The notes below the pieces were generated by a model. The model was given only the letters and a program-made list of their open reading frames with translations, did not search any database and was not told the DNA's origin. Of a DNA stretch of 64,000 nt, positions 1 to 64,000 are shown one piece after another. The translations under genes and the position numbers were made by a program. Source of the stretch: an uncultured Verrucomicrobiota bacterium. GTDB lineage: Bacteria > Verrucomicrobiota > Verrucomicrobiia > Palsa-1439. Numbering within the stretch: the first letter of the stretch is position 1; every line of letters begins with the position of its first letter. The stretch is taken from NCBI GenBank assembly GCA_964533295.1, contig CAZHLM010000002.1:30497-94496 (forward strand). Reading direction: 5' to 3'.

Positions 1-813
1 GATGGATCCGCGTTCGATGACCGCGGCGGGCGGAATTTTTACCACACGCCGGCCGGGTTTCCATTCCCGGATCAGGCGCGCGGCTTCGGCGCCAATCCGG
101 GTGTTGGAAACGTGGATGCTGGCCAAGTTGGGATGACCGGTGTGGCAAAACAGCGCGTCATCGTCCACGCTTAGCACGGAGATTTCCGCGGGCACGGGAA
201 TGCCGTGTTCGGCGCAGACGCGAATGACATGCGCGCCGGGACGATCCGAGTGGGCGAAGATGGCGCAGGGCTTGGGCAGGTGTTGGAGCCAGCGAATCAG
301 TCTGGTTTGGTTGCCGCCGATGTTGCCCGGATGATCTACGCGGCCGCCGCGGGGCGGGGCAAGCCAGAAGGTGTCCAGTGAGTTTTGGCTCTGGGCAATG
401 CGTTGCCGAAAGACGTTGAATCGGGTGGCGTTGGCCGACGCACGGAAGCCGATGATCGCAAGATGCTGGAATCGCAGGGAGAGGAGATGTTCCGCCGCCC
501 GCGTGCCGATGGCTTCGTCGTCAGGGATCACCACCGGTATCGGCAGATCGGGGTGATGGTCCACCGCGACGGCGACCCACGGAACGGCGAGTTGGTGGAG
601 CGTCTCAAAACTGAATTGATCAAAAAAGGCGTGCGTCACGATTGCCTGAGGCATGGTTTCGCGGATGAGACGCCGGAGCACGTGGAGGGTCGTGGTTTGG
701 GGAGAAAAGGTCAACTGCCAGGGTTCGTGCTTTTGCAACTCCCGCGACAAACCGACCGCGATCTGTTGATTTACCCGAACAGCGGGATCGGCAATGAAGA
801 GGACGGTTTTCAT
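1..813 (-). CDS. Partial (3' end outside window) transcriptional regulator, XylR/AraC-type with N-terminal periplasmic-binding-protein-like sugar sensor domain
   Basis: Reverse-strand translation from ATG at 811-813 reads MKTVLFIADPAVRVNQQIAVGLSRE...VVIPDDEAIGTRAAEHLLSLRFQHLAIIGF...IFAHSDRPGAHVIRVCAEHGIPVPAEISVLSVDDD. This is typical of LacI/XylR sugar-binding cores with no N-terminal HTH, so the HTH is probably C-terminal AraC-type and lies beyond position 1. Not in the ORF track because it runs off the window. Confidence 0.4.
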   Translation of the reverse strand, partial: MKTVLFIADPAVRVNQQIAVGLSRELQKHEPWQLTFSPQTTTLHVLRRLIRETMPQAIVTHAFFDQFSFETLHQLAVPWVAVAVDHHPDLPIPVVIPDDEAIGTRAAEHLLSLRFQHLAIIGFRASANATRFNVFRQRIAQSQNSLDTFWLAPPRGGRVDHPGNIGGNQTRLIRWLQHLPKPCAIFAHSDRPGAHVIRVCAEHGIPVPAEISVLSVDDDALFCHTGHPNLASIHVSNTRIGAEAARLIREWKPGRRVVKIPPAAVIERGSI

Positions 814-911
814 GCCCGCAACAAGCGCGCTTTCTACTAACGCACCGCCCGGGGGGGCCGCAACGGAAAAACGCAGTCCCACGGGCAATCCGGCAAACCG
901 ATTGAAATAAA

Positions 912-925
912 TGACTATTAAGTCA
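912..925. promoter_or_regulatory. Perfect 5-4-5 inverted repeat TGACTattaAGTCA inside an AT-rich patch of the divergent intergenic region
   Basis: Region 895-945 is the only AT-rich stretch in the window. The palindrome sits between the divergent regulator (-) and the PEP-CTERM gene (+). Confidence 0.2.
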
Positions 926-1029
926 GTAAAAAAACGTTGCTACGACCTCAAACCGGCGGTAGATAAGGGCGGAGAATGAGAGTGGGTGTGGGAAACACTT
1001 GCGAACAACCAATTGACGCGAGAGCGGGT

Positions 1030-2223
1030 ATGAATGCCAATAAATTGTTTGTCAATGTGGCCGCGCGGGTTGCTCAGTTTACTCGGCGGGTGGGAATGGT
1101 CTCGCTGGTGGCTTTCGCGGTTTGCAGCCTGCCGGCCAACGCGCAGATTGTCATTCTAAATCACAGTTTCGAAGCAAACACCAATACCGGTGTGGGCTAT
1201 GGCCCAATTTCGGATTGGGGCACCATCGGCGCTGGTGTTGGCATCAACGCGTCGAATGCGCTTGCGGCCAACCGTCCGTTCCTGGGCAGCATTCCGCCGC
1301 GTCACGGCACGAATGTGGCCTTTATTCAGGGTGTGGGTAGTATCACGCAATCCATCTCCGGTTATGACCCGACCAAGCTGTACACTGTGACCTACTTCGT
1401 CAACGAACGTGGTGACAGTAGTTCGTCGGCAATGACTAATATTTCTGTCTCGTTGAACGGGGGCACCACAGTCTACACGAACCAGCACGACAGCATTCGC
1501 AAGACCGACCGGTTTCGTCGGATCGTGAGCGGGCCGCTCGCCGTTTCGGGCGCGACCTCGACACTACGGATCGACTCCGGAGCCCCAGTTGGCGATAGCA
1601 CGTTGCTGCTTGACGCCGTCAGCATCACTCGCGCGGTACCTGCCGTGCCCGATGGCGGGTTCGAGAGACCCAAGCAACCCAACGACCAATTTAAATTGGG
1701 CGGCGGCGCTGGTGGTGGCAGTTTGGCCGGTTCCGCGTGGACCTTCAGTGGTTTCGCCGGTATCGCGGACAACGGCAGTGCATTTAGCGCGCCCACAGCA
1801 CTGGAGGGATCGCAGGTGGGTGTGCTGCAGTCCACCTCTTTCTTCTTCACGGCTGTAAGCGGTTTTGAGAACGGCGTGACATATAGCTTGAGCTTTGAAG
1901 CGGCCGGGCGTGGCGGCGGTTTTGGGCCAAACGAGTTTCGAGTCTTGCTCGACGGCGCACTCCTGTCATTCGGCGGGGTGACCACCAACACACCCACCGT
2001 TGGCAGTTGGACGACCTACACCAGCGATTCGTTTACGACCACGGGAGGTGTGTTTACTCTGCGGTTTGAAGGTCTTAATCTCTTTGACAAGACAAGCTTC
2101 ATTGACGACATCCGGTTCAACTTCATTGCCGAAGCCGCCGTAGTTCCTGAGCCCTCCATGCTTGCCTTGATCAGCCTCGGTCTGGTCGCACTCGGATGGT
2201 GGCATCGTCGGCGGGAGCCGTAG
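1030..2223 (+). CDS. PEP-CTERM-anchored secreted protein (Gly/Thr/Ser-rich beta-sandwich/lectin-like)
   Basis: Signal-peptide-like N-terminus MNANKLFVNVAARVAQF...AFAVCSLPANAQ. The C-terminus VPEPSMLALISLGLVALGWWHRRREP is a PEP-CTERM sorting signal (VPEP + TM + Arg cluster). Start could be 1030 or 1096. Confidence 0.65.
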   Translation: MNANKLFVNVAARVAQFTRRVGMVSLVAFAVCSLPANAQIVILNHSFEANTNTGVGYGPISDWGTIGAGVGINASNALAANRPFLGSIPPRHGTNVAFIQGVGSITQSISGYDPTKLYTVTYFVNERGDSSSSAMTNISVSLNGGTTVYTNQHDSIRKTDRFRRIVSGPLAVSGATSTLRIDSGAPVGDSTLLLDAVSITRAVPAVPDGGFERPKQPNDQFKLGGGAGGGSLAGSAWTFSGFAGIADNGSAFSAPTALEGSQVGVLQSTSFFFTAVSGFENGVTYSLSFEAAGRGGGFGPNEFRVLLDGALLSFGGVTTNTPTVGSWTTYTSDSFTTTGGVFTLRFEGLNLFDKTSFIDDIRFNFIAEAAVVPEPSMLALISLGLVALGWWHRRREP

Positions 2224-2551
2224 CTCAGTGTCGGAACCCGGAAAGACCCCTGCGCTTCTGGAAGTCATTTCCCAGCGGGGCGGAGCAGTATTCAGTTCGG
2301 AGGGTTTTGTCACGTAACCAGCGGCGGTGTCGGCCTTCTCCATCCGGAATCGTTGGCACGCGCGGATCTCGGAGATCATCGTTCTTGCCGCATTGGCTCG
2401 CGCAGTGGTGTCACCTTGGGTTGGGAGGGGCAGAGACTGTGGCTTGCGAGCCGCAGACGCCGTGCGGGTGTTGAAGGAGGTAAAACTTGGTGGCAGCCCG
2501 ATTCGGGCCGGTCCGGTATGATTTGTCTGAGGCCATGCTTCGACCACGGAA

Positions 2552-4312
2552 ATGAAGACGGGGTGGAATACTTGGAACGTGCGGAGCGTGTTATCGCACG
2601 TGCGCTTGCCAGAGGGGGTTGCGATCTTGCTCGGACTGAAAACCTACAGCACCGGGCGGTGTTTGCGGGAGGCGTTGATCGGGCGGAAGGGCAAAGGCGA
2701 TGAAGTGATCGTCCCCGGCCCTCATGCCTACGACGGTTCGTACACGTCGTTGGAACTCGAATGGCACAAGACGAAGATCCGCGTCGAAACCGCGCACGCG
2801 GACGGCGATTGGTTTGCCCGGGTCACGCCGCTGGCGATCCATGTGAAGGCCCCGGCGCTGACGATTGAAGGCGCGGTGTTGTGGAACCGGCCCGGTTGCG
2901 TTCGCCGCGAAGGTGACCGGCTGCGCGTCGGCCCGTTGACCGTCGCGGCGACCGGGACGAAGCGCAACGAGGAGCCGGTCGTCGAGATTCCCGGTCCGTA
3001 TCTGCTTGTGGTACTCGACCAGCCGGTATTCGTGGCGAGCAATCCCGACCGGCTTCCCGCGGCAAACGAGGTCATCGAGAAACGCCGGGCAGAGTTTCTG
3101 GCCAGCCGCAAAGGTCTCAGCGAAGTCCATCACGCCATGCAGACTTGTCTGGCGTGGGACACGATTTACGATCCGTTCAAGGACCGGGTGATCTCGCCGG
3201 TCAGCCGGATTTGGAGCTGCGGCTGGGGCGGGTGGGTGTTGTTCGATTGGGACACCTATTTCGCGGCGTGGATGGCCAGCGTCGAGAACAAGGAACTCGC
3301 CTACGCCAACGCCATCGCCATCACCGAGGAAGTGACCGAGACCGGATTTATCCCCAACTTTGCGATGCCGAGCGGATTCAAGTCGCGCGACCGGTCACAG
3401 CCGCCGGTGGGGGCGCTGACCGTGCAGGCAATCTGCGATCGCGTCGTCGAAACCGCGCTGGCGGAGCGATTGTTTGACACGCTGCTGACATGGAATCGTT
3501 GGTGGCCGGCCCACCGCGACCAGGACGGCTATCTGTGTTGGGGGTCTGATCCGTATGAGCCGGTGACCGGGTGCAGTTACGAGACATTGCCGATCAACAC
3601 CCGGTTTGCCTCGGCGCTGGAATCCGGGTTGGACAACTCGCCGATGTATCAGGACATGCCGTACGATGCGAAGGCGCACCGGATGCAACTGGCGGACGTG
3701 GGACTGATGTCGCTTTACATCGCCGATTGCCGGGCGTTGGCGGACCTGGCGAAGCGGATTGGCCGCAACGAAGTCGTGGCCGAGTTGAATGAGCGCGGCG
3801 ACCGGTATGCCGCGAAGTTGAAAACGCTCTGGTGCGAGAAGACCGGCTTGTTCCTGAACAAGCGGCTCGATACCGGCGAGCTGCAGCACCGGCTTTCGCC
3901 GACGCATTTCTATCCGTTGCTGGCCGGCGTGCCGACGCCGGCGCAGGCGGAGCGGATGATCAACGAGCATTTCTTCAATCCGGCCGAGTTCTGGGGCGAA
4001 TGGATTTTGCCGTCCATCGCGCGTAACGATCCGGCGTATCCCGAACAGAACTACTGGCGGGGCCGGATCTGGGCGCCGATGAACTTTTTGGTCTATCTCG
4101 GCCTCTGCAACTACGACCTGCCGAAAGCCCGGCAGGCGTTGGTGGAGAAATCAGCGGCGTTGCTGCTCAAGGAATGGCGCGAACACGGTCACGTCCACGA
4201 AAACTACTGCGCCGAGACCGGCAACGGTTGCGGCAAGGACAACAGCGACGCGTTCTATCACTGGGGCGGACTGTTGGGCCTGATCAGCGTGCTGGAGCAG
4301 GAGGGCGGATGA
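2552..4312 (+). CDS. Six-hairpin glycoside hydrolase, GH63-like (YgjK / mannosyl-oligosaccharide glucosidase type), cytoplasmic
   Basis: 586 aa, no signal peptide. Motifs DWDTYFAAWM and NYWRGRIWAPMNFLVYLGL are typical of GH63/GH37-clan (alpha/alpha)6 enzymes. Confidence 0.5.
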   Translation: MKTGWNTWNVRSVLSHVRLPEGVAILLGLKTYSTGRCLREALIGRKGKGDEVIVPGPHAYDGSYTSLELEWHKTKIRVETAHADGDWFARVTPLAIHVKAPALTIEGAVLWNRPGCVRREGDRLRVGPLTVAATGTKRNEEPVVEIPGPYLLVVLDQPVFVASNPDRLPAANEVIEKRRAEFLASRKGLSEVHHAMQTCLAWDTIYDPFKDRVISPVSRIWSCGWGGWVLFDWDTYFAAWMASVENKELAYANAIAITEEVTETGFIPNFAMPSGFKSRDRSQPPVGALTVQAICDRVVETALAERLFDTLLTWNRWWPAHRDQDGYLCWGSDPYEPVTGCSYETLPINTRFASALESGLDNSPMYQDMPYDAKAHRMQLADVGLMSLYIADCRALADLAKRIGRNEVVAELNERGDRYAAKLKTLWCEKTGLFLNKRLDTGELQHRLSPTHFYPLLAGVPTPAQAERMINEHFFNPAEFWGEWILPSIARNDPAYPEQNYWRGRIWAPMNFLVYLGLCNYDLPKARQALVEKSAALLLKEWREHGHVHENYCAETGNGCGKDNSDAFYHWGGLLGLISVLEQEGG

Positions 4313-5349
4313 GCATCATGAATTCAGGGGCGTACACGGGTGCGAATGGGGGCCGGTGGTCGGCGGAAAAGGCCAATCAGTGGTATGCGCACCAACCGTG
4401 GCCTTGCGGGTTCAATTATATTCCGGCAACGGCCATCAATTACACTGAGATGTGGATGCCGTATTCTTTTGACGTGAAATTGATCGATCAGGAACTGGCA
4501 CTTGCCGAAGGTGTCGGCTTCAATTGCGTTCGCGTCGTGCTGCCGTTTGTCGTGTGGGAGCATGATCCGGGCGCCTTCAAGCAACGCGTCCGCGACTTTC
4601 TCGCCGTCTGCGACCAGCGCGGTCAGCGGGTGATGTTGGTCCTGTTTGACGATTGCGGCGAGATCAAGAATCCGAAATTCGGGCGGCAACCCGACGTCGT
4701 GAAGGGCGTGTATGCCAACGCTTGGTCAGCTTCGCCGGGGCACGACATGGTGCGCAACCCCGCCACCTGGCCGCGCCTGCGGGACTACGTGACGGACGTC
4801 ATCGCGTCGTTTCAGGACGATCCCCGGGTCTGGGTCTGGGATCTCTACAACGAACCCACGAATAGCGGTCTGGGTGACGCCACTTTGCCCTTGCTGGTCG
4901 AAGTCATTGCTTGGGCGCGTCGCGTGGCGCCACCCCAACCCTTGACGGTTGGCCAATGGAACAAGAACGAAGCCTTGAACAACATCTGCTGGGAGCACAG
5001 CGATATCATCACCTTTCACGACTACAACGGTCCCGACCGGCTGGCCGAACACATCGAATCGTTAAAGAGTCACGGCCGGCCGATCATCAACACGGAATGG
5101 CTCTGCCGCCACCAACAGTCCGTTCCCGAGACGTGCCTGCCGATTTTTCGGCGCGAGAATGTCGGCTGCCTGCACTGGGGGCTGGTCAACGGCCGGACGC
5201 AAACGCATCTGCACTGGGGTTGGACCCCCGACCGGGGCGAACCGAATGTCTGGCAGCACGATCTCTATCACGGCGATCACTCGCCATACCAAGCGGCCGA
5301 ACTCCGCCTTTTCCGCCACGTCATCGCTGGCGAAGCTGGGCGCCGATGA
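4309..5349 (+). CDS. Glycoside hydrolase clan GH-A (GH5-like), paralog 1, cytoplasmic
   Basis: VWDLYNEP (acid/base NEP) and INTEWL (nucleophile TEW). Start MSIMNS chosen at 4309 (ATGA overlap with upstream stop); the Arg-rich upstream extension of the ORF was rejected. Confidence 0.7.
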   Translation: MSIMNSGAYTGANGGRWSAEKANQWYAHQPWPCGFNYIPATAINYTEMWMPYSFDVKLIDQELALAEGVGFNCVRVVLPFVVWEHDPGAFKQRVRDFLAVCDQRGQRVMLVLFDDCGEIKNPKFGRQPDVVKGVYANAWSASPGHDMVRNPATWPRLRDYVTDVIASFQDDPRVWVWDLYNEPTNSGLGDATLPLLVEVIAWARRVAPPQPLTVGQWNKNEALNNICWEHSDIITFHDYNGPDRLAEHIESLKSHGRPIINTEWLCRHQQSVPETCLPIFRRENVGCLHWGLVNGRTQTHLHWGWTPDRGEPNVWQHDLYHGDHSPYQAAELRLFRHVIAGEAGRR

Positions 5350-5402
5350 ACTTTCTGGTTTACCTGTATGACCTGCCGAAAGCCCGGCAAGCGTTGGTGG
5401 AA
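5335..5402 (+). pseudogene. 68-bp relic of the 3' end of the GH63-like gene (duplicate of ~4068-4150)
   Basis: ctgggcgccgatgaactttctggtttacctg...gacctgccgaaagcccggcaagcgttggtggaaaa matches the GH63 C-terminal coding sequence (IWAPMNFLVYLGLCNYDLPKARQALVEK) with a 12-nt deletion. It overlaps the last codons of GH5 paralog 1. Confidence 0.65.
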
Positions 5403-5432
5403 AACACGGAACGTTAATAAAGGATTAGAATT

Positions 5433-6446
5433 ATGCAACGATGGACAGTTGCACAAGCACAAGCCTGGGGTCAGAAGCAACCATGGTTCTTTGGCGCGAA
5501 CTTCACGCCGAGCACGGCGATCAACCAACTCGAAATGTGGCAGGCGGAGACGTTCGACCCGGTCACCATCGAGCGCGAGCTCGGCTGCGCGCAGCGCATC
5601 GGCATGAACATCATGCGGGTGTACCTGCATGATCTGTTGTGGGAGCACGACCGGGATGGTTTCATCGCGCGCATCGACCGGTATCTCGCCATCGCGGCCG
5701 GCAAGGGTATCCGAACGATGTTGGTCATCTTCGACGATTGCTGGCGACCCGAGTTTGCGCTCGGACCGCAGCCGGCGCCGGTGCCGTACACACACAACTC
5801 CGGTTGGGTGCAGTCACCGGGCTACCCGATTGTCGAGGACCCGACGCGCTGGCCGCGCCTGGAGCGGTACGTCAAGGAGCTGCTGACGCATTTCCGTGAT
5901 GACCGGCGGATTGCTGTTTGGGACCTTTACAATGAACCGACCAATTCCGTCGGCGACCCGCTGACCGGCAAGCATCGCCCCATCCTTTCGATGCCGTTTT
6001 TGGAGGCCGTCTTCGAATGGGCGCGGTCGGTCAAAGGACTGACGCAGCCGGTGACGGTGGGTGTTTGGAACGACCGGGAAGATTTGAACCAATTCATCCT
6101 GGAGCGCAGCGATGTGGTGACGTTTCACGCCTACATGGCTCCCGCGAAAGGGTTGCTGGCGCGGATTGAAAAGTGCAAGGCGCGCGGTCGGCCGGTGATT
6201 TGCACCGAGTGGCTGGCGCGTGGGCACGGCTCGACGTTTGCGGACTGTTTGCCGGTGTTCCGCCAACACTGTGCGGGGGCCATCAACTGGGGGTTGGTCG
6301 CCGGCAAGACGCAGACCATTTATCCGTGGGGCTGGAACAAGGAGCGGGGCGAGCCAGCCGTCTGTCATCATGACATCTTCCACAAGGACGGCACGTGGCT
6401 TCACCCCGAGGAAGAAGCGCGGATCCAACAAGTGATCCGTTCCTAG
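5433..6446 (+). CDS. Glycoside hydrolase clan GH-A (GH5-like), paralog 2, cytoplasmic
   Basis: AVWDLYNEPTNS and ICTEWLARG. Clear paralog of 4309..5349 with the same motif order (FNYIP/ANFTP, VLFDDC/VIFDDC, TFHDY/TFHAY). Confidence 0.7.
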   Translation: MQRWTVAQAQAWGQKQPWFFGANFTPSTAINQLEMWQAETFDPVTIERELGCAQRIGMNIMRVYLHDLLWEHDRDGFIARIDRYLAIAAGKGIRTMLVIFDDCWRPEFALGPQPAPVPYTHNSGWVQSPGYPIVEDPTRWPRLERYVKELLTHFRDDRRIAVWDLYNEPTNSVGDPLTGKHRPILSMPFLEAVFEWARSVKGLTQPVTVGVWNDREDLNQFILERSDVVTFHAYMAPAKGLLARIEKCKARGRPVICTEWLARGHGSTFADCLPVFRQHCAGAINWGLVAGKTQTIYPWGWNKERGEPAVCHHDIFHKDGTWLHPEEEARIQQVIRS

Positions 6447-6500
6447 CGAAATTACCGGCGACGTCATGAGGGAAACGAAATGGCCAACTGGGTTGGGGAG

Positions 6501-8066
6501 ATGAAGAGACGGGGAATCATCGTGATCGCCGGCATGCTGGTGTCTTGCTTGGGGGAGGGCGCGGCACCGAGTCTGGCGGAGGATCCCATGGCGCGAGTGG
6601 TTCGATACGCGGATTTCGGGGCCAAGGGCGACGGTCAGTCGGATGACACGGAAGCGATTTGTAACGCCCATGCGTACGCCAACGAGCATGGACGGGCGGT
6701 GCGGGCGGATGCTACGGCCACCTATTACCTCGGCGGACAAGACAAACCGATCGTCATTCAGACCGACACGGATTTTGGGCGGGCGAAGTTCATCATTGAC
6801 GACCGATCCGTCACCAACATTCGGTCGCCGGTGTTTCTGGTTAGTTCCAAGCTGGCCTCCATCAAGATCGAGGGCGTCACGTCGCTAAAGAAGAACCAGC
6901 CAACAATCGCGGCGGTGTTGCCGGGGCGTTGCTTGATCACGGCGGTTAACCGTGCGGTAAAACAATACATCCGCTGGGGGCCGAACCAGGACAGCGGCTC
7001 GGCGCAGACGGATGTGTTCCTGGTGGACGCTGCCGGCACCGTGGACAGCAGCACGCCGATCCTGTGGGATTTCGACTCGATCACCAGCATCGAGGCCAGA
7101 CCGGTGGACCCGACGAAGCTGGTCATTCGCGGCGGACGCTTCACGACCATCGCCAACGCGGCCGAATCCAAATACACGTACTACGCCCGGTGCCTCGCGA
7201 TTCGCCGATCCAACGTGGACGTTGTCGGACTCGAGCACTACGTCGAGGGCGAAGGCGAGCAGGGCGCACCTTACGGCGGCTTTATCAGTATCAGCGATTG
7301 CGCCGACGTGACCGTCCGCGATGCTGTGCTGACCGGCCGCAAGCTGTACCGGACCATCGGCCATGCCGGTGCGCCCGTGTCCATGGGTTCGTACGACATC
7401 TCCGTCAATCGGGCGGTCGGCGTCGAGTTTCTCCACTGCCGGCAAAGCAATGACATACACGATAAGAAATTCTGGGGCATCATGGCCTCCAATTACTGCA
7501 AGAACCTCCGGTACGATGGCTGCACCCTGTCGCGATTTGACGCGCACAAGGGCGTCGGCAACGCGACGATTCGCAACTCGACGATTGGGCACGGCGGCAT
7601 CAGCGTCACCGGCCACGGCATGTTGCTCGCGGAGAACACGACGGTTCGGGCCGGGAGCCTGGTTCATCTGCGTCCGGACTACGGCAGCACGTGGGATGGC
7701 GAGTTGGTCATTCGCCACTGCGTGTTTATGCCGACCGGCGAGGCCACCCTGATCAGTGGCCAGAATCTTGGCCAGCACGATTTCGGGTACCCCTGTCGCC
7801 TGCCGTGGCGGATCACCGTGGACGAGTTGCGAATCGAGGACGCGAATCGTCCGGCCCACTACCGCGGACCGGTTCTCTTTGCGAACTTCAATCCCAAGCT
7901 CACCGGTCCCGGTGACGTGGAGAGATTTCCCATCGTTCGCCCGAAGGAAGTGCATTTGAAAAACGTGAAGACCGCGAGCGGGAAACCGTTGCGGTTGAGC
8001 CATCACCCCTTCCTGTTCCAGGATGTACGGGTGACCCTCGACAACACGAACTGGGAGAAACCATGA
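6501..8066 (+). CDS. Secreted right-handed beta-helix protein (pectate-lyase superfamily; GH28/GH55/GH141-like glycosidase)
   Basis: Signal peptide MKRRGIIVIAGMLVSCLG, then YADFGAKGDGQSDDTEAICNAHAYA, the hallmark N-terminal motif of Pectate_lyase_3/GH28-type beta-helices. Confidence 0.5.
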   Translation: MKRRGIIVIAGMLVSCLGEGAAPSLAEDPMARVVRYADFGAKGDGQSDDTEAICNAHAYANEHGRAVRADATATYYLGGQDKPIVIQTDTDFGRAKFIIDDRSVTNIRSPVFLVSSKLASIKIEGVTSLKKNQPTIAAVLPGRCLITAVNRAVKQYIRWGPNQDSGSAQTDVFLVDAAGTVDSSTPILWDFDSITSIEARPVDPTKLVIRGGRFTTIANAAESKYTYYARCLAIRRSNVDVVGLEHYVEGEGEQGAPYGGFISISDCADVTVRDAVLTGRKLYRTIGHAGAPVSMGSYDISVNRAVGVEFLHCRQSNDIHDKKFWGIMASNYCKNLRYDGCTLSRFDAHKGVGNATIRNSTIGHGGISVTGHGMLLAENTTVRAGSLVHLRPDYGSTWDGELVIRHCVFMPTGEATLISGQNLGQHDFGYPCRLPWRITVDELRIEDANRPAHYRGPVLFANFNPKLTGPGDVERFPIVRPKEVHLKNVKTASGKPLRLSHHPFLFQDVRVTLDNTNWEKP

Positions 8067-8147
8067 GTGGGGACGATGAGAGAGGCCGGTGACCGGTGAC
8101 CATCACCGGGTTCTGGTGTTGGAGGGTGGGCAAACCACGGAGATGAC

Positions 8148-10331
8148 ATGGGACAATCAATTCTGAAACTTTGTCTCGGGTTGGCGCTGGGCCAAGCCGC
8201 GTTCGCCGAACCGGTGATCTGGACAACCGCGCCGGTCGTCTTGGAGCCGAATCCGCAGAAGCCGATCAAGTATTTTCAGCAAAAGTGGGGTTCATCGGTG
8301 TATCCCATCGGCCATGGCCGGCTCGGCGCGACGATCTACGGCGATGTCGCGGAGGAACGCATCCAGTTCAATGAGGACTCGCTCTGGACCGGCGACGAAA
8401 GCGAAACGGGCCGGTACCAGAACTTCGGGGATATTTTCATCAAGCTCGACGCGACTGCCTTCAGCAATTACCGGCGCGAATTGAATATCGAGCGCGCACT
8501 GCACACGATCACGTATGAAGCGGGCGGGGTGCGGTACCGGCGGGAGTATTTCGCCAGTCACCCGGCCAACGTGATGGTGTTTCGGTTCACCGCCGACAAG
8601 AAGGGCGCGTATACCGGCCGCGTGACGTTGCGGGACGCGCACAAAGCCGAACCGACCGCCGCCGGCAACACGATCACTTGCGCCGGCAAGATCGGCAGCG
8701 GGATCGGGCTGAATTACGAGTCGCAAATCATGCTGTTGAACACGGGCGGCTCGGTCACGGCGACGAATGGGACGTTGACGTTCCAGGGATGTGACAGTCT
8801 GCTCCTGTTGGTGGATGCCGGGACGGATTATCTCAACGAGCGCGCGCGGGGTTGGAAGCAGGCGCATCCGCACGAGAAAATCAGCGCCCGGCTTGCGGCG
8901 GCCGCGAAGCGGTCGTTTGATGATTTGCTGGCGGTACACGAGAAGGATTACCGGCAGTTGTATGACCGGGTGACGCTGGAACTCGGCACGTCACCGGCGG
9001 AGACGCGCACGTTGACGACCGGCCAGCGGTTGGAGGCCTACCGGAAAGGCGCGGCGGACCCGGATTTGGAGGAGATGCTGTTTCAATATGCCCGGTATCT
9101 GATGATCAGCAGTTCCCGACCGGGCGACTTGCCGGCCAACTTGCAGGGGGTGTGGAATCCCTACAACAATCCACCGTGGCGCTCCGATTATCACACGGAC
9201 GTGAACGTGCAGATGAATTACTGGTTCGTGGATCAGGCGAACCTGTCGGAATGTTTTCTCCCGCTCGCCGACTGGGTGAACTCCATCCGGGAGGTGCGGC
9301 GCGAGGCGACGAAGAAAGAGTTTGGCGTGCGCGGGTGGGCGACGCGGTCGGAGAACGGCATTTTTGGCGGCGCGACGTATCATTGGGTGCCCGGCGACGC
9401 GTCGTGGGTTGCACAGAACTTGTGGGATCATTTCGCGTTCACGCAGGACAAGGAGTATCTGCGGACGCGCGCGTACCCGGTAATGAAGGAGCTGTGCGAG
9501 TATTGGGAAGACTCGTTGAAGACGAATGCCGCCGGCAAGCTGGTCGCTCCGAAGAGCCAGTCGCCGGAACACGGGCCGTTTGCGGAGGGCAATTCCTACG
9601 AGCAGCAACTCGCGTGGGATTTGTTCACGAACTACATCGAGGCCTCGGAGGCATTGGGTGTGGACGCGGATTATCGGAAGAAAGTCGCCGCGATGCGCGA
9701 CCGGCTGCTCGGGCCGCAAATCGGGAAGTGGGGCCAGTTGCAAGAGTGGGCGGACGATCTCGACGATCCCAAAGACCAGCACCGGCATCTCTCGCATTTG
9801 AGCGCGGTGCATCCCGGTCGGCAAATCTCGCCGGTGACCACGCCGAAGCTGGCTGAGGCCGCCAAGGTCTCGATGAACGCGCGCGGCGACGGCGCGACCG
9901 GCTGGAGCAAGGCGTGGAAGATTTGCATCTGGGCGCGGCTGCACGACGGCGACCGGGCGTACAAGCTGTTGAGCGAGTTCATCAAGAGAAACGTCTATCC
10001 GAACCTGTGGGGTTTTCATCCGCCGTTCCAGATTGACTGCAACTTCGGTTACGCGGCCGGCGTGGGCGAGATGTTGGTGCAGTCGGATCTTGGCGTGATT
10101 CATCTCTTGCCGGCATTGCCAAAGGCGTGGCCGACCGGCAAGGTGACCGGCCTGCGCGCGCGCGGCGGATTTGAGGTGGACATCGAATGGAAGGATGGGA
10201 AACTGGTGCGCGCGACCCTTCGCAACGTGTCGAGTCCGACCGGCGAGTGCGCGGTACGTTACGGAGACGTCACTGCGAAGCTGTTCGTGCCGAAGGGAGC
10301 ATCCCGTTTGTTTCCAGAAGCGGTAGAGTAG
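8148..10331 (+). CDS. GH95 alpha-L-fucosidase (secreted)
   Basis: GHGRLGATIYGDVAEERIQFNEDSLWTGDE (GH95 N-terminal signature) and DQHRHLSHLSAVHPG. 727 aa with signal peptide. Confidence 0.8.
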   Translation: MGQSILKLCLGLALGQAAFAEPVIWTTAPVVLEPNPQKPIKYFQQKWGSSVYPIGHGRLGATIYGDVAEERIQFNEDSLWTGDESETGRYQNFGDIFIKLDATAFSNYRRELNIERALHTITYEAGGVRYRREYFASHPANVMVFRFTADKKGAYTGRVTLRDAHKAEPTAAGNTITCAGKIGSGIGLNYESQIMLLNTGGSVTATNGTLTFQGCDSLLLLVDAGTDYLNERARGWKQAHPHEKISARLAAAAKRSFDDLLAVHEKDYRQLYDRVTLELGTSPAETRTLTTGQRLEAYRKGAADPDLEEMLFQYARYLMISSSRPGDLPANLQGVWNPYNNPPWRSDYHTDVNVQMNYWFVDQANLSECFLPLADWVNSIREVRREATKKEFGVRGWATRSENGIFGGATYHWVPGDASWVAQNLWDHFAFTQDKEYLRTRAYPVMKELCEYWEDSLKTNAAGKLVAPKSQSPEHGPFAEGNSYEQQLAWDLFTNYIEASEALGVDADYRKKVAAMRDRLLGPQIGKWGQLQEWADDLDDPKDQHRHLSHLSAVHPGRQISPVTTPKLAEAAKVSMNARGDGATGWSKAWKICIWARLHDGDRAYKLLSEFIKRNVYPNLWGFHPPFQIDCNFGYAAGVGEMLVQSDLGVIHLLPALPKAWPTGKVTGLRARGGFEVDIEWKDGKLVRATLRNVSSPTGECAVRYGDVTAKLFVPKGASRLFPEAVE

Positions 10332-10335
10332 CGAA

Positions 10336-12033
10336 ATGACGATCACCCAAACAAAACCTCACCGGCAGTCGGTGGGAAGGAAATGGACCCAGGCTCTGGT
10401 GCTGGTGGCGGCCCTGCTGGTGGCGGGGGTGCGGCTGCGCGCGGCGGAGTTGCCGGCGCGCCCGAATGTGGTGTTGATCATCTGCGATGATCTCAACGAT
10501 TCCGTGGCGGGGATGGGCGGCCATCCGCAGGCCCGCACGCCCCACCTCGAACGGTTGATGGCGCGCGGGGTGCGGTTCGTCAACGCGCAGTGCAATGCGC
10601 CAATTTGCGGTCCGTCGCGGGCCAGCCTGTGGACCGGATTGTACCCGCACACTACCGGCTACTTCGGTTATGCCCAGCAAGCCAACCGCTGGCGGCGCTT
10701 CCCGGCGATGACGAATGCGGTGACCTTGCCGGAACATTTCAAGGCCAACGGCTATCTGGTCGGCGGCACGGGCAAGGTGTTTCACAACGGTCACGAAGAC
10801 AACAGCGTGTGGAGCCCGGCCGACGCGGCGGTCGGGGGCAGCGGCGTGCGCCCGTCGTTCGGGCCGACGCCGTGGGACGGTGCGAAACACGGCACGGGGC
10901 CGGCCGGCAACGGTCATCCGTCCATGCCGCCGCCGTTGAACCAGTTGTTTTGGGGCAGTTTCGGCTCGCTGGCGGATGTGCCGGTGATCCCCGCGGATCC
11001 GGCGCGGAACATTCCCGGCTACGCGGGCTGGCGGTTGGTGGATCGTCCGTTTCGGTACGTGAACGAGACGGACCGGGATCGGATGCCGGATGAGATGAAT
11101 GCCGCGTGGGCCGCGGAACGGCTCCGCCGACCGCAACCGAAACCGTTTTTGATGATCGTGGGGATGAATCGGCCGCATGTGCCCTGTTATGCGCCGCAGA
11201 AATACTTCGATTTGTTTCCGCTGGAGACGATTCAGTTGCCGCCCTACCGCAAGGATGATTTGGCGGACTGCGCGAAGATTCTCTGGCAAGACCCCGCCAC
11301 CGGTGCGCGGCTGGCCGAGGCGGAGGCGTTGTCCCGCTTGTTGGCGGCGGGCGGGGAGACGCTTTGGAAACGCGCCGTCCAAGCTTATCTCGCCTGTGTT
11401 GCGTTTGTGGACGACCAAATCGGCGTCATCCTGGATGCCGTGGAGAACGGTCCGCACGCCAGCAATACCATTGTGATCGTGACCAGCGACCACGGTCTGC
11501 ATTTGGGGGAGAAAGACCACCGGGAAAAAAACACGTTGTGGGAGGAAACAGCGCGGATCCCGTTGGTCATCGCCGGCCCCGGGTTGGCCACCGGCACCTG
11601 TGATCACCCCGTTTCATTGATTGACCTGTATCCGACGTTGATTGATCTCTGCGGGTTGCCGGCGGATCCGAATGCCGGGGGGAATCGTCGGCCGCTGGAT
11701 GGCCATAGTCTGCGACCGTTTCTCCAGAATCCCGCCACCAACCAGTGGGCGGGGCCGGCGGTGGCGCTGACGTGCCGGCCCAGTAGGGAGTCGGTTCCCA
11801 CCAACACTCCCGCGCCCACGGCGCGGCAACACTTCTCGGTGCGTTCCCGCACGCACCGGTACATTTTGTGCGCGGATGGCGCGGAAGAACTCTATGATCA
11901 CCGAACCGATCCCCACGAATGGACGAATCTGGCTTCCCGCCCCGACCAACAGGCCGAGAAAGCGGAACTGAAACGTCAACTCCTGGCCTTGATCGGCCCG
12001 GGACAATCCCCGGCCGCCAAACCCGCGCCATGA
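10336..12033 (+). CDS. Cys-type sulfatase (secreted)
   Basis: Signal peptide; VVLIICDDLND; active-site CGPSRASLWTGLYPH (CxPxR). Confidence 0.85.
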   Translation: MTITQTKPHRQSVGRKWTQALVLVAALLVAGVRLRAAELPARPNVVLIICDDLNDSVAGMGGHPQARTPHLERLMARGVRFVNAQCNAPICGPSRASLWTGLYPHTTGYFGYAQQANRWRRFPAMTNAVTLPEHFKANGYLVGGTGKVFHNGHEDNSVWSPADAAVGGSGVRPSFGPTPWDGAKHGTGPAGNGHPSMPPPLNQLFWGSFGSLADVPVIPADPARNIPGYAGWRLVDRPFRYVNETDRDRMPDEMNAAWAAERLRRPQPKPFLMIVGMNRPHVPCYAPQKYFDLFPLETIQLPPYRKDDLADCAKILWQDPATGARLAEAEALSRLLAAGGETLWKRAVQAYLACVAFVDDQIGVILDAVENGPHASNTIVIVTSDHGLHLGEKDHREKNTLWEETARIPLVIAGPGLATGTCDHPVSLIDLYPTLIDLCGLPADPNAGGNRRPLDGHSLRPFLQNPATNQWAGPAVALTCRPSRESVPTNTPAPTARQHFSVRSRTHRYILCADGAEELYDHRTDPHEWTNLASRPDQQAEKAELKRQLLALIGPGQSPAAKPAP

Positions 12034-12167
12034 CCGGACCGATTCGCAACGTGTCGAATCCGACCGGCTTGCGCGCGGTGTGTGATGGCGACAGGACAAC
12101 CACGCTGACGGAGTCGAAACCGGAATCGTGGTGTTTTGGGACACACAGTCTGAATCACCATGCGCTG

Positions 12168-13259
12168 ATGATTTGGTTCACGACTGTTCTCGCCGGTATG
12201 TTATCCATGGCGGTGATGGCTGACGCGGCTGAGAAGGACGTTTTGGTCGGGGTCAACTACTTTGCCGGCTGGTGGGAGATGAAACCGAACAAGTGGCATC
12301 ACGGCGATGTGGACTGGCGCCCGTTGTACCCGGACCGCCGCCCGCTGCTGGGCGAGTACAACACGCAGGCGACGATGGATCGCGAGATCGTCGCCGCCGC
12401 GGAACACGGGATTAGCTTCTTTCAAATCCTTTGGTACGGGGCCGATGCACAACGCGAGAATGAACCTCTCCTCAATCGCGGTGTGGAACAGTTCATGAAG
12501 TCGCCCCACGCGGGCCGCTTGAAATTCATGATCGAGTACTGCAACCACCCGCCGTTCGGCATTACGTCCCTCGAGCGTTGGCGCAAAGACGTGGCGTACT
12601 GGGTCAAGTGTATGCAACACCCCTCATACTTGCGGGTCGGTGGACGCCCCGTCTTCAAGATTCATGGTGGCGGTCAATTTTTCGAACAGGTTGGCGGGAC
12701 GGAGGGTGTGGATCGTTTTCTGGGCATCCTCCGCGGCGCCGCGCGCGAGGCCGGGCTGGGCGAGTTGATCATCGGGTGCGGCGGTAACGGCCCGGACCCG
12801 TTTCGGGACGATCACTGGATGTTGAAACGACTGGACTACAACAACGAGTACATGGCCGTGCCCAGCATCGAGCGGACGGAAGCGGACCTTCCCTACGCGA
12901 TGCTCGCCCAGCACCACGCGGCGTGGCGTGCGGGGCACACGAACGACACCATACCCACCGTGCCGACGATTCCGGCAGGGTGGAATCCGCGGCCGTGGCA
13001 AGACGACAAGCGCCCTTGTTTCGCCTTTCCCACACGCGCCGAGTGGACCGACACGCTCCGACAGCTCAAGGCCGATTTGGAGAAAGGTGTCTTCGGCTTT
13101 CCGCTCCCGAACGGCGGTGTCCAACCGGCGTTTACGATTTATGCGTGGAATGAGTTTGGTGAAGGCGGCATTGTGGCGCCGACAAAGGGCAGCGGGTACA
13201 TGATGCTGGAGTGCATCCGGGATGTATTTGTGCCAAAGACAAAGGAGCAGTCGAGATGA
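12168..13259 (+). CDS. Secreted TIM-barrel glycoside-hydrolase-like protein (GH99/GHL-type NE[FW]xEG motif)
   Basis: Signal MIWFTTVLAGMLSMAVMADA. GVNYFAGWWE and AWNEFGEGGIV resemble the WNEWHEG-type motif of GH99-like families. Start reassigned from 11919 to the Met preceding the hydrophobic leader. Confidence 0.35.
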   Translation: MIWFTTVLAGMLSMAVMADAAEKDVLVGVNYFAGWWEMKPNKWHHGDVDWRPLYPDRRPLLGEYNTQATMDREIVAAAEHGISFFQILWYGADAQRENEPLLNRGVEQFMKSPHAGRLKFMIEYCNHPPFGITSLERWRKDVAYWVKCMQHPSYLRVGGRPVFKIHGGGQFFEQVGGTEGVDRFLGILRGAAREAGLGELIIGCGGNGPDPFRDDHWMLKRLDYNNEYMAVPSIERTEADLPYAMLAQHHAAWRAGHTNDTIPTVPTIPAGWNPRPWQDDKRPCFAFPTRAEWTDTLRQLKADLEKGVFGFPLPNGGVQPAFTIYAWNEFGEGGIVAPTKGSGYMMLECIRDVFVPKTKEQSR

Positions 13260-13292
13260 AGGTGCAGTTCAAACCTTTGGGCAGTGACCGGA

Positions 13293-13394
13293 TTGGAGGG
13301 CGCGCATGCCCGTCGTTTGGGGTGCGCGCCGCGAACGACCTTTGCTCTACGCTCTCGGCGGGAAGTCTAAACGACAGGGATTCCCGCCCTACAA
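13293..13394 (+). repeat. Copy 1 of ~100-bp TIR-bounded double-hairpin intergenic element
   Basis: ttggagggcgcgcatgcccGTCGTttggggtgcgcgcc...ggcgggaagtctaaACGACagggattcccgccctacaa. Shares the GTCGT/ACGAC loops and the CGCCCTACAA terminus with copies 2-5. Confidence 0.6.
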
Positions 13395-13443
13395 CCGCCG
13401 GGCCAAAGCTTCTAACTGCACCCTCGAGACAATTGAGAGACCA

Positions 13444-14862
13444 ATGGTGAGAATCATCCGGTACTTATTGCGAACGATCGCGAAGATCGTGATCGCGTTC
13501 GCTTGCCTGCGCGATTTGGCGACATCAGCGGCAGCGGATGCAGGCCGCAAACCAAACGTCATCCTCATCCTCGCCGATGATTTGGGTTATGGCGAACTGG
13601 GATGTTACGGCGGCCCGGTAAAAACGCCGGTAATGGACAAGCTGGCCCGCGAAGGCGTGCGTTGCACCGACGGTTACGCCGCATTTCCCGTTTGCTCGCC
13701 CTCGCGGTCGGCGCTGCTGACGGGACGTTACCCCGCCCGGTACGGCCCGACCTATGAGGACTACCACGGCGCAGGGTCACCGGATCTGGATCCGCAGAAA
13801 CATCCGACCATCGGCCAGATGATGAAGGATGTCGGCTACCGAACGGCCTGCTTCGGCAAATGGAATGTCGCCAACCAGAATCGCCGGCCGGCCAATGACT
13901 ACGGATTTGATACCTGGGTCGGCTTCCATATCAATCACGATTACTACACGCACAAACTGATCGCCAACGGCGAGTTCGCCCTCTTCCAGGACAGTCAGCC
14001 CTTCGACCGGCCCGGCGTCTGGTCGGACACGATCTTTGCCGACGAGGCCATCCGCTTCATTCAGACGAAAAGCGAAAAACCGTTCTTCATCTACCTGCCG
14101 TTCCAAGCGCCGCACGATCCGATTCAAGATCCGGATGTGCCGTTCGACAAGCCGCGCGACAAGAAGAATCCTGAGAACCGTCCCACCTTGATCAAGATGA
14201 TCGAGCGGCTCGACCGGGAAATCGGCCGTGTTCTCCAGGCGCTCGATGACGAGAAGATCGCCGGCAACACGCTGGTGATCGTGAGCAGCGACAATGGCGG
14301 TGAGCCGAAGATTGCCCGCAACCTGCCGCTCTCGGGCGCGAAACAGGAGTTGCGGGAGGGCGGCATCCGCGTGCCGCTCATCTTCCGCTGGCCCGGCGTG
14401 TTGCCCCAAGGAAAAGTTTACTCCCCGCCGGTCACCACGCTGGACCTGACCGCGACCGTGGCCGCGGCGGGCGGCGCGACGCCCCGCGCCGACAAGCCCT
14501 TCGATGGCGTCAATCTTCTGCCCGCCCTGACCGGCCAGCAACCGCTCGCTGCCGAACGTCCGCTCTTCTTCCGCCGCCGATTCGTGGTGGCCAGCGAGGG
14601 ACTGAATTCTATTTGGCAATCGGCGGTGCGTCAGGGCGACTGGAAGCTCCTGCGGACATATCAACAAATCGCTCCCGGCAGGTTCGCCGCCACCTATTCC
14701 ACGGCCCTCTACAACTTGAAAAACGACCTGGCCGAAGCGAACGACCTGGCGGCAACCCATCCCGAACGAACCACGGCGCTTGGAAAACTTCTCGACCAGT
14801 GGGAAGCGGAAATGAGCCGGACCGCAGAGCCGTTCCCAATGCCAAAGGAGGGAAAACAATGA
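13444..14862 (+). CDS. Cys-type sulfatase (secreted)
   Basis: Signal MVRIIRYLLRTIAKIVIAFACL; NVILILADDLGYGELGCYGG; CSPSRSALLTGRYP. Confidence 0.85.
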   Translation: MVRIIRYLLRTIAKIVIAFACLRDLATSAAADAGRKPNVILILADDLGYGELGCYGGPVKTPVMDKLAREGVRCTDGYAAFPVCSPSRSALLTGRYPARYGPTYEDYHGAGSPDLDPQKHPTIGQMMKDVGYRTACFGKWNVANQNRRPANDYGFDTWVGFHINHDYYTHKLIANGEFALFQDSQPFDRPGVWSDTIFADEAIRFIQTKSEKPFFIYLPFQAPHDPIQDPDVPFDKPRDKKNPENRPTLIKMIERLDREIGRVLQALDDEKIAGNTLVIVSSDNGGEPKIARNLPLSGAKQELREGGIRVPLIFRWPGVLPQGKVYSPPVTTLDLTATVAAAGGATPRADKPFDGVNLLPALTGQQPLAAERPLFFRRRFVVASEGLNSIWQSAVRQGDWKLLRTYQQIAPGRFAATYSTALYNLKNDLAEANDLAATHPERTTALGKLLDQWEAEMSRTAEPFPMPKEGKQ

Positions 14863-14935
14863 CCGCTGGTAATCCGCGAACAAGATTCACTCGGACAATC
14901 TCCGGGCGGCGAACGACAAAAACTAACTGTGAGGC

Positions 14936-16858
14936 ATGATGAATAAGTGGCTTTTATTATTCGGTTTGGTATGTGCCGGCGTGGCCGCCGGGGCGGACGT
15001 GAAACGGCCGGTCAAGGTGGTCATCCTCGCCGGCGACGAGAATTGTTTGGAGCAGGCACCGGTGGCCGGGCGCACGGACGGAAGCGACGTGCTGTTGTTC
15101 CTGACGGGCGAGCCGGCAAAAGATGAAGTGGCCGGCATCGTGCACTGCGAGGTGCGCAAGGGCACGACGGTGGCGGCGACCGGGACCGTTGGTCTGGGCG
15201 AGCCGCGGAAGAAAAAGCAGGCGCGGCCCTGGCCGGCGTTTCCAGAGTTGGCGTTTCAGGATGGCTACACGACGGTCGTGCGCGGTTTTCTTGCCGTGCC
15301 GCGTTCGGGCCGGTATGAAGTGTGGCCGGGCGAGGGAGACGCCGCGTTCAACGTCACGACGCTCGCAGGCAAGGAGGTTTACCGACGCGAGGCCGGGCCG
15401 GCCACGGTGACCGCGGTGCACTTGGAGGCGAAGAAGCGGTATCCGTTTGAGACGGTGTACTTCAAGAGGCCGGGGACGGAGTTCCGCGTGCCGCAGGTCA
15501 ACGTTCCCGGTACGCTCGAAACGGTGATGGCCGAGAAAAAGCAGTATGCGTTTTTGAAGGACCTGAAACGCGACGACGTGATTCTCTACGATGCCCATCC
15601 GATCCACAACAACACCCGCGCGCCGGGGCGGCCGTTGCAGGTGACCAACGCGGTCGGGCCGGAGTTGATGCTGGGGAATGTTTTGGGAAATCACTTCGAG
15701 GAACCGGTATTTCTGTTGCGGTTTGCGACGCGGCACCCGGTTTGGTTTCAACGCGGCAGCCGGTCGCTGGGGCACGATTACCTGCCGCCGTCGAGCGGGG
15801 GCGATCCGAATCTGCAGGGCAGTTGGGATGTGATCCATTTCAACTGGGGCGTGTGGGATGCCGGGTGGAAAGACAAGTCATCAAAGTATTACCAAGGGCA
15901 CGGGAACACGACGTCGGTGGCCGATTTCGAGAAGAATCTGCGGACGTTGGTGGCGCGGATGAAGCAGACCGGCGCGACGTTGATCTGGGCCAGCGTGACG
16001 CCGGTGTGGAAGGGCGAACCGGACAAGCCGAACGCCGACGTGGTTGCGTACAACGCGGTGGCGGAAAAAGTGATGAAGGAAAACGGGGTGATCATCAACG
16101 ATCTGAACGCGCTCGTTCCCAAAGGCACCGGCAGTTGGGTGGATCCGAATGTTCACGCCGTCGGCAACCTCGCGCCGCAGGTGATCAAGACCATCCGCGC
16201 GGCGCTGGCGAGTCGCCCGAAGAAAACCAAACCGCTGCCACGCGTGTTGCTCATTGGCGATTCGATTACCGGCTCGTACCAGGAGGCGGTGATGAAAAAC
16301 CTCGATGGCGAGGCGGTGGTGTTCAAGAACCCCGGCAACGCCGAAAGCACCTGGACGGGCTTGAAGAAGATTGATGAGTGGCTTGATTTGAAGCGTTACC
16401 TGCAGAACGGTCAGGAGTATCTCGAACTGGTCAACAGTGTGAACGATTCGCTGGCGCAACTGCCGCGTTTCCTGCCCGGTTATCAAAACCAGGGCTACGA
16501 AATTGCCGGGTTGGTGTGGATGCAGGGGATTGCGGACAGCGGTTCGCCGTCGCACGCGGCGGCGTATGAGCAGAACCTCGCCAACTTGATCCGCGACCTG
16601 CGCCGGGATCTCAAAGCGCCGAAAATGCCGGTCGTGGTGGCGGCGTTGAAAATGGGCGATGGCAAAGTGTACGACGCCCAACGAGCGGTGGGCGACCCGG
16701 TGAAGTATCCCGAGTTTGCCGGCAACGTGACGGTCGTGAACACCCAACCATTTTTCCGTGGCGGCGATCCGCGGACACTCGGCAGCCATGCTGAAACATT
16801 CCTCGAAGTCGGCGAGGCGCTGGGCCAGGCGCTGGTGAAACTTTTGGAGGCCAAATAA
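14936..16858 (+). CDS. Secreted multi-domain carbohydrate esterase: SASA/DUF303-like scaffold (degenerate block I) + PA14-like insert + SGNH hydrolase domain
   Basis: VKVVILAGDENCLEQ stands in place of GQSNM. PA14-like block: YEVWPGEGDAAFNVTTLAGKEVYRRE...RYPFETVYF. SGNH block I: RVLLIGDSITGSYQE. SASA block II: GYEIAGLVWMQGIADS. Confidence 0.65.
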   Translation: MMNKWLLLFGLVCAGVAAGADVKRPVKVVILAGDENCLEQAPVAGRTDGSDVLLFLTGEPAKDEVAGIVHCEVRKGTTVAATGTVGLGEPRKKKQARPWPAFPELAFQDGYTTVVRGFLAVPRSGRYEVWPGEGDAAFNVTTLAGKEVYRREAGPATVTAVHLEAKKRYPFETVYFKRPGTEFRVPQVNVPGTLETVMAEKKQYAFLKDLKRDDVILYDAHPIHNNTRAPGRPLQVTNAVGPELMLGNVLGNHFEEPVFLLRFATRHPVWFQRGSRSLGHDYLPPSSGGDPNLQGSWDVIHFNWGVWDAGWKDKSSKYYQGHGNTTSVADFEKNLRTLVARMKQTGATLIWASVTPVWKGEPDKPNADVVAYNAVAEKVMKENGVIINDLNALVPKGTGSWVDPNVHAVGNLAPQVIKTIRAALASRPKKTKPLPRVLLIGDSITGSYQEAVMKNLDGEAVVFKNPGNAESTWTGLKKIDEWLDLKRYLQNGQEYLELVNSVNDSLAQLPRFLPGYQNQGYEIAGLVWMQGIADSGSPSHAAAYEQNLANLIRDLRRDLKAPKMPVVVAALKMGDGKVYDAQRAVGDPVKYPEFAGNVTVVNTQPFFRGGDPRTLGSHAETFLEVGEALGQALVKLLEAK

Positions 16859-16890
16859 CGACTCGGACAACGGAAACCGACCGATCGAAA

Positions 16891-19800
16891 ATGATGGTTT
16901 GGGCAGTATTCGTTCTGTTTGTGACAGGACTTTTGACCCCGGCTGATGCGATGAACTACTTCGTTTCCAATACCGGCGCGGACAACGCGCCGGGCACCGA
17001 GGAGCGGCCGTTCGCCACACTCGGCAAAGCGTGCAGCGTCCTGCAGCCCGGCGATACCTGTTATTTGCGTGGCGGCGTGTACCGCGAGGTGCTCCGCCCG
17101 GCCCGATCCGGTAAACCCGGCAAGCCCATCATTTTCACCAAGTACCGGGATGAACGGGTCATCCTCAGCGGGGCCGACCCCATCGCCGGCTGGCGACGCG
17201 AGGCGGACGGAGTGTACTCCGCCCCGATGCCGTGGACGATGCCGGATGGTAATCAGGTTTTCTTCAACGAAGAGATGTTGGTCGAGGCCTGTTGGCCCAA
17301 CCCCGGCCCGGCCCACCTGTTTCAGCCCGAACGCGCCACGGCGACGGCGGGCACGGAGACGACGTTGCGTTGCGATCAGCTTACCGGAGCGAAGTACGCC
17401 TGGAAGGGGGCCCGGCTGTGGTGCGCTGGCGGTGCGGGGTGGATCTGCTGGAGCTCGACCGTTACCGGCGTTGACCCTGAAACACACACGCTCACGTTTG
17501 AACCCAAACGCGAGCAATGGTACCGGCCGCGCAAGGGCAATCCGTTCGTCCTGCGCGGCAGCCGACTTGCCCTCGATGCGCCCGGCGAGTGGCTCTATGA
17601 CGCCGAACGCAACCGCCTGCTGCTGATCCCGCCGACCGGGGGCGCGCCGGCCACGGGCGCGGTCGAGGCCAAACGCCGCGATTATGTGATGGATCTTGCC
17701 GGTCGCTCGTGGATCGAGATCGCCGGCATGGAGTTCCAGGCCGGTGGTGTGAAGACCGATGCCGACTCCCACCACATCACGCTGAAGAACCTCACCGGGC
17801 GTTACGTCGCGCACAGCTACGACAAGGACACCAGCGACCGGGCGGTGTTGCTCCATGGCAAACACCTGTTGTTGCTCAACAGCGATATTGGTTACAGCTC
17901 GGCGGCGGTGGTCCACGTGCAGGGCGAGGACAACCGCGTCATCAACTGCCACCTGCACCATGGCGGTTACGCCGGGCTGTGGAGGGGAACGGTCGTTTTG
18001 TCGGGCCGGCGAATTGTGTTCAGCCACAACACCGTGCGTCATGCCGGCCGCGATCTGGTCAATACCCACGGTCTGATGGAGAGTTTTGTCCAGTACAACG
18101 ACCTCTCCGACGCCGGCTGGCTGACCAATGACCTTGGGATGCTCTACGGGCACAACACGGACTACGCCAACACCGAGTTCCGCTACAACCTCGTCCACGA
18201 CAACCGCGCCCGGCAATGCGCGCTGGGCATCTACTTCGACCACCTCAGCCACAACGCCATCGTCCATCACAACGTGATCTGGAATGTGCGCGCCGATCCG
18301 GTCCGCTTCAACAACCCCGCCTACAACAATCTGGTGTTCAATAATTCCTGCTGGAACACCGGCGATTTCTCGACCTTCGACCACTCCAAACGCAACGACC
18401 TGTTCGCCTGCCGGTATTTCAACAATCTTTACAACGGGCAGAGCTTCCTGCCGGCGCACGTCGCGGTGTACCAGAACCTCTCCACGCGCGCGCCCGGTTT
18501 CGAGAATGTCTATCGCAATCCCGAGGCGCTGGACTTCCGGCTGTTGGAGTCGGTCCAGCAATCCAGCTCCGGCATCGGCGCGTATGCAGCGGACGGCAAA
18601 TGGTGGCGCGCCGGCGGCAACCCCGGCAACCCGCCCGATCCGTTGCCCGAATACGCGCCGCCACGGATCGCCTGGATGAACACGGTCCGCAACGCCTGCT
18701 TCGAGTTTGGCACGCTCGAGGGCTGGACGAAGACCGACGCAAAGACGGCGCAACTGACCAAAGGCAACGGGTGGGGCAACGCCGCGTTCGGCGGCAGCAA
18801 GGAAAACCACCCGACCGGCACGTCACGTTTCGAGCTGCAACTCGGTCCCGGCCGCGATGGCGTCGAACAGGTCATAGAAGGACTCAGCCCCGACACCCCG
18901 TACGAACTGTCGGCCTGGCTGCGTGTTTCCGGTGCGGACGAGACGATCATGCTCGGCGTCAAAGACCACGGGATGCCGGAGCAAACCGCCGCCCACTCCG
19001 GTACGGAGTGGACACGCAAAACCGTTGCGTTCACCACCGGCCCGCAGGCCGCCCGCGCGACGATTTACTTGCGCAAGACCTCACCGGGCAACGGCCGGGC
19101 TTGGGCGGACAACGTCACCCTGCCTCTAACCCCCAAGGAAACGAAAGGAACACAACAGATCATGCCGCACACCGACCGGAGCGACCTTCCCGTTGCCCGC
19201 TTGCGGGAGGATTTCCTGAAGCTGAAGTTCGGGATGTTCCTCCACTTCAATTTGGAGACCTACAAGGGGGTGCAGTGGGTCGCGGGCTACCACAGCCCGG
19301 CGGACTTCAATCCGGGCGGCCCGATTGACACTGACGCGTGGGCGGAGGCGGCGAAAGCAGCCGGGATGCAGTACGCCGTGCTGACCGCCAAACATGTCTC
19401 GGGCTTCTGTCTGTGGGACAGCCAGTACACGACGTACGACGTGATGAATCCGGCATGCCCGGATCCGCAGGACCTCGTGGCGCAATTTGTGAAGTCGTTT
19501 ACGAGCCGGGGATTGAACGTCGGATTGTATTACTGCTGGCGGCATCCGGGTTTTCCCGAGAAGCACAAAGTGCTGCCGCCGGAATGCGATCCGGCAACGC
19601 ATTCGTTGCCGGAGCAGATCGAGTTTCAAAAGAAGCAGATTGCGGAGTTGGTCGAGAAGTTTCCGCAGGTCTTCTATCTCTGGAACGATGGGCTCGACCC
19701 GGACATCATGCCGGCCGAGCAGGCGACGGCTTTCATCCGCAGCTTGCGTCCCGGTCTGCTCGCTTCGGGCAACTGGTGGGATTGGAAGAAGAAGGGGCTG

Positions 19801-20079
19801 CCGTATCTGGACATTGCCGTCACCGAGACGCTCCATTTCCCGGCCACCAATGCGGTGCCCGGGGAGACCTGCTGGTGTTTGGAAAAAAGTTGGTTCTCCG
19901 ACGGTACCGGCCCCAAGAGCGCCGAGGAAATCGTCACGCAACTGCGGATCGCCAACAGTCGGAACGCCAATTTTCTGCTGAATGTCGGGCCGGACAAACA
20001 AGGAAAACTCCACGAGGCCAGTGTGACGGTGCTCAGGGAGATCGGACAGCTCCTCAAGCAAACCACGGAGAACAAATGA
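16891..20079 (+). CDS. Secreted tri-modular protein: N-terminal right-handed beta-helix (GH141/PL-like) + CBM-like beta-sandwich + C-terminal GH29 alpha-L-fucosidase
   Basis: NYFVSNTGADNAPGTEERPFATLGKACSVLQPGDTCYLRGGVYRE (beta-helix N-cap). Galactose-binding-like block FEFGTLEGWTK...WADNVTL. GH29 core FGMFLHFNLETY...AVLTAKHVSGFCLWDSQYTTYDVMN...FYLWNDG. Confidence 0.7.
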   Translation: MMVWAVFVLFVTGLLTPADAMNYFVSNTGADNAPGTEERPFATLGKACSVLQPGDTCYLRGGVYREVLRPARSGKPGKPIIFTKYRDERVILSGADPIAGWRREADGVYSAPMPWTMPDGNQVFFNEEMLVEACWPNPGPAHLFQPERATATAGTETTLRCDQLTGAKYAWKGARLWCAGGAGWICWSSTVTGVDPETHTLTFEPKREQWYRPRKGNPFVLRGSRLALDAPGEWLYDAERNRLLLIPPTGGAPATGAVEAKRRDYVMDLAGRSWIEIAGMEFQAGGVKTDADSHHITLKNLTGRYVAHSYDKDTSDRAVLLHGKHLLLLNSDIGYSSAAVVHVQGEDNRVINCHLHHGGYAGLWRGTVVLSGRRIVFSHNTVRHAGRDLVNTHGLMESFVQYNDLSDAGWLTNDLGMLYGHNTDYANTEFRYNLVHDNRARQCALGIYFDHLSHNAIVHHNVIWNVRADPVRFNNPAYNNLVFNNSCWNTGDFSTFDHSKRNDLFACRYFNNLYNGQSFLPAHVAVYQNLSTRAPGFENVYRNPEALDFRLLESVQQSSSGIGAYAADGKWWRAGGNPGNPPDPLPEYAPPRIAWMNTVRNACFEFGTLEGWTKTDAKTAQLTKGNGWGNAAFGGSKENHPTGTSRFELQLGPGRDGVEQVIEGLSPDTPYELSAWLRVSGADETIMLGVKDHGMPEQTAAHSGTEWTRKTVAFTTGPQAARATIYLRKTSPGNGRAWADNVTLPLTPKETKGTQQIMPHTDRSDLPVARLREDFLKLKFGMFLHFNLETYKGVQWVAGYHSPADFNPGGPIDTDAWAEAAKAAGMQYAVLTAKHVSGFCLWDSQYTTYDVMNPACPDPQDLVAQFVKSFTSRGLNVGLYYCWRHPGFPEKHKVLPPECDPATHSLPEQIEFQKKQIAELVEKFPQVFYLWNDGLDPDIMPAEQATAFIRSLRPGLLASGNWWDWKKKGLPYLDIAVTETLHFPATNAVPGETCWCLEKSWFSDGTGPKSAEEIVTQLRIANSRNANFLLNVGPDKQGKLHEASVTVLREIGQLLKQTTENK

Positions 20080-23000
20080 AGACCATGTTGAAATTGGTGA
20101 TGATCGCGCTGGCCGGGATGGCGGGGACAGCCTCCGCCAATAACCTGACCGGGATGGCCAACAGCAAGTATTACCGGGTGCATCCGCTGTTTCATCCGTT
20201 CCCGGAAGAAGACAAGACGTTGCAATCCATTGACCGGTTCGGGCCGGTGGGGGTTGGCATCAACCTCGTGCAACCGGCCTTCCAGATGCAGGTGAAGAAT
20301 GTCGAGCCGGGGTCACCGGCGGCGGCGACCGGCAAGTTGAAGCCGGGGCAGATCATTGACAGCATCAATGGCCGGGTGTTGAAGGACATGGATCCCCGGC
20401 AAATCCTCGGCGACATCATCGCCCAGGCCGAGGCGACGGATGGCGTGGTGAAATTCGTCGTGCGCGAAAAGGCCGGTGCGCCGGCGGAAGAAGTGATCGT
20501 GAACATCCCCGTGCTCGGCGCGTACAGCGCGACATGGCCGGTCCGGTGCGCCAAGTCGGATGCGATCGTGCGCAATCTCGCGGCGTTTGTGGCGAAGAAC
20601 GGGTCCGGCAACATGGGGCTGGGTGCGTTGTTTCTGTTGTCCACCGGCGAGGAGCAGGATTTGGAAGTGGTGCGCGGGTGGATGCAGAAGATCGCGGCGG
20701 AGAACAAGGACAAGACGGAGATGACGCCCGCGACGTGGTACGTGGGGTATCAGGGGTTGGCGTTTTGCGAATACTATCTGCGCAGCGGCGACCCGGCAAT
20801 TCTGCACACGATCAAGCTCTACGCGGATTACATGCAGAAGACGCAGATCAACGGCGCGTGGGGGCACAAGGGGTTTGGCTCGTTCAGTTATTCGGCGAGC
20901 GGTCACTTGAACGCGGCGGGCGCGCATGTGCTGACGTTCCTGCTGCTGGCCAAAGAATGCGGCGTGGCGGTGGACGAGACGATGTTGCAGTCGGCGTTGA
21001 AGCATTTCTACAAGTTTGCCGGGCACGGCAACGTGGCGTATGGCGACAGCTTGCCGGAGAAGAGTTTCGTGGACAACGGCAAGACCGGTATCCTGGCGTT
21101 CGGGATGCAGGCGGCGGCGACGTTGACCCCGGAGGGCGAGAACTCCGTGTACGCGAAGGCGCGGGACATTTCGGCGAGCAAGAGTTTCTACAGCACGTCG
21201 TGGATGTTGCACGGGCATACCGGAGGCGGGATCGGTGAAATCTGGCGCGGCGCGGCGATGGGTTTGGTGCGCGAAAAGCAACCCAAGAAATACCGGGAGT
21301 TCATGAATGAACGCGCGTGGTTTTATGATTTGTCGCGCCGGTGTGACGGCAGTTTCGGCATCATTGGCGGCGGCCGGTATGATGAGCCGAAAGATTGGGG
21401 CATCGGGATGGGGTTGGTGTACACGCTCCCGCGCCAAACGCTGCGGCTGACCGGCGCGCCACCGAGCAAGTTTTGCAAGACGCATCCGCTGCCGAAACGT
21501 CCGTGGGGGACGGCGGCGGATGAAGTGTTCTTCGCGCTCGAAGCGGCGCCGGTGCGCGGCGGCAAACCGCACGATGCGAACAACGAGACGTTGGTGAATG
21601 ATGGTTCGTGGCCGGTGCTGCGCAAGCTGGCGGTACCGGACGTGACCGACGAGACGTTGTTGAAATACGCGCATCATCCGGAACTCGGCATCCGTGAGTA
21701 CGCGGTGAACCAGATCCGGGCGAAGAATCGCGCGGACCTGACGGTGGAGTTGTTGAAGTCGAGCGACCCGCGGGTGCGTCATGCCGGGATCTTGGGCATT
21801 GCCGAGGTGACCGACGAGATGGCCGGGCTGCTTTTGGGCATGGTCAATGACCCGAACGAATCGTGGTGGGTGGCGCGGGGGGCGCTGGAAAAACTGGAGA
21901 CGGTGCGCGCGGAGTTGCTCGCGCCGCACAAGGACCGGTTGCTGTACTGGCTGACGCACGAGGATTGGTGGATGAGCAGCGCGGCGTTGACGGCGGTGAG
22001 TAGTTTGGTGGCGGACAAGGAACACGCCGAGACATTCCTGCCGGTGATTGGCGAGATGATCACCAAGAACGTCCGGCAGTCGCCGATCTGGCAATTGGAG
22101 AAAATGTTGCGCACCGCCAGTCCGGAGGTGCAGGCGTCGGCGTTGCAGGTGTTGGCGCAGGCGTACGCGCAATTCCCCAAAACGGTCACCACGGCGGCGG
22201 GGGTGAAGGTGGACACCGCCGAGCCGCAGCAGGTGGGCGCGTACGCGTGGCTGATGGCAAAATTGCCCACGGGGTACGACGTGCTCTATGAGTTGTCGAA
22301 GAGCCGGTATCCGGGGCAGACGTTGCCGCATCCGAAATTGTTTTTGGAGGCGAATCCCGAGCGGTTCGGTCCGGAATTGCGGAATGGTTTTCAGCGGATC
22401 ATCCGCGAGCAGTTGATTCCCGAGTTCATTGGCCAGGCCAATCACATCGCGTCGAATCGCAAGTTGCTGTTGGAGGAATGCTCCAGCGCCGTGCCGTTCA
22501 AGTCCAACTTGTACTACGGGCGGCCGCGGGTGGAGGACTTGGCGGATTTTCATCGCCGGTTGGGGGTGCGGGATTATGACTGGCACGAGTTCGGCCCGGC
22601 CTTCCACACCATGAAGTTCGATTACTTCACCTTCGACCCGCCGGAGCAGCTTCAACTGGGAACACGCAATCGGTATCGGAAGGTGACGTTCCCGCCGGGC
22701 ATGGACAACTGGTTCGCCACGGATTTTGATCCGCGCAAGGCCGGTTGGTCGAGCGGGCTGCAGCCGTTTGGGCAGATGAACGGCAAACTCGTTCCCCCGG
22801 CGCAGACGTTTTGGGACAAGGAAGTGCTGCTCGCGCGCGGGACGTTCACGTTTCCGAAATTCAAGGAGTCGTGCCGCTATCGGCTCGGAGTGGGCGTGTG
22901 GCAAACCCATCAAGGCGAGGGGTACCGGGTGTATGTGAACGGCAAGCTGATGATGGAACGGGATCGCGGCGTCCTGCCGCGGGAACGCGGCGAATCTTAC

Positions 23001-23582
23001 TACTACATTGACAAGGCGTGGTGGCCGGATTTCCAGAGCGGCAACACCGTGATCGCCTTCACGAGTTTTCTGCAGATGGACGGGAACGGCAAACGGAACA
23101 ACTTTCGGGTGTGGCTGGAGGAAATGAAGTGTCCGCCCATTGGCGAAACGGAAATCCTCGAATCGGTCAAGGCCGTGCCGATGCGTTCGGCGGCGTGGCA
23201 GGCGTTGCAGGATCCGGACAACATGGAGCTTGATCCCGCCGCCGGCCTGTATCGGTGGGACGGGAAGTTTGCGCCGAACGCAAAAGTGGTCGGCACGTGG
23301 GCGCAGTTGGGCGAGGTGGCGACGGTGGAAGCGTTCACGCCGGCGGCCCGGCTGCGGCCGAATTCAGTGCTGCCGGCCAAGCTGACGTTTGCGGAAAATG
23401 GGCGGACGGATGATCCGCTGTTGTATTACACCGGCGACGTGTTGCTGCACCTGAACACCAATCAGGCGCTCCAGATGAAGGTCGTGAACGACCACTTGTT
23501 CATCGAAGCCGGTGGATTCGAAACGAAAAAGGGTGCGAACTGGAAATGTCCGTGGCTGGTGTTCAAACGGGTTCAACCATAA
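20076..23582 (+). CDS. Giant secreted PDZ-(alpha/alpha)6-HEAT-repeat protein, paralog A (1168 aa) with C-terminal GH2-N-like sugar-binding beta-sandwich
   Basis: Signal MKTMLKLVMIALAGMAGTASA. PDZ-like GKLKPGQIIDSINGRVL. Family motifs VIVNIPVLGAYSATWPVRCAKS, WYVGYQGLAFCEYYLRSGD, FYDLSRRCDGSFG. HEAT-type SSDPRVRHAGILGIAEV. C-terminal ...YRLGVGVWQTHQGEGYRVYVNGKLM. ATG overlaps the upstream stop (ATGA). Confidence 0.6.
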   Translation: MKTMLKLVMIALAGMAGTASANNLTGMANSKYYRVHPLFHPFPEEDKTLQSIDRFGPVGVGINLVQPAFQMQVKNVEPGSPAAATGKLKPGQIIDSINGRVLKDMDPRQILGDIIAQAEATDGVVKFVVREKAGAPAEEVIVNIPVLGAYSATWPVRCAKSDAIVRNLAAFVAKNGSGNMGLGALFLLSTGEEQDLEVVRGWMQKIAAENKDKTEMTPATWYVGYQGLAFCEYYLRSGDPAILHTIKLYADYMQKTQINGAWGHKGFGSFSYSASGHLNAAGAHVLTFLLLAKECGVAVDETMLQSALKHFYKFAGHGNVAYGDSLPEKSFVDNGKTGILAFGMQAAATLTPEGENSVYAKARDISASKSFYSTSWMLHGHTGGGIGEIWRGAAMGLVREKQPKKYREFMNERAWFYDLSRRCDGSFGIIGGGRYDEPKDWGIGMGLVYTLPRQTLRLTGAPPSKFCKTHPLPKRPWGTAADEVFFALEAAPVRGGKPHDANNETLVNDGSWPVLRKLAVPDVTDETLLKYAHHPELGIREYAVNQIRAKNRADLTVELLKSSDPRVRHAGILGIAEVTDEMAGLLLGMVNDPNESWWVARGALEKLETVRAELLAPHKDRLLYWLTHEDWWMSSAALTAVSSLVADKEHAETFLPVIGEMITKNVRQSPIWQLEKMLRTASPEVQASALQVLAQAYAQFPKTVTTAAGVKVDTAEPQQVGAYAWLMAKLPTGYDVLYELSKSRYPGQTLPHPKLFLEANPERFGPELRNGFQRIIREQLIPEFIGQANHIASNRKLLLEECSSAVPFKSNLYYGRPRVEDLADFHRRLGVRDYDWHEFGPAFHTMKFDYFTFDPPEQLQLGTRNRYRKVTFPPGMDNWFATDFDPRKAGWSSGLQPFGQMNGKLVPPAQTFWDKEVLLARGTFTFPKFKESCRYRLGVGVWQTHQGEGYRVYVNGKLMMERDRGVLPRERGESYYYIDKAWWPDFQSGNTVIAFTSFLQMDGNGKRNNFRVWLEEMKCPPIGETEILESVKAVPMRSAAWQALQDPDNMELDPAAGLYRWDGKFAPNAKVVGTWAQLGEVATVEAFTPAARLRPNSVLPAKLTFAENGRTDDPLLYYTGDVLLHLNTNQALQMKVVNDHLFIEAGGFETKKGANWKCPWLVFKRVQP

Positions 23583-23601
23583 GAAGGGTGCGCCGCGAGT
23601 T

Positions 23602-23704
23602 ATTGCAGGGCGGGCGCGCCAGTCGTCCAGGCTGGCCGCCGTTGGTTCGGGGTTGAACTACGGTCGCGGCGCGAACCCTAAACAACAGGGATTCGCGCCC
23701 GACA
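23602..23704 (+). repeat. Copy 2 of TIR-bounded double-hairpin intergenic element
   Basis: attgcagggcgggcgcgccaGTCGTccaggctggccgcc...ggcgcgaaccctaaACAACagggattcgcgcccgacaa. Confidence 0.6.
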
Positions 23705-23755
23705 ATTCCGGATCGGCTCAAACCTTGCGGGGCGACCCCCATAAGGAGAAAGATT

Positions 23756-25156
23756 ATGAAAAAACGGAAAATGCTCATCGCGGGATTGGTGATGGTGGCC
23801 GGGTTGGCTTCGGCCAAAGACAGGCCGGTCAAGGTGTATATCCTGTCGGGGCAGTCGAACATGGTCGGCATGGGCGACATCTCCGGCGGCGCCGAGCGTT
23901 GGGGGAAAGAATTCCTCGATGCCGAGGTGTCGGTTTACGAGGGCGAGTACGACCCGAAGGCGGAGTACGACAAGCTGACGCCGATCAAGACGATGAAGTT
24001 GGAGTCGTTCGGCGGCGTGACGCCGACGCCGTATCCCGGGGGCGGCACGCAGGTCGTGCGCGGCCAGCTTCAGCCCCAGCAAACCGGCGTGTATCAGTTT
24101 CATCCGGGGTACGACAAGAGCGTGTACAACATCATGGAAGTGAACGGCGTCGAGGTCTATCGCCGCGAGGTCGGCCAAGAGCCGGTCTGGAAGCCAATCA
24201 AGCTGACCGCCGGCGAAAAAGTTCCGTTCAAGATCACCTACCTGACCCGGGACGCGAATGGGTTGGGTTGGTGGATCAAGACCGATGTTCCCGGCACCCT
24301 GCACACGTTGGTCAAAGCGGAGGGCAAGTTTCCGCATTTGGTGGATGCGGCCGGTAACTGGAAAGCGCGCGACGATGTCATCTACAAGGGCGTCATCTCC
24401 GCCACCGGCCAGGGGCCGTTGCGGGTTGGTGTGCAACAAGGCGGCACGATCGGGCCGGAACTGGGCTTCGGTTGGGTGATCGGCGATTTTCATGAGGAGC
24501 CGGTCCTGCTGATCAAGGCTTCGATCGGCAACCGCAGTCTTGGTTGGGACATCCTGCCGCCCGGCAGCCAACGCTACACGTTTGAGGGCAAAGTCTATGC
24601 CGGTTACAAAGATCCCCAGCCGTGCTGGCCGGTCGGCAGCGAGCCGCAACCCGGCAACTGGTATGCCGGCAAGCAATACGACGAATACACGCAGGCGGTT
24701 CGCGACGTGTTGGAAAAATTCGACACGCTCTTCCCGGATTTCAAAGGGCGCGGCTATGAGATTGCCGGCTTTGTTTGGTGGCAGGGACACAAGGACAGTG
24801 GCGACCCGGCGCACATCGCGAACTACGAAAAAAATCTGGCGGCCCTGATCGAAACGTGGCGCAAGGAGTTCCACGCGCCGAAAGCGCCGTGGGTCATCGC
24901 GACGCTCGGGTTCGGCGGCGACAAGATGCCGGACAAGTTTCTCCGCATCCTCGAAGCGCAGATGGCGGTGGCGGACCCGAAGAAACATCCGGAATTCGCC
25001 GGCAATGTGGCGACCGTGGACACGCGGCCGTTCTGGCGCGAGGCGAGTGTCTCGCCCAAAAGTCAGGACTACCATTACAACCGCAACGCCGAGACCTATT
25101 ACCTTGTCGGGGAAGCGCTCGGGAAAGCGATGGTCAAGTTGCAGGGCGGCCTATGA
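23756..25156 (+). CDS. Secreted SASA/DUF303-family carbohydrate O-acetylesterase with PA14-like insert
   Basis: Signal MKKRKMLIAGLVMVAGLASA. Block I VKVYILSGQSNMVGMG. PA14-like GVYQFHPGYDKSVYNIMEVNGVEVYRRE...GEKVPFKITY. Block II GYEIAGFVWWQGHKDS. Confidence 0.75.
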   Translation: MKKRKMLIAGLVMVAGLASAKDRPVKVYILSGQSNMVGMGDISGGAERWGKEFLDAEVSVYEGEYDPKAEYDKLTPIKTMKLESFGGVTPTPYPGGGTQVVRGQLQPQQTGVYQFHPGYDKSVYNIMEVNGVEVYRREVGQEPVWKPIKLTAGEKVPFKITYLTRDANGLGWWIKTDVPGTLHTLVKAEGKFPHLVDAAGNWKARDDVIYKGVISATGQGPLRVGVQQGGTIGPELGFGWVIGDFHEEPVLLIKASIGNRSLGWDILPPGSQRYTFEGKVYAGYKDPQPCWPVGSEPQPGNWYAGKQYDEYTQAVRDVLEKFDTLFPDFKGRGYEIAGFVWWQGHKDSGDPAHIANYEKNLAALIETWRKEFHAPKAPWVIATLGFGGDKMPDKFLRILEAQMAVADPKKHPEFAGNVATVDTRPFWREASVSPKSQDYHYNRNAETYYLVGEALGKAMVKLQGGL

Positions 25157-26175
25157 GATACGGAAACGTCGAACTGCATAACGTCTGCGAGATCATCCCA
25201 GGCGATGGACTACCGGGCTTTGGAATCTCGCGCCTGCCGGGCGCGATTCGGGAGCAAATCAATTCCGGCGCGCGCAACATGGCCCGGCATGGGGCCGGCT
25301 GCGAGATTCGCGGGATGCTGCCGGAGGGTGGCCGAGCGCGGGTGGTGCTGCGCGCGGTGGACCGCAACAGCACGCCGCCGGTCGTCACGGTGTATCACGG
25401 ATGTTTTTGCGGTCAGTCGGTTCACCTCGAACAAGAACCGACGGAAATCGTCATCCAACCGCCGCCCACGTTGCCGGCGCTGTCCCGGATCAGTCGCGCG
25501 AACCAACTGCCGTTCGATCCCCGGTTGGTTCGCGTCCGGTTGCCCAACATTCATACCGTCCGCATCGAAGCCATCGAAGGCGATCTGAGTTATCCGCCCC
25601 GCGAAGCCTTGCCGGCCAAAACGCTGCTGTGCTACGGCAGCTCGATCACGCACGGCGCGTGCGCGATTCCCCCGGAGGGAACCTACGCCGCGCAGTGCGC
25701 CCGGCGGCTCGGTTGCGACCTCATCAATCTCGGTTTCGGCGGCTCGGCGCAGATGGACCGCGCCGTGGCGGAACACATCGCCTCCCGGCAGGACTGGGAT
25801 TTCGCCACGTTCGAGATGGGCATCAATATCCGCACGTGGCCGCGCGAGCGATTCCGGGAGGTTGTCGAACAATTCGTCGGTATCGTCGCCGCCGCTCATC
25901 CGGACAAGTTCATGTTCTGCATGGATCTGTTCACCAACGATGCCGATTTCGAGGAGCATCCCACGAGAGGTGTCGGCTTCCGCGAGGTGGTGCGCGATGT
26001 CGCGGAGCAATTCAAATCCGGCAAGGTGATTCACGTGGACGGGCGGACGATTCTCACCGACCCGACCGGCCTGCGCACCGATTTGGTTCACCCCGGCGAC
26101 GAAGGGATGCGCGCGATGGGGGCGAATCTGGCAGCGGTCATGATGCGGTACATCACGCCAAGCAGCAGCCGGTAG
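25153..26175 (+). CDS. SGNH/GDSL-family hydrolase (esterase), translationally coupled to upstream SASA gene
   Basis: ATGA overlap at 25153-25156. LLCYGSSITHGA (GDS-like block I) and DLVHPGDEG (block V DxxH). Confidence 0.65.
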   Translation: MRYGNVELHNVCEIIPGDGLPGFGISRLPGAIREQINSGARNMARHGAGCEIRGMLPEGGRARVVLRAVDRNSTPPVVTVYHGCFCGQSVHLEQEPTEIVIQPPPTLPALSRISRANQLPFDPRLVRVRLPNIHTVRIEAIEGDLSYPPREALPAKTLLCYGSSITHGACAIPPEGTYAAQCARRLGCDLINLGFGGSAQMDRAVAEHIASRQDWDFATFEMGINIRTWPRERFREVVEQFVGIVAAAHPDKFMFCMDLFTNDADFEEHPTRGVGFREVVRDVAEQFKSGKVIHVDGRTILTDPTGLRTDLVHPGDEGMRAMGANLAAVMMRYITPSSSR

Positions 26176-26296
26176 GGTGCGCGTTCTCGCGCGCCGTTGG
26201 CAGGGGTGTCGCAGTCGCGTCGAGAGTTTGGCGCGGTTGTGTGGTTCGCACGAAGTGTCCGGTGACGTAGGCTAACCGTCAGCAAGAGGTGATGAA

Positions 26297-27505
26297 ATGC
26301 AATGGGCGCGAATTGGTCTGATGATCTTGGTGGCGGTGATGGGAATGAATGGCGGGCAGGCCGCCCCGCTCAAGGTGTTTATTCTGGCCGGGCAATCGAA
26401 CATGGAGGGGCACGCGAAGGTTACGACGTTCGATTACATCGGCGACGATCCGGTCACGGCGCCGTTGTTGAAGCAAATGAGGAATCCCGACGGCACGCCG
26501 CTTGTGTGCGACCGGGTTTGGATTTCGTATCTGACCGGCGACAACACGGAGAAGCTCGGCAAGCTGACGGTCGGGTATGGCGCGTTGGGGAGCGAGCCGA
26601 AGATCGGGCCGGAGTTCACCTTCGGGATTCGCCTGCAAGAATCGGTGCGCGGTCCGATCCTGCTCATCAAGACGGCGTGGGGCGGCAAGAACTTGCATAC
26701 GGACTTTCGGTCGCCGAGCGCGGGGCCGTTTGAACTGCCGCCGCGGACCCGTGAAATTTGGGACCAGCACCCGCAGGGAGCGCACGGGATTCCGAAGCTC
26801 GAGGATCGCGAAGCTTGGTGGCAGGATGTCCGGTCGCGGACCGGCGTGTATTACCGGCGCATGATCGAGCACGTGAAGAAGGTGCTCGCCGATCCGGGCC
26901 GCGTCTGCCCGGCCTACGATCCGCAGACGGGTTACGAGATCGCCGGCTTTGTCTGGCTGCAGGGTTGGAACGACCTGTGCGACGGCACGCCTTACCCCCA
27001 TGTGGAGAAGGGCAAGCGCTACGCCCTGTATTCGGATCTGCTGGCCCACTTTATTCGCGACGTGCGCAAGGATCTGGGCGCTCCCCAGATGCCGTTTGTG
27101 ATCGGTGTGATGGGCGTGGGCGGGGAGACCACCGACAAAAACATGTTGGACTTTCGGCAGGCCATGACGGCGCCGGCGCGCCTGCCGGAATTCAAGGGGC
27201 GCGTCGTGGCGGTGCCGACCGCGCCGTTTTGGGACGCGCGGTTGGGGGCGATTGACGCGAAACGCGCCCGGGTGAATCAGCGGCGGTGGGAATTGGGCAA
27301 TCAGGTGAAAGCCGGCAAACTGACGAAGGAGGAAGCCGACCGTCAGGTCAGGGAGTTCGAGGAAACCCTCATCACGGAGGAGGACCGGCAGTTGTGGGCG
27401 CGCGGCGCGTCGAATGGCGGGTATCATTATCTCGGCTGCGCGAAGACGTTTGCCCTCATGGGCCGGGCGTTTGCCGATGCGTGGCTGAATCTGGAGAAAC
27501 CGTGA
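26297..27505 (+). CDS. Secreted SASA/DUF303-family carbohydrate O-acetylesterase
   Basis: Signal MQWARIGLMILVAVMGMNGGQA. LKVFILAGQSNMEGHA and GYEIAGFVWLQGWNDL. Confidence 0.75.
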   Translation: MQWARIGLMILVAVMGMNGGQAAPLKVFILAGQSNMEGHAKVTTFDYIGDDPVTAPLLKQMRNPDGTPLVCDRVWISYLTGDNTEKLGKLTVGYGALGSEPKIGPEFTFGIRLQESVRGPILLIKTAWGGKNLHTDFRSPSAGPFELPPRTREIWDQHPQGAHGIPKLEDREAWWQDVRSRTGVYYRRMIEHVKKVLADPGRVCPAYDPQTGYEIAGFVWLQGWNDLCDGTPYPHVEKGKRYALYSDLLAHFIRDVRKDLGAPQMPFVIGVMGVGGETTDKNMLDFRQAMTAPARLPEFKGRVVAVPTAPFWDARLGAIDAKRARVNQRRWELGNQVKAGKLTKEEADRQVREFEETLITEEDRQLWARGASNGGYHYLGCAKTFALMGRAFADAWLNLEKP

Positions 27506-29934
27506 AAGCGATCCTCACCGTTGGTCTGCTCGTGGGACTGGCCGGTACCCTGCTCGCGGCGAAGCCGGTGGCGGAGCCGCCGGATTTGACGCGCAGCAAC
27601 ACCGTGGACCGGACGCGGACGTATAACCTTGGCCCGACCGGGTTGCGCGGGTGGATTTTCACCGCGCCGGAATCGCATCTCGATTCCGTGCAGGGACGGA
27701 CAACGGCCCGGAGCCGGCAGATCTTGGTCACGCATGTCGGGACGAACTCGCCGGCGTTTGGGATCGTCGAGGTCAACGATGTGATTCTCGGCGTGGGCGG
27801 GGAACTGTTCCGCGACGACGCGCGCCAGAGTTTCGGCCGCGCGATCACCGAGGCGGAAAAGACGGGGGTAATGCGGTTGACGTTTTTTCGGGCCGGCACG
27901 ACGAACGAGGCGCAGATCAAAATGTGCGTGCTGGGGGCGTACCGCGCAACGGCACCGTACGATTGTCCGAAATCAAAACGCATCTTGGCCGAGGCGTACC
28001 GGATTTTGGAGCAGGAACCGTTGCCGAAAAATTGGCACGGCGCGATTAGCGGTCTGGCCTTGCTGGCGGCCGGCGATTCGTCAGTGTCGCCCAACGTGCG
28101 GGACTTTGCCCGGTCCATCCAGCCCGGCGAGTTGAATCCCGACAAGTGTAGTTCATGGGAATGGGGGTACCTGAACCTTTTTCTGTGCGAGTACTACCTG
28201 CGGACGGGCGACAAGGAAGTGTTACCGGCGATTCGGGAGTACACGGTCAATCTCGCCCGGGCGCAAAGTTTGTACGGCACGTTTGGTCATGGCGGGGCCG
28301 GACGAACGGCGGCGGGCGGGTTTCATGGGTCGGTGCCGGCATACGGCCCGGTGAATCAAGCCGGGCTGAGCGCGAACCTGGCCATCGTGATGGGCAAGAG
28401 GTGCGGGATTCGCGATCCGGAGATTGATCCGGCCATCGAACGGGCCTCGCGGTTTTTCAGTTACTATGTGGGCAAGGGCACGATTCCCTACGGCGAACAC
28501 ATGCCGTGGCCCTATCACGAAAACAACGGCAAGAGCGCGATGGCAGCGGTCTTTTTTGCCGCGCAGGGGAACCGTCCCGTTGCGACGAAATATTTTGCGA
28601 AGATGGCCACCGCCGGTTATGCGAACCGGGAATACGGTCATACCGGGCAGGGATTCAGCTATTTGTGGGGCGTTCTGGGCGCCAATGCCGGCGGACCGGC
28701 TGCGGCGGCGGCCTTTGTGAAGGAGGCACAGTGGCATTTGGATTTGGTGCGGCGTTGCGACGGGTCGTTCACGTATGACGGCGCGGAACAATACGGCCCG
28801 GGGCAGACGGACGACGACACGTACTGGGGACGGAGCAGTTACAACGGATTGAGTCCGACCGCCTGCCATGTCCTGAGCTATGCCGTTCCGCTGCGGCGGC
28901 TCGTCATTACCGGCCGGGATGCCAGGAGCGCCGACTGGCTGAGCCGGCAGGATGTGGCGGAGGCCATCGCGTCGGGCCGGTTCGATTTGGATCGCAAACG
29001 GAAGAGTGTGCCGGAGTTGTTGCGGGCCTTTAACGATTGGTCGCCGGTGGTTCGCGGTTGGGCGGCCGAAGAACTTGCGGCTCGCCCGGAAGCAAAAACG
29101 CTCGTGCCGGAACTGCTCAAGCTGGCCGAAAGTCCGCAGCCGAATGTCCGGCAGGCGGCTTGTGAAACGCTGGGGAACATCAAGGACCCCGCCGCCGTGC
29201 CGGTGCTGGTGCGGTTGCTGCGCCACGAAGATCGTTGGCTGCGGGTCAAGGCCGGGGAAGCATTGAAGAAGATGGGCGACGCCGCGTTGCCGGTTTTGCC
29301 GGAGATGCTTCGGGCGATGGCGGACACGGCCGAGCCGCTGCAGCCGATTGAGTGGGCCGATCCCATTCAGTTCGCGCAAGGGCAGTTGGCCGAGACGGTG
29401 TTCGCGGGGCCGTTGAAACAGTCGCTGCCGACCGCGGATCGGAAGCGATTGTATCCCGCCATTCGCGCCGTCGCGAAAAATGCGGACGGCATGGCGCGGG
29501 CGCGGTTGCGGGACACGTTCGCGAATCTGCTGACCGAGGAGGATGTCCGGGCGCTGGCGCCGGATCTGATGGCGGCGATTGAGGAGTTGGCGCCGGCGGA
29601 CTTGATGTTCGCCAATGAAATCCGCATGGGCGCGTTGCAGGCGCTCGTGAAATACCGGTTCCGCGAGGCGATTCCGCTCTGTGTCCAATTCGCGCGTACC
29701 CAAAGCAAGCACGGCAGTCAGGAGCGGACCGGCGTGATCCTGAAACTGCTGGAAAGTTACGGTATCGCCGCGCAGGAAGTCTTGCCCGAGCTGCGGGAGT
29801 TTCTCGAGTACTGCCGGACGGAACCGAATTTCCCCGAATGGGCGCGCAAAGAGAAAGCGGCCTCGGTGGAGGCGGCGGTCCGGGCGATTGAAGCGGCCCA
29901 AGAACAGCCGCCGCTAAAGAGCCTGTCCAATTAA
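27502..29934 (+). CDS. Giant secreted PDZ-(alpha/alpha)6-HEAT-repeat protein, paralog B (810 aa)
   Basis: GTG start overlapping the upstream TGA (GTGA). Signal VKAILTVGLLVGLAGTLLAA. IKMCVLGAYRATAPYDCPKS, WEWGYLNLFLCEYYLRTGD, WHLDLVRRCDGSF. HEAT block LAESPQPNVRQAACETLGNIKDPAAVPVLVRLLRHEDRWLRVKAGEAL. Confidence 0.6.
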   Translation: MKAILTVGLLVGLAGTLLAAKPVAEPPDLTRSNTVDRTRTYNLGPTGLRGWIFTAPESHLDSVQGRTTARSRQILVTHVGTNSPAFGIVEVNDVILGVGGELFRDDARQSFGRAITEAEKTGVMRLTFFRAGTTNEAQIKMCVLGAYRATAPYDCPKSKRILAEAYRILEQEPLPKNWHGAISGLALLAAGDSSVSPNVRDFARSIQPGELNPDKCSSWEWGYLNLFLCEYYLRTGDKEVLPAIREYTVNLARAQSLYGTFGHGGAGRTAAGGFHGSVPAYGPVNQAGLSANLAIVMGKRCGIRDPEIDPAIERASRFFSYYVGKGTIPYGEHMPWPYHENNGKSAMAAVFFAAQGNRPVATKYFAKMATAGYANREYGHTGQGFSYLWGVLGANAGGPAAAAAFVKEAQWHLDLVRRCDGSFTYDGAEQYGPGQTDDDTYWGRSSYNGLSPTACHVLSYAVPLRRLVITGRDARSADWLSRQDVAEAIASGRFDLDRKRKSVPELLRAFNDWSPVVRGWAAEELAARPEAKTLVPELLKLAESPQPNVRQAACETLGNIKDPAAVPVLVRLLRHEDRWLRVKAGEALKKMGDAALPVLPEMLRAMADTAEPLQPIEWADPIQFAQGQLAETVFAGPLKQSLPTADRKRLYPAIRAVAKNADGMARARLRDTFANLLTEEDVRALAPDLMAAIEELAPADLMFANEIRMGALQALVKYRFREAIPLCVQFARTQSKHGSQERTGVILKLLESYGIAAQEVLPELREFLEYCRTEPNFPEWARKEKAASVEAAVRAIEAAQEQPPLKSLSN

Positions 29935-29949
29935 AAGAAAGAAGTATCC

Positions 29950-32900
29950 ATGAAGATATCTGAACTCATCACCGGCTTGGCGCTTCTGACGGGATTGGCG
30001 GCAAACCCGGTTGTGGCTGCGGCGGATTATTACACCGAACCGCCGCTGTATCATTCGCGGCCGGACCCGAAGAAGGAACGCCATTTCGGCGACGTCGGCG
30101 TGACCGGGTTGAAGGCGCGCATCTATCCCGGTGTCGTGCTCAAGGTCGAGGAAACGGTGCCGGGAACACCAGCAGACGGCAAGTTCGCCAAGGGCGACGT
30201 GATTACCGGCGTCGACGGCGTTGCGCTGCAGGGGCGGAACCCGTTCGTCGTTCTTGGCGAGGCGTTGACCGCCGCCGAGGCGAAGGACGGCAAGCTGGTG
30301 TTCGAGTTGGAAGGCAAGAAGCCGGTCACGGTGGTCATCCCGGTGCTCGGCGCGTACAGCGCGACGTGGCCGCTGGATTGCCCGAAGTCGCAGGCGATTA
30401 TCAAGGGAGCGGCGGAGTACTACCGGCAGACGTTGGAGTATGCCGGCGAGTCGCACAGCGACCGCGACAGGGAACGGCACGGCATCGGCGGGGCGTTGGC
30501 GTGTTTGTTCCTGCTTTCGACCGGTGATGACCAGTATTTGCCACGGGTGAAATCGTATTTTGATGAGTTGGGCAGGAACATCAAGGGCATCGGCGACAAC
30601 ACATGGGCGAACGGCTACAACGGCATCGCCTGCGCGGAGTATTACTTGCGGACGGGCGACAAGTCGGTGTTGCCGGTCTTGCAGTATTACTGCGACGACG
30701 CCCGCGACCGGCAATTCTACGGCATTGGCTGGGGACACTGGGGCCGGCAGATCAATCCCGGTTACGTCTCCGGCGGGTTGATGAATCCGGCGGGCGCGCA
30801 AGTGGCGACAACGTTGCTGCTGGCGAAGGAATGCGGCGTGAACGTGGATGACCGGACGATGCTCGGCGCGTTGCAATACTTTTACCGGTTCGCCGGGCGC
30901 GGCAGCGTGGCGTATGGCGATCATCGCGGCGAGGGCGGCCTCGGCTCGAATGGCAAGGACGGCATGGTCGCGGCGTTGATGCAGGTGGCGACCGGCGCGC
31001 AGGGCGAGACGAGGGTCTACCGGCAAGCGCGGAACTATTTCGCGTTGTCCATGCTCGACAGTTTTCCCGCGTTGGTGACCGGCCACGGCGACGAAGGACG
31101 CGGCGACGCCATCTGGCGTTCCATCACGTCGGCGTATCTGCGCGACATCAAACCCGAGGCGTACCGGGCGACGATGGACGAGTTGAAATGGTGGTACGAC
31201 TTGAGCCGCCGTCCGTCGGGCGCGTTGGGCGTGGCGACAGCGCAGCGGTTCGACGACGAAGGTTCAGGTGCCGGGTTGGCGATTGCATACACCGCGCCAT
31301 TGCGGACGTTGCGGATTACCGGCGCGGCGCGCTCGAAGTTTGCGAAGGAGTTCACGGTGCCGGCCAACCCCTGGGGCCGACCGGCGGATTTGGCGTTTCT
31401 GTCCACCGAGTCGGACGCGAAAGAGCCGGTGTATCAGTTGGCGCGCAAACTCGGCGACGCGTATAGCGCGGAACCGAACTATGCCGGGATGTCGGCGGCG
31501 GAGCTGGCGCGGATTGCCCGGCACCGCAACTACATGATCCGTGCGCAAGCGGCGAAGGCGTTGATGCATACCGGGGCGTTTGGCGAATTGGAAAAGATGA
31601 TGGCGGACCCGGATCCGCGGGTGCGCCGGGCGGCGTGCGACGGGTTGACGGATTACCGGTATTGGTTTGCGGTCGGGAAGAAGCCGATCCGACCGGAGGA
31701 CGTGTCGCCGAAGATGGTTCAGGCATTGCGGGGGATGTTGGTGGATCCGAACGAGGCGATTTACGTCGTGGACGGGGCGTTGATGGCGTTGAGTTGCGCG
31801 ACGCCGGCCGCCGTGGCGGAATGCGTGCCGGATATTTTGCCGTGGACGACGCACGAGGAATGGTGGGTCCGTCAGTCGGCATTTCGGGCGTTGGCGACGG
31901 CGGCGCAGGCGGAGGGCGTGGCCGCGAAGGTGTTGCCGGTGCTGGCGGAGATGTTGCGGCGCGAACAGCGTCCCACGGCGCGCGAGACGATGAACGGTTT
32001 GTTGGCGCGGCTGGCGCCGACTCTCAAGATGAACCGGGAAATCGTGGCGGCGTTTCAGCGCGCGGTGGCGGAGACGGAAATTCAACCCGGTCCGCGTGCC
32101 GGTGAGGGTGGTTACTACGTTCAGGAAGCGGCCGTGGCCGGGCTAAAGTCCGACTCGGGCGGCGCGCTGAGGATTGCGGAAGCGGTTCAGGTTCGTCTCC
32201 CGAAGCTCGAAACCCGGTATATCATCAACGTCGTGGACGCGCTGGTGGCGGCGCGCGAGACGTTGGCGGCGGAAGCGCGCGAGCAGGTGACCGAACAGCT
32301 CTACGGGAGTTACCGGCGGGAATTGATTCAGCGGATGAATGCCGGCGAGACGCCGCTCGATACGATTGTGACGCTGACGCAACTGAAGCATCCCGAAGCC
32401 GGTTGGCGCGAAGTCGGCCGGCCGGCCGGGGCGGAGCGGGTCTGGCGGTTCACGTCGTTTGAGCCGCAGGGGGCGGACGTGATGCATCCGCGCGAGGGGA
32501 AACGGTTTCGGGATGTGACGTTACCGGCGGGATTGGCGAGTTGGTATCTGCCGGAGTTTGATGCCGGTCAGTGGAACAGCGGCAAGGCGCCGATTGGCAA
32601 GGGGGTGTTCACGGCTCGACGGGGCAAGAAGTCCGCCATTGAAAATCAGTCCACGTGGGGCGACGGCGAGTTTTTGCTGGCGCGGACGACGTTTGAGTTG
32701 GATGCGGTGGATTGCGATTACTACCGGCTTGGCGTGTTGGCGAAACAAGGATTCCACATTTATCTGAACGGGCAGAAGATTCACACGTACATCTGGTGGA
32801 ACGATAATCCCGAGTACCGGAAGATTGGCCTGGGCGCGGACGCGGTGAAGCAGTTGAAGACGGGAACGAATGTGCTGGCCGTGTACGCCAACGCGGGTTA

Positions 32901-32979
32901 CGTGGACGGGGAGCAAGTTGGGCAGTTGGATGTCCGCCTTGAAGGTTTGAAGAAGGCGGAGTTGCTCAAGGAAGAATAA
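29950..32979 (+). CDS. Giant secreted PDZ-(alpha/alpha)6-HEAT-repeat protein, paralog C (1009 aa) with C-terminal GH2-N-like beta-sandwich
   Basis: Signal MKISELITGLALLTGLAANPVVAAA. VTVVIPVLGAYSATWPLDCPKS, WANGYNGIACAEYYLRTGD, WYDLSRRPSGALG. HEAT block MADPDPRVRRAACDGL. C-terminal YRLGVLAKQGFHIYLNGQKI. Confidence 0.6.
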   Translation: MKISELITGLALLTGLAANPVVAAADYYTEPPLYHSRPDPKKERHFGDVGVTGLKARIYPGVVLKVEETVPGTPADGKFAKGDVITGVDGVALQGRNPFVVLGEALTAAEAKDGKLVFELEGKKPVTVVIPVLGAYSATWPLDCPKSQAIIKGAAEYYRQTLEYAGESHSDRDRERHGIGGALACLFLLSTGDDQYLPRVKSYFDELGRNIKGIGDNTWANGYNGIACAEYYLRTGDKSVLPVLQYYCDDARDRQFYGIGWGHWGRQINPGYVSGGLMNPAGAQVATTLLLAKECGVNVDDRTMLGALQYFYRFAGRGSVAYGDHRGEGGLGSNGKDGMVAALMQVATGAQGETRVYRQARNYFALSMLDSFPALVTGHGDEGRGDAIWRSITSAYLRDIKPEAYRATMDELKWWYDLSRRPSGALGVATAQRFDDEGSGAGLAIAYTAPLRTLRITGAARSKFAKEFTVPANPWGRPADLAFLSTESDAKEPVYQLARKLGDAYSAEPNYAGMSAAELARIARHRNYMIRAQAAKALMHTGAFGELEKMMADPDPRVRRAACDGLTDYRYWFAVGKKPIRPEDVSPKMVQALRGMLVDPNEAIYVVDGALMALSCATPAAVAECVPDILPWTTHEEWWVRQSAFRALATAAQAEGVAAKVLPVLAEMLRREQRPTARETMNGLLARLAPTLKMNREIVAAFQRAVAETEIQPGPRAGEGGYYVQEAAVAGLKSDSGGALRIAEAVQVRLPKLETRYIINVVDALVAARETLAAEAREQVTEQLYGSYRRELIQRMNAGETPLDTIVTLTQLKHPEAGWREVGRPAGAERVWRFTSFEPQGADVMHPREGKRFRDVTLPAGLASWYLPEFDAGQWNSGKAPIGKGVFTARRGKKSAIENQSTWGDGEFLLARTTFELDAVDCDYYRLGVLAKQGFHIYLNGQKIHTYIWWNDNPEYRKIGLGADAVKQLKTGTNVLAVYANAGYVDGEQVGQLDVRLEGLKKAELLKEE

Positions 32980-33194
32980 CCTTCCAGAACGCACTCCGCG
33001 CCGTCGGTGTCGGCGGAGGGGGGCTTGCCGGGTCGCTGTTATGTTGGACGATGATCCAGTTTGCTCAAAAGGTGCTCATGGCCCCGAAGCGAGCGTGTCC
33101 GGTCTGGGACGAGATCGCGGGCTTTGTCTGGTTTCGAAGAGGGAATATTCTGCGTGAGGGCGCAACTGCCGCCATTGCCCCCGCCGGGCCGCCT

Positions 33195-35168
33195 TCAGGT
33201 GTATTGGAAAATCGCCATGTGGCGAATCGTGGACGGGTCGGCTCCCAGAAGTAACTGCACAACCGGCACCAGCGTCCACAACGCGTTGGCAAAAATCTCG
33301 CCAAAGATCAGGCCGAGGAACACCGGTTGAGCCACCCGATACGCCCGCGCTCCGCCCAATCGGATCAGGAGTGTCTTGACCAGCCAGCCCAAGAATAGAC
33401 TCATGAACAGCCGGAATCCAATGGATGAATAGACAAAAATCAGACCCATCGGATGCAGCGGCCACCACGGAAAGCGCCCGCAGAGAACGAGCAACACTGC
33501 TCCCAAAAACACTCCCCAGAGAATCGTCAGCCCTTTCTCCACCGGGAACCCGGCATCGCGGCCCGCGATGATCTTGACCACCGGCTCCAGCGTGATCATC
33601 TCCGTCCCGCGTCCCGTGATGGGCCGGTTCAAACCATCCAGGGAACTCGCCCAGTGATACCCCATGTCCAGATGGACGGCCCCGCACACCAAAAACCCCA
33701 GCACGAGCACCACGATACCGGCCAGCGCCACCCGCCGCTGTGCCGGCGGGTGGGCGGCACGGTCCATCCCCAAGGCCAACATCGCCATCGTCGCCGCACT
33801 GACCGCCGACGCTCGATTCGCCAGGATGTAATGAGCTTCCTGCAAGAATGCCGTGGCCACGCTCTGCCACCGGGCCGGGAAGAGACTCGACAGGCGCTCC
33901 GACGTCAGCGCGATAATCCAGACATAGGTCAAACCGGTTTCGGCCACGATGCGCGCCACCACGAGCATGATGATCACGGCCGTTGCCACAAACAACATCG
34001 CCCACCACCAACCCACCCCGGCCCAGACAAACCAACCCAGCATGACAACGCCACCGACCAGAAACAGCCGCCCGGCCAACGCGGCATTGTCCTCTTGCTC
34101 GCGCCCGAAGGCCGCGCGCAACACGCGCCAATAATGTTTCCGTCCGAGCCAGATGATACCGGCCGCCATCGCCAGCAACGCCCCGCACGCCTGGTCATAG
34201 AGCCTCCCCGCATCGAAAAACGGCCGGTAGATCGCCGTGTACATCAGAAAAAAACCAAACAACAACACCGTGAACCAAATCGAAAAACTGTAGCGATTGG
34301 GCATGAAAAACGCCAAACCCACAAACACAAAATAAATCCGCCCCTGCGTCAAAACCCCGGGCATGAATCGCCACACCCCTTCCGTGAACATATCCCGGAT
34401 GTCCCATGTCACCGGAAACGAAGGCACGGCGCCATCCGTGAACATCGCCAACCCCACGCTGGAATGAATCGCCAACACCACACCACAACTCACCCAAAAC
34501 GGAATGGATCGGAACAACGGCGGTAACACCGGCCTCTCTCCCGGTACGTCCAGGATCGCGTGATACACACGCAGCAGCGGGAACGCCAGCCGCTCCACGC
34601 CCACCCACTGCGGAAACACCATTAACCCCATCCCCACCAGCAACACCCAGAACGCCACAAACAAAACGCCCCAAGTCAAGAACGGGACCACCCACGCCGA
34701 CCACGGAATCGCGGCCCCCGGCGCCAGTTCATCCACCAACTGGCTCGCCACCGGCGTCGCCACCCCGTGTCCGATCCGGTCCGGAAACAGCGCCGCCGGC
34801 AGGGTCGAGTCGGCGATGGCCGGCGCCAAGGTCGGCGATTCGTTGATCCGCTCCGTGGCCACCGTCAGGCTGTGCGGCCAGAACCGCAACAGCCCATTGC
34901 TCGGCACCACTGCCGCAAACAGCAGAATCCCGGTCAGGAACGCCAGATGCCGCGACTCCAACACGCAGTCGGGACCGAACCGCCGCAGGAGCGGATTGAT
35001 GACCAAGACGAGAACAACCAGGCACACCAACACAATCTCCGGCAGGTAACTGTCGCTGATGAAACTGTTGTTCAGGACGAAATTGTTGTACGGCACCGCC
35101 AGCCAGAGGCCCACCGCCAGCAGCAACCCGATACCCAGACTGACGACCGTTCGCCGGTCATTCCACAC
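33195..35168 (-). CDS. Polytopic inner-membrane protein of unknown function (>=12 predicted TM helices, 657 aa)
   Basis: Translation is dominated by long hydrophobic segments (e.g. LGIGLLLAVGLWLAV, IVLVCLVVLVLVINPLL, VVPFLTWGVLFVAFWVLLVGMGLMVF, FFDAGRLYDQACGALLAMAAGIIWLG, LISGVFLGAVLLVLCG). No recognisable catalytic motif. Confidence 0.55.
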   Translation of the reverse strand: MWNDRRTVVSLGIGLLLAVGLWLAVPYNNFVLNNSFISDSYLPEIVLVCLVVLVLVINPLLRRFGPDCVLESRHLAFLTGILLFAAVVPSNGLLRFWPHSLTVATERINESPTLAPAIADSTLPAALFPDRIGHGVATPVASQLVDELAPGAAIPWSAWVVPFLTWGVLFVAFWVLLVGMGLMVFPQWVGVERLAFPLLRVYHAILDVPGERPVLPPLFRSIPFWVSCGVVLAIHSSVGLAMFTDGAVPSFPVTWDIRDMFTEGVWRFMPGVLTQGRIYFVFVGLAFFMPNRYSFSIWFTVLLFGFFLMYTAIYRPFFDAGRLYDQACGALLAMAAGIIWLGRKHYWRVLRAAFGREQEDNAALAGRLFLVGGVVMLGWFVWAGVGWWWAMLFVATAVIIMLVVARIVAETGLTYVWIIALTSERLSSLFPARWQSVATAFLQEAHYILANRASAVSAATMAMLALGMDRAAHPPAQRRVALAGIVVLVLGFLVCGAVHLDMGYHWASSLDGLNRPITGRGTEMITLEPVVKIIAGRDAGFPVEKGLTILWGVFLGAVLLVLCGRFPWWPLHPMGLIFVYSSIGFRLFMSLFLGWLVKTLLIRLGGARAYRVAQPVFLGLIFGEIFANALWTLVPVVQLLLGADPSTIRHMAIFQYT

Positions 35169-35256
35169 AGGCGCATCCTACCCGTGCGCCGTCCCACCGG
35201 CAATCCGGCTCATCGAGTCGGGCGCGACTGGGAGTGGCGGTCAACCGAGCGCATTC

Positions 35257-35360
35257 TTGGAGGGCGGGCAGGCCTGTCGTTCAGGCTGCCCGCCGTTGGT
35301 TTGATGCTGGAACAACGCACGCGGCGCGCACCCCCAACGACGGGGATGCGCGCCCTGCAA
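35257..35360 (+). repeat. Copy 3 of TIR-bounded double-hairpin intergenic element
   Basis: ttggagggcgggcaggcctGTCGTtcaggctgcccgcc...ggcgcgcacccccaACGACggggatgcgcgccctgcaa. Confidence 0.6.
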
Positions 35361-35504
35361 CCCTCACGACGGACCGCCACTTCTGGTTGCACCCGACCGA
35401 GGCGGCCGGCAGCGGCAGGTGTCGGCGAGCACGTTGTCCGACACCCCAAGCCGCGCCGCGCGCCGCCGCTGCACGCTTCGCAGGCTGATCCGTGTTCGGC
35501 CGTG

Positions 35505-36656
35505 TCACGGTACCGGGCAGCCCGGCGAAGTCGCTTGTTGCGGCAGGGTCAAGACCGCCCGGAAGGCAGGCTTTGGCTGGAGCGACCGATCCCACAGCAA
35601 CGGGTGATTGGTGCGGCTGCACGGCCAGGTGTTCAACCAACTGCGGCCATCGTGCAGCCCCCAAAACGTGACGCGCCGGATCTTGTCCCGGTGCTTGTAG
35701 AACAACGCGAACAGCCGGCCATATTGATCGGCGAGTCGTTTTTGGACGTCGGGTGGCAGGCCGTTGACGAATGGATCCACCTGGTCCGCTTGCCGGGCGG
35801 AGACATCGGCGCCGCCAACCTGACGCGGCACCACATCAATATCCAGTTCCGTAATCGCCACCGCCAGCCCTTCCCGGTGAAACGCGATGATCGCCTCCTC
35901 GATGGCTGCATAGGGGATTTTATCCAGTTCCCAATGTCCCTGGATGCCAATCCCATCAATCGGCGCGCCGCGCCGTTTGAGATCGCGGATGAGCCGCAAC
36001 GTCTTGGCCCGTTTCTGCGGCCATTCGATGCTGTAGTCGTTGTAGTACAACTGGGCCTGCGGGTCGGCCTTTCGCGCGGCGTGGAACGCCTCCGCCAGAT
36101 AACCCTCGCCGAGCGAGGTCAGCCATTTCGATTTCCGCAGATCATCGTCACCATCCCCGATGGCCTCGTTGACGACGTCCCAGCTCTGCACCTTGCCGGC
36201 ATAGCGGCCGACCACGGTTGCGATGTGGTCGCGCAAGCGGCGGAGCACCCGCCGGCGTCCGCCCGGCAGGCTGGCGCCCGCGAAGAACCAGTCGGGACAT
36301 TGGGCGTGCCAGACGAGCGTGTGACCGTTGACCGTCAGGCCGCTGGCTTGCGCCATTTGCACCAGCGCATCGGCGGCAGCAAACTCGTAGCGGTTCTCGG
36401 CGGGGTGCATCGGCCGCGGTTTCATGCAGTTCTCCGGCGTCACCGTGTTGAAATGCTGCACCAGAAGCTCCTGTTCCGCCGCGCTCAATCCCGAAGCCGG
36501 TATGGCCACCCCGATCGAGAAAGCGTCGGCGTAAGCCTGCCGGAGAGTTTGGGGAACCGTCGGGCGGTGGTGGTCGCGATCGGGCATCGTCTCTCCGTGA
36601 ATGGTGGTCAATGGAAGCGCCAACAGAACGCCCCACCATCCGCAGAGCGTTTTCAT
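35505..36656 (-). CDS. GH10 endo-1,4-beta-xylanase (secreted)
   Basis: Signal MKTLCGWWGVLLALPLTT. TVTPENCMKP, WDVVNEA (acid/base), ITELDI (nucleophile). Confidence 0.85.
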   Translation of the reverse strand: MKTLCGWWGVLLALPLTTIHGETMPDRDHHRPTVPQTLRQAYADAFSIGVAIPASGLSAAEQELLVQHFNTVTPENCMKPRPMHPAENRYEFAAADALVQMAQASGLTVNGHTLVWHAQCPDWFFAGASLPGGRRRVLRRLRDHIATVVGRYAGKVQSWDVVNEAIGDGDDDLRKSKWLTSLGEGYLAEAFHAARKADPQAQLYYNDYSIEWPQKRAKTLRLIRDLKRRGAPIDGIGIQGHWELDKIPYAAIEEAIIAFHREGLAVAITELDIDVVPRQVGGADVSARQADQVDPFVNGLPPDVQKRLADQYGRLFALFYKHRDKIRRVTFWGLHDGRSWLNTWPCSRTNHPLLWDRSLQPKPAFRAVLTLPQQATSPGCPVP

Positions 36657-38452
36657 AACCGGATTCTCGGATCCCGTTTCCCGCGTGCCGAACCGATGCG
36701 CGCACAGATCCCCAGATGCCGGCCCGCCGACGGCGGCGTGAACGCGAGGCGCAATTCGTTCGTTCCGCGACGAAGCGGGAGTCGGATTTTGTATTTCTCG
36801 GGGTCAATCGGCACGCGGGCGGCCGGGTCTGTCAACACGAGCCGGCCATTGCACCACAACTTGAACGGGGCATTGGCGCCGAGCTGCAGCATGGCCTCGA
36901 GTCGCTCCGTGGCGGTCACCGTCGTGCGCAACACATACACGCCGACCCGTTTGTCATCGGCCGGTTTGGGCAGGACGCCGAAGGGCTCGCGCGGCGGCGC
37001 CGTTCGCCAGGTCGTCGCGCGCGACACCCGCGCCCAGCTCGCTTCGGCCAGGGTTTTGACGCCCCGCAACAGAGCGGTCTGCCAGTGGTCGCAGTCCGGC
37101 GCGCGTGTTTTGTCGTGCGGCACCGGCACCGCCTGCATCACCGGCAGACCCATTCCCGCGCAGTCGGTGATGTTGCAACACGGCATGCGGCCGTGACCGT
37201 AGCTGATGCTCATCCGTTCCAATTGCGCCAACACCATGCCGGTATGGAGCAGCACCTGATTTCCGTGGAGCGTGGTCTTGAAAAGACCGAGCGTGTCCTG
37301 TCCGTGCTGGCTTACGATGACAAAGCCGGTCGGCAATCCCGGGCTGATCAGGCCGCCCGTCACATGCCGGTACGTCAACCGCAGCGACCGGGCTTGTTGC
37401 GCGGGGGGCAGGTTCGGCGTCGGAACGATTTCGATTCGTTCCAGCGCAATCCCGGGGCGGGTCGTCAAGCGGGCGAGTCGTCGGCCAAGGATCTGTTGCG
37501 CGCGTCCGCTGAGGTGAATCCCGTCGTCCAATTCCAAATCCACGGCGGGCGCGACGGCCAGGTTTCGGATTCGGGCGGGCAACATTCGTTGCTGTTCCTG
37601 GATATGGTTCCACCACCGCGGGTCCTCGGTGGAGGCATGGCGGCCGATCTGCACCAGGTACCATGGCAGTTGCGGCAAGCCCAGGTCGCGCCGCACCGCC
37701 GCCACCAACGCGACCATCCGCTCGGTATATTTCGGCGCGGCTTCTGCGTTGGCGTCGCTTTCGCCCTGATACCACAACATGCCGGCCACGGGCTGACCGA
37801 GCTTCACATATCGGCGATACATCGCTCCGTACAACGACTCCCCGCCCTGGTCGCGCAACGCCGGCGACCATTGGGCCATGCTCGTGCCGCCGTGGGCGCA
37901 CGCCAGCAACCCTTGCGGCACGCCCGTGCGACGGCGCATCTCCAGGCCAAACGCCAAGCCCGGTGAGACGCCTTTGAGGAGCGCCTTGCGTCCCCGCTCC
38001 AATGCTTGCCGGTTGGGGGGATTGGGCCCGGCATGAACCGCGTCCACCGCTTCGGGCCGGTAATGCAACGGTTCCTCGGCCTGCCGCCATTCATCGGCCA
38101 TCGAGAAACACCGCACCAGCGGATGCGGCTTCGGCGCGTCGCAGAGGTTGCCGACGCCTTCCATGTTCGATTGTCCGGCCAGAATCCACACATCGCCCAC
38201 AAACACGTCGCGGACAATGAGTCGCTCGTCGCCGATGCGGAATTCCACCCGGTACGGTCCGCCGGTTTTCAAGCCGGTCAGCGTGGCGTGAAACGTCCCG
38301 TTGGCCGCGCGGCCGATCGGTTGCCAGCGTTTTCCGATCCGCGCCTCGACCGCGCCGGTCGCCGCGGTCTGGCCGGTAATTCGGGCACGACCGAAACCGT
38401 GTCGGTCGCGTTGCAAGACCTGTCCGTCCAGTAACCCGTGTGTAATCTTCAT
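36653..38452 (-). CDS. SASA/DUF303-family carbohydrate O-acetylesterase (acetyl-xylan/sialate esterase type), no signal peptide
   Basis: VWILAGQSNMEG and GMLWYQGESDA. ATGA-type overlap with both neighbours. Confidence 0.75.
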   Translation of the reverse strand: MKITHGLLDGQVLQRDRHGFGRARITGQTAATGAVEARIGKRWQPIGRAANGTFHATLTGLKTGGPYRVEFRIGDERLIVRDVFVGDVWILAGQSNMEGVGNLCDAPKPHPLVRCFSMADEWRQAEEPLHYRPEAVDAVHAGPNPPNRQALERGRKALLKGVSPGLAFGLEMRRRTGVPQGLLACAHGGTSMAQWSPALRDQGGESLYGAMYRRYVKLGQPVAGMLWYQGESDANAEAAPKYTERMVALVAAVRRDLGLPQLPWYLVQIGRHASTEDPRWWNHIQEQQRMLPARIRNLAVAPAVDLELDDGIHLSGRAQQILGRRLARLTTRPGIALERIEIVPTPNLPPAQQARSLRLTYRHVTGGLISPGLPTGFVIVSQHGQDTLGLFKTTLHGNQVLLHTGMVLAQLERMSISYGHGRMPCCNITDCAGMGLPVMQAVPVPHDKTRAPDCDHWQTALLRGVKTLAEASWARVSRATTWRTAPPREPFGVLPKPADDKRVGVYVLRTTVTATERLEAMLQLGANAPFKLWCNGRLVLTDPAARVPIDPEKYKIRLPLRRGTNELRLAFTPPSAGRHLGICARIGSARGKRDPRIRL

Positions 38453-40143
38453 GTGGGGATGAGTTCGATGGCCGTCAATTTCAGACCGTTGACCGCGTGG
38501 GGATCGAGCCGCGTCGCCACGATGCTCAACTCGTCGTCACCGGCTTCGTCCACGCGAACGTGGCCGACGAGGCTGCGGACGATTTGGAAGGCGGCGGAGT
38601 TCGTGGCCGGTGGGAGGTCTTTGATTCCCACGGTGCCGGTCAGGCTCTGGGCGCCCAGTTGAATCCGCACGTCGTGGTTGCCGAATTTGTGGGGCAGGTT
38701 TTTGTTGCAGCGGGTGCAGACGGTAACGGTATAGGTGCCGGGCGTTTTGAACCGCAGCTTCCAGGTCAGACGGTTGGCGGTATCGGTCCAACCCTCGACG
38801 CCGCGGGTTTGATGCACGGTCAGGGTGCCGCTGACGTGCGCCAGCGGCGCCGGCAATTCGATGGCGGCGCTGCCTTCCTGAATCACGAGTTGCTCGGCGA
38901 CCGGGGTGCCGTCCACCGTCAACGCCACGACGGAAATAATGGGTTCGGGTGGGTTGGCCGGCCACGCGAGGGTCAGGGTGTCGCCGTGTTGGTGGAAGGC
39001 AATTCTCGCGTCAGGTGCGCCGAGGACGCGGATGGAACGAACCCGGTTCTGCAACCCATAAAGGGTGAGATCGCCGGGCGGCCGTGGTTGGATCAGCAGA
39101 TAGAGCGTGGTGCCCTTCATGGTCACGCGACCCCACGACGGATCCTGGAAGAACGGACTGGCCTGGGTGCCGTAGATCGCCTCGCCGTTGCGCCGCAGCC
39201 AGGCGCCGACTTGTTTCAAGACGTCCACGCTCGGCTGCGGGATGACCCCCTCGGCCGTCGGGCCCACGTTGAGCAGATAGTTCACGCCCTTCGACGCGCC
39301 GTTGACGAGCAGGGTCAGCACCTGGTCGAGCGACTTCCAGTGGTGATCGTCTTTTTTGAACCCCCAGGTGTTGTTGAGCGTGGCCGGGGTCTCCCACGCG
39401 CCGGTGAGCCTCCCGACCGGATGCACGTTGTCGCCGAGACTGCCGTAATCGCCGGCGTTGTGCCCGACGCGACCGCTGACCAAACAGGCCGGTTGGAGCC
39501 GGTGAACGAAGTCGCGCAGTTCGATGCTTTGTTCCCTGGACATCGTGACCGGCACATCGAACCAAATCAGACCGATCGGCCCGTAGGTGGTCAGCAACTC
39601 CGTGAGGTTCGGCTTCACCACCGTGTCGAGGTACTTTTGGAAATCCTCTTTCGGTCGCGCATAGTTCGTCCAGTCGTCGCCGGTGCCGACTTCCTCCCAG
39701 TGACCGGCCCCGCCGGGCGCATGCCAGTCCAAATCCTGCGAGTAATAGAAACACATCTTGATCCCGCGTTTGTGGCAGGCGGCGGCCAGTTCTTTCATCG
39801 GATCGCGCTTGAACGGCGTCTGCTGGACGATGTTGTACGGGTTGCTCGGCGAATCGAACATACAGAAACCGTCGTGGTGTTTCGCGGTGATGACGAGATA
39901 TTTCATGCCGGCTTCCTTCGCCAACTCCGCCCACGCTTCGGCGTCGAACCTGACCGGGTTGAATTGCTTGGCGAGTTGCTCGTATTCCGAGATGGGGATT
40001 TTCAAATCGCGCATAATCCACTCGCCGAGGCCGGGAGTCTTCTGTCCTTTCCACTCCCCGGCAAGCACGGCATACAGTCCCCAGTGGATGAACATCCCAA
40101 ACCGCGCTTCCCGCCACCATTGCAATCGTTCTTCGCTCGTCAT
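38449..40143 (-). CDS. GH29 alpha-L-fucosidase
   Basis: ARFGMFIHWGLYAVLAG...KYLVITAKHHDGFCMFDSPSNPYNIV. Classic GH29 core, 564 aa. Confidence 0.9.
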   Translation of the reverse strand: MTSEERLQWWREARFGMFIHWGLYAVLAGEWKGQKTPGLGEWIMRDLKIPISEYEQLAKQFNPVRFDAEAWAELAKEAGMKYLVITAKHHDGFCMFDSPSNPYNIVQQTPFKRDPMKELAAACHKRGIKMCFYYSQDLDWHAPGGAGHWEEVGTGDDWTNYARPKEDFQKYLDTVVKPNLTELLTTYGPIGLIWFDVPVTMSREQSIELRDFVHRLQPACLVSGRVGHNAGDYGSLGDNVHPVGRLTGAWETPATLNNTWGFKKDDHHWKSLDQVLTLLVNGASKGVNYLLNVGPTAEGVIPQPSVDVLKQVGAWLRRNGEAIYGTQASPFFQDPSWGRVTMKGTTLYLLIQPRPPGDLTLYGLQNRVRSIRVLGAPDARIAFHQHGDTLTLAWPANPPEPIISVVALTVDGTPVAEQLVIQEGSAAIELPAPLAHVSGTLTVHQTRGVEGWTDTANRLTWKLRFKTPGTYTVTVCTRCNKNLPHKFGNHDVRIQLGAQSLTGTVGIKDLPPATNSAAFQIVRSLVGHVRVDEAGDDELSIVATRLDPHAVNGLKLTAIELIPT

Positions 40144-40424
40144 GTTCCTCGGGTCCGTTATCGGTTCACCGTGTCGGCCTCGTCGTCGCCGCGAACGCTA
40201 CGTGTTCCCCATTCCAGTGCCTAGCCAAGAATTGCGGCAAACGTAATCTGCCCATGCGACAAAGTGAGCCTTCGACATCGGTGAGGGTGTTGGCGGCATA
40301 GCTCCAACCCGCTACCATCCGCCAACGATGTGACGCGATGCGGATCGTGAGGCGGCCGGATGACACCGAGTCAGCGAATCAGCCCGCCGTTCTGCATCGG
40401 CGACAGTCTCAGGGAGAGGTCAGG

Positions 40425-41408
40425 ATGAAAGAAGCAAGAATGGGCGGCGGACAGGAGCCGGGCGTCGTGGAAGTCGCCGACCCGGTGGTTGCCGACAACT
40501 ATGCGCTGGTGAAAGTGTTCTCCGCGCCGTTGTGCACGGAGTTCAAGCATCGGGACCGCGCCCGTCGCGGCGGTTTTGGCCATGAAGCGGCCGGTGAAGT
40601 GGTGGCGATCGGGCCGAAGGTGCGGTCGGTCGCGGTGGGTGACCGCGTGGTGGTGATGCCGCAAGACGCGTGCGGGCTGTGTGAGCTGTGCCGGTCGGGC
40701 GAGCATATTTATTGTCCGGCGCCGCGCGACGCCCTGAAGATTTGTGGCTCCGCGACCGGGCGGTTTACCGCGGCGCAATACGTCATCCAGCAGGATTGGT
40801 TGCTCGTGCCGATTCCCGGCGACATCAGCTACGACCATGCGGCGATGGCGTGTTGCGGATTCGGGCCGGGCTTCAACGCGATGGAGTCCATGGAGGTCGC
40901 GGCCGGTGAGACGGTGTTGATTTCCGGGCTGGGGCCGGTCGGGTTGGGCGCGGCGGCGGTGGCGCTGTTCCGGGGCGCGCGGGTGGTCGGCGTGGATCCG
41001 AGCGCCTACCGGCGCGAACTGGCCAAACGGATGGGGGTGGAAGCGGTGTTTGATCCGCAGGAGAATCCTGGCGGGAGAAAGTTTCCTTATGGCGTGCATG
41101 TCACCCGCTCCGATGAGGCCGCGAAGGCGTTGATCCGAATGATCCAGCCGCGCGGCAAGGTGGCGTTCATTGGACAGGGCGGCGCCATCGAGATCGCCGC
41201 GGTGGTGGGGAAGGGGCTGCGGTTGTTCGGCTGCTGGCATTGGAATCATCAGAAACACACGGAACAAATGATGGCGACCATCCGTGGGTCTGCGGAGCGA
41301 ATTGATGCGCTGATTACGCACACGTTCCCGCTGGATCGAATCCGGGAAGCGTTTGCGGTGCAGGTGTCCGGTAACTGCGGGAAAGTGGTAATTCATCCAT
41401 GGAATTGA
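40425..41408 (+). CDS. Zn-dependent alcohol/polyol dehydrogenase (MDR superfamily)
   Basis: GFGHEAAGEVVAIGPKV (catalytic-Zn motif), CGLCELCRSGEHIYC (structural-Zn Cys cluster), GLGPVGLGA (Rossmann). RBS-like GGAGAGG upstream of the ATG. Confidence 0.8.
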   Translation: MKEARMGGGQEPGVVEVADPVVADNYALVKVFSAPLCTEFKHRDRARRGGFGHEAAGEVVAIGPKVRSVAVGDRVVVMPQDACGLCELCRSGEHIYCPAPRDALKICGSATGRFTAAQYVIQQDWLLVPIPGDISYDHAAMACCGFGPGFNAMESMEVAAGETVLISGLGPVGLGAAAVALFRGARVVGVDPSAYRRELAKRMGVEAVFDPQENPGGRKFPYGVHVTRSDEAAKALIRMIQPRGKVAFIGQGGAIEIAAVVGKGLRLFGCWHWNHQKHTEQMMATIRGSAERIDALITHTFPLDRIREAFAVQVSGNCGKVVIHPWN

Positions 41409-41435
41409 CTGCGATGGAAAATCTCCGTCCGTCCA

Positions 41436-41536
41436 TTGTAGGGCGGGCAGGCCTGTCGTGCAGGCTGCCCGCCACAAGCGTGGTGGCGCGTCCCCAACGG
41501 CGCGAACCCCAAACGACGGGGATTCGCGCCCTACAA
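41436..41536 (+). repeat. Copy 4 of TIR-bounded double-hairpin intergenic element (most canonical copy)
   Basis: TTGTAGGGCGggcaggcctGTCGTgcaggctgcccgcc...ggcgcgaaccccaaACGACggggattcgCGCCCTACAA. The 10-bp termini are exact reverse complements. Confidence 0.65.
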
Positions 41537-41553
41537 TTTTTTCTCCCGCTATC

Positions 41554-42432
41554 ATGAACGATAACGACCTGTGGGTAACCGTCGGACCGGCGAACGGAAA
41601 ACACATCGTCTTGATCAGCGGCGACGAGGAATACCGGTCGGAGGAGGCGTTGCCGATGTTGGCGCAGGTCCTGAGCGCGCATCACGGGTTTCGGTGCACG
41701 GTGCTGTTTGCGATTGATCCGGCAACGGGACTCGTGGATCCGAATTGCCAGACCAACATTCCCGGCATGCATCTGCTCGACACGGCGGACATGGTGGTGT
41801 TGTTCGTGCGGTTTCGGGAGTTACCGGACGCGGACATGGCGCATTTCGTGAACTATCTTTCCGCCGGTAAACCGCTGCTCGGGTTGCGGACTGCGACGCA
41901 CGCGTTCCGGTATTCACGCAACCCGGCCAGTCCGTACGCCCATCTGCGCGATTTTGGCCGGCAGGTGCTCGGAGAGAATTGGGTCGCGCATCATGGGAAA
42001 CACGGCGTCGAGAGCACGCGCGGCATTCCGCGCGCCGGGCATCCGATTTGTCAGGGCATCGGCACCATTTGGGGGCCGACGGATGTGTACGCGGTGCATC
42101 CGCCCGGCGATGTCGAGGTGTTGGTGGACGGGCACGTGTTGACGGGCATGAACCCCAACGACCCGGTCAAACCCGACACGCCGACCATGCCGGTGGCGTG
42201 GATTCGGGAACGGAACGGGGCGCGGATTTTCTGTTCCACGATGGGCGCGGCGACCGACCTGCTGGATCCATCGTTGCGGCGCTTGCTGGTCAACGGCGTC
42301 TATTGGTGTCTGGGGATGGAGGGCCAGATTTCCTTCCAACGGAATGTGGAGCCGATCGGGCGCTATCAGCCGACTCCGTTCGGATTCCGAAAGACGCCGA
42401 CCGGCAAGCGACCGCGGGAGTTTTTCCGATGA
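41554..42432 (+). CDS. ThuA-like (class-I glutamine-amidotransferase-like fold) protein
   Basis: KHIVLISGDEEYRSEEALPMLAQVL...MVVLFVRFRELPDADMAHFVNYLSAGKPLLGLRTATHAF, the ThuA family pattern. Confidence 0.55.
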   Translation: MNDNDLWVTVGPANGKHIVLISGDEEYRSEEALPMLAQVLSAHHGFRCTVLFAIDPATGLVDPNCQTNIPGMHLLDTADMVVLFVRFRELPDADMAHFVNYLSAGKPLLGLRTATHAFRYSRNPASPYAHLRDFGRQVLGENWVAHHGKHGVESTRGIPRAGHPICQGIGTIWGPTDVYAVHPPGDVEVLVDGHVLTGMNPNDPVKPDTPTMPVAWIRERNGARIFCSTMGAATDLLDPSLRRLLVNGVYWCLGMEGQISFQRNVEPIGRYQPTPFGFRKTPTGKRPREFFR

Positions 42433-44474
42433 AAATGTCTTTGCGACAATGGTTGGTCGTGATCGTCGCGGCGGCGGTGGTTCAGGCGCAAGTGACGAAT
42501 TCGCCGCCGCGACCGGATTGGAAGAAACCGAAACAGTTCACGGTGCTGGCGGCGCATCCGCGGCTGTTTGTGTCGTCAGAACAAATCGAACGGATGGTCG
42601 CGGGCCGGGGCGACACGTTTGCGCGGGCTTGCGAGCAAGTAGCGACGGTGGCCGACGCGGCGCTGGGCGATGTGGAGCAACCGATGCAGGAGATCAGTCC
42701 GTTCGAGCGCGGATTTCTGATTCAAGGACGGCTCACCTCGCTGGCGATTCAGTGGCATCGGACGCGCGACCGGCGGTACTTGGAAGCCGCGCTGAAGACG
42801 GTTCAGGCGATGCGGAGCTGGCTCGAACCGCTGAGGGAGTTCAGTCTGCAACACGGCCAGTACATCGCCGGGATCGCCGTCGCGTATGACCTGCTCTACA
42901 ACGATCTCACGGTCGAGGAACGCGCCGCGGTTGTGGCGTTGGCGCGCGAGCACTGCATCCGGCCGTTCCTGCGACTGACCGGGAAGGGACGCAACTTGCC
43001 GACGGACGGCGAGCGGGGGAGTTGGTGGCAGGAGATTGTCTCGAACTGGAATGCGGTCTGCAACAGCGGGCCCGGCCTGTTGGCGTTGACGATGTATGAA
43101 GACCTCGACGAAGCCCAGACCGTGTTGGACCGGGTGGACGCCTCGTTCAAGCCCATCTTCGACTATTTGCAACAAACCGAGGGCGGCTGGGTGGAAGGGT
43201 TGGGGTATTGGAACTGGACGATCCATTACCTATCGCTTTTCTACATGAGCTACGAGCGCGCAACGGGCTTGAAACATGAAGGCTTCCGATCGCCCGGCTT
43301 TCGTCAATCGCTGACGTTTGGCACGTACTTTGTGCCCTACGACGAGGCTTGCGGGTTCGGTGACAACCAGCATGGCAACATCAGTTCCTCCCTGCTCGCC
43401 GCGGCGGAACATCTCGGCGACAAGGCAGCCCTCAAAACGCTCCAAGATTATCAAGACCGCTACCGGGCCGCTCGCAAATCAAAAGCGGATCGGCGCACTC
43501 CGCAGCCCGGCGCGGTGTCGGTAAAGGCACCAAAGTCCGACGCCACGGCCGGCAACATTGGCTACGGCGTGCCGCAGGATCTGTTGATTCTCCCCGACCC
43601 GCTGACCGACGTTCCTTCCGCGCCCGCGGTGACGAACATGGTGCGGTATTTCCCGAAACAAGGTTGGGCGATGATCGCCGACCGCTGGCCGCAACCGACC
43701 ATCTACGCGGCGATTCGCGGCGGCGAATTGGGCGGACCGCACACGCACGATGACCTGCTCTCGTGGCACGGCGTGGTCGGCACCGAGCGGATGATCAGCA
43801 CGCTGACCAAGGCCGGTTACTACGCCTCGGCGTGGGCGGGCCGCGCGCGTGAGATCAACGAGCGGAACAGCGCCTCCAAAAACACGCTGTTTATTGCCGG
43901 CCTCAGCGCCTACAGCGGGTACAACGAACGCCGCGGCGGTTACGCGCAGGCCAGCGCCACGTCGTTTCTGCTGCCGACCGGCGCGGCGTTGCGACTGGAC
44001 GCCACCCGCGCTTTCTACCTGACCCGCGCCAGTCCGCGACTGGTCACCCGGCTGTTCGCGGTGCTCGGCGACAAAGGCCTCCTCGTGTTGGACCGCATGG
44101 TCGCACCGGCCCGGCACCCGGTCGAGGTGCGCACCTACACCGAGAAACCGGCCCGGTTTGGCGAGCGCGATGTGTTGCTCGAAGGCGAGTGCGAAGTGGC
44201 GCGCATGACGTTTGCCGCCGACCGCCCGGCCCGGTTGCGTCATGCGGTGGCGTTGCTCACCGACGCGCGCGCCGAGCCGCCGACGATGATGCGCTGGCAA
44301 ACACTCGACCCCGAAGCATCCGTCACGCTGGCCTCGTTGCTGACTCGCGGTCGCGAGCCGGTGGATCTGAAGGTGAAATCAGACGCGACGACCGTGGTCG
44401 TCACCGTGACCGGCAAGGGCTGGCGGCAGCGGGTCGAGTTGACCGACAAACTCCTGCCGGTGGCCACGCCATGA
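42429..44474 (+). CDS. Secreted heparinase II/III-like polysaccharide lyase ((alpha/alpha)6 toroid + beta-sandwich)
   Basis: Signal MKMSLRQWLVVIVAAAVVQA. N-terminal DUF4962-like region, then GGPHTHDDLLSWHGVV, typical of the Hepar_II_III catalytic His/Tyr region. ATGA overlap with upstream gene. Confidence 0.55.
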   Translation: MKMSLRQWLVVIVAAAVVQAQVTNSPPRPDWKKPKQFTVLAAHPRLFVSSEQIERMVAGRGDTFARACEQVATVADAALGDVEQPMQEISPFERGFLIQGRLTSLAIQWHRTRDRRYLEAALKTVQAMRSWLEPLREFSLQHGQYIAGIAVAYDLLYNDLTVEERAAVVALAREHCIRPFLRLTGKGRNLPTDGERGSWWQEIVSNWNAVCNSGPGLLALTMYEDLDEAQTVLDRVDASFKPIFDYLQQTEGGWVEGLGYWNWTIHYLSLFYMSYERATGLKHEGFRSPGFRQSLTFGTYFVPYDEACGFGDNQHGNISSSLLAAAEHLGDKAALKTLQDYQDRYRAARKSKADRRTPQPGAVSVKAPKSDATAGNIGYGVPQDLLILPDPLTDVPSAPAVTNMVRYFPKQGWAMIADRWPQPTIYAAIRGGELGGPHTHDDLLSWHGVVGTERMISTLTKAGYYASAWAGRAREINERNSASKNTLFIAGLSAYSGYNERRGGYAQASATSFLLPTGAALRLDATRAFYLTRASPRLVTRLFAVLGDKGLLVLDRMVAPARHPVEVRTYTEKPARFGERDVLLEGECEVARMTFAADRPARLRHAVALLTDARAEPPTMMRWQTLDPEASVTLASLLTRGREPVDLKVKSDATTVVVTVTGKGWRQRVELTDKLLPVATP

Positions 44475-46555
44475 CGAGTTCGCTTACCACCGTTGACTGG
44501 CCGGCGTTTCTCGCGGCGCACGACATGATCTGGGAGACGGTGCCGGACAGTTGGAAGGAAGCGCCCCATTTTGGCAACGCGCTGCTCGGTTCGATGCTGT
44601 ATCGGCGCGACGGGAAACTCTGTCTGGAGATGTTTCGCGCCGACGTTCACGACCGCCGCGACGAAACGCACGGCTGGACTGCGTACAGCCGGCCGCGGTT
44701 TCGGATCGGATATTTCACGCTGGAAAATGCCGGCAAGCTGACCGGCTGTCGGTGGCGGAAGGATTTGTGGAACGCCGAGTTGACCGGCACGATCACCACC
44801 GAGCGCGGCGAGATTGGTCTCCGGCATTTTGTTCACGCCGAGGACCTGGTCGGCGTGACCGAGTGGACGGGCGCGACGGGGTTGCGGTGGCAGTGGCATC
44901 CGTTTGCGGCCCGCACGACGCGCGAGGGCTATCCCACGGACGCGGCCAGCTTGGATGCGTTTGCGAAGCGCTACGGGGAACATTACCGGCCGACGCTTCA
45001 GCCGCTGATCCCGAATCCGCCGGGGCGGTTGGAAAACGGGATGTGGATTCAGGATTTGCTGGCCGGTGGGCGGTATGTGACCGCATGGAAAGAGGAGGCC
45101 AACCGGCTGGTCGTCGGGACATCGGCCAATCTGCAATACGATCCGGAACGTCACCGGGCCTGGTGGCACGCGTATTACCGGCGCAGTTACGTCCGCATCC
45201 CGGACAAGAAATTGGAGGCGTTGTACTGGCAGACGGTGTACCGGCTGGGCTGCACGGCGCGGGCGGGGCGGAGTTTCGTGGATACGTCCGGCATTTGGTT
45301 TCAAGGCGGGTCGTGGCCGTATGCGACGCATGATTGGAACACGCAGGCGGCGCACTGGGGCGTGTATGCGGCCAACCGGCTGGAGCAGGGCGCGGAGATC
45401 GTGAATCGCTTGCAGGCGCATCGCGAGAGCCTCGTTCGCGCCGTCGAGCCGGCAGAATGGCAGACGGACTCGGCGTATCTGGCGTTGGCGACGGCGGGCG
45501 ACCTGGCCGGGACGCGCCGCAGTGACATGCGGTACTATCATCTGGTCGGGTGTCTGCCGTGGTTGCTGCACAACGCGTGGTGGCAATACCGGTATTCGAT
45601 GGATGAGGCGCTGTTGCGGGAGACCGTCTTTCCGTTGCTGCGGCGCGCGGTGAATCTGTATTTGCATCTGCTGGAGGAGGGCGACGATGGCCGGTATCAT
45701 CTCGCGCCGACCTACTCGCCCGAGACCGGCGTGTGGCGGGACGGCAACTTCGATCTCGCGCTGTTGAAGTGGGGCTGTCACATGTTGCTCCAGGCTTGCC
45801 GGCGGTTGCGGATGGATGATCCGCTGATCCCGCGCTGGCGGGAGGTGATCGCGAAGTTGGTGGACTTCCCGGCGGACGAGAAGGGCTACCGGCTCGGCCG
45901 GGATGAGCCGGCGCGGGAGCATCACCGGCATTTGTCGCATCTGCTGATGATGTATCCGTTGTATCTGGTGAACATCGAGCAGCCCGGTAATCGGGAGATT
46001 TTGCGCAAGTCCTGTACCGCGGGCTGGCAACCGGACAAGCCGTTGCAGGCGATGGTGCAGGCCCATGCCGGGCCGATCCAGGCTTCCGTCGGCAATGGCG
46101 ACGCGGTGTTGGCGGGACTGCGTCGGCTCCAGGAGGAATTGCACCCGAACGGTCTGTGGGGCGAGCCGCCGTGCATCGAGTCCACGTTGGCGGTGTTGAA
46201 CAACGTCCAGATGATGCTGCTCCAAAGCTGGAGCGACCCGGCCCGCGATGAACCGGTGTTGATACGAATTTTCCCCGCGCTACCGGCAGCGTGGGAGGAT
46301 GTGGAGTTTCAGGACTTGCGCGCCGAGGGCGCGTTCCTGGTTTCCGCCCGGCGTCGCGGCGGCGCGACGGAATGGGTGCGAGTCAAGAGTCTGGCCGGTG
46401 AGCCGTGTCGGGTGAAACTGGATTTGCGGAGTCCGCAGGTCGAAGCGCACCCGCGGAGCGCGGTTGCCGAGGTGCAGCCGGGAATGTTCGAATTAAATCT
46501 GCCGCGAGATGGGGAAGTCGTGTTTCGCCAACCGGGAGCGAGTGTGCCGGGATGA
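44471..46555 (+). CDS. GH95-like six-hairpin glycosidase (distant fucosidase/galactosidase homolog), cytoplasmic
   Basis: EHHRHLSHLLMMYPL parallels the DQHRHLSHLSAVHPG motif of the bona fide GH95 at 8148. 694 aa, no signal peptide. Confidence 0.5.
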   Translation: MTSSLTTVDWPAFLAAHDMIWETVPDSWKEAPHFGNALLGSMLYRRDGKLCLEMFRADVHDRRDETHGWTAYSRPRFRIGYFTLENAGKLTGCRWRKDLWNAELTGTITTERGEIGLRHFVHAEDLVGVTEWTGATGLRWQWHPFAARTTREGYPTDAASLDAFAKRYGEHYRPTLQPLIPNPPGRLENGMWIQDLLAGGRYVTAWKEEANRLVVGTSANLQYDPERHRAWWHAYYRRSYVRIPDKKLEALYWQTVYRLGCTARAGRSFVDTSGIWFQGGSWPYATHDWNTQAAHWGVYAANRLEQGAEIVNRLQAHRESLVRAVEPAEWQTDSAYLALATAGDLAGTRRSDMRYYHLVGCLPWLLHNAWWQYRYSMDEALLRETVFPLLRRAVNLYLHLLEEGDDGRYHLAPTYSPETGVWRDGNFDLALLKWGCHMLLQACRRLRMDDPLIPRWREVIAKLVDFPADEKGYRLGRDEPAREHHRHLSHLLMMYPLYLVNIEQPGNREILRKSCTAGWQPDKPLQAMVQAHAGPIQASVGNGDAVLAGLRRLQEELHPNGLWGEPPCIESTLAVLNNVQMMLLQSWSDPARDEPVLIRIFPALPAAWEDVEFQDLRAEGAFLVSARRRGGATEWVRVKSLAGEPCRVKLDLRSPQVEAHPRSAVAEVQPGMFELNLPRDGEVVFRQPGASVPG

Positions 46556-46592
46556 TGAAGCGAGCAAGTTTGGGACAGGCTGTTGTAGGGCG

Positions 46593-46682
46593 CGATGGCT
46601 GTCGTTTAGGAATCGCGCCGCGGACAGGGTTGATCATTCCTCGCGGCGCGCACCCCAAACGACGGGGATGCGCGCCCTGCAA
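46593..46682 (+). repeat. Copy 5 of TIR-bounded double-hairpin intergenic element
   Basis: TTGTAGGGCGcgatggctGTCGTttaggaatcgcgcc...ggcgcgcaccccaaACGACggggatgcgCGCCCTGCAA. Both halves here are near-identical inverted units. Confidence 0.6.
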
Positions 46683-46692
46683 ATTCTTTGTG

Positions 46693-47469
46693 ATGCTGGT
46701 GGGCTTTGGCGTGGCGGTTGGCAGTTTCGGGTTGTCCGCCGGGACGGTGCAGGAACACGAACTGTATTCACAAGAGGGAACCGACCCGACGTTCGAGTCG
46801 TTGCTGGCCGAGGGCGTGATTCCGGTGGGCAGCAACAGCACGCGGGGCGTGACCGGCTCTGTCATCCGCGTCAAACATCCCGTGCCCGGCGGCCCGATTC
46901 CGAAAGCGATCGCGATTCACACGTTGTGCAACGCCTCCATTCCCCGCCGCGACTTCGCGAAATGGACGCGGTGGTATCAGGAGGACGGGAACACGCAAAT
47001 CTTCCGGCTGTTCCAGGGCGAGACGAATGTGCGGAACGACCGGAAACTGGCCGCGCGGATTGAAGCGTTTGGTGGACAATGGGACGCCGGCCCGACCAAC
47101 GTCTGGCACGAGTGGGAGGGCACCTGCACGATCGTCAAACCGCACGGCGCGGCGATTTTTCAATCGAAGAACAATCTGAACGACTGGAGCGTCATGATCA
47201 ATCTGTCCGATACCGGCGACATCAAGTTGAACCATCGCCGGCATCAGGAGGATGTGGTGATCGCCACGAACATGACCGGCAAGAGTTTCGGCTTGAAGGT
47301 GCGGGACAATGGCCGCGACTACGAAGTGTATTTCAACGACCAAAAAGTCGGCGCCGGTCATTACGACCGGCCGGTAGGGAAAAACGCGTTCCGCTGGGGC
47401 CTGTATGTCGGCGCCAACGAGGTGCGGCACGACGCGATGATCTTTGTGACGGGGGCCAAATTTCGATGA
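46693..47469 (+). CDS. Secreted/anchored concanavalin-like jelly-roll protein, possibly PL7/alginate_lyase2-type polysaccharide lyase
   Basis: Hydrophobic leader MLVGFGVAVGSFGLSAG. KAIAIHTL, TQIFRLFQGETNVR and RWGLYVGANE loosely resemble the QIH / R-x-E-x-R / YFKAGxY blocks of PL7. Weak call. Confidence 0.3.
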   Translation: MLVGFGVAVGSFGLSAGTVQEHELYSQEGTDPTFESLLAEGVIPVGSNSTRGVTGSVIRVKHPVPGGPIPKAIAIHTLCNASIPRRDFAKWTRWYQEDGNTQIFRLFQGETNVRNDRKLAARIEAFGGQWDAGPTNVWHEWEGTCTIVKPHGAAIFQSKNNLNDWSVMINLSDTGDIKLNHRRHQEDVVIATNMTGKSFGLKVRDNGRDYEVYFNDQKVGAGHYDRPVGKNAFRWGLYVGANEVRHDAMIFVTGAKFR

Positions 47470-48758
47470 GCCACAGAACTCTGGTGAGCAGCGTCCGCGC
47501 AAGAAACCGGACCGATAAGGGTGGGCGGTCGGGCTTTTGCGGGAAAGGACGAGATGTTGACCAAGAAATTATCGCGGCGGCGACTCAAAGCGGGGAGCTG
47601 GCGCGTAACTTGTTCACGCTTTGTGATGACATCGGGCCGCGGTTTGCCGGCACGGATGGCTACCGGCGGGCGGCCGAGTTCATGCGCGACAAACTGCGGG
47701 AATACGGCTTCCCGGATGCGCGGCTGGAACCGTTCGAGTTCAACGCGTGGCGGCGCGGCGCACCGGGCCGATTGACGCAGCGGGGCCGGGAGTTTCCCTG
47801 CTACACGTTGCCGTACAGCGCGGCGGGCGAGGTGCGCGCGCCGTTGGTGGACGTGGGGGGCGGATCCGTCGAGGAGATCGGGCCGGCGGTGGCGGGCCGG
47901 TTGGTCCTGACCGACGCCGCCAGCGGCCATCGCCTGGAGGTGTATGCGCGGTGCGTCGAACACGGAGCGGCGGGATTTGTCCTGAGCAATCGCACGCCCG
48001 GCATGATCCTGCACACCGGCAGCGTGGGGAATGGAGAAAGGGGCGCGATACCGGCGGTGAGCGTGCCGTACGAGACCGGTCGGTTGCTCCAGCGACTGGC
48101 CGGCGCGGGCGAGTGTCAGTTGGTGACGGATGGCCGCTGCGAACGCGCCACGACGTGGAACGTGGTCGGCGAGTGGCCGGGCGGCGACGAACTGGTCATC
48201 ATGGGCGGTCATCTCGACTCGCACGAGATCGGCCCGGGCGCGTACGACAACGCGGCGGGCGTGGCGGTGGTGTGGGAGACGGCGCGGTTGCTCGCGCCGC
48301 ATCGGCGGCATTTCCAACGCGCGTTGCGGTTCATCGCGTTCGGGGCGGAGGAAGTCGGTCTGCTCGGATCGCATCACCACGCGCGGGCGCACGCGGACGA
48401 CTGGCGGCGCGCGCGGTGGATGTTGAACTGCGATATGCCGCCGCTGGCGGGGCCGCGCGGGTTGCTGTTTCACAACTGGCCGGAAGCGGACGCGTTCGTG
48501 GCGCAGCTTTCGGCGCAGATGGGCGAGGCGATTGCGTGCCGCCACCGGATGCAATGCCACTCCGATCATTATCCGTTCGTGTTGCAGGGAGTGAAAACCG
48601 GGGCGATCACGGGTGGCCGGGAGGAGAGGCCGGTGCAACGGTTCCTGCACATGGCCGGGGACACGCCGGAGAAGATTCCCGTGGAGGCGGTGCGGGACAC
48701 AGCGGTGTTTGCGGCACGGGTGTTGTGGCGTGTGGCGGCGGGAGACATGCTCGGATAG
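47466..48758 (+). CDS. M28-family Zn aminopeptidase
   Basis: IMGGHLDSHEIGPGAYDNAAGVAVVWETARLL and IAFGAEEVGLLGSHHH (metal-binding His/Asp/Glu blocks). Start at MSHRTL overlaps the upstream stop; uncertain. Confidence 0.65.
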   Translation: MSHRTLVSSVRARNRTDKGGRSGFCGKGRDVDQEIIAAATQSGELARNLFTLCDDIGPRFAGTDGYRRAAEFMRDKLREYGFPDARLEPFEFNAWRRGAPGRLTQRGREFPCYTLPYSAAGEVRAPLVDVGGGSVEEIGPAVAGRLVLTDAASGHRLEVYARCVEHGAAGFVLSNRTPGMILHTGSVGNGERGAIPAVSVPYETGRLLQRLAGAGECQLVTDGRCERATTWNVVGEWPGGDELVIMGGHLDSHEIGPGAYDNAAGVAVVWETARLLAPHRRHFQRALRFIAFGAEEVGLLGSHHHARAHADDWRRARWMLNCDMPPLAGPRGLLFHNWPEADAFVAQLSAQMGEAIACRHRMQCHSDHYPFVLQGVKTGAITGGREERPVQRFLHMAGDTPEKIPVEAVRDTAVFAARVLWRVAAGDMLG

Positions 48759-48771
48759 AATCGCCGCACCC

Positions 48772-50058
48772 ATGAAGCAGCCACCCAACATTCTCTACAT
48801 CCATTCGCACGACACGGGCCGGTACATTCAGCCTTATGGTCATGCGGTGCCGACGCCGAACCTGCAACGGCTCGCGGAACAGGGGGTGTTGTTCCGGCAC
48901 AACTTCTGTGTCAACCCGACGTGCAGTCCGAGCCGGGCGGCGTTGCTGACCGGCTGTTATCCGCACGAGAACGGCATGACGGGGTTGACCCACCGGGGCT
49001 GGCGGTTGAACGATTACCGGCAGCACATCATCCACACGTTGCGCCAAGTGGGCTACACGTCGGCGCTGGCCGGCGTCCAGCACATTGCGCTCAAGCGGGA
49101 TGACCAAATGCCCTGGCAGGTCATCGGGTATGACCAACATGCCGGTCTGGATGGCTGCGAAGGGGCGGTGTCCTTTCTGGAGAATGCGCCGCCGCAACCG
49201 TTCTTCCTCACGGCTGGTTTCGGCGAAACGCATCGCGAGTTCCCGCCGCTGGAGGAATGTCCGGATGATCCGCGGTATTGTCTGCCGCCCGCGCCGTTGC
49301 CGGATGCGCCGCAGACCCGGCAGGACATGGCCCGCTACAAGGCGTGCGCCCGCATCCTCGATGCGAAGATGGGCAAGGTCTTTGATGCGCTGGAGCGGAC
49401 CGGTCTGGCCAGAAACACGCTCGTCATCTGCACAACCGACCACGGCATCGCGTTCCCGCGCATGAAATGCAACCTCGAAGATTCCGGTATTGGCACAATG
49501 CTGATCTTGCGGTTACCGGGCGTGTTCGATGGCGGTCGCGTGGTGGATGCGATGACCAGTCATCTCGACATTTTTCCAACGGTCTGCGAGCTGGCGGGCG
49601 CGCCTGCACCGGCGTGGTTGCGGGGACGGTCGCTGGTGGGGATTGACGGTGAGATTCATGATGCGCTCTTTTTCGAGGTCAACTATCACGCCGCCTACGA
49701 GCCGATGCGCGCGGTGCGGACGAAACGCTGGAAATACATCCGCCGATTCACGGAGCGCGGGCGGCCGGTGCTGGCCAACTGCGATGACAGCCCGAGCAAA
49801 TCGGTCTGGCTGGAACACGGCTGGCCTGATCGGCCGATGCCGACGGAGGCGCTGTACGATTTGGTGTTTGATCCGAACGAGACGAACAACCTTGCCGGCG
49901 AGTCGGTGACGCAGCCGGTTTTGGAAGAGATGCGGGGAAAGTTGGAAGCTTGGATGAAGGAAACGAACGATCCGTTGCGGACCGGCCCGGTCCCGATGCC
50001 GCCGGGCGCGAAGGTCAATAGCGCCGACGATCTTTCGCCCAAGAGAAATCCGACGTGA
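48772..50058 (+). CDS. Cys-type sulfatase, leaderless (cytoplasmic)
   Basis: MKQPPNILYIHSHDTG...CSPSRAALLTGCYPHENG. No signal peptide. Confidence 0.85.
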   Translation: MKQPPNILYIHSHDTGRYIQPYGHAVPTPNLQRLAEQGVLFRHNFCVNPTCSPSRAALLTGCYPHENGMTGLTHRGWRLNDYRQHIIHTLRQVGYTSALAGVQHIALKRDDQMPWQVIGYDQHAGLDGCEGAVSFLENAPPQPFFLTAGFGETHREFPPLEECPDDPRYCLPPAPLPDAPQTRQDMARYKACARILDAKMGKVFDALERTGLARNTLVICTTDHGIAFPRMKCNLEDSGIGTMLILRLPGVFDGGRVVDAMTSHLDIFPTVCELAGAPAPAWLRGRSLVGIDGEIHDALFFEVNYHAAYEPMRAVRTKRWKYIRRFTERGRPVLANCDDSPSKSVWLEHGWPDRPMPTEALYDLVFDPNETNNLAGESVTQPVLEEMRGKLEAWMKETNDPLRTGPVPMPPGAKVNSADDLSPKRNPT

Positions 50059-51527
50059 AACCGAACCTGATCTTTATCTTGGCCGACGACATGGGTTACG
50101 GCGATGTGTCGTGCCTGAATGAGCGGGCGGCATTCAAGACTGTCCACCTCGACCGGCTCGCGGCGGGCGGGATGCGCTGCACCGACGCGCATTCCAGTTC
50201 CGCCGTTTGCACGCCGTCGCGGTACAGCGTGTTGACGGGCCGGTACAGTTGGCGGTCGGTGTTGAAATCAGGGGTGACCGGCGGGTACTCGCGACCGATT
50301 TTGGAGGATGGGCGGCTGACGGTGGCTTCGATGCTGAAGGAGCAGGGCTACCGGACGGCGTGCGTCGGCAAATGGCATCTCGGACTCGAATGGCGATTGA
50401 AGGATGGCGGGATTGCTTCCACGTATCAGGATGAAGCGCAGGTTGATTTTGCCGCGCCGATCACCAACGGGCCGCTCCAGCACGGGTTTGATTATTTCCA
50501 CGGCATCAGCGCCTCGCTCGACATGCCACCCTACGTTTACATCGAGAACGACCGGGCAAGCTCCGTGCCCACAAGACGCTGGGAACAGGTCACCGGCAAG
50601 CGGTTCATGCGGGCCGGTGTGATGGCGGATGACTTCGATCCGCAGACGGTCCTGCCGACGCTGACCGCGAAGGTGGAAACGTTGATTGCCGGGTACGCCG
50701 CTGGCGGGCAGCCGTTCTTTCTCTACTTTCCGTTACCGGCTCCGCACACGCCGATTTTGCCGACGGCGGAGTTTCGCGGGAAATCGGGCACAAACGAATA
50801 CGGGGATTTTTGTTTGCAGGTGGATGACACGGTCGGGCGTGTGATGGCGGCGTTGGAAAAGCACGGGCTGGCGGAGAACACGATCGTGATTTTCACGTCG
50901 GACAACGGTTGTTCGCCGATGGCCGACTTCCCGGAGCTGGCGAGGTTCCACCACCATCCCAGCCACGTGTTTCGCGGCATGAAATCCGACATCTTCGAGG
51001 GCGGGCACCGGATTCCGTTTCTCATCCGGTGGCCGGCGGTGATTGCGCCCGGTAGTCGCTGCGAGCAGACGTTGTGTCTGTCGGACCTGATGGCGACGAT
51101 GGCGGAGATCACGGGCTACCGGCTGCCCGATTCGGCGGCGGAGGACAGCGTGAGCCTGGCGCCGATATTCCGCGACCCGCACTCCGCATTCCGCAGTCCC
51201 GTGGTTCATCACTCGATCAACGGTTCGTTTTCGATTCGGCAGGGACGATGGAAGTTGGAGATGTGCCCGGACTCGGGCGGCTGGAGCGATCCGAAGCCGG
51301 GGTCGACGGAAGCCGCCGCGTTGCCGCCGATTCAGCTTTACGACCTGGCGCAGGACATCGGGGAACGGCACAACGTGCAGGACCGTTACCCGGCAATCGT
51401 GGCGGAGTTGAAACGCCTGCTCACCCGGTATGTCAAAGACGGGCGCAGCACGCCGGGCGTTCCCCAACCCAACACCGGCAGCAAACACTGGCCGCAACTG
51501 CACTGGCTCACCGAACATGAACTGTAA
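50055..51527 (+). CDS. Cys-type sulfatase, leaderless (cytoplasmic)
   Basis: GTG start overlapping TGA (GTGA). MKPNLIFILADDMGYGDVSCLN...CTPSRYSVLTGRYSW. Confidence 0.85.
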   Translation: MKPNLIFILADDMGYGDVSCLNERAAFKTVHLDRLAAGGMRCTDAHSSSAVCTPSRYSVLTGRYSWRSVLKSGVTGGYSRPILEDGRLTVASMLKEQGYRTACVGKWHLGLEWRLKDGGIASTYQDEAQVDFAAPITNGPLQHGFDYFHGISASLDMPPYVYIENDRASSVPTRRWEQVTGKRFMRAGVMADDFDPQTVLPTLTAKVETLIAGYAAGGQPFFLYFPLPAPHTPILPTAEFRGKSGTNEYGDFCLQVDDTVGRVMAALEKHGLAENTIVIFTSDNGCSPMADFPELARFHHHPSHVFRGMKSDIFEGGHRIPFLIRWPAVIAPGSRCEQTLCLSDLMATMAEITGYRLPDSAAEDSVSLAPIFRDPHSAFRSPVVHHSINGSFSIRQGRWKLEMCPDSGGWSDPKPGSTEAAALPPIQLYDLAQDIGERHNVQDRYPAIVAELKRLLTRYVKDGRSTPGVPQPNTGSKHWPQLHWLTEHEL

Positions 51528-52920
51528 GCCCGACGACAGACCCAACTTCATTTTGATCAACTGTGACGACCTCGGCTACGGCGACCTGGGTTGTTACGGG
51601 TCGGCGGTGAACCGCACGCCCGCGCTCGACCGAATGGCGGCGGAGGGAATGCGCTTCACGGATTACCACGTGATGTCGCCGGTCTGCTCGGCGTCGCGGG
51701 CGGCGTTGCTGACCGGCTGTTACCCGCAACGGGTCGGCATGAAAGGCGTGCTGTTTCCCGGCGACGCGATCGGGCTGAATCCGAAAGAGATTACGATCGC
51801 GAAGCTGCTGAAAGGTCAGGGCTACCGGACCAAGATCGTCGGCAAATGGCATTGCGGCGACCAGCCGGAGTTTTTGCCGACGAATCACGGCTTCGATGAG
51901 TATTACGGCCTGCCGTACAGCAACGACATGGGGATTCAGGGGCCGCCCGAAAATCGTCCGCCGTGGCGCGTGCCCTTGCCGCTGATGCGAAACGCCGAGG
52001 TCATCCAACAGCAGCCCGACCAACGCGGGTTGACGGAGCGGTATTGCGAGGAATGCGTCCGGTTCATCCGCGACAACCGGCGCGGACCGTTCTTCCTCTA
52101 CCTCGCGCACATGTACGTCCACGTGCCGTTGTTCGTGCCGCACCGGTTTCTGCGACAGTCCCGCAACGGCGGCTACGGCGGGGCGGTCGAGTGCATTGAT
52201 TGGGCGGCCGAGGTGTTGTTTCACGAGTTGAAGCAGTTGGGCTTGGACGAGAACACGCTGGTCATTTTCACCAGCGACAACGGTTCCCGCGCCAATGGCG
52301 AAGGCGGCAGCAACGCGCCGTTGCGCGGGACGAAGGCCGAGACGTGGGAAGGCGGTCAGCGCGTGCCGTTCATTGTCCGCTGGCCGGGGAAAGTTCCCGC
52401 CGGCAAGGTCTGCCACGAACTCGTCACCGCGATGGATCTGCTGCCGACGTTGGCGCGGTTGGCCGGAACGACCGAACCGCAGGACCGGGTGATGGATGGC
52501 AGGGATATCGCGCCGTTGCTGTTCGACAAGCCGGGAGCCAGGTCGCCGCATGAGAGTTTCTTTTACTACCGGCACGAAAGCCTGCATGCCGTCCGCAAAG
52601 GAAAATGGAAACTCCATTTTCTCCAGGCCGTCGGCTTCGCCAAGCCGCAAGCCGTCGCGCCTGAGTTGTACGATCTCGACCGGGATGTCGGCGAACAACA
52701 CAACGTCGCCGCCGCGCACCCCGAGGTAGTCGCCGAACTCACCGCTCTCGCCGAGCAAGCCCGGCAAGACTTGGGCGACGCTTTTACCGGCGTGGTGGGC
52801 CGGGGGCGACGCGAGCCGGGGCGGGTCGAGAATCCCAAACCGCTCACGACCTACGACGAGAACCATCCGTACATTGTCGCGTGTTACGACATGCCGGATA
52901 CAAATGTGATGGGCGGATGA
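51517..52920 (+). CDS. Cys-type sulfatase, leaderless (cytoplasmic)
   Basis: MNCKPDDRPNFILINCDDLGYGDLGCYGS...CSASRAALLTGCYPQRVGM. 11-nt overlap with upstream gene. Confidence 0.85.
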   Translation: MNCKPDDRPNFILINCDDLGYGDLGCYGSAVNRTPALDRMAAEGMRFTDYHVMSPVCSASRAALLTGCYPQRVGMKGVLFPGDAIGLNPKEITIAKLLKGQGYRTKIVGKWHCGDQPEFLPTNHGFDEYYGLPYSNDMGIQGPPENRPPWRVPLPLMRNAEVIQQQPDQRGLTERYCEECVRFIRDNRRGPFFLYLAHMYVHVPLFVPHRFLRQSRNGGYGGAVECIDWAAEVLFHELKQLGLDENTLVIFTSDNGSRANGEGGSNAPLRGTKAETWEGGQRVPFIVRWPGKVPAGKVCHELVTAMDLLPTLARLAGTTEPQDRVMDGRDIAPLLFDKPGARSPHESFFYYRHESLHAVRKGKWKLHFLQAVGFAKPQAVAPELYDLDRDVGEQHNVAAAHPEVVAELTALAEQARQDLGDAFTGVVGRGRREPGRVENPKPLTTYDENHPYIVACYDMPDTNVMGG

Positions 52921-54317
52921 ACATTGTCTTAATCACGGCCGACGACCTGAACTGGAACTCCGTCGGCGCGTATGGTTGCCGGACACCCGACGGCACGCCG
53001 AACATGGACGCGCTGGCGGCGGCGGGGATGCGGTTCAACCACGCGCACATCACCATCGCGGTCTGCCAGCCGAGCCGCGGCGCGATCATGACGGGCCGGT
53101 ACCCGCATAAGAGCGGGCAGGAGGGTTTTCATCACATCAACGGCAGCCCGGTGCCGCTGTTGACGGAGGAACTGCGCAAGGGCGGGTACCGGACCGGGAT
53201 CCTTGGGAAAGTCGGCCACTCGTCGCCGAAACAGGAATACCGGTGGGATTTTTCTCAGGACATGCCGGAGTTGGCGTGGGGACGCGACCCGGAGTTGTAT
53301 TACCGGTTCACGAGGGAATTTCTCGCGCAGACGCAGGGCCAGCCGTTCTTTCTGATGGCCAACTCGCATGACCCGCACCGGCCGTTCCACGGCAACGACG
53401 CGGAGTTGCAGGGCAAAAACGGCATCACCTATCCGCCGCCGTCGCGCGTTTTCCAACCGGAAGAAGTCGAGGTGCCGGGGTTCTTGCCGGACCTACCGGA
53501 GGTGCGCCGGGAAATCGCGGAGTACGCGAGCAGTTGCCGGCGGTGCGATGACACGGTTGGGCGCGTGATGGCCGCGCTCCGGGATGCCGGCGTGTACGAG
53601 AACACGCTGATCATGTTTTTGTCCGACAACGGCATGGCGTTTCCGTTTGCGAAGACGAATTGTTATCTGCACAGCACCAAGACGCCGTGGATCGCGTGCT
53701 GGCCGGGACGGATCAAACCCGGCAGCGTGGACAACGACCATTTCATCAACGGGATTGATTACCTGCCGACCGTGCTGGAATCCGCCGGGCTGCCCATACC
53801 GGCCGGTGTGGATGGACGGTCGTTCCTGCCGGTATTGCTGGGCGGGAAAGACGCGACGCGGACGCGAGTGTTCACGCAGTTTCATGAGACGCACGGCAGA
53901 CGCCGGTATCCGATGCGGTGCGTGCAGGACAAACGGTTCGGCTACATTTTCAACCCGTGGTCGGACGGCCAGCGCGTGTTCCAGAACGAGTCGCAGACCG
54001 GTCGCACGTTCCAAGCAATGCAGGCCGATCCCGGTAGCGCCGCGCGGGTGAGGCTGTTTCTCTACCGGGTCTGGGAAGAACTCTACGATTTCGAGAACGA
54101 CCCCGATGCGCTGGTGAATCTGGTGGACGATCCGCGTTACCGGGAGGAATTGGAACGGCTGCGCGGGGAACTGGAAGAATGGATGGTGGAACACGGCGAT
54201 GCGGCGTTGCCGGTCTTTCGCCAGCAGCAATCAGCCGCCGAATTCATGGCGGAGCAGAAAATCCATAGTCAGAAATTATTCGAAACAGGAAACCTTCGGG
54301 TCGGCGCGACTTGCTGA
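52917..54317 (+). CDS. Cys-type sulfatase, leaderless (cytoplasmic)
   Basis: MNIVLITADDLNWNS...CQPSRGAIMTGRYPHKSG. ATGA overlap. Confidence 0.8.
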   Translation: MNIVLITADDLNWNSVGAYGCRTPDGTPNMDALAAAGMRFNHAHITIAVCQPSRGAIMTGRYPHKSGQEGFHHINGSPVPLLTEELRKGGYRTGILGKVGHSSPKQEYRWDFSQDMPELAWGRDPELYYRFTREFLAQTQGQPFFLMANSHDPHRPFHGNDAELQGKNGITYPPPSRVFQPEEVEVPGFLPDLPEVRREIAEYASSCRRCDDTVGRVMAALRDAGVYENTLIMFLSDNGMAFPFAKTNCYLHSTKTPWIACWPGRIKPGSVDNDHFINGIDYLPTVLESAGLPIPAGVDGRSFLPVLLGGKDATRTRVFTQFHETHGRRRYPMRCVQDKRFGYIFNPWSDGQRVFQNESQTGRTFQAMQADPGSAARVRLFLYRVWEELYDFENDPDALVNLVDDPRYREELERLRGELEEWMVEHGDAALPVFRQQQSAAEFMAEQKIHSQKLFETGNLRVGATC

Positions 54318-54377
54318 TCCTGCCGGCGCCGGTGCGCTTTTTTGGGGCGGGGCATTTCAACGTAAGGACGGACCACA

Positions 54378-55604
54378 ATGAACCCTGAACCCTCCGGCGA
54401 ATACTACGATTACACGAAGACGATGAAGCCCGAGCGGCCGTGGTTGTTGCCGTATCACCAGAGCCTGGTGTATCTGATGATGCTGGCGACCCGTGGCGGC
54501 GACGGCAAAATGGACAAGCTCTACCTGACGTTCGAGCAGGCGCTTGATGCGATTCGCAAGATCCACAACCTGACCTGCGGCATCCCGCAGATCGTTTACC
54601 TGATTGGCTGGCACCACGAGGGCCACGACTCGAAGTACCCGGACTGGAGCGAGGTCAACCGGCATCTCAAGCGGCCGCAAGATGCGACGGCGCGGGACAG
54701 CCTGCGGTGGCTCATCCGGGAAGCGCGCCGGTACCGCGCCACCGTCAGTCTGCATCTGAATATGTTTGACGCCTATCCGGACAGTCCGCTCTGGGACGAG
54801 TACGCGGCCAAAGACATCATCGCGAAGGACAAAAACGGCCAGGTCATCCCCGGCAAGGCGTGGGGCGGGATGATGTCGTACCAGATCAGTTACACGCAGG
54901 AATGGAAGCACGGGCTGGTGCAGAAGCGGATTGACGGACTGCTGGCGATGATCCCGGAACTGGTGGAGGGGAAAACCATCCACATTGACGCCTTTCTGGG
55001 CGCGCGCCCGTTGGCCCCGCAGGAGCCGATCAGCCCGTATCTTGGTTACACAAAGGAGCAGGAAGTGGCGACGCAACGGAAGATGTACCGGTACTGGCGG
55101 GACCGGGGGATTGATGTCACCTCCGAATGGGTGAACGGCTTTCGCGGGGACCGCTTCGTCGGATTGCAACCGTGGGCGTGGCACGGCGGGGAAGCGATCC
55201 AGGATTTACCGGCCGAGTTGTACTGCACCAACGTGATGAAGACGAACGTCCGTGAAATCCGGGGCGACCCAGCCGGGCCGGATTACGTGACGTATCCGTC
55301 CGAGTTCTTTCTGCGAGTCCTGCCGTGGGTCTCGCAGAAACCGCCCGATGGCACAGATGTCTGCCTGCCGGTGCCGTGGTGCCAGGAGCCGACGCTTATC
55401 GCTTACAGCCAGGGAGGGTTTGCGAACAAAACGTGGCCCTTGCCGGCGGACTGGAAGGATGTGAAAGAAGTCAACGTCTCCAGGCTGACATGGGAGGGGG
55501 CACAGTTTGTGGCCAGCCAGCCGGTGACGGAGGCGTCCATCCAGTTGAGTCTCGGAAAAAATGAGGCCGTAAACATAACGAGGAAGGAAACAGGAACGTC
55601 CTAA
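54378..55604 (+). CDS. Conserved hypothetical, probable TIM-barrel glycosidase-like enzyme (cytoplasmic)
   Basis: 408 aa, no leader. His/Asp-rich block GIPQIVYLIGWHHEGHDSKYPDW followed by several W/Y-rich strands. Embedded in the sulfatase run; no confident family call from motifs. Confidence 0.3.
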   Translation: MNPEPSGEYYDYTKTMKPERPWLLPYHQSLVYLMMLATRGGDGKMDKLYLTFEQALDAIRKIHNLTCGIPQIVYLIGWHHEGHDSKYPDWSEVNRHLKRPQDATARDSLRWLIREARRYRATVSLHLNMFDAYPDSPLWDEYAAKDIIAKDKNGQVIPGKAWGGMMSYQISYTQEWKHGLVQKRIDGLLAMIPELVEGKTIHIDAFLGARPLAPQEPISPYLGYTKEQEVATQRKMYRYWRDRGIDVTSEWVNGFRGDRFVGLQPWAWHGGEAIQDLPAELYCTNVMKTNVREIRGDPAGPDYVTYPSEFFLRVLPWVSQKPPDGTDVCLPVPWCQEPTLIAYSQGGFANKTWPLPADWKDVKEVNVSRLTWEGAQFVASQPVTEASIQLSLGKNEAVNITRKETGTS

Positions 55605-55782
55605 CAACCGGTCAAGTACCCAGCGTCATGCGATTGCCACCTCGGATGGATGTGTGGTCGCAAGGTTATGCGGGTTGGTAGCACGATGCCGCCCCGGCAA
55701 ATGTTTCAGTTGGCGGAGTGGCGCGGTGCGTGAAGGAATATCTGGCCGGGAAGATGGCCGCGATTGCGGAATTGGAGTGCGA

Positions 55783-56670
55783 ATGTCCACCCCAGTGAAA
55801 ACCGGCGGCTTGGGCTACGAACTATTGCTGTTGTTGGTCTCGGTGATTTGGGGTTCGACGTTTGTGGCCCAGCAGATTGGGATGGAACGCGGGTTGGGGC
55901 CGATGACTTTCAACGCGTTGCGGTTTGCGTTGGGGACGCTGGTGTTGGTGCCGGTGATTTGGCTGCGTCAGACCAGTGATACCGGCCTGCCGCTCAAGGG
56001 CAGCCTCCTGGCCGGGGTGTGTTTGTTTGCGGCGGCGGGCTTTCAACAGGTCGGGCTGCAATACACGTCGAGCGCGAATGCGGGATTCATTACCGGGTTG
56101 TATGTCGTGATGGTGCCGGTGATCGGGTTGTTTCTGGGGCGGCAAGCCCGGCGCAGCTTGTGGGTCGGCGCGGCGGTGTGCGTGGCGGGGTTGTATCTGT
56201 TGAGCGTGACGGCGGAGTTGACGATGGGGAAAGGAGATTTGTTGGTGCTGGTGTGCGCGGTGTTGTGGGCGTTCCAGATTTTGGTCATTGACCACGTGGC
56301 GCAACGGGGCGACCCGGTGCGGATTGCGGCGGTGCAGTTTGCGGTGTGCACCGGGCTCAGCGCCGTGGCGGCGGGGTGGTTTGAGCCATGCACGATGGCG
56401 GCGGTGCGGGCGGGCGCGGGTGCGGTGGCGTATGCCGGGATTTTGTCGGTGGGCGTGGCGTTCACGTTGCAGGTGGTTTGTCAGAAACGTTGTCCGGCGG
56501 GACCGGCGGCGGTGATGATGAGCATGGAAGCGGTGTTTGCCGCGCTGACCGGTTACGTGGTGCTCGGGCAAACGTTGACGCCCCGGGCGCTGCTCGGTTG
56601 TGGCTTGATGCTTGCCGGGATGCTGATGGTGCAGTTGGTGCCGCTGTTGAAAGGAAAGAAAACGGAGTGA
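55783..56670 (+). CDS. EamA/DMT-family (10-TM drug/metabolite) transporter
   Basis: Two repeated 5-TM halves, each carrying EamA-like GSTFVAQQIG / MEAVFAALTGYVVLGQTLT signature segments. Confidence 0.7.
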   Translation: MSTPVKTGGLGYELLLLLVSVIWGSTFVAQQIGMERGLGPMTFNALRFALGTLVLVPVIWLRQTSDTGLPLKGSLLAGVCLFAAAGFQQVGLQYTSSANAGFITGLYVVMVPVIGLFLGRQARRSLWVGAAVCVAGLYLLSVTAELTMGKGDLLVLVCAVLWAFQILVIDHVAQRGDPVRIAAVQFAVCTGLSAVAAGWFEPCTMAAVRAGAGAVAYAGILSVGVAFTLQVVCQKRCPAGPAAVMMSMEAVFAALTGYVVLGQTLTPRALLGCGLMLAGMLMVQLVPLLKGKKTE

Positions 56671-58013
56671 ATCAAAAACCAAATCTGATTTTCGTGTTGG
56701 CCGACCAATGGCGGGCGCAGGCGTTTGGGTATGCCGGTGACCCGAACGTCCAGACGCCGAACATGGACCGGTTCGCGGCGGCGAGCGTGAATTTTGCCAA
56801 CGCCGTGTCGGGCACGCCGGTCTGCACGCCGTACCGGGGAACGTTGATGACGGGAGTGTATCCCCACCGGCACAAGTTGATGGTCAACGACCAGTGTTTG
56901 TATGACCGCTATCCCGGTCCGTTTCTCGGCGAGTGCCTGCGCGACGGCGGTTACCGGACCGCGTACATCGGCAAGTGGCACATTGACGGCCACGGGCGCA
57001 GCGCGTTCGTTCCGCCAGAGCGCCGATTGGGTTTTGCGTGGTGGAAAGGTTACGAATGCTGTCACGATTACCGCAATTCGCCGTACTACTTCGGCGACGA
57101 CCCGCAGCCGCGCCGCTGGCCGGGCTACGACGCCGATGCGCAGACCGACGAGGCATGCCGGTATCTCCGCGAGGAAGTGGACGAGAATCCGTTCGCGCTG
57201 GTGTTGTCGTGGGGGCCGCCGCACAACCCGTTCGGAACGGCACCGGAGCCATTCGAGAAGATGTACGACCCGGCCGCGATCCAGTTGCCGGCGAACGTGC
57301 CGGCTGCGGTGGCCGACCGGGCGCGCAAGGAACTCGCCGGGTACTACGCGCATTGTTCGGCGTTGGATGCGTGTTTTGGCCGGTTGCTCGCCACGCTGGC
57401 CGCGACGGGCCTGGACAAGAACACGATTGTGATCTTCGCGTCGGACCACGGCGACATGCTCGGCAGTCAGGGCATGTTTCGGAAACAGAGGCCGTGGGCG
57501 GAGTCGGTGCGCGTGCCGTTTCTGGTCCGGCATCCGCAGGTGAAACACCCGCGCGTGGATGACACGCCGATTGACGCGCCGGACTTGATGCCGACGTTTC
57601 TCCGTTTGTGCGGACTGCCGGTACCGACCGCTGTGCAAGGCCGGGATTTCAGCGCGACGATTGTGGAGGGCAAACCGTCCGGCATCGAGAGCGCGTTGCT
57701 GGCGTTGTACACGCCGTTCCACGAATGGCGGCGGGAGGATGGCGGGCGGGAGTATCGTGGCTTACACACGGCGCAGTTTACGTATGTGCGGTCGTTGGAC
57801 GGGCCGTGGTTGCTGTACGACAACGTGGCGGACCCGGCGCAGTTGCACAACCTCGTGCCCGATCCGCAGCATGCCGCGCTGGTCCGGGAATTGGACGCGG
57901 CGTTGACGAAGCGGCTGGGGGAAATCGGCGACGAGTTTTTGCCGGGGCCGGAGATCGTCAAACGGGAAGGGTATGCCCTCAACGCGAAGGGGGACATCGC
58001 GTACACGTTGTAA
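56667..58013 (+). CDS. Sulfatase-family protein with variant active-site CTPYR, leaderless; GTG start
   Basis: VNQKPNLIFVLADQWRAQ...CTPYRGTLMTGVYPHRH. GTGA overlap with the EamA stop. Confidence 0.7.
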   Translation: MNQKPNLIFVLADQWRAQAFGYAGDPNVQTPNMDRFAAASVNFANAVSGTPVCTPYRGTLMTGVYPHRHKLMVNDQCLYDRYPGPFLGECLRDGGYRTAYIGKWHIDGHGRSAFVPPERRLGFAWWKGYECCHDYRNSPYYFGDDPQPRRWPGYDADAQTDEACRYLREEVDENPFALVLSWGPPHNPFGTAPEPFEKMYDPAAIQLPANVPAAVADRARKELAGYYAHCSALDACFGRLLATLAATGLDKNTIVIFASDHGDMLGSQGMFRKQRPWAESVRVPFLVRHPQVKHPRVDDTPIDAPDLMPTFLRLCGLPVPTAVQGRDFSATIVEGKPSGIESALLALYTPFHEWRREDGGREYRGLHTAQFTYVRSLDGPWLLYDNVADPAQLHNLVPDPQHAALVRELDAALTKRLGEIGDEFLPGPEIVKREGYALNAKGDIAYTL

Positions 58014-58116
58014 CCGCGGCGAACCCTCTTTCCTCTGTCGCAAATCACTGTAGCACTTGGCGCAACCGTGCCGTAGCGGTCTATGTGGCTTCTCCGGTAT
58101 GTTGGCCGCACAGATT

Positions 58117-61100
58117 ATGAAGCGGACCGGGTTTCTTTTACTGGCGGGTGTGTTTCTCAGTCATGCCATTTTCGGGGCGGAGCCGGTCGTCAAATCCGTC
58201 GTCTGGTCGCCGCATGGCGCGGAGCGCGGGTGCCGGGTCAACTTGGGGCCGACCGGGGCACAGGCGTGGATGCGCGGCTGCCAGTTTGAAATCATGACGG
58301 TGGAGTCCGGGTCGCCGTCAGACGGAATTCTTCAGCCGGGCGACCGGGTGCTGGGGGTGGGGGACACGCGGTTTTCGGAGGAGGGCGATTCGCGGATGTT
58401 GTTGGGCCATGCGATCGGCGCCGCGGAAGCGGCGGACGGCGCGCTCGCGTTGACGATTCGCCGCGAGGGACGCGAGCAGCGTGTGACCGTGCGCGTGCCG
58501 GTGATCGGCGCTTTTGCGGCCAGTTGGCCGTTCAACTGCGCCAAGTCGCAGCGAATTTTGGACGCGGCTTGCGCGTATCTGTTGGACGCCCAGTTGCCCT
58601 CGGGGAAAGTGGTGACCGATGGCGGACACGGCACGTACACCGCCGGGCTGTTGTTGTTGGCGTCGGGTGACGCGCGCTACTTCGACGGTGCGCGGCGGGC
58701 CGCGTACGAGGTCGCCGATACGGACTTGGAGACGATTGACTACAGCAACTGGGCGTTGGGCTACGGCGGGTTGTTGTTGGCGGAGTATTACCTGGCGACG
58801 GGCGACACGAACGTGCTGGCGCGGTTGCAGAGTGTCGTGGATCATCTGGCGCGCGGCCAAATGCGGTGCGGGTCGTGGGGGCACAACAATCCGTCGGGCG
58901 GCTACGGCGCGCTCAACCAATCCGGCATGGTGTGCGCGCTCACGATGGCGTTGGCGCAGGAGTGCGGGCTGCGCGTGGATCGCGTGGCGTTTGACCGGGC
59001 GGTGTCGTTTTACAGCCGGTACGCCGAGTTGGGCGCGGTGCCGTATGGCGATCATCCGCCGGGGGTGAGTCTGCCGGACGACAATGGCAAAAACTCCCTG
59101 GCCGCGGTGCTGTGCTGGTTGTTGCCGCAGCGGCGCGCGGCGGCGGCCGTGTTTGCGCAGTCGGTTGCGATAAGTTATTGGCTGCGGGAAGAAGGTCACA
59201 CGGGCGGGTATTTCTCGATGATGTGGGGAGCACCGGCGTGCGCGTTGGCGGGGCCGGAGGCGTTGCGGACGTTTTTGGATTATCAGACGTGGTACTACAA
59301 TCTTTGCCGGACCTGGCGCGGGGCGTTGGTGATGTTGCCGTATCACGAGGCGCTGACCCGATTTGATGATTCCGGTTACATCTGGTTCGGCGGCGACTTC
59401 ACGACCGGTGGGATGGCCCTGATGTTTGCATTGCCGCAACGGCAACTGCGCGTGCTCGGCGCGCCGCGCAGCGTGTTCGGGGCGGACCTGACCGGACCGC
59501 TGTTGGACGCCCGGCAAGCGTATCAAGCGCGACGGTGGAATGATTTTGATTCGGCCATCGCCGCCGCCGGCAAGGTTGTGTCGAGCGCGGAGGAAAAATA
59601 CTGGTTGTCCCAACTCACGGCCGTGGCGGCGCGGGTGCGCGCCTCGACACAACGCACGCGGCAGCAAATCGAGGCCAATCTGGCGGAAGGCGACGCCTAC
59701 CGGGCCGCGGAACAATACCGGGCGCTGAAGCGGTTTCTCGGCGATGCGGATGAGGTCATCGTGGCGTTGGAGAAACGGTTCGCCGACGGGACGGTGCAGT
59801 GGCACAGCCGGACGGGCAAAAAGTATTATCAGGCGTGGGAGGACTTGCGCGGGGTCGGTGTGATGTCGTGGTTGCCGTACGGCGAGCAGGCCAAAGAGCG
59901 GCTGGCCGCCGTGCCGGGTCTGCAACTGAAGCTTTGGGAAACATTGGCGCCGACGAATTCGGCCGCGGGCGGACAACTTGAGTTTGCGTTGGTGACGACG
60001 AACTATTCGGCGTTGCGGCTGCAGTTGCGCAGTCCGCGGGATGCGCACAGCCGGGTGTTTCTGAATGGGACGCAAGTCGCCGAGGCGACGCGCGGTCAGC
60101 GGTCTGGATATGCGAAGATCGAACTCGACGCGACCGCACGGCGGTTGTTGCGGCCGGGCACAAACGTGCTGGCCATCACCAGCACGTCCACGGGCACCGG
60201 CAACAACGCGCTCGATGTGGGATTGGAGGGAGTGCCCGTTGAATTGTTGCCGGCCGCCACGCCGGCATGGACGGGGCCGGTGTTGACCGAGTTGCCGGCC
60301 AGTGTGCGGGTGGTGTTCGATCGGGCGCGGATGACGTTTGCCGCGACGCGATTGGAATTTCCGGAGAATCCGGCAATCCCAGAGCGGATGCGGGTGCGGG
60401 ACAGTGCCGATCGGTTTAAGAAAACATTGGAGACCGGTTTTGATGCGCTGGCTGAGAATGAATGTATGGAGTGGCTGCGGTCGCCGTTGTCGTATGCGCG
60501 GTTTCTGGCGAGCCGGTCGTTGGCGCGACGCGGCGCAGCCGGTCGGCAGGCGGCGGTGGCCGGGCTGACGGATTCGGATTGGCGCGTGCGCAGCGCGAGC
60601 TGTGATGTGTTGGCGGCTTTGCCCAAGGACAGCTTGCCGGTTGACGATGCGGTGCTCTCGCGGTTGGCGGAACTGGTGGCGGATGAGAACGCGTGGGTTC
60701 GGTTCCGCGCGGCGACCGCGTTGGGCGCAGTGGGACGGCCCGATGCGAAGGCGGCGACGGCATTGGTGAAGGCGGCGCAGGATGAGACGCAGTGGGTGCG
60801 AATCGCGGCGTTGGGCGCGCTGAACCAGGTGGCGAGCGAGCCGCGGGTGATCGTGGCGGCGCTGACGGCGGCGCTGCGCGTGCCGAGCACGTCGTTTGGT
60901 GTTCTGGGCCGGGCGGTGGGGCTGATCGAGAAACTGGACGGAAACGACGCGGAGCTGGTGTCGGCCCTGGCGTTTGCGGTGGAACATCCCGGCGAGGGGA
61001 TGGGAGCGGACAGTGTGAACAAAGCCATGGAGCAGCTCGTGCGATTGGATCCCGACGGGCAGCGGGCGGTGCCGGTATTGGCGCGGGTGGCGGCCGGTGG

Positions 61101-61296
61101 GGACGAGTATGACCGGCTGCGGGGCAACCCGCGGCTGCGGGCGGTTGAAATGCTGGGCAAGCTGGGCGCGCGGGCGGCGGCGGCGAAGCCGGTCTTGGAA
61201 ACGATCGTGGGTGGCACCATCGAGAAAGAGGAGCCGCTGCGCGCGGCGGCGCGGACGGCGTTGGCGCAGATGACGGGCGGGGCGGGAGCAGAGTGA
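58117..61296 (+). CDS. Giant secreted PDZ-(alpha/alpha)6-HEAT-repeat protein, paralog D (~1060 aa) with internal GH2-N-like beta-sandwich
   Basis: Signal MKRTGFLLLAGVFLSHAIFGA (alternative upstream starts 58057/58099). VTVRVPVIGAFAASWPFNCAKS, WALGYGGLLLAEYYLATGD, WYYNLCRTWRGAL. HEAT blocks DSDWRVRSASCDVLAAL, ENAWVRFRAATALGAVG, ETQWVRIAALGALNQV. Confidence 0.6.
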   Translation: MKRTGFLLLAGVFLSHAIFGAEPVVKSVVWSPHGAERGCRVNLGPTGAQAWMRGCQFEIMTVESGSPSDGILQPGDRVLGVGDTRFSEEGDSRMLLGHAIGAAEAADGALALTIRREGREQRVTVRVPVIGAFAASWPFNCAKSQRILDAACAYLLDAQLPSGKVVTDGGHGTYTAGLLLLASGDARYFDGARRAAYEVADTDLETIDYSNWALGYGGLLLAEYYLATGDTNVLARLQSVVDHLARGQMRCGSWGHNNPSGGYGALNQSGMVCALTMALAQECGLRVDRVAFDRAVSFYSRYAELGAVPYGDHPPGVSLPDDNGKNSLAAVLCWLLPQRRAAAAVFAQSVAISYWLREEGHTGGYFSMMWGAPACALAGPEALRTFLDYQTWYYNLCRTWRGALVMLPYHEALTRFDDSGYIWFGGDFTTGGMALMFALPQRQLRVLGAPRSVFGADLTGPLLDARQAYQARRWNDFDSAIAAAGKVVSSAEEKYWLSQLTAVAARVRASTQRTRQQIEANLAEGDAYRAAEQYRALKRFLGDADEVIVALEKRFADGTVQWHSRTGKKYYQAWEDLRGVGVMSWLPYGEQAKERLAAVPGLQLKLWETLAPTNSAAGGQLEFALVTTNYSALRLQLRSPRDAHSRVFLNGTQVAEATRGQRSGYAKIELDATARRLLRPGTNVLAITSTSTGTGNNALDVGLEGVPVELLPAATPAWTGPVLTELPASVRVVFDRARMTFAATRLEFPENPAIPERMRVRDSADRFKKTLETGFDALAENECMEWLRSPLSYARFLASRSLARRGAAGRQAAVAGLTDSDWRVRSASCDVLAALPKDSLPVDDAVLSRLAELVADENAWVRFRAATALGAVGRPDAKAATALVKAAQDETQWVRIAALGALNQVASEPRVIVAALTAALRVPSTSFGVLGRAVGLIEKLDGNDAELVSALAFAVEHPGEGMGADSVNKAMEQLVRLDPDGQRAVPVLARVAAGGDEYDRLRGNPRLRAVEMLGKLGARAAAAKPVLETIVGGTIEKEEPLRAAARTALAQMTGGAGAE

Positions 61297-64000
61297 TGAG
61301 CATCGGACGAATGATTTCCTTTCGATTTCTCGCGGCGTGGGTGGTGGGGAGCCTTGTGACTTCGGCGCTGGCAGCGACGATGTCGGCCAGCCCGAATGCG
61401 CCGGCAATTACCGGGTACGACATCGCCAATTACGGGACGGTGACCGGCAACGAAAAATGGTGGGCGGAAAACTCGGCGGCGGGCGCGGTGAAGGGACAGA
61501 CGTTCACGACCGGCAACGCGCCGGCGTTGCTGAAGGCGGTGACGTATCAGGTCACGGCCAGTCAAAAAGCGGAGCCGACGAAGGTGTACCGGATCCGGGT
61601 CGGGACGGTGACGGGAGCGAATTTCACGGAGATCGCGCGCGAGGAGGCGACCCAGACGTTCACGTGGAACGGCGGGGAGTATATGACGTGGCGGTTCGCG
61701 ACGAATGTGTTGTTGGCGGCCAACACGACGTATGGGGTGGATGTGGGGATGCTCAGTTCGACGTCTTCCTGGACGACCGGGATTCCGTATCTGAATGTCA
61801 CCGGCAATCTGTATCCGGGCGGGGTGCGCTACAGTTCGGGCACCTACGGAATCGGCGACTCCAACCTGACGCTGGTCGCTTCGAGTGATCGGATTTTCCA
61901 TCTCGACATGGAACATCCGTTGCGGCCGTCGCCGGAGGTCGGGGCGTCGGTCCCGGCCGGCGACGTGACGCTGAGTTGGACGAATTACCCGCCGACGACC
62001 GGCACGGATGTGTGGGTGGATGTCTGGTTCGGCACGGATTCGAATGCGTTGACCCAGGTCGTCAGCGCCGGGCTGAACGTGACGAACGTGACGGTCAGCG
62101 TCCCGGTGGGCGGGACGTATTATTGGCGGGTGGACTCGTATCTGGATGGCGCGCCGGGCGGGGCGCCGTTGCTTGGCGCGCTTTTCTATTTTGTCATCGT
62201 TGACAGCGATGGCGATGGGATGCCGGACGCCTACGAGTTGGCGAATACCACGCCGCCGTCGGCCACCGCGCTGACGCCCGACGGCGACGATGACGCGGAC
62301 GGGCTGACGAACTTGCAGGAATATCAACTCGGCACCCGCGCCAATCTCGCCGACACTGATGGCGACGGATTGAGCGACGGGAACGAGGTCAGTTTTTACA
62401 ATACCAGTCCGATCAAGGTGGACACGGACAACGATGGGCTGCGCGACACGGATGAGATTTTCGTCTATCACACCAACCCGCTGCTGCCGGATACAGAGGG
62501 CGACGGGCTGGGCGACGGGGACGAGATCACACTTCACCAAACCGATCCGTTGCTGGCCGACACGGACGATGACGGAGCGGGGGATTGGTATGAAGTGACC
62601 GCCAGCTACACCAGCCCGATCCATGCGTTGTCGAGACCGCCTGTGCCGTATCCGCTGCCGAAGCCGGACGGTTCGCCGGGCACGACGAACAAGCCGGTCA
62701 AAGTCTTTATCCTGTCCGGTCAGTCCAACATGGTCGGCATGGGCAACGTGACCGGTTCGGATGGCGCGGGCGCCCCATTACCGGGCACGCTGCACACGAT
62801 CGCCAAAGTGGAGGGCAAGTTCCCGCATTTGCTGGACACGAACGGCAACTGGTCGGTGCGTCAGGATGTGTTTTACCGGGGCGTGATCACGGCGATCGGC
62901 AATACGAACTTGATGGTCGGGCAGGGCGCCGACTCCGGCAAGATCGGACCCGAACTCGGTTTTGGTCACGTGATGGGTTGGTACTACGATGAGCCGGTGC
63001 TGGTCATCAAAACGTCGCAGGGCAACCGGGGTTTGTTCTGGGACATCCTGCCGCCGGGCAGTCCGGCGTTCACTAACGCCGGGACGATCTATGCCGGCTA
63101 CGGGCAATCGCCGAACAGTTGGCCGACCAACGGCGCGCCGTCGCCCTACGGCTGGTATGCCGGCAAGCAGTACGACGATTTCTTCCTCGCCGAGAATGAC
63201 ATGGGACCGACCATCGGCTGGACCAACGGCGTGGTCTATCCCTCGGGTTGTCAGCTCCGACACAACGGGGTGACGTACATCAGCCGCACCAACCACACTG
63301 CCAGCGCGGTCACGGAGCCGGGCACGGGCGGAACTTCCACCAACTTCTGGAACATCTACTCGGTGTTCAATGTGACCGACGTTCTCGACAACTTCGCCAC
63401 GCACTACCCGCAATGGGCCGCGCAAGGTTTCGAGATTGCCGGCTTCGCGTGGTTTCAGGGGCACTGGGACAGCCAGAGCGCCCTGTACGCCAGCCGCTAC
63501 GAAACCAATCTCGTCAACCTGATCAAGACCGTCCGCCAATACTACGAGGGTCGCTACCCGGGCCGAATCCAGCCCAACGCGCCGTTTGTGATTGCGACGA
63601 TCGGGTTTGACGGCGCGGCGATGTCGGGCAATTACCTGACCGTTTGGAACGCGCAACTGGCCGTCACCAACACCGTGAAATACCCGGAGTTTGCCGGCAA
63701 TGTGAAGTCGAAGGACACGCGCGGGTATTGGCGGAGCAGCGCGGTGTCGCCGACCGCGACCGGGTATCACTACAATCACAACGCCGAGACGTTCATGCTG
63801 GTCGGCGACGCGCTCGGGCGGGGCATGATCGAGTTGCTCAACGGCGGTCCTGCCGGCGATTACGACACCTGGGCGGCGCAGTTTCCGGGCGCCGATCTGA
63901 CGGATCCCGAGGCCGACTACGATGGCGACGGAATGACCAACAACGCCGAGCGGCTGTTCGGTCTCGATCCCACCCGCAGCGCATCACATCAGCCGGTGAC
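61297..64000 (+). CDS. Partial (runs off window) secreted multi-domain protein: N-terminal beta-sandwich, thrombospondin type-3 Ca-binding repeats, then SASA/DUF303 esterase with beta-sandwich insert
   Basis: ATGA overlap with paralog D stop. Signal MSIGRMISFRFLAAWVVGSLVTSALAA. TSP3 repeats DSDGDGMPDAYE / DTDGDGLSDGNE / DTDNDGLRDTDE / DTEGDGLGDGDE / DTDDDGAGD. SASA block I VKVFILSGQSNMVGMG and block II GFAWFQGHWDS. C-terminal DYDGDGMTNNAERLFGLDP. Confidence 0.7.

Follow-up and report, generated by a model that had tools for sequence, protein, structure and literature searches.

Five sulfatases without signal peptides, designated S1 to S5, are encoded in a 64,000-nt window (the whole stretch of DNA analysed), and they most likely remain cytoplasmic and desulfate sugars taken up from outside. 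With a probability of about 0.7, S1–S5 and their partners make up the cytoplasmic finishing module of a locus that uses a fucose-rich sulfated glycan, in a PVC bacterium that is probably a member of Kiritimatiellia. We infer the cytoplasmic location, import, carrier, substrates and maturation from the sequence; enzymes that stay in the cytoplasm would therefore act on imported substrates. The array and the genes preceding it are as follows.

41554–42432, + strand: ThuA-like protein (PF06283), leaderless; first gene of the chain of 4-nt overlaps
42429–44474, + strand: heparinase II/III-like protein (DUF4962 and Hepar_II_III_C in Pfam), with an N-terminal leader
44471–46555, + strand: GH95-like glycosidase (PF22124/PF21307), leaderless
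46552–47469, + strand: uncharacterised 305-aa protein whose N-terminal segment is hydrophobic (signal or anchor)
47466–48758, + strand: M28-family metallopeptidase, 430 aa (PF04389, E=1e-33), leaderless
48772–50058, + strand: S1, leaderless Cys-type sulfatase (PF00884), CSPSR
50055–51527, + strand: S2, leaderless Cys-type sulfatase (PF00884), GTG start, CTPSR
51517–52920, + strand: S3, leaderless Cys-type sulfatase (PF00884, E=5e-62), CSASR
52917–54317, + strand: S4, leaderless Cys-type sulfatase (PF00884), CQPSR
54321–54345, + strand: weak terminator-like hairpin and T-run directly after the S4 stop (consensus scan only)
54378–55604, + strand: minimal GH101-like glycosidase, 408 aa (PF12905, E=2e-17), leaderless
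55783–56670, + strand: EamA/DMT-family membrane transporter, 295 aa (PF00892), about 10 hydrophobic segments
56667–58013, + strand: S5, leaderless Cys-type sulfatase (PF00884), GTG start, CTPYR

In a Pfam profile search, all five ORFs matched PF00884 (E-values 1e-35 to 5e-62), and alignment revealed an intact active-site motif, C-x-P/A-x-R, with invariant His, Asp and Lys columns; the CSASR of S3 is the Ala form of this signature. The CTPYR of S5 had been singled out as a variant, but C-x-P-Y-R is the commonest motif among its nearest family representatives, and 59 of the 117 classified are leaderless. The subfamily labels derive only from the nearest solved structures, at ~30–40% similarity, and the substrates are guesses: S1 is closest to an S1_8A sulfatase (PDB 9bb9, E=3e-42), S2 is S1_15-like (Gal/GalNAc-6-O-sulfatase family; PDB 7oze, 6s20 and 9bas, E=4e-77 to 4e-69), S3 resembles arylsulfatase A, steryl-sulfatase and GALNS (PDB 1e2s, E=1e-81), S4 resembles N-sulfoglucosamine sulfohydrolase (SGSH; PDB 4mhx, E=5e-54), a label that JGI also gives to members of its cluster, and the kin of S5 are endo-4-O-sulfatase and "YidJ"-type sulfatases (PDB 8di0, 6s21 and 2qzu, E about 1e-58).

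The stop/start overlaps of the original prediction were read directly from the DNA: S1 and S2 share GTGA (a 4-nt overlap), S2 and S3 overlap by 11 nt, ATGA is common to S3 and S4, and GTGA is common to the EamA gene and S5. The coupled chain is longer than had been claimed, since it reaches upstream to the ThuA gene at 41554, from which 4-nt overlaps join the ThuA, heparinase II/III-like, GH95-like, 305-aa and M28 genes one to another; the M28 stop at 48758 is separated by 13 nt from the S1 ATG at 48772. The tight coupling thus spans 41554 to 54317 with all frames intact, and the hairpin at 54321–54345 is possibly the end of a ThuA-to-S4 transcription unit. Such overlaps of stop and start codons would keep the enzymes co-expressed.

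The array had also been described as adjoining cytoplasmic genes. This holds for the GH95-like, ThuA and ADH proteins, which are leaderless as are the M28, GH101-like and GH29 proteins, but the neighbourhood is mixed, with two leader-bearing genes (42429 and 46552) inside the coupled chain. The ThuA-like N-terminus, MNDNDLWV, contains no hydrophobic stretch, and the GH95-like protein begins with MTSSLTTVDWPAFL and has a 4-nt overlap at either side. The heparinase II/III-like protein, flanked on both sides by ATGA overlaps, carries the leader MKMSLRQWLVVIVAAAVVQA (Kyte-Doolittle 3.5) and, once exported, probably performs the depolymerising step for the operon. The 305-aa protein at 46552 had no Pfam match. 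The M28 peptidase lacks any hydrophobic segment, the same 430-aa product is recorded from NCBI and Logan assemblies, and an M28 gene (48% identity) also lies 3' of the S2 orthologue with the highest identity (72%), in a Kiritimatiellae MAG. The "unknown enzyme" of the original prediction matches Pfam GH101. Its homologues number over 1000, and most of the best 120 are about 410 aa long; its AlphaFold2 model (mean pLDDT 88) retrieved GH101 structures as the best Foldseek matches (TM 0.69, 16–17% identity), followed by GH129 NagBb, and D204 and E250 are invariant across 50 homologues.

This gene content bears on whether the sulfatases, while cytoplasmic, might serve sulfur scavenging or cleave small non-carbohydrate sulfate esters, with no role in glycan catabolism. 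Cytoplasmic Cys-type arylsulfatases in such a role are known, and the only NCBIfam matches, all sub-threshold, were to generic arylsulfatase and choline-sulfatase. However, the operon combines five sulfatase subfamilies with a lyase-like protein, glycosidases and esterases; the solved structures closest to S1–S5 belong to carbohydrate sulfatases (S1_15, S1_8, SGSH and endo-4-O-sulfatase); orthologues elsewhere adjoin GH78, GH20, GH106, SASA and ABC sugar transporters; and sulfonate or sulfate-starvation genes are absent nearby. We consider this explanation unlikely.

The cytoplasmic assignment itself rests on the N-termini, with leaders called from hydropathy, twin-arginine motifs and homologue comparison. 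All five proteins begin directly with beta-strand 1 of the catalytic domain, and no in-frame upstream start of S1–S5 yields a hydrophobic or twin-arginine leader; alternative starts adding a Sec or Tat leader, which the original prediction had proposed to look for, do not exist. S2 has zero in-frame upstream starts, its frame being open only back to 50022. S1, S3, S4 and S5 have one to four each, and the extensions lack a hydrophobic stretch (Kyte-Doolittle 10-mer maxima ≤0.6; the overall peak, up to about 1.2, lies on the first strand of the catalytic domain); those of S1 and S5 fall within the preceding genes in another frame. No transmembrane segment was detected in S1–S5, as no 19-residue window reaches 1.6, and no C-terminal sorting signal is visible. 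For comparison, the upstream sulfatases at 10336 and 13444, correctly described as leader-bearing, have clear hydrophobic peaks (3.3 and 2.45, respectively) and are alone in the alignment with S1–S5 in having an N-terminal extension of 35–45 residues, indicating that the organism uses normal signals. The starts and lengths of S1–S5 (428, 490, 467, 466 and 448 aa) recur exactly in proteins recorded from NCBI and/or Logan assemblies. The predicted set of five leaderless sulfatases thus stands, with PF00884 in all, no leader from any start and the same starts in independent gene calls.

Judged by comparison with relatives, the leaderlessness is inherited. About 20 of the 26 S2 orthologues with at least 55% identity are leaderless, and these occur in Kiritimatiellae, Victivallales, Verrucomicrobia, Anaerolineae, Gemmatimonadota and monoderm Firmicutes; below 55%, most carry Sec, lipoprotein or Tat leaders. 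Orthologues of S2, S3, S4 and S5 in other PVC contigs are likewise leaderless, including an S3 orthologue with CSASR (locus L088), S4 orthologues directly upstream of EamA (L086 and L088) and an S5 orthologue with CTPYR (L089). In 80 related loci, a crude classifier gave the same leader state to both members in 36 of the 39 pairs of neighbouring sulfatase genes on one strand. Five of five would be leaderless by chance with a probability of about 0.001, if ~25% of the sulfatases in related genomes lack leaders, as in PMC6388578, and independence is assumed. The exact S1–S4 array is not conserved in 80 species representatives.

Export without a classical leader, through Tat piggy-backing, vesicles or lysis, or an unrecognised PVC-specific route, would instead place S1–S5 in the periplasm. 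The same operon does encode leader-bearing proteins, and distant subfamily members have Sec or Tat leaders, so the folds can work outside the cytoplasm. Nevertheless, this seems quite improbable given the ordinary leaders on the exported sulfatases of the same window, the leaderless orthologues directly after an ABC importer in monoderm Firmicutes, the lack of a visible sorting signal and the concordance of leader state within operons. It is very unlikely that the five enzymes edit or recycle precursors of the cell's own sulfated exopolymer: although sulfated glycosaminoglycan-like exopolymers are reported for related Pontiella strains (PMC7356697) and a WbsX-like protein is encoded at 11919, the neighbours in the operon are catabolic hydrolases, no genes for sulfotransferases or polymer export were found in the window, and the orthologues of gut Firmicutes lie in sugar-uptake loci. 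A leaderless look arising from wrong starts, N-terminally truncated pseudogenes or assembly error, for which the GTG starts of S2 and S5 and the many alternative ORFs from high G+C might speak, is largely refuted by the intact frames, the closed S2 frame and non-hydrophobic extensions elsewhere, the identical sequence in independent assemblies and the shared start position of orthologues in many phyla.

In the preferred reading, a cytoplasmic finishing module, leader-bearing enzymes encoded in the window (GH95, GH29, SASA/GDSL esterases, two sulfatases, the heparinase II/III-like protein and DUF6288 proteins) would first act beyond the cytoplasmic membrane, cutting a sulfated glycan that is acetylated and rich in fucose. 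Small sulfated sugars or oligosaccharides would then cross the inner membrane, with the co-operonic EamA/DMT protein as the candidate carrier. The five soluble formylglycine sulfatases, belonging to different subfamilies (S1_8-like, S1_15-like, ARSA/GALNS-like, SGSH-like and 4-O-sulfatase-like), would each strip a different sulfate group, and the leaderless GH101-like, GH95-like and GH29 glycosidases and the M28 peptidase may act alongside them. The EamA/DMT protein is tentatively the best importer among the window's genes; this role is weak because DMT proteins are often exporters and its orthologues (60–83% identity, in glycan loci of PVC MAGs) are not constantly beside sulfatases, although leaderless sulfatase genes directly flank the orthologue in three PVC contigs (L086, L087 and L088). 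Formylglycine would be formed from the active-site cysteine by a maturase whose gene lies at another place in the genome. It counts against the reading that neither FGE (PF03781) nor a radical-SAM anSME was found among the scanned ORFs of the window. Radical-SAM anSME maturases are cytoplasmic and act before export anyway. Cytoplasmic maturation, named as a requirement in the original prediction, is therefore not a special demand, and related isolates carry anSME (PMC6388578).

The absence of leaders and transmembrane segments and the leaderless orthologues, including those of monoderms, fit the predicted cytoplasmic battery fed by import, but it had been presented as surprising, and precedents exist. 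Pseudomonas aeruginosa AtsA, a single enzyme that scavenges sulfur when sulfate is limiting, is a Cys-type formylglycine sulfatase located in the cytoplasm of a diderm, and it indicates that such enzymes can be matured and active there. It lies outside any glycan operon and is a distant relative (PDB 1hdh, E-values 1e-12 to 6e-45 versus S1–S3); it is also the numbering reference in PMC6388578. The periplasmic or surface sulfatases of Bacteroidota PULs (for instance the S1_15, S1_8 and S1_27 enzymes that supplied the nearest PDB matches) share the fold, catalytic motif and subfamilies and are likewise clustered with glycosidases for stepwise sulfate removal from glycans, but they and the Bacteroidota S2 orthologues carry Sec or lipoprotein leaders, whereas S1–S5 have none.

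Bifidobacterium breve UCC2003 has an intracellular sulfatase for GlcNAc-6-sulfate (PMC7326374, citing Egan et al. 2016). The logic is the same, uptake of a sulfated sugar followed by an intracellular formylglycine sulfatase, but B. breve is a monoderm and the host here a diderm. Its clusters reportedly contain one sulfatase, a transporter and their own anSME each, in contrast to five sulfatases of different subfamilies, a DMT transporter and a window without a maturase gene. In Eisenbergiella tayi (locus L023), the genes for two ABC permeases and a solute-binding protein immediately precede that of an S2 orthologue (56% identity) whose N-terminus is leaderless in the same way, in a locus under an AraC-type two-component regulator; this monoderm has one sulfatase and an ABC instead of a DMT transporter.

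The leaderless arrangement, although uncommon, has been described before from related bacteria and is not new in kind. In the Kiritimatiellales strains F1 and F21 (Pontiella), 141 of 521 and 106 of 480 sulfatases (22–27%), almost all Cys-type, are predicted to be soluble and cytoplasmic, with a single anSME gene per strain (van Vliet et al. 2019, PMC6388578). The likeness is in the probable lineage and in the kind of protein: that study counted sulfatases genome-wide and did not describe an operon or pathway for those without leaders, whereas here five leaderless sulfatases lie together in a coupled array that also includes leaderless glycosidases and a DMT transporter.

The interval 48772-58013 encodes seven genes, all on the plus strand, in which a GH101-like protein and an EamA/DMT transporter lie between the fourth and fifth of five Cys-type sulfatases (S1 to S5). 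Reading of the DNA showed that the overlapping stop/start junctions on which the original prediction of a coupled array was based are exact: GTGA at S1/S2, 11 nt at S2/S3, ATGA at S3/S4, and GTGA between the EamA gene and S5. The extent of the coupling, however, had been understated, as the chain continues into five more genes upstream. The chain and the array consist of the following genes, with the nearest solved relatives of the sulfatases.

41554, ThuA gene, 4-nt overlap with the next gene
42429, heparinase II/III-like gene, 4-nt overlap with the next gene
44471, GH95-like gene, 4-nt overlap with the next gene
46552, unknown gene, 4-nt overlap with the next gene
47466, M28 peptidase gene, ending 13 nt before S1
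48772-50058, plus strand, S1, PF00884; nearest solved, S1_8A sulfatase (E=3e-42)
50055-51527, plus strand, S2, PF00884; nearest solved, S1_15 Gal/GalNAc-6-O-sulfatases (E=4e-77)
51517-52920, plus strand, S3, PF00884; nearest solved, arylsulfatase A, steryl sulfatase and GALNS (E=1e-81)
52917-54317, plus strand, S4, PF00884; nearest solved, N-sulfoglucosamine sulfohydrolase (E=5e-54)
54378-55604, plus strand, GH101-like protein of 408 aa
55783-56670, plus strand, EamA transporter
56667-58013, plus strand, S5, PF00884; nearest solved, endo-4-O-sulfatase/"YidJ" type (E about 1e-58)

A weak hairpin with a T-run lies directly 3' of the S4 stop (54321-54345) and is a putative terminator. Two of the upstream genes deserve a description of their own. 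The 46552-47469 gene, joined by ATGA overlaps to the GH95-like gene on one side and the M28 gene on the other, encodes a protein of 305 aa in which a hydrophobic segment comes after a long N-terminal region; it has no Pfam match, and its C-terminal half resembles, by eye, a concanavalin-type lyase or glucanase fold. The gene for the M28 metallopeptidase (47466-48758), which is leaderless, is located immediately 5' of the sulfatases, and in a Kiritimatiellae MAG an M28 gene of 48% identity (L003, 9760-11073) adjoins the S2 orthologue, itself 72% identical. One possibility that would explain a peptidase in a sulfatase operon is that the substrates are sulfated glycopeptides.

The absence of signal peptides from S1 to S5 was evaluated by inspecting the hydropathy and RR motifs from every in-frame start, with each frame followed to the nearest stop on its 5' side. 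None of the possible starts gave a Sec, lipoprotein or Tat signal, confirming that the five are leaderless. Upstream alternative starts, the check named with the original prediction, were all enumerated, and none supplies a leader. S2 has no upstream in-frame start as far as the preceding stop, and in S1, S3, S4 and S5 the added residues are only Arg/Gly-rich or polar, with the S1 and S5 extensions falling within the preceding genes in another frame. The 10-residue hydropathy maxima of the extensions are at most 0.6, and the overall peaks correspond to the first β-strand of the catalytic domain. The upstream sulfatases at 10336 and 13444, which served as positive controls, have the ordinary leaders ascribed to them (hydropathy 3.3 and 2.45, respectively), indicating that sulfatase export in this organism relies on classical signals. 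S1 to S5 have no transmembrane segment (19-residue hydropathy maximum at most 1.32) and their C-termini are unremarkable, with no sorting signal; likewise, no 19-residue window in the GH101-like protein or the M28 peptidase is in the membrane-segment range. Recorded proteins with identical starts and lengths exist in NCBI and/or Logan assemblies.

We took S2 orthologues from 80 species-level genomes and reconstructed the N-terminus of each. Among those with at least 55% identity, about 20 of 26 start within a few residues of the K-P-N-[IL]-[IV] strand, and the leaderless orthologues belong to Kiritimatiellae (72% identity), Victivallales, Verrucomicrobia, Anaerolineae, Gemmatimonadota, Sphaerochaeta and several Firmicutes. 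Below 55% identity, the orthologues (from Bacteroidota, Planctomycetota, Acidobacteriota and other groups) have, almost without exception, a Sec, lipoprotein or twin-arginine leader. In a monoderm, a protein without a leader is cytoplasmic. In Eisenbergiella tayi, the leaderless S2 orthologue is encoded immediately 3' of two ABC permeases and a solute-binding protein, with a two-component AraC-type regulator. A library-wide search of the S5 family found 59 leaderless proteins among 117 classifiable representatives, many of the others having obvious Tat signals, and the orthologues of S2, S3 (CSASR), S4 and S5 (CTPYR) on the PVC contigs found via the EamA protein are leaderless as well. In the 80 loci, leader state was the same in 36 of 39 pairs of neighbouring sulfatase genes on one strand, as called by a crude classifier that miscalled two weak Bacteroidota leaders (L033). 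Leader state therefore behaves as an operon-level property, and chance does not account for the run of five leaderless sulfatases. The complete S1-S4 array was not found as a syntenic unit in the 80 species representatives, among which only the S2 and M28 pair recurs, in the nearest Kiritimatiellae MAG. Sulfatases that are orthologous in other respects fall into separate clades according to whether they have a leader. Metagenomic sulfatase counts that are equated with "extracellular degradative capacity" should be read with this split in mind.

All five proteins match the PF00884 catalytic domain of the sulfatase/alkaline-phosphatase superfamily (122-210 bits; cut-off 25) and contain the (C/S)-x-(P/A)-x-R signature followed by x-x-x-[LM]-T-G, in the forms CSPSR, CTPSR, CSASR, CQPSR and CTPYR from S1 to S5. 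In the alignment, the Cys, Arg, Thr and Gly of the signature are invariant, as are H154, D223 and K232 (S1 numbering) of the predicted metal-binding and catalytic set, and D-[NH]-G follows strand 8. The strand-1 metal site is HD in S1 and DQ in S5, the latter being general among S5 relatives. By these sequence features, S1 to S5 are predicted to be formylglycine-dependent (type I, S1) sulfatases. Residues 9-13 of S1 (48772-48830) include Ser-His-Asp where most sulfatases have Asp-Asp, and the solved S1_8A sulfatase has Glu-Asp at the position of the His-Asp. The concern raised over the CTPYR variant did not hold, since C-x-P-Y-R is the commonest form among the 150 nearest 50%-identity representatives of S5, with CTPYR itself occurring 15 times; we thus rejected the idea of an aberrant motif.

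The best PDB matches of S2 are the S1_15 enzymes 7oze, 6s20, 9bas and 9bau (E=4e-77 to 1e-60), and NCBIfam gave no equivalog-level name for the sulfatases. The different nearest relatives of the five suggest five different specificities, and five subfamilies in one operon would fit small oligosaccharides whose sulfates, attached at different positions, are removed one step at a time.

Cytoplasmic formylglycine maturation had been presented as a requirement of such an array. The anSME enzymes act in the cytoplasm, before export, so cytoplasmic maturation is the normal case and no special demand. No FGE (PF03781) or radical-SAM family match was detected among the scanned ORFs of the window, and the maturation must therefore come from a gene outside it. 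Related isolates encode one anSME and several FGE-domain genes (PMC6388578).

The protein encoded between S4 and the EamA gene, described as a leaderless unknown enzyme, is indeed leaderless and matches Pfam GH101 (PF12905; E=2e-17, 63.8 bits, cut-off 25); the NCBIfam SpGH101 model scored 39.5 against a cut-off of 2900. Its homologues number more than 1000, and most of the top 120 have a length of about 410 aa; they come from MAGs of Verrucomicrobia, Lentisphaeria, Planctomycetota and Spirochaetales. In a Foldseek search with an AlphaFold2 model built from 50 homologues (mean pLDDT 88), the nearest structures were GH101 endo-α-N-acetylgalactosaminidases (TM 0.69, 16-17% identity), followed by the GH129 enzyme NagBb. 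Asp204 and Glu250, candidates for the catalytic pair, are invariant in the homologue alignment. GH101 enzymes have a catalytic barrel with an Asp nucleophile and a Glu acid/base, and are secreted, multi-domain proteins of more than 1000 aa, whereas the 54378 protein has 408 aa and neither a leader nor accessory domains. It is best described as a minimal, leaderless, putative GH101-like glycosidase, in a widespread family without a characterised member, and may indicate that the substrates contain hexosamine. In L084 (10001-15688), a contig with a GH101-like gene whose product belongs to the same 90%-identity cluster, the coupled genes are in the order GH101-like, sulfatase, GH101-like, GH20.

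The EamA protein, the only transporter within the array, matches PF00892 in two stretches (132 bits) and has 10 hydrophobic segments, which fits the EamA type of the DMT superfamily. Its orthologues (60-83% identity) are always in glycan-degradation loci. Sulfatase genes directly flank the orthologue in three related contigs (L086, L087 and L088), two of them near-identical, and in five other contigs they are kilobases away or absent, so we rejected a strict partnership of EamA with sulfatases. In L086 (8977-10565), a sulfatase gene beside the EamA orthologue is broken into two ORFs (249 and 259 aa), which may reflect a frameshift, a pseudogene or a sequencing error. Another candidate carrier in the window is the multi-pass DUF6785/DUF6784 membrane protein at 33195-35168. 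This 657-aa candidate glycan transporter is encoded last in a coupled minus-strand operon (33195-40143), after a leaderless GH29, a leaderless SASA esterase and a GH10 with a leader, in that order.

By its Pfam content, the 64-kb window (G+C 0.60-0.66) is a glycan utilisation locus, containing GH95, two GH29 fucosidases, GH10, GH5 and GH63-like enzymes, five SASA/GDSL esterases, seven sulfatases, a heparinase II/III-like protein, four DUF6288-HEAT proteins and one PEP-CTERM protein. Gene content and the closest homologues suggest a PVC host, probably one of the Kiritimatiellia. Genes with leaders are intermingled with leaderless ones: inside the coupled chain, leaders occur on the heparinase II/III-like protein and on the 46552 unknown, and the leaderless set comprises ADH, ThuA, GH95-like, M28, S1-S4, GH101-like, S5, a GH29 (38449) and a SASA (36653). 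The placement of the array next to cytoplasmic GH63, GH5, GH95-like, ThuA and ADH genes was thus only partly right; the last three are leaderless, but GH63 and GH5 are more than 40 kb away. The DUF6288-HEAT proteins are large paralogues with leaders (19338-23582, 27286-29934, 29950-32979 and 58117-61296; DUF6288 E down to 1e-126), one of which also has a PDZ domain, and together they occupy about 12 kb of the locus; a DUF6288 gene is also found near the EamA orthologue in another contig (L090). Two further proteins have no Pfam match: a leaderless one (5433-6446), whose N-terminus resembles the neighbouring GH5 protein by eye, and a leader-bearing one (6480-8066). The PEP-CTERM-anchored protein at the start of the locus (976-2223) has an HpiC1-like domain and fits a PVC-type cell-surface sorting system.

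In the proposed mechanism, exported enzymes would depolymerise a fucose-rich, acetylated, sulfated glycan, the small sulfated products would then cross the inner membrane, and the leaderless sulfatases and glycosidases would complete the breakdown in the cytoplasm. A broader reading is that S2-S5-type leaderless sulfatases, the conserved EamA/DMT carrier and the minimal GH101-like glycosidase form a recurrent cytoplasmic pathway for sulfated (amino-)sugar oligosaccharides in diderm PVC bacteria; we regard this as tentative, with about one chance in five of being correct. Marine and gut PVC bacteria have tens to hundreds of sulfatases, usually assumed to be extracytoplasmic. If the reading is true, a considerable fraction of the PVC sulfatases, which number in the hundreds, would act inside the cell, not in the periplasm.

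Polysaccharide sulfatases are generally expected to be periplasmic or extracellular (PMC9324843), and signal peptides are present on 96% of the sulfatases of Pontiella agarivorans (PMC10880615) and on 34 of 39 in Candidatus Hinthialibacter (PMC9324843). [quoted passage not shown] A passage in PMC7326374, citing Egan et al. 2016, reports an intracellular sulfatase for growth of Bifidobacterium breve UCC2003 on GlcNAc-6-sulfate. The phrase "cytoplasmic sulfatase" was not found in a literature phrase search. With the F1, F21 and B. breve precedents, import before desulfation in the cytoplasm is already a known principle, and PVC bacteria are already known to have many leaderless sulfatases. The original prediction of a cytoplasmic battery was largely right, but overstated how unusual it is.

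Since the concept is already in the literature, the locus is a good test case and no discovery. Its contribution is a clear-cut example at the operon level, from a diderm and with partners that recur: a concrete operon with conserved parts, in which desulfation is apparently completed inside the cell, and a transporter, a glycosidase and five other enzymes that can be expressed and tested as a defined set. If the recurrent pathway is real, the DMT protein would be the first known sulfated-sugar carrier in its superfamily. It could even exchange sulfated sugars for the released sulfate, much as the DMT translocators of plastids do with sugar phosphates and phosphate.
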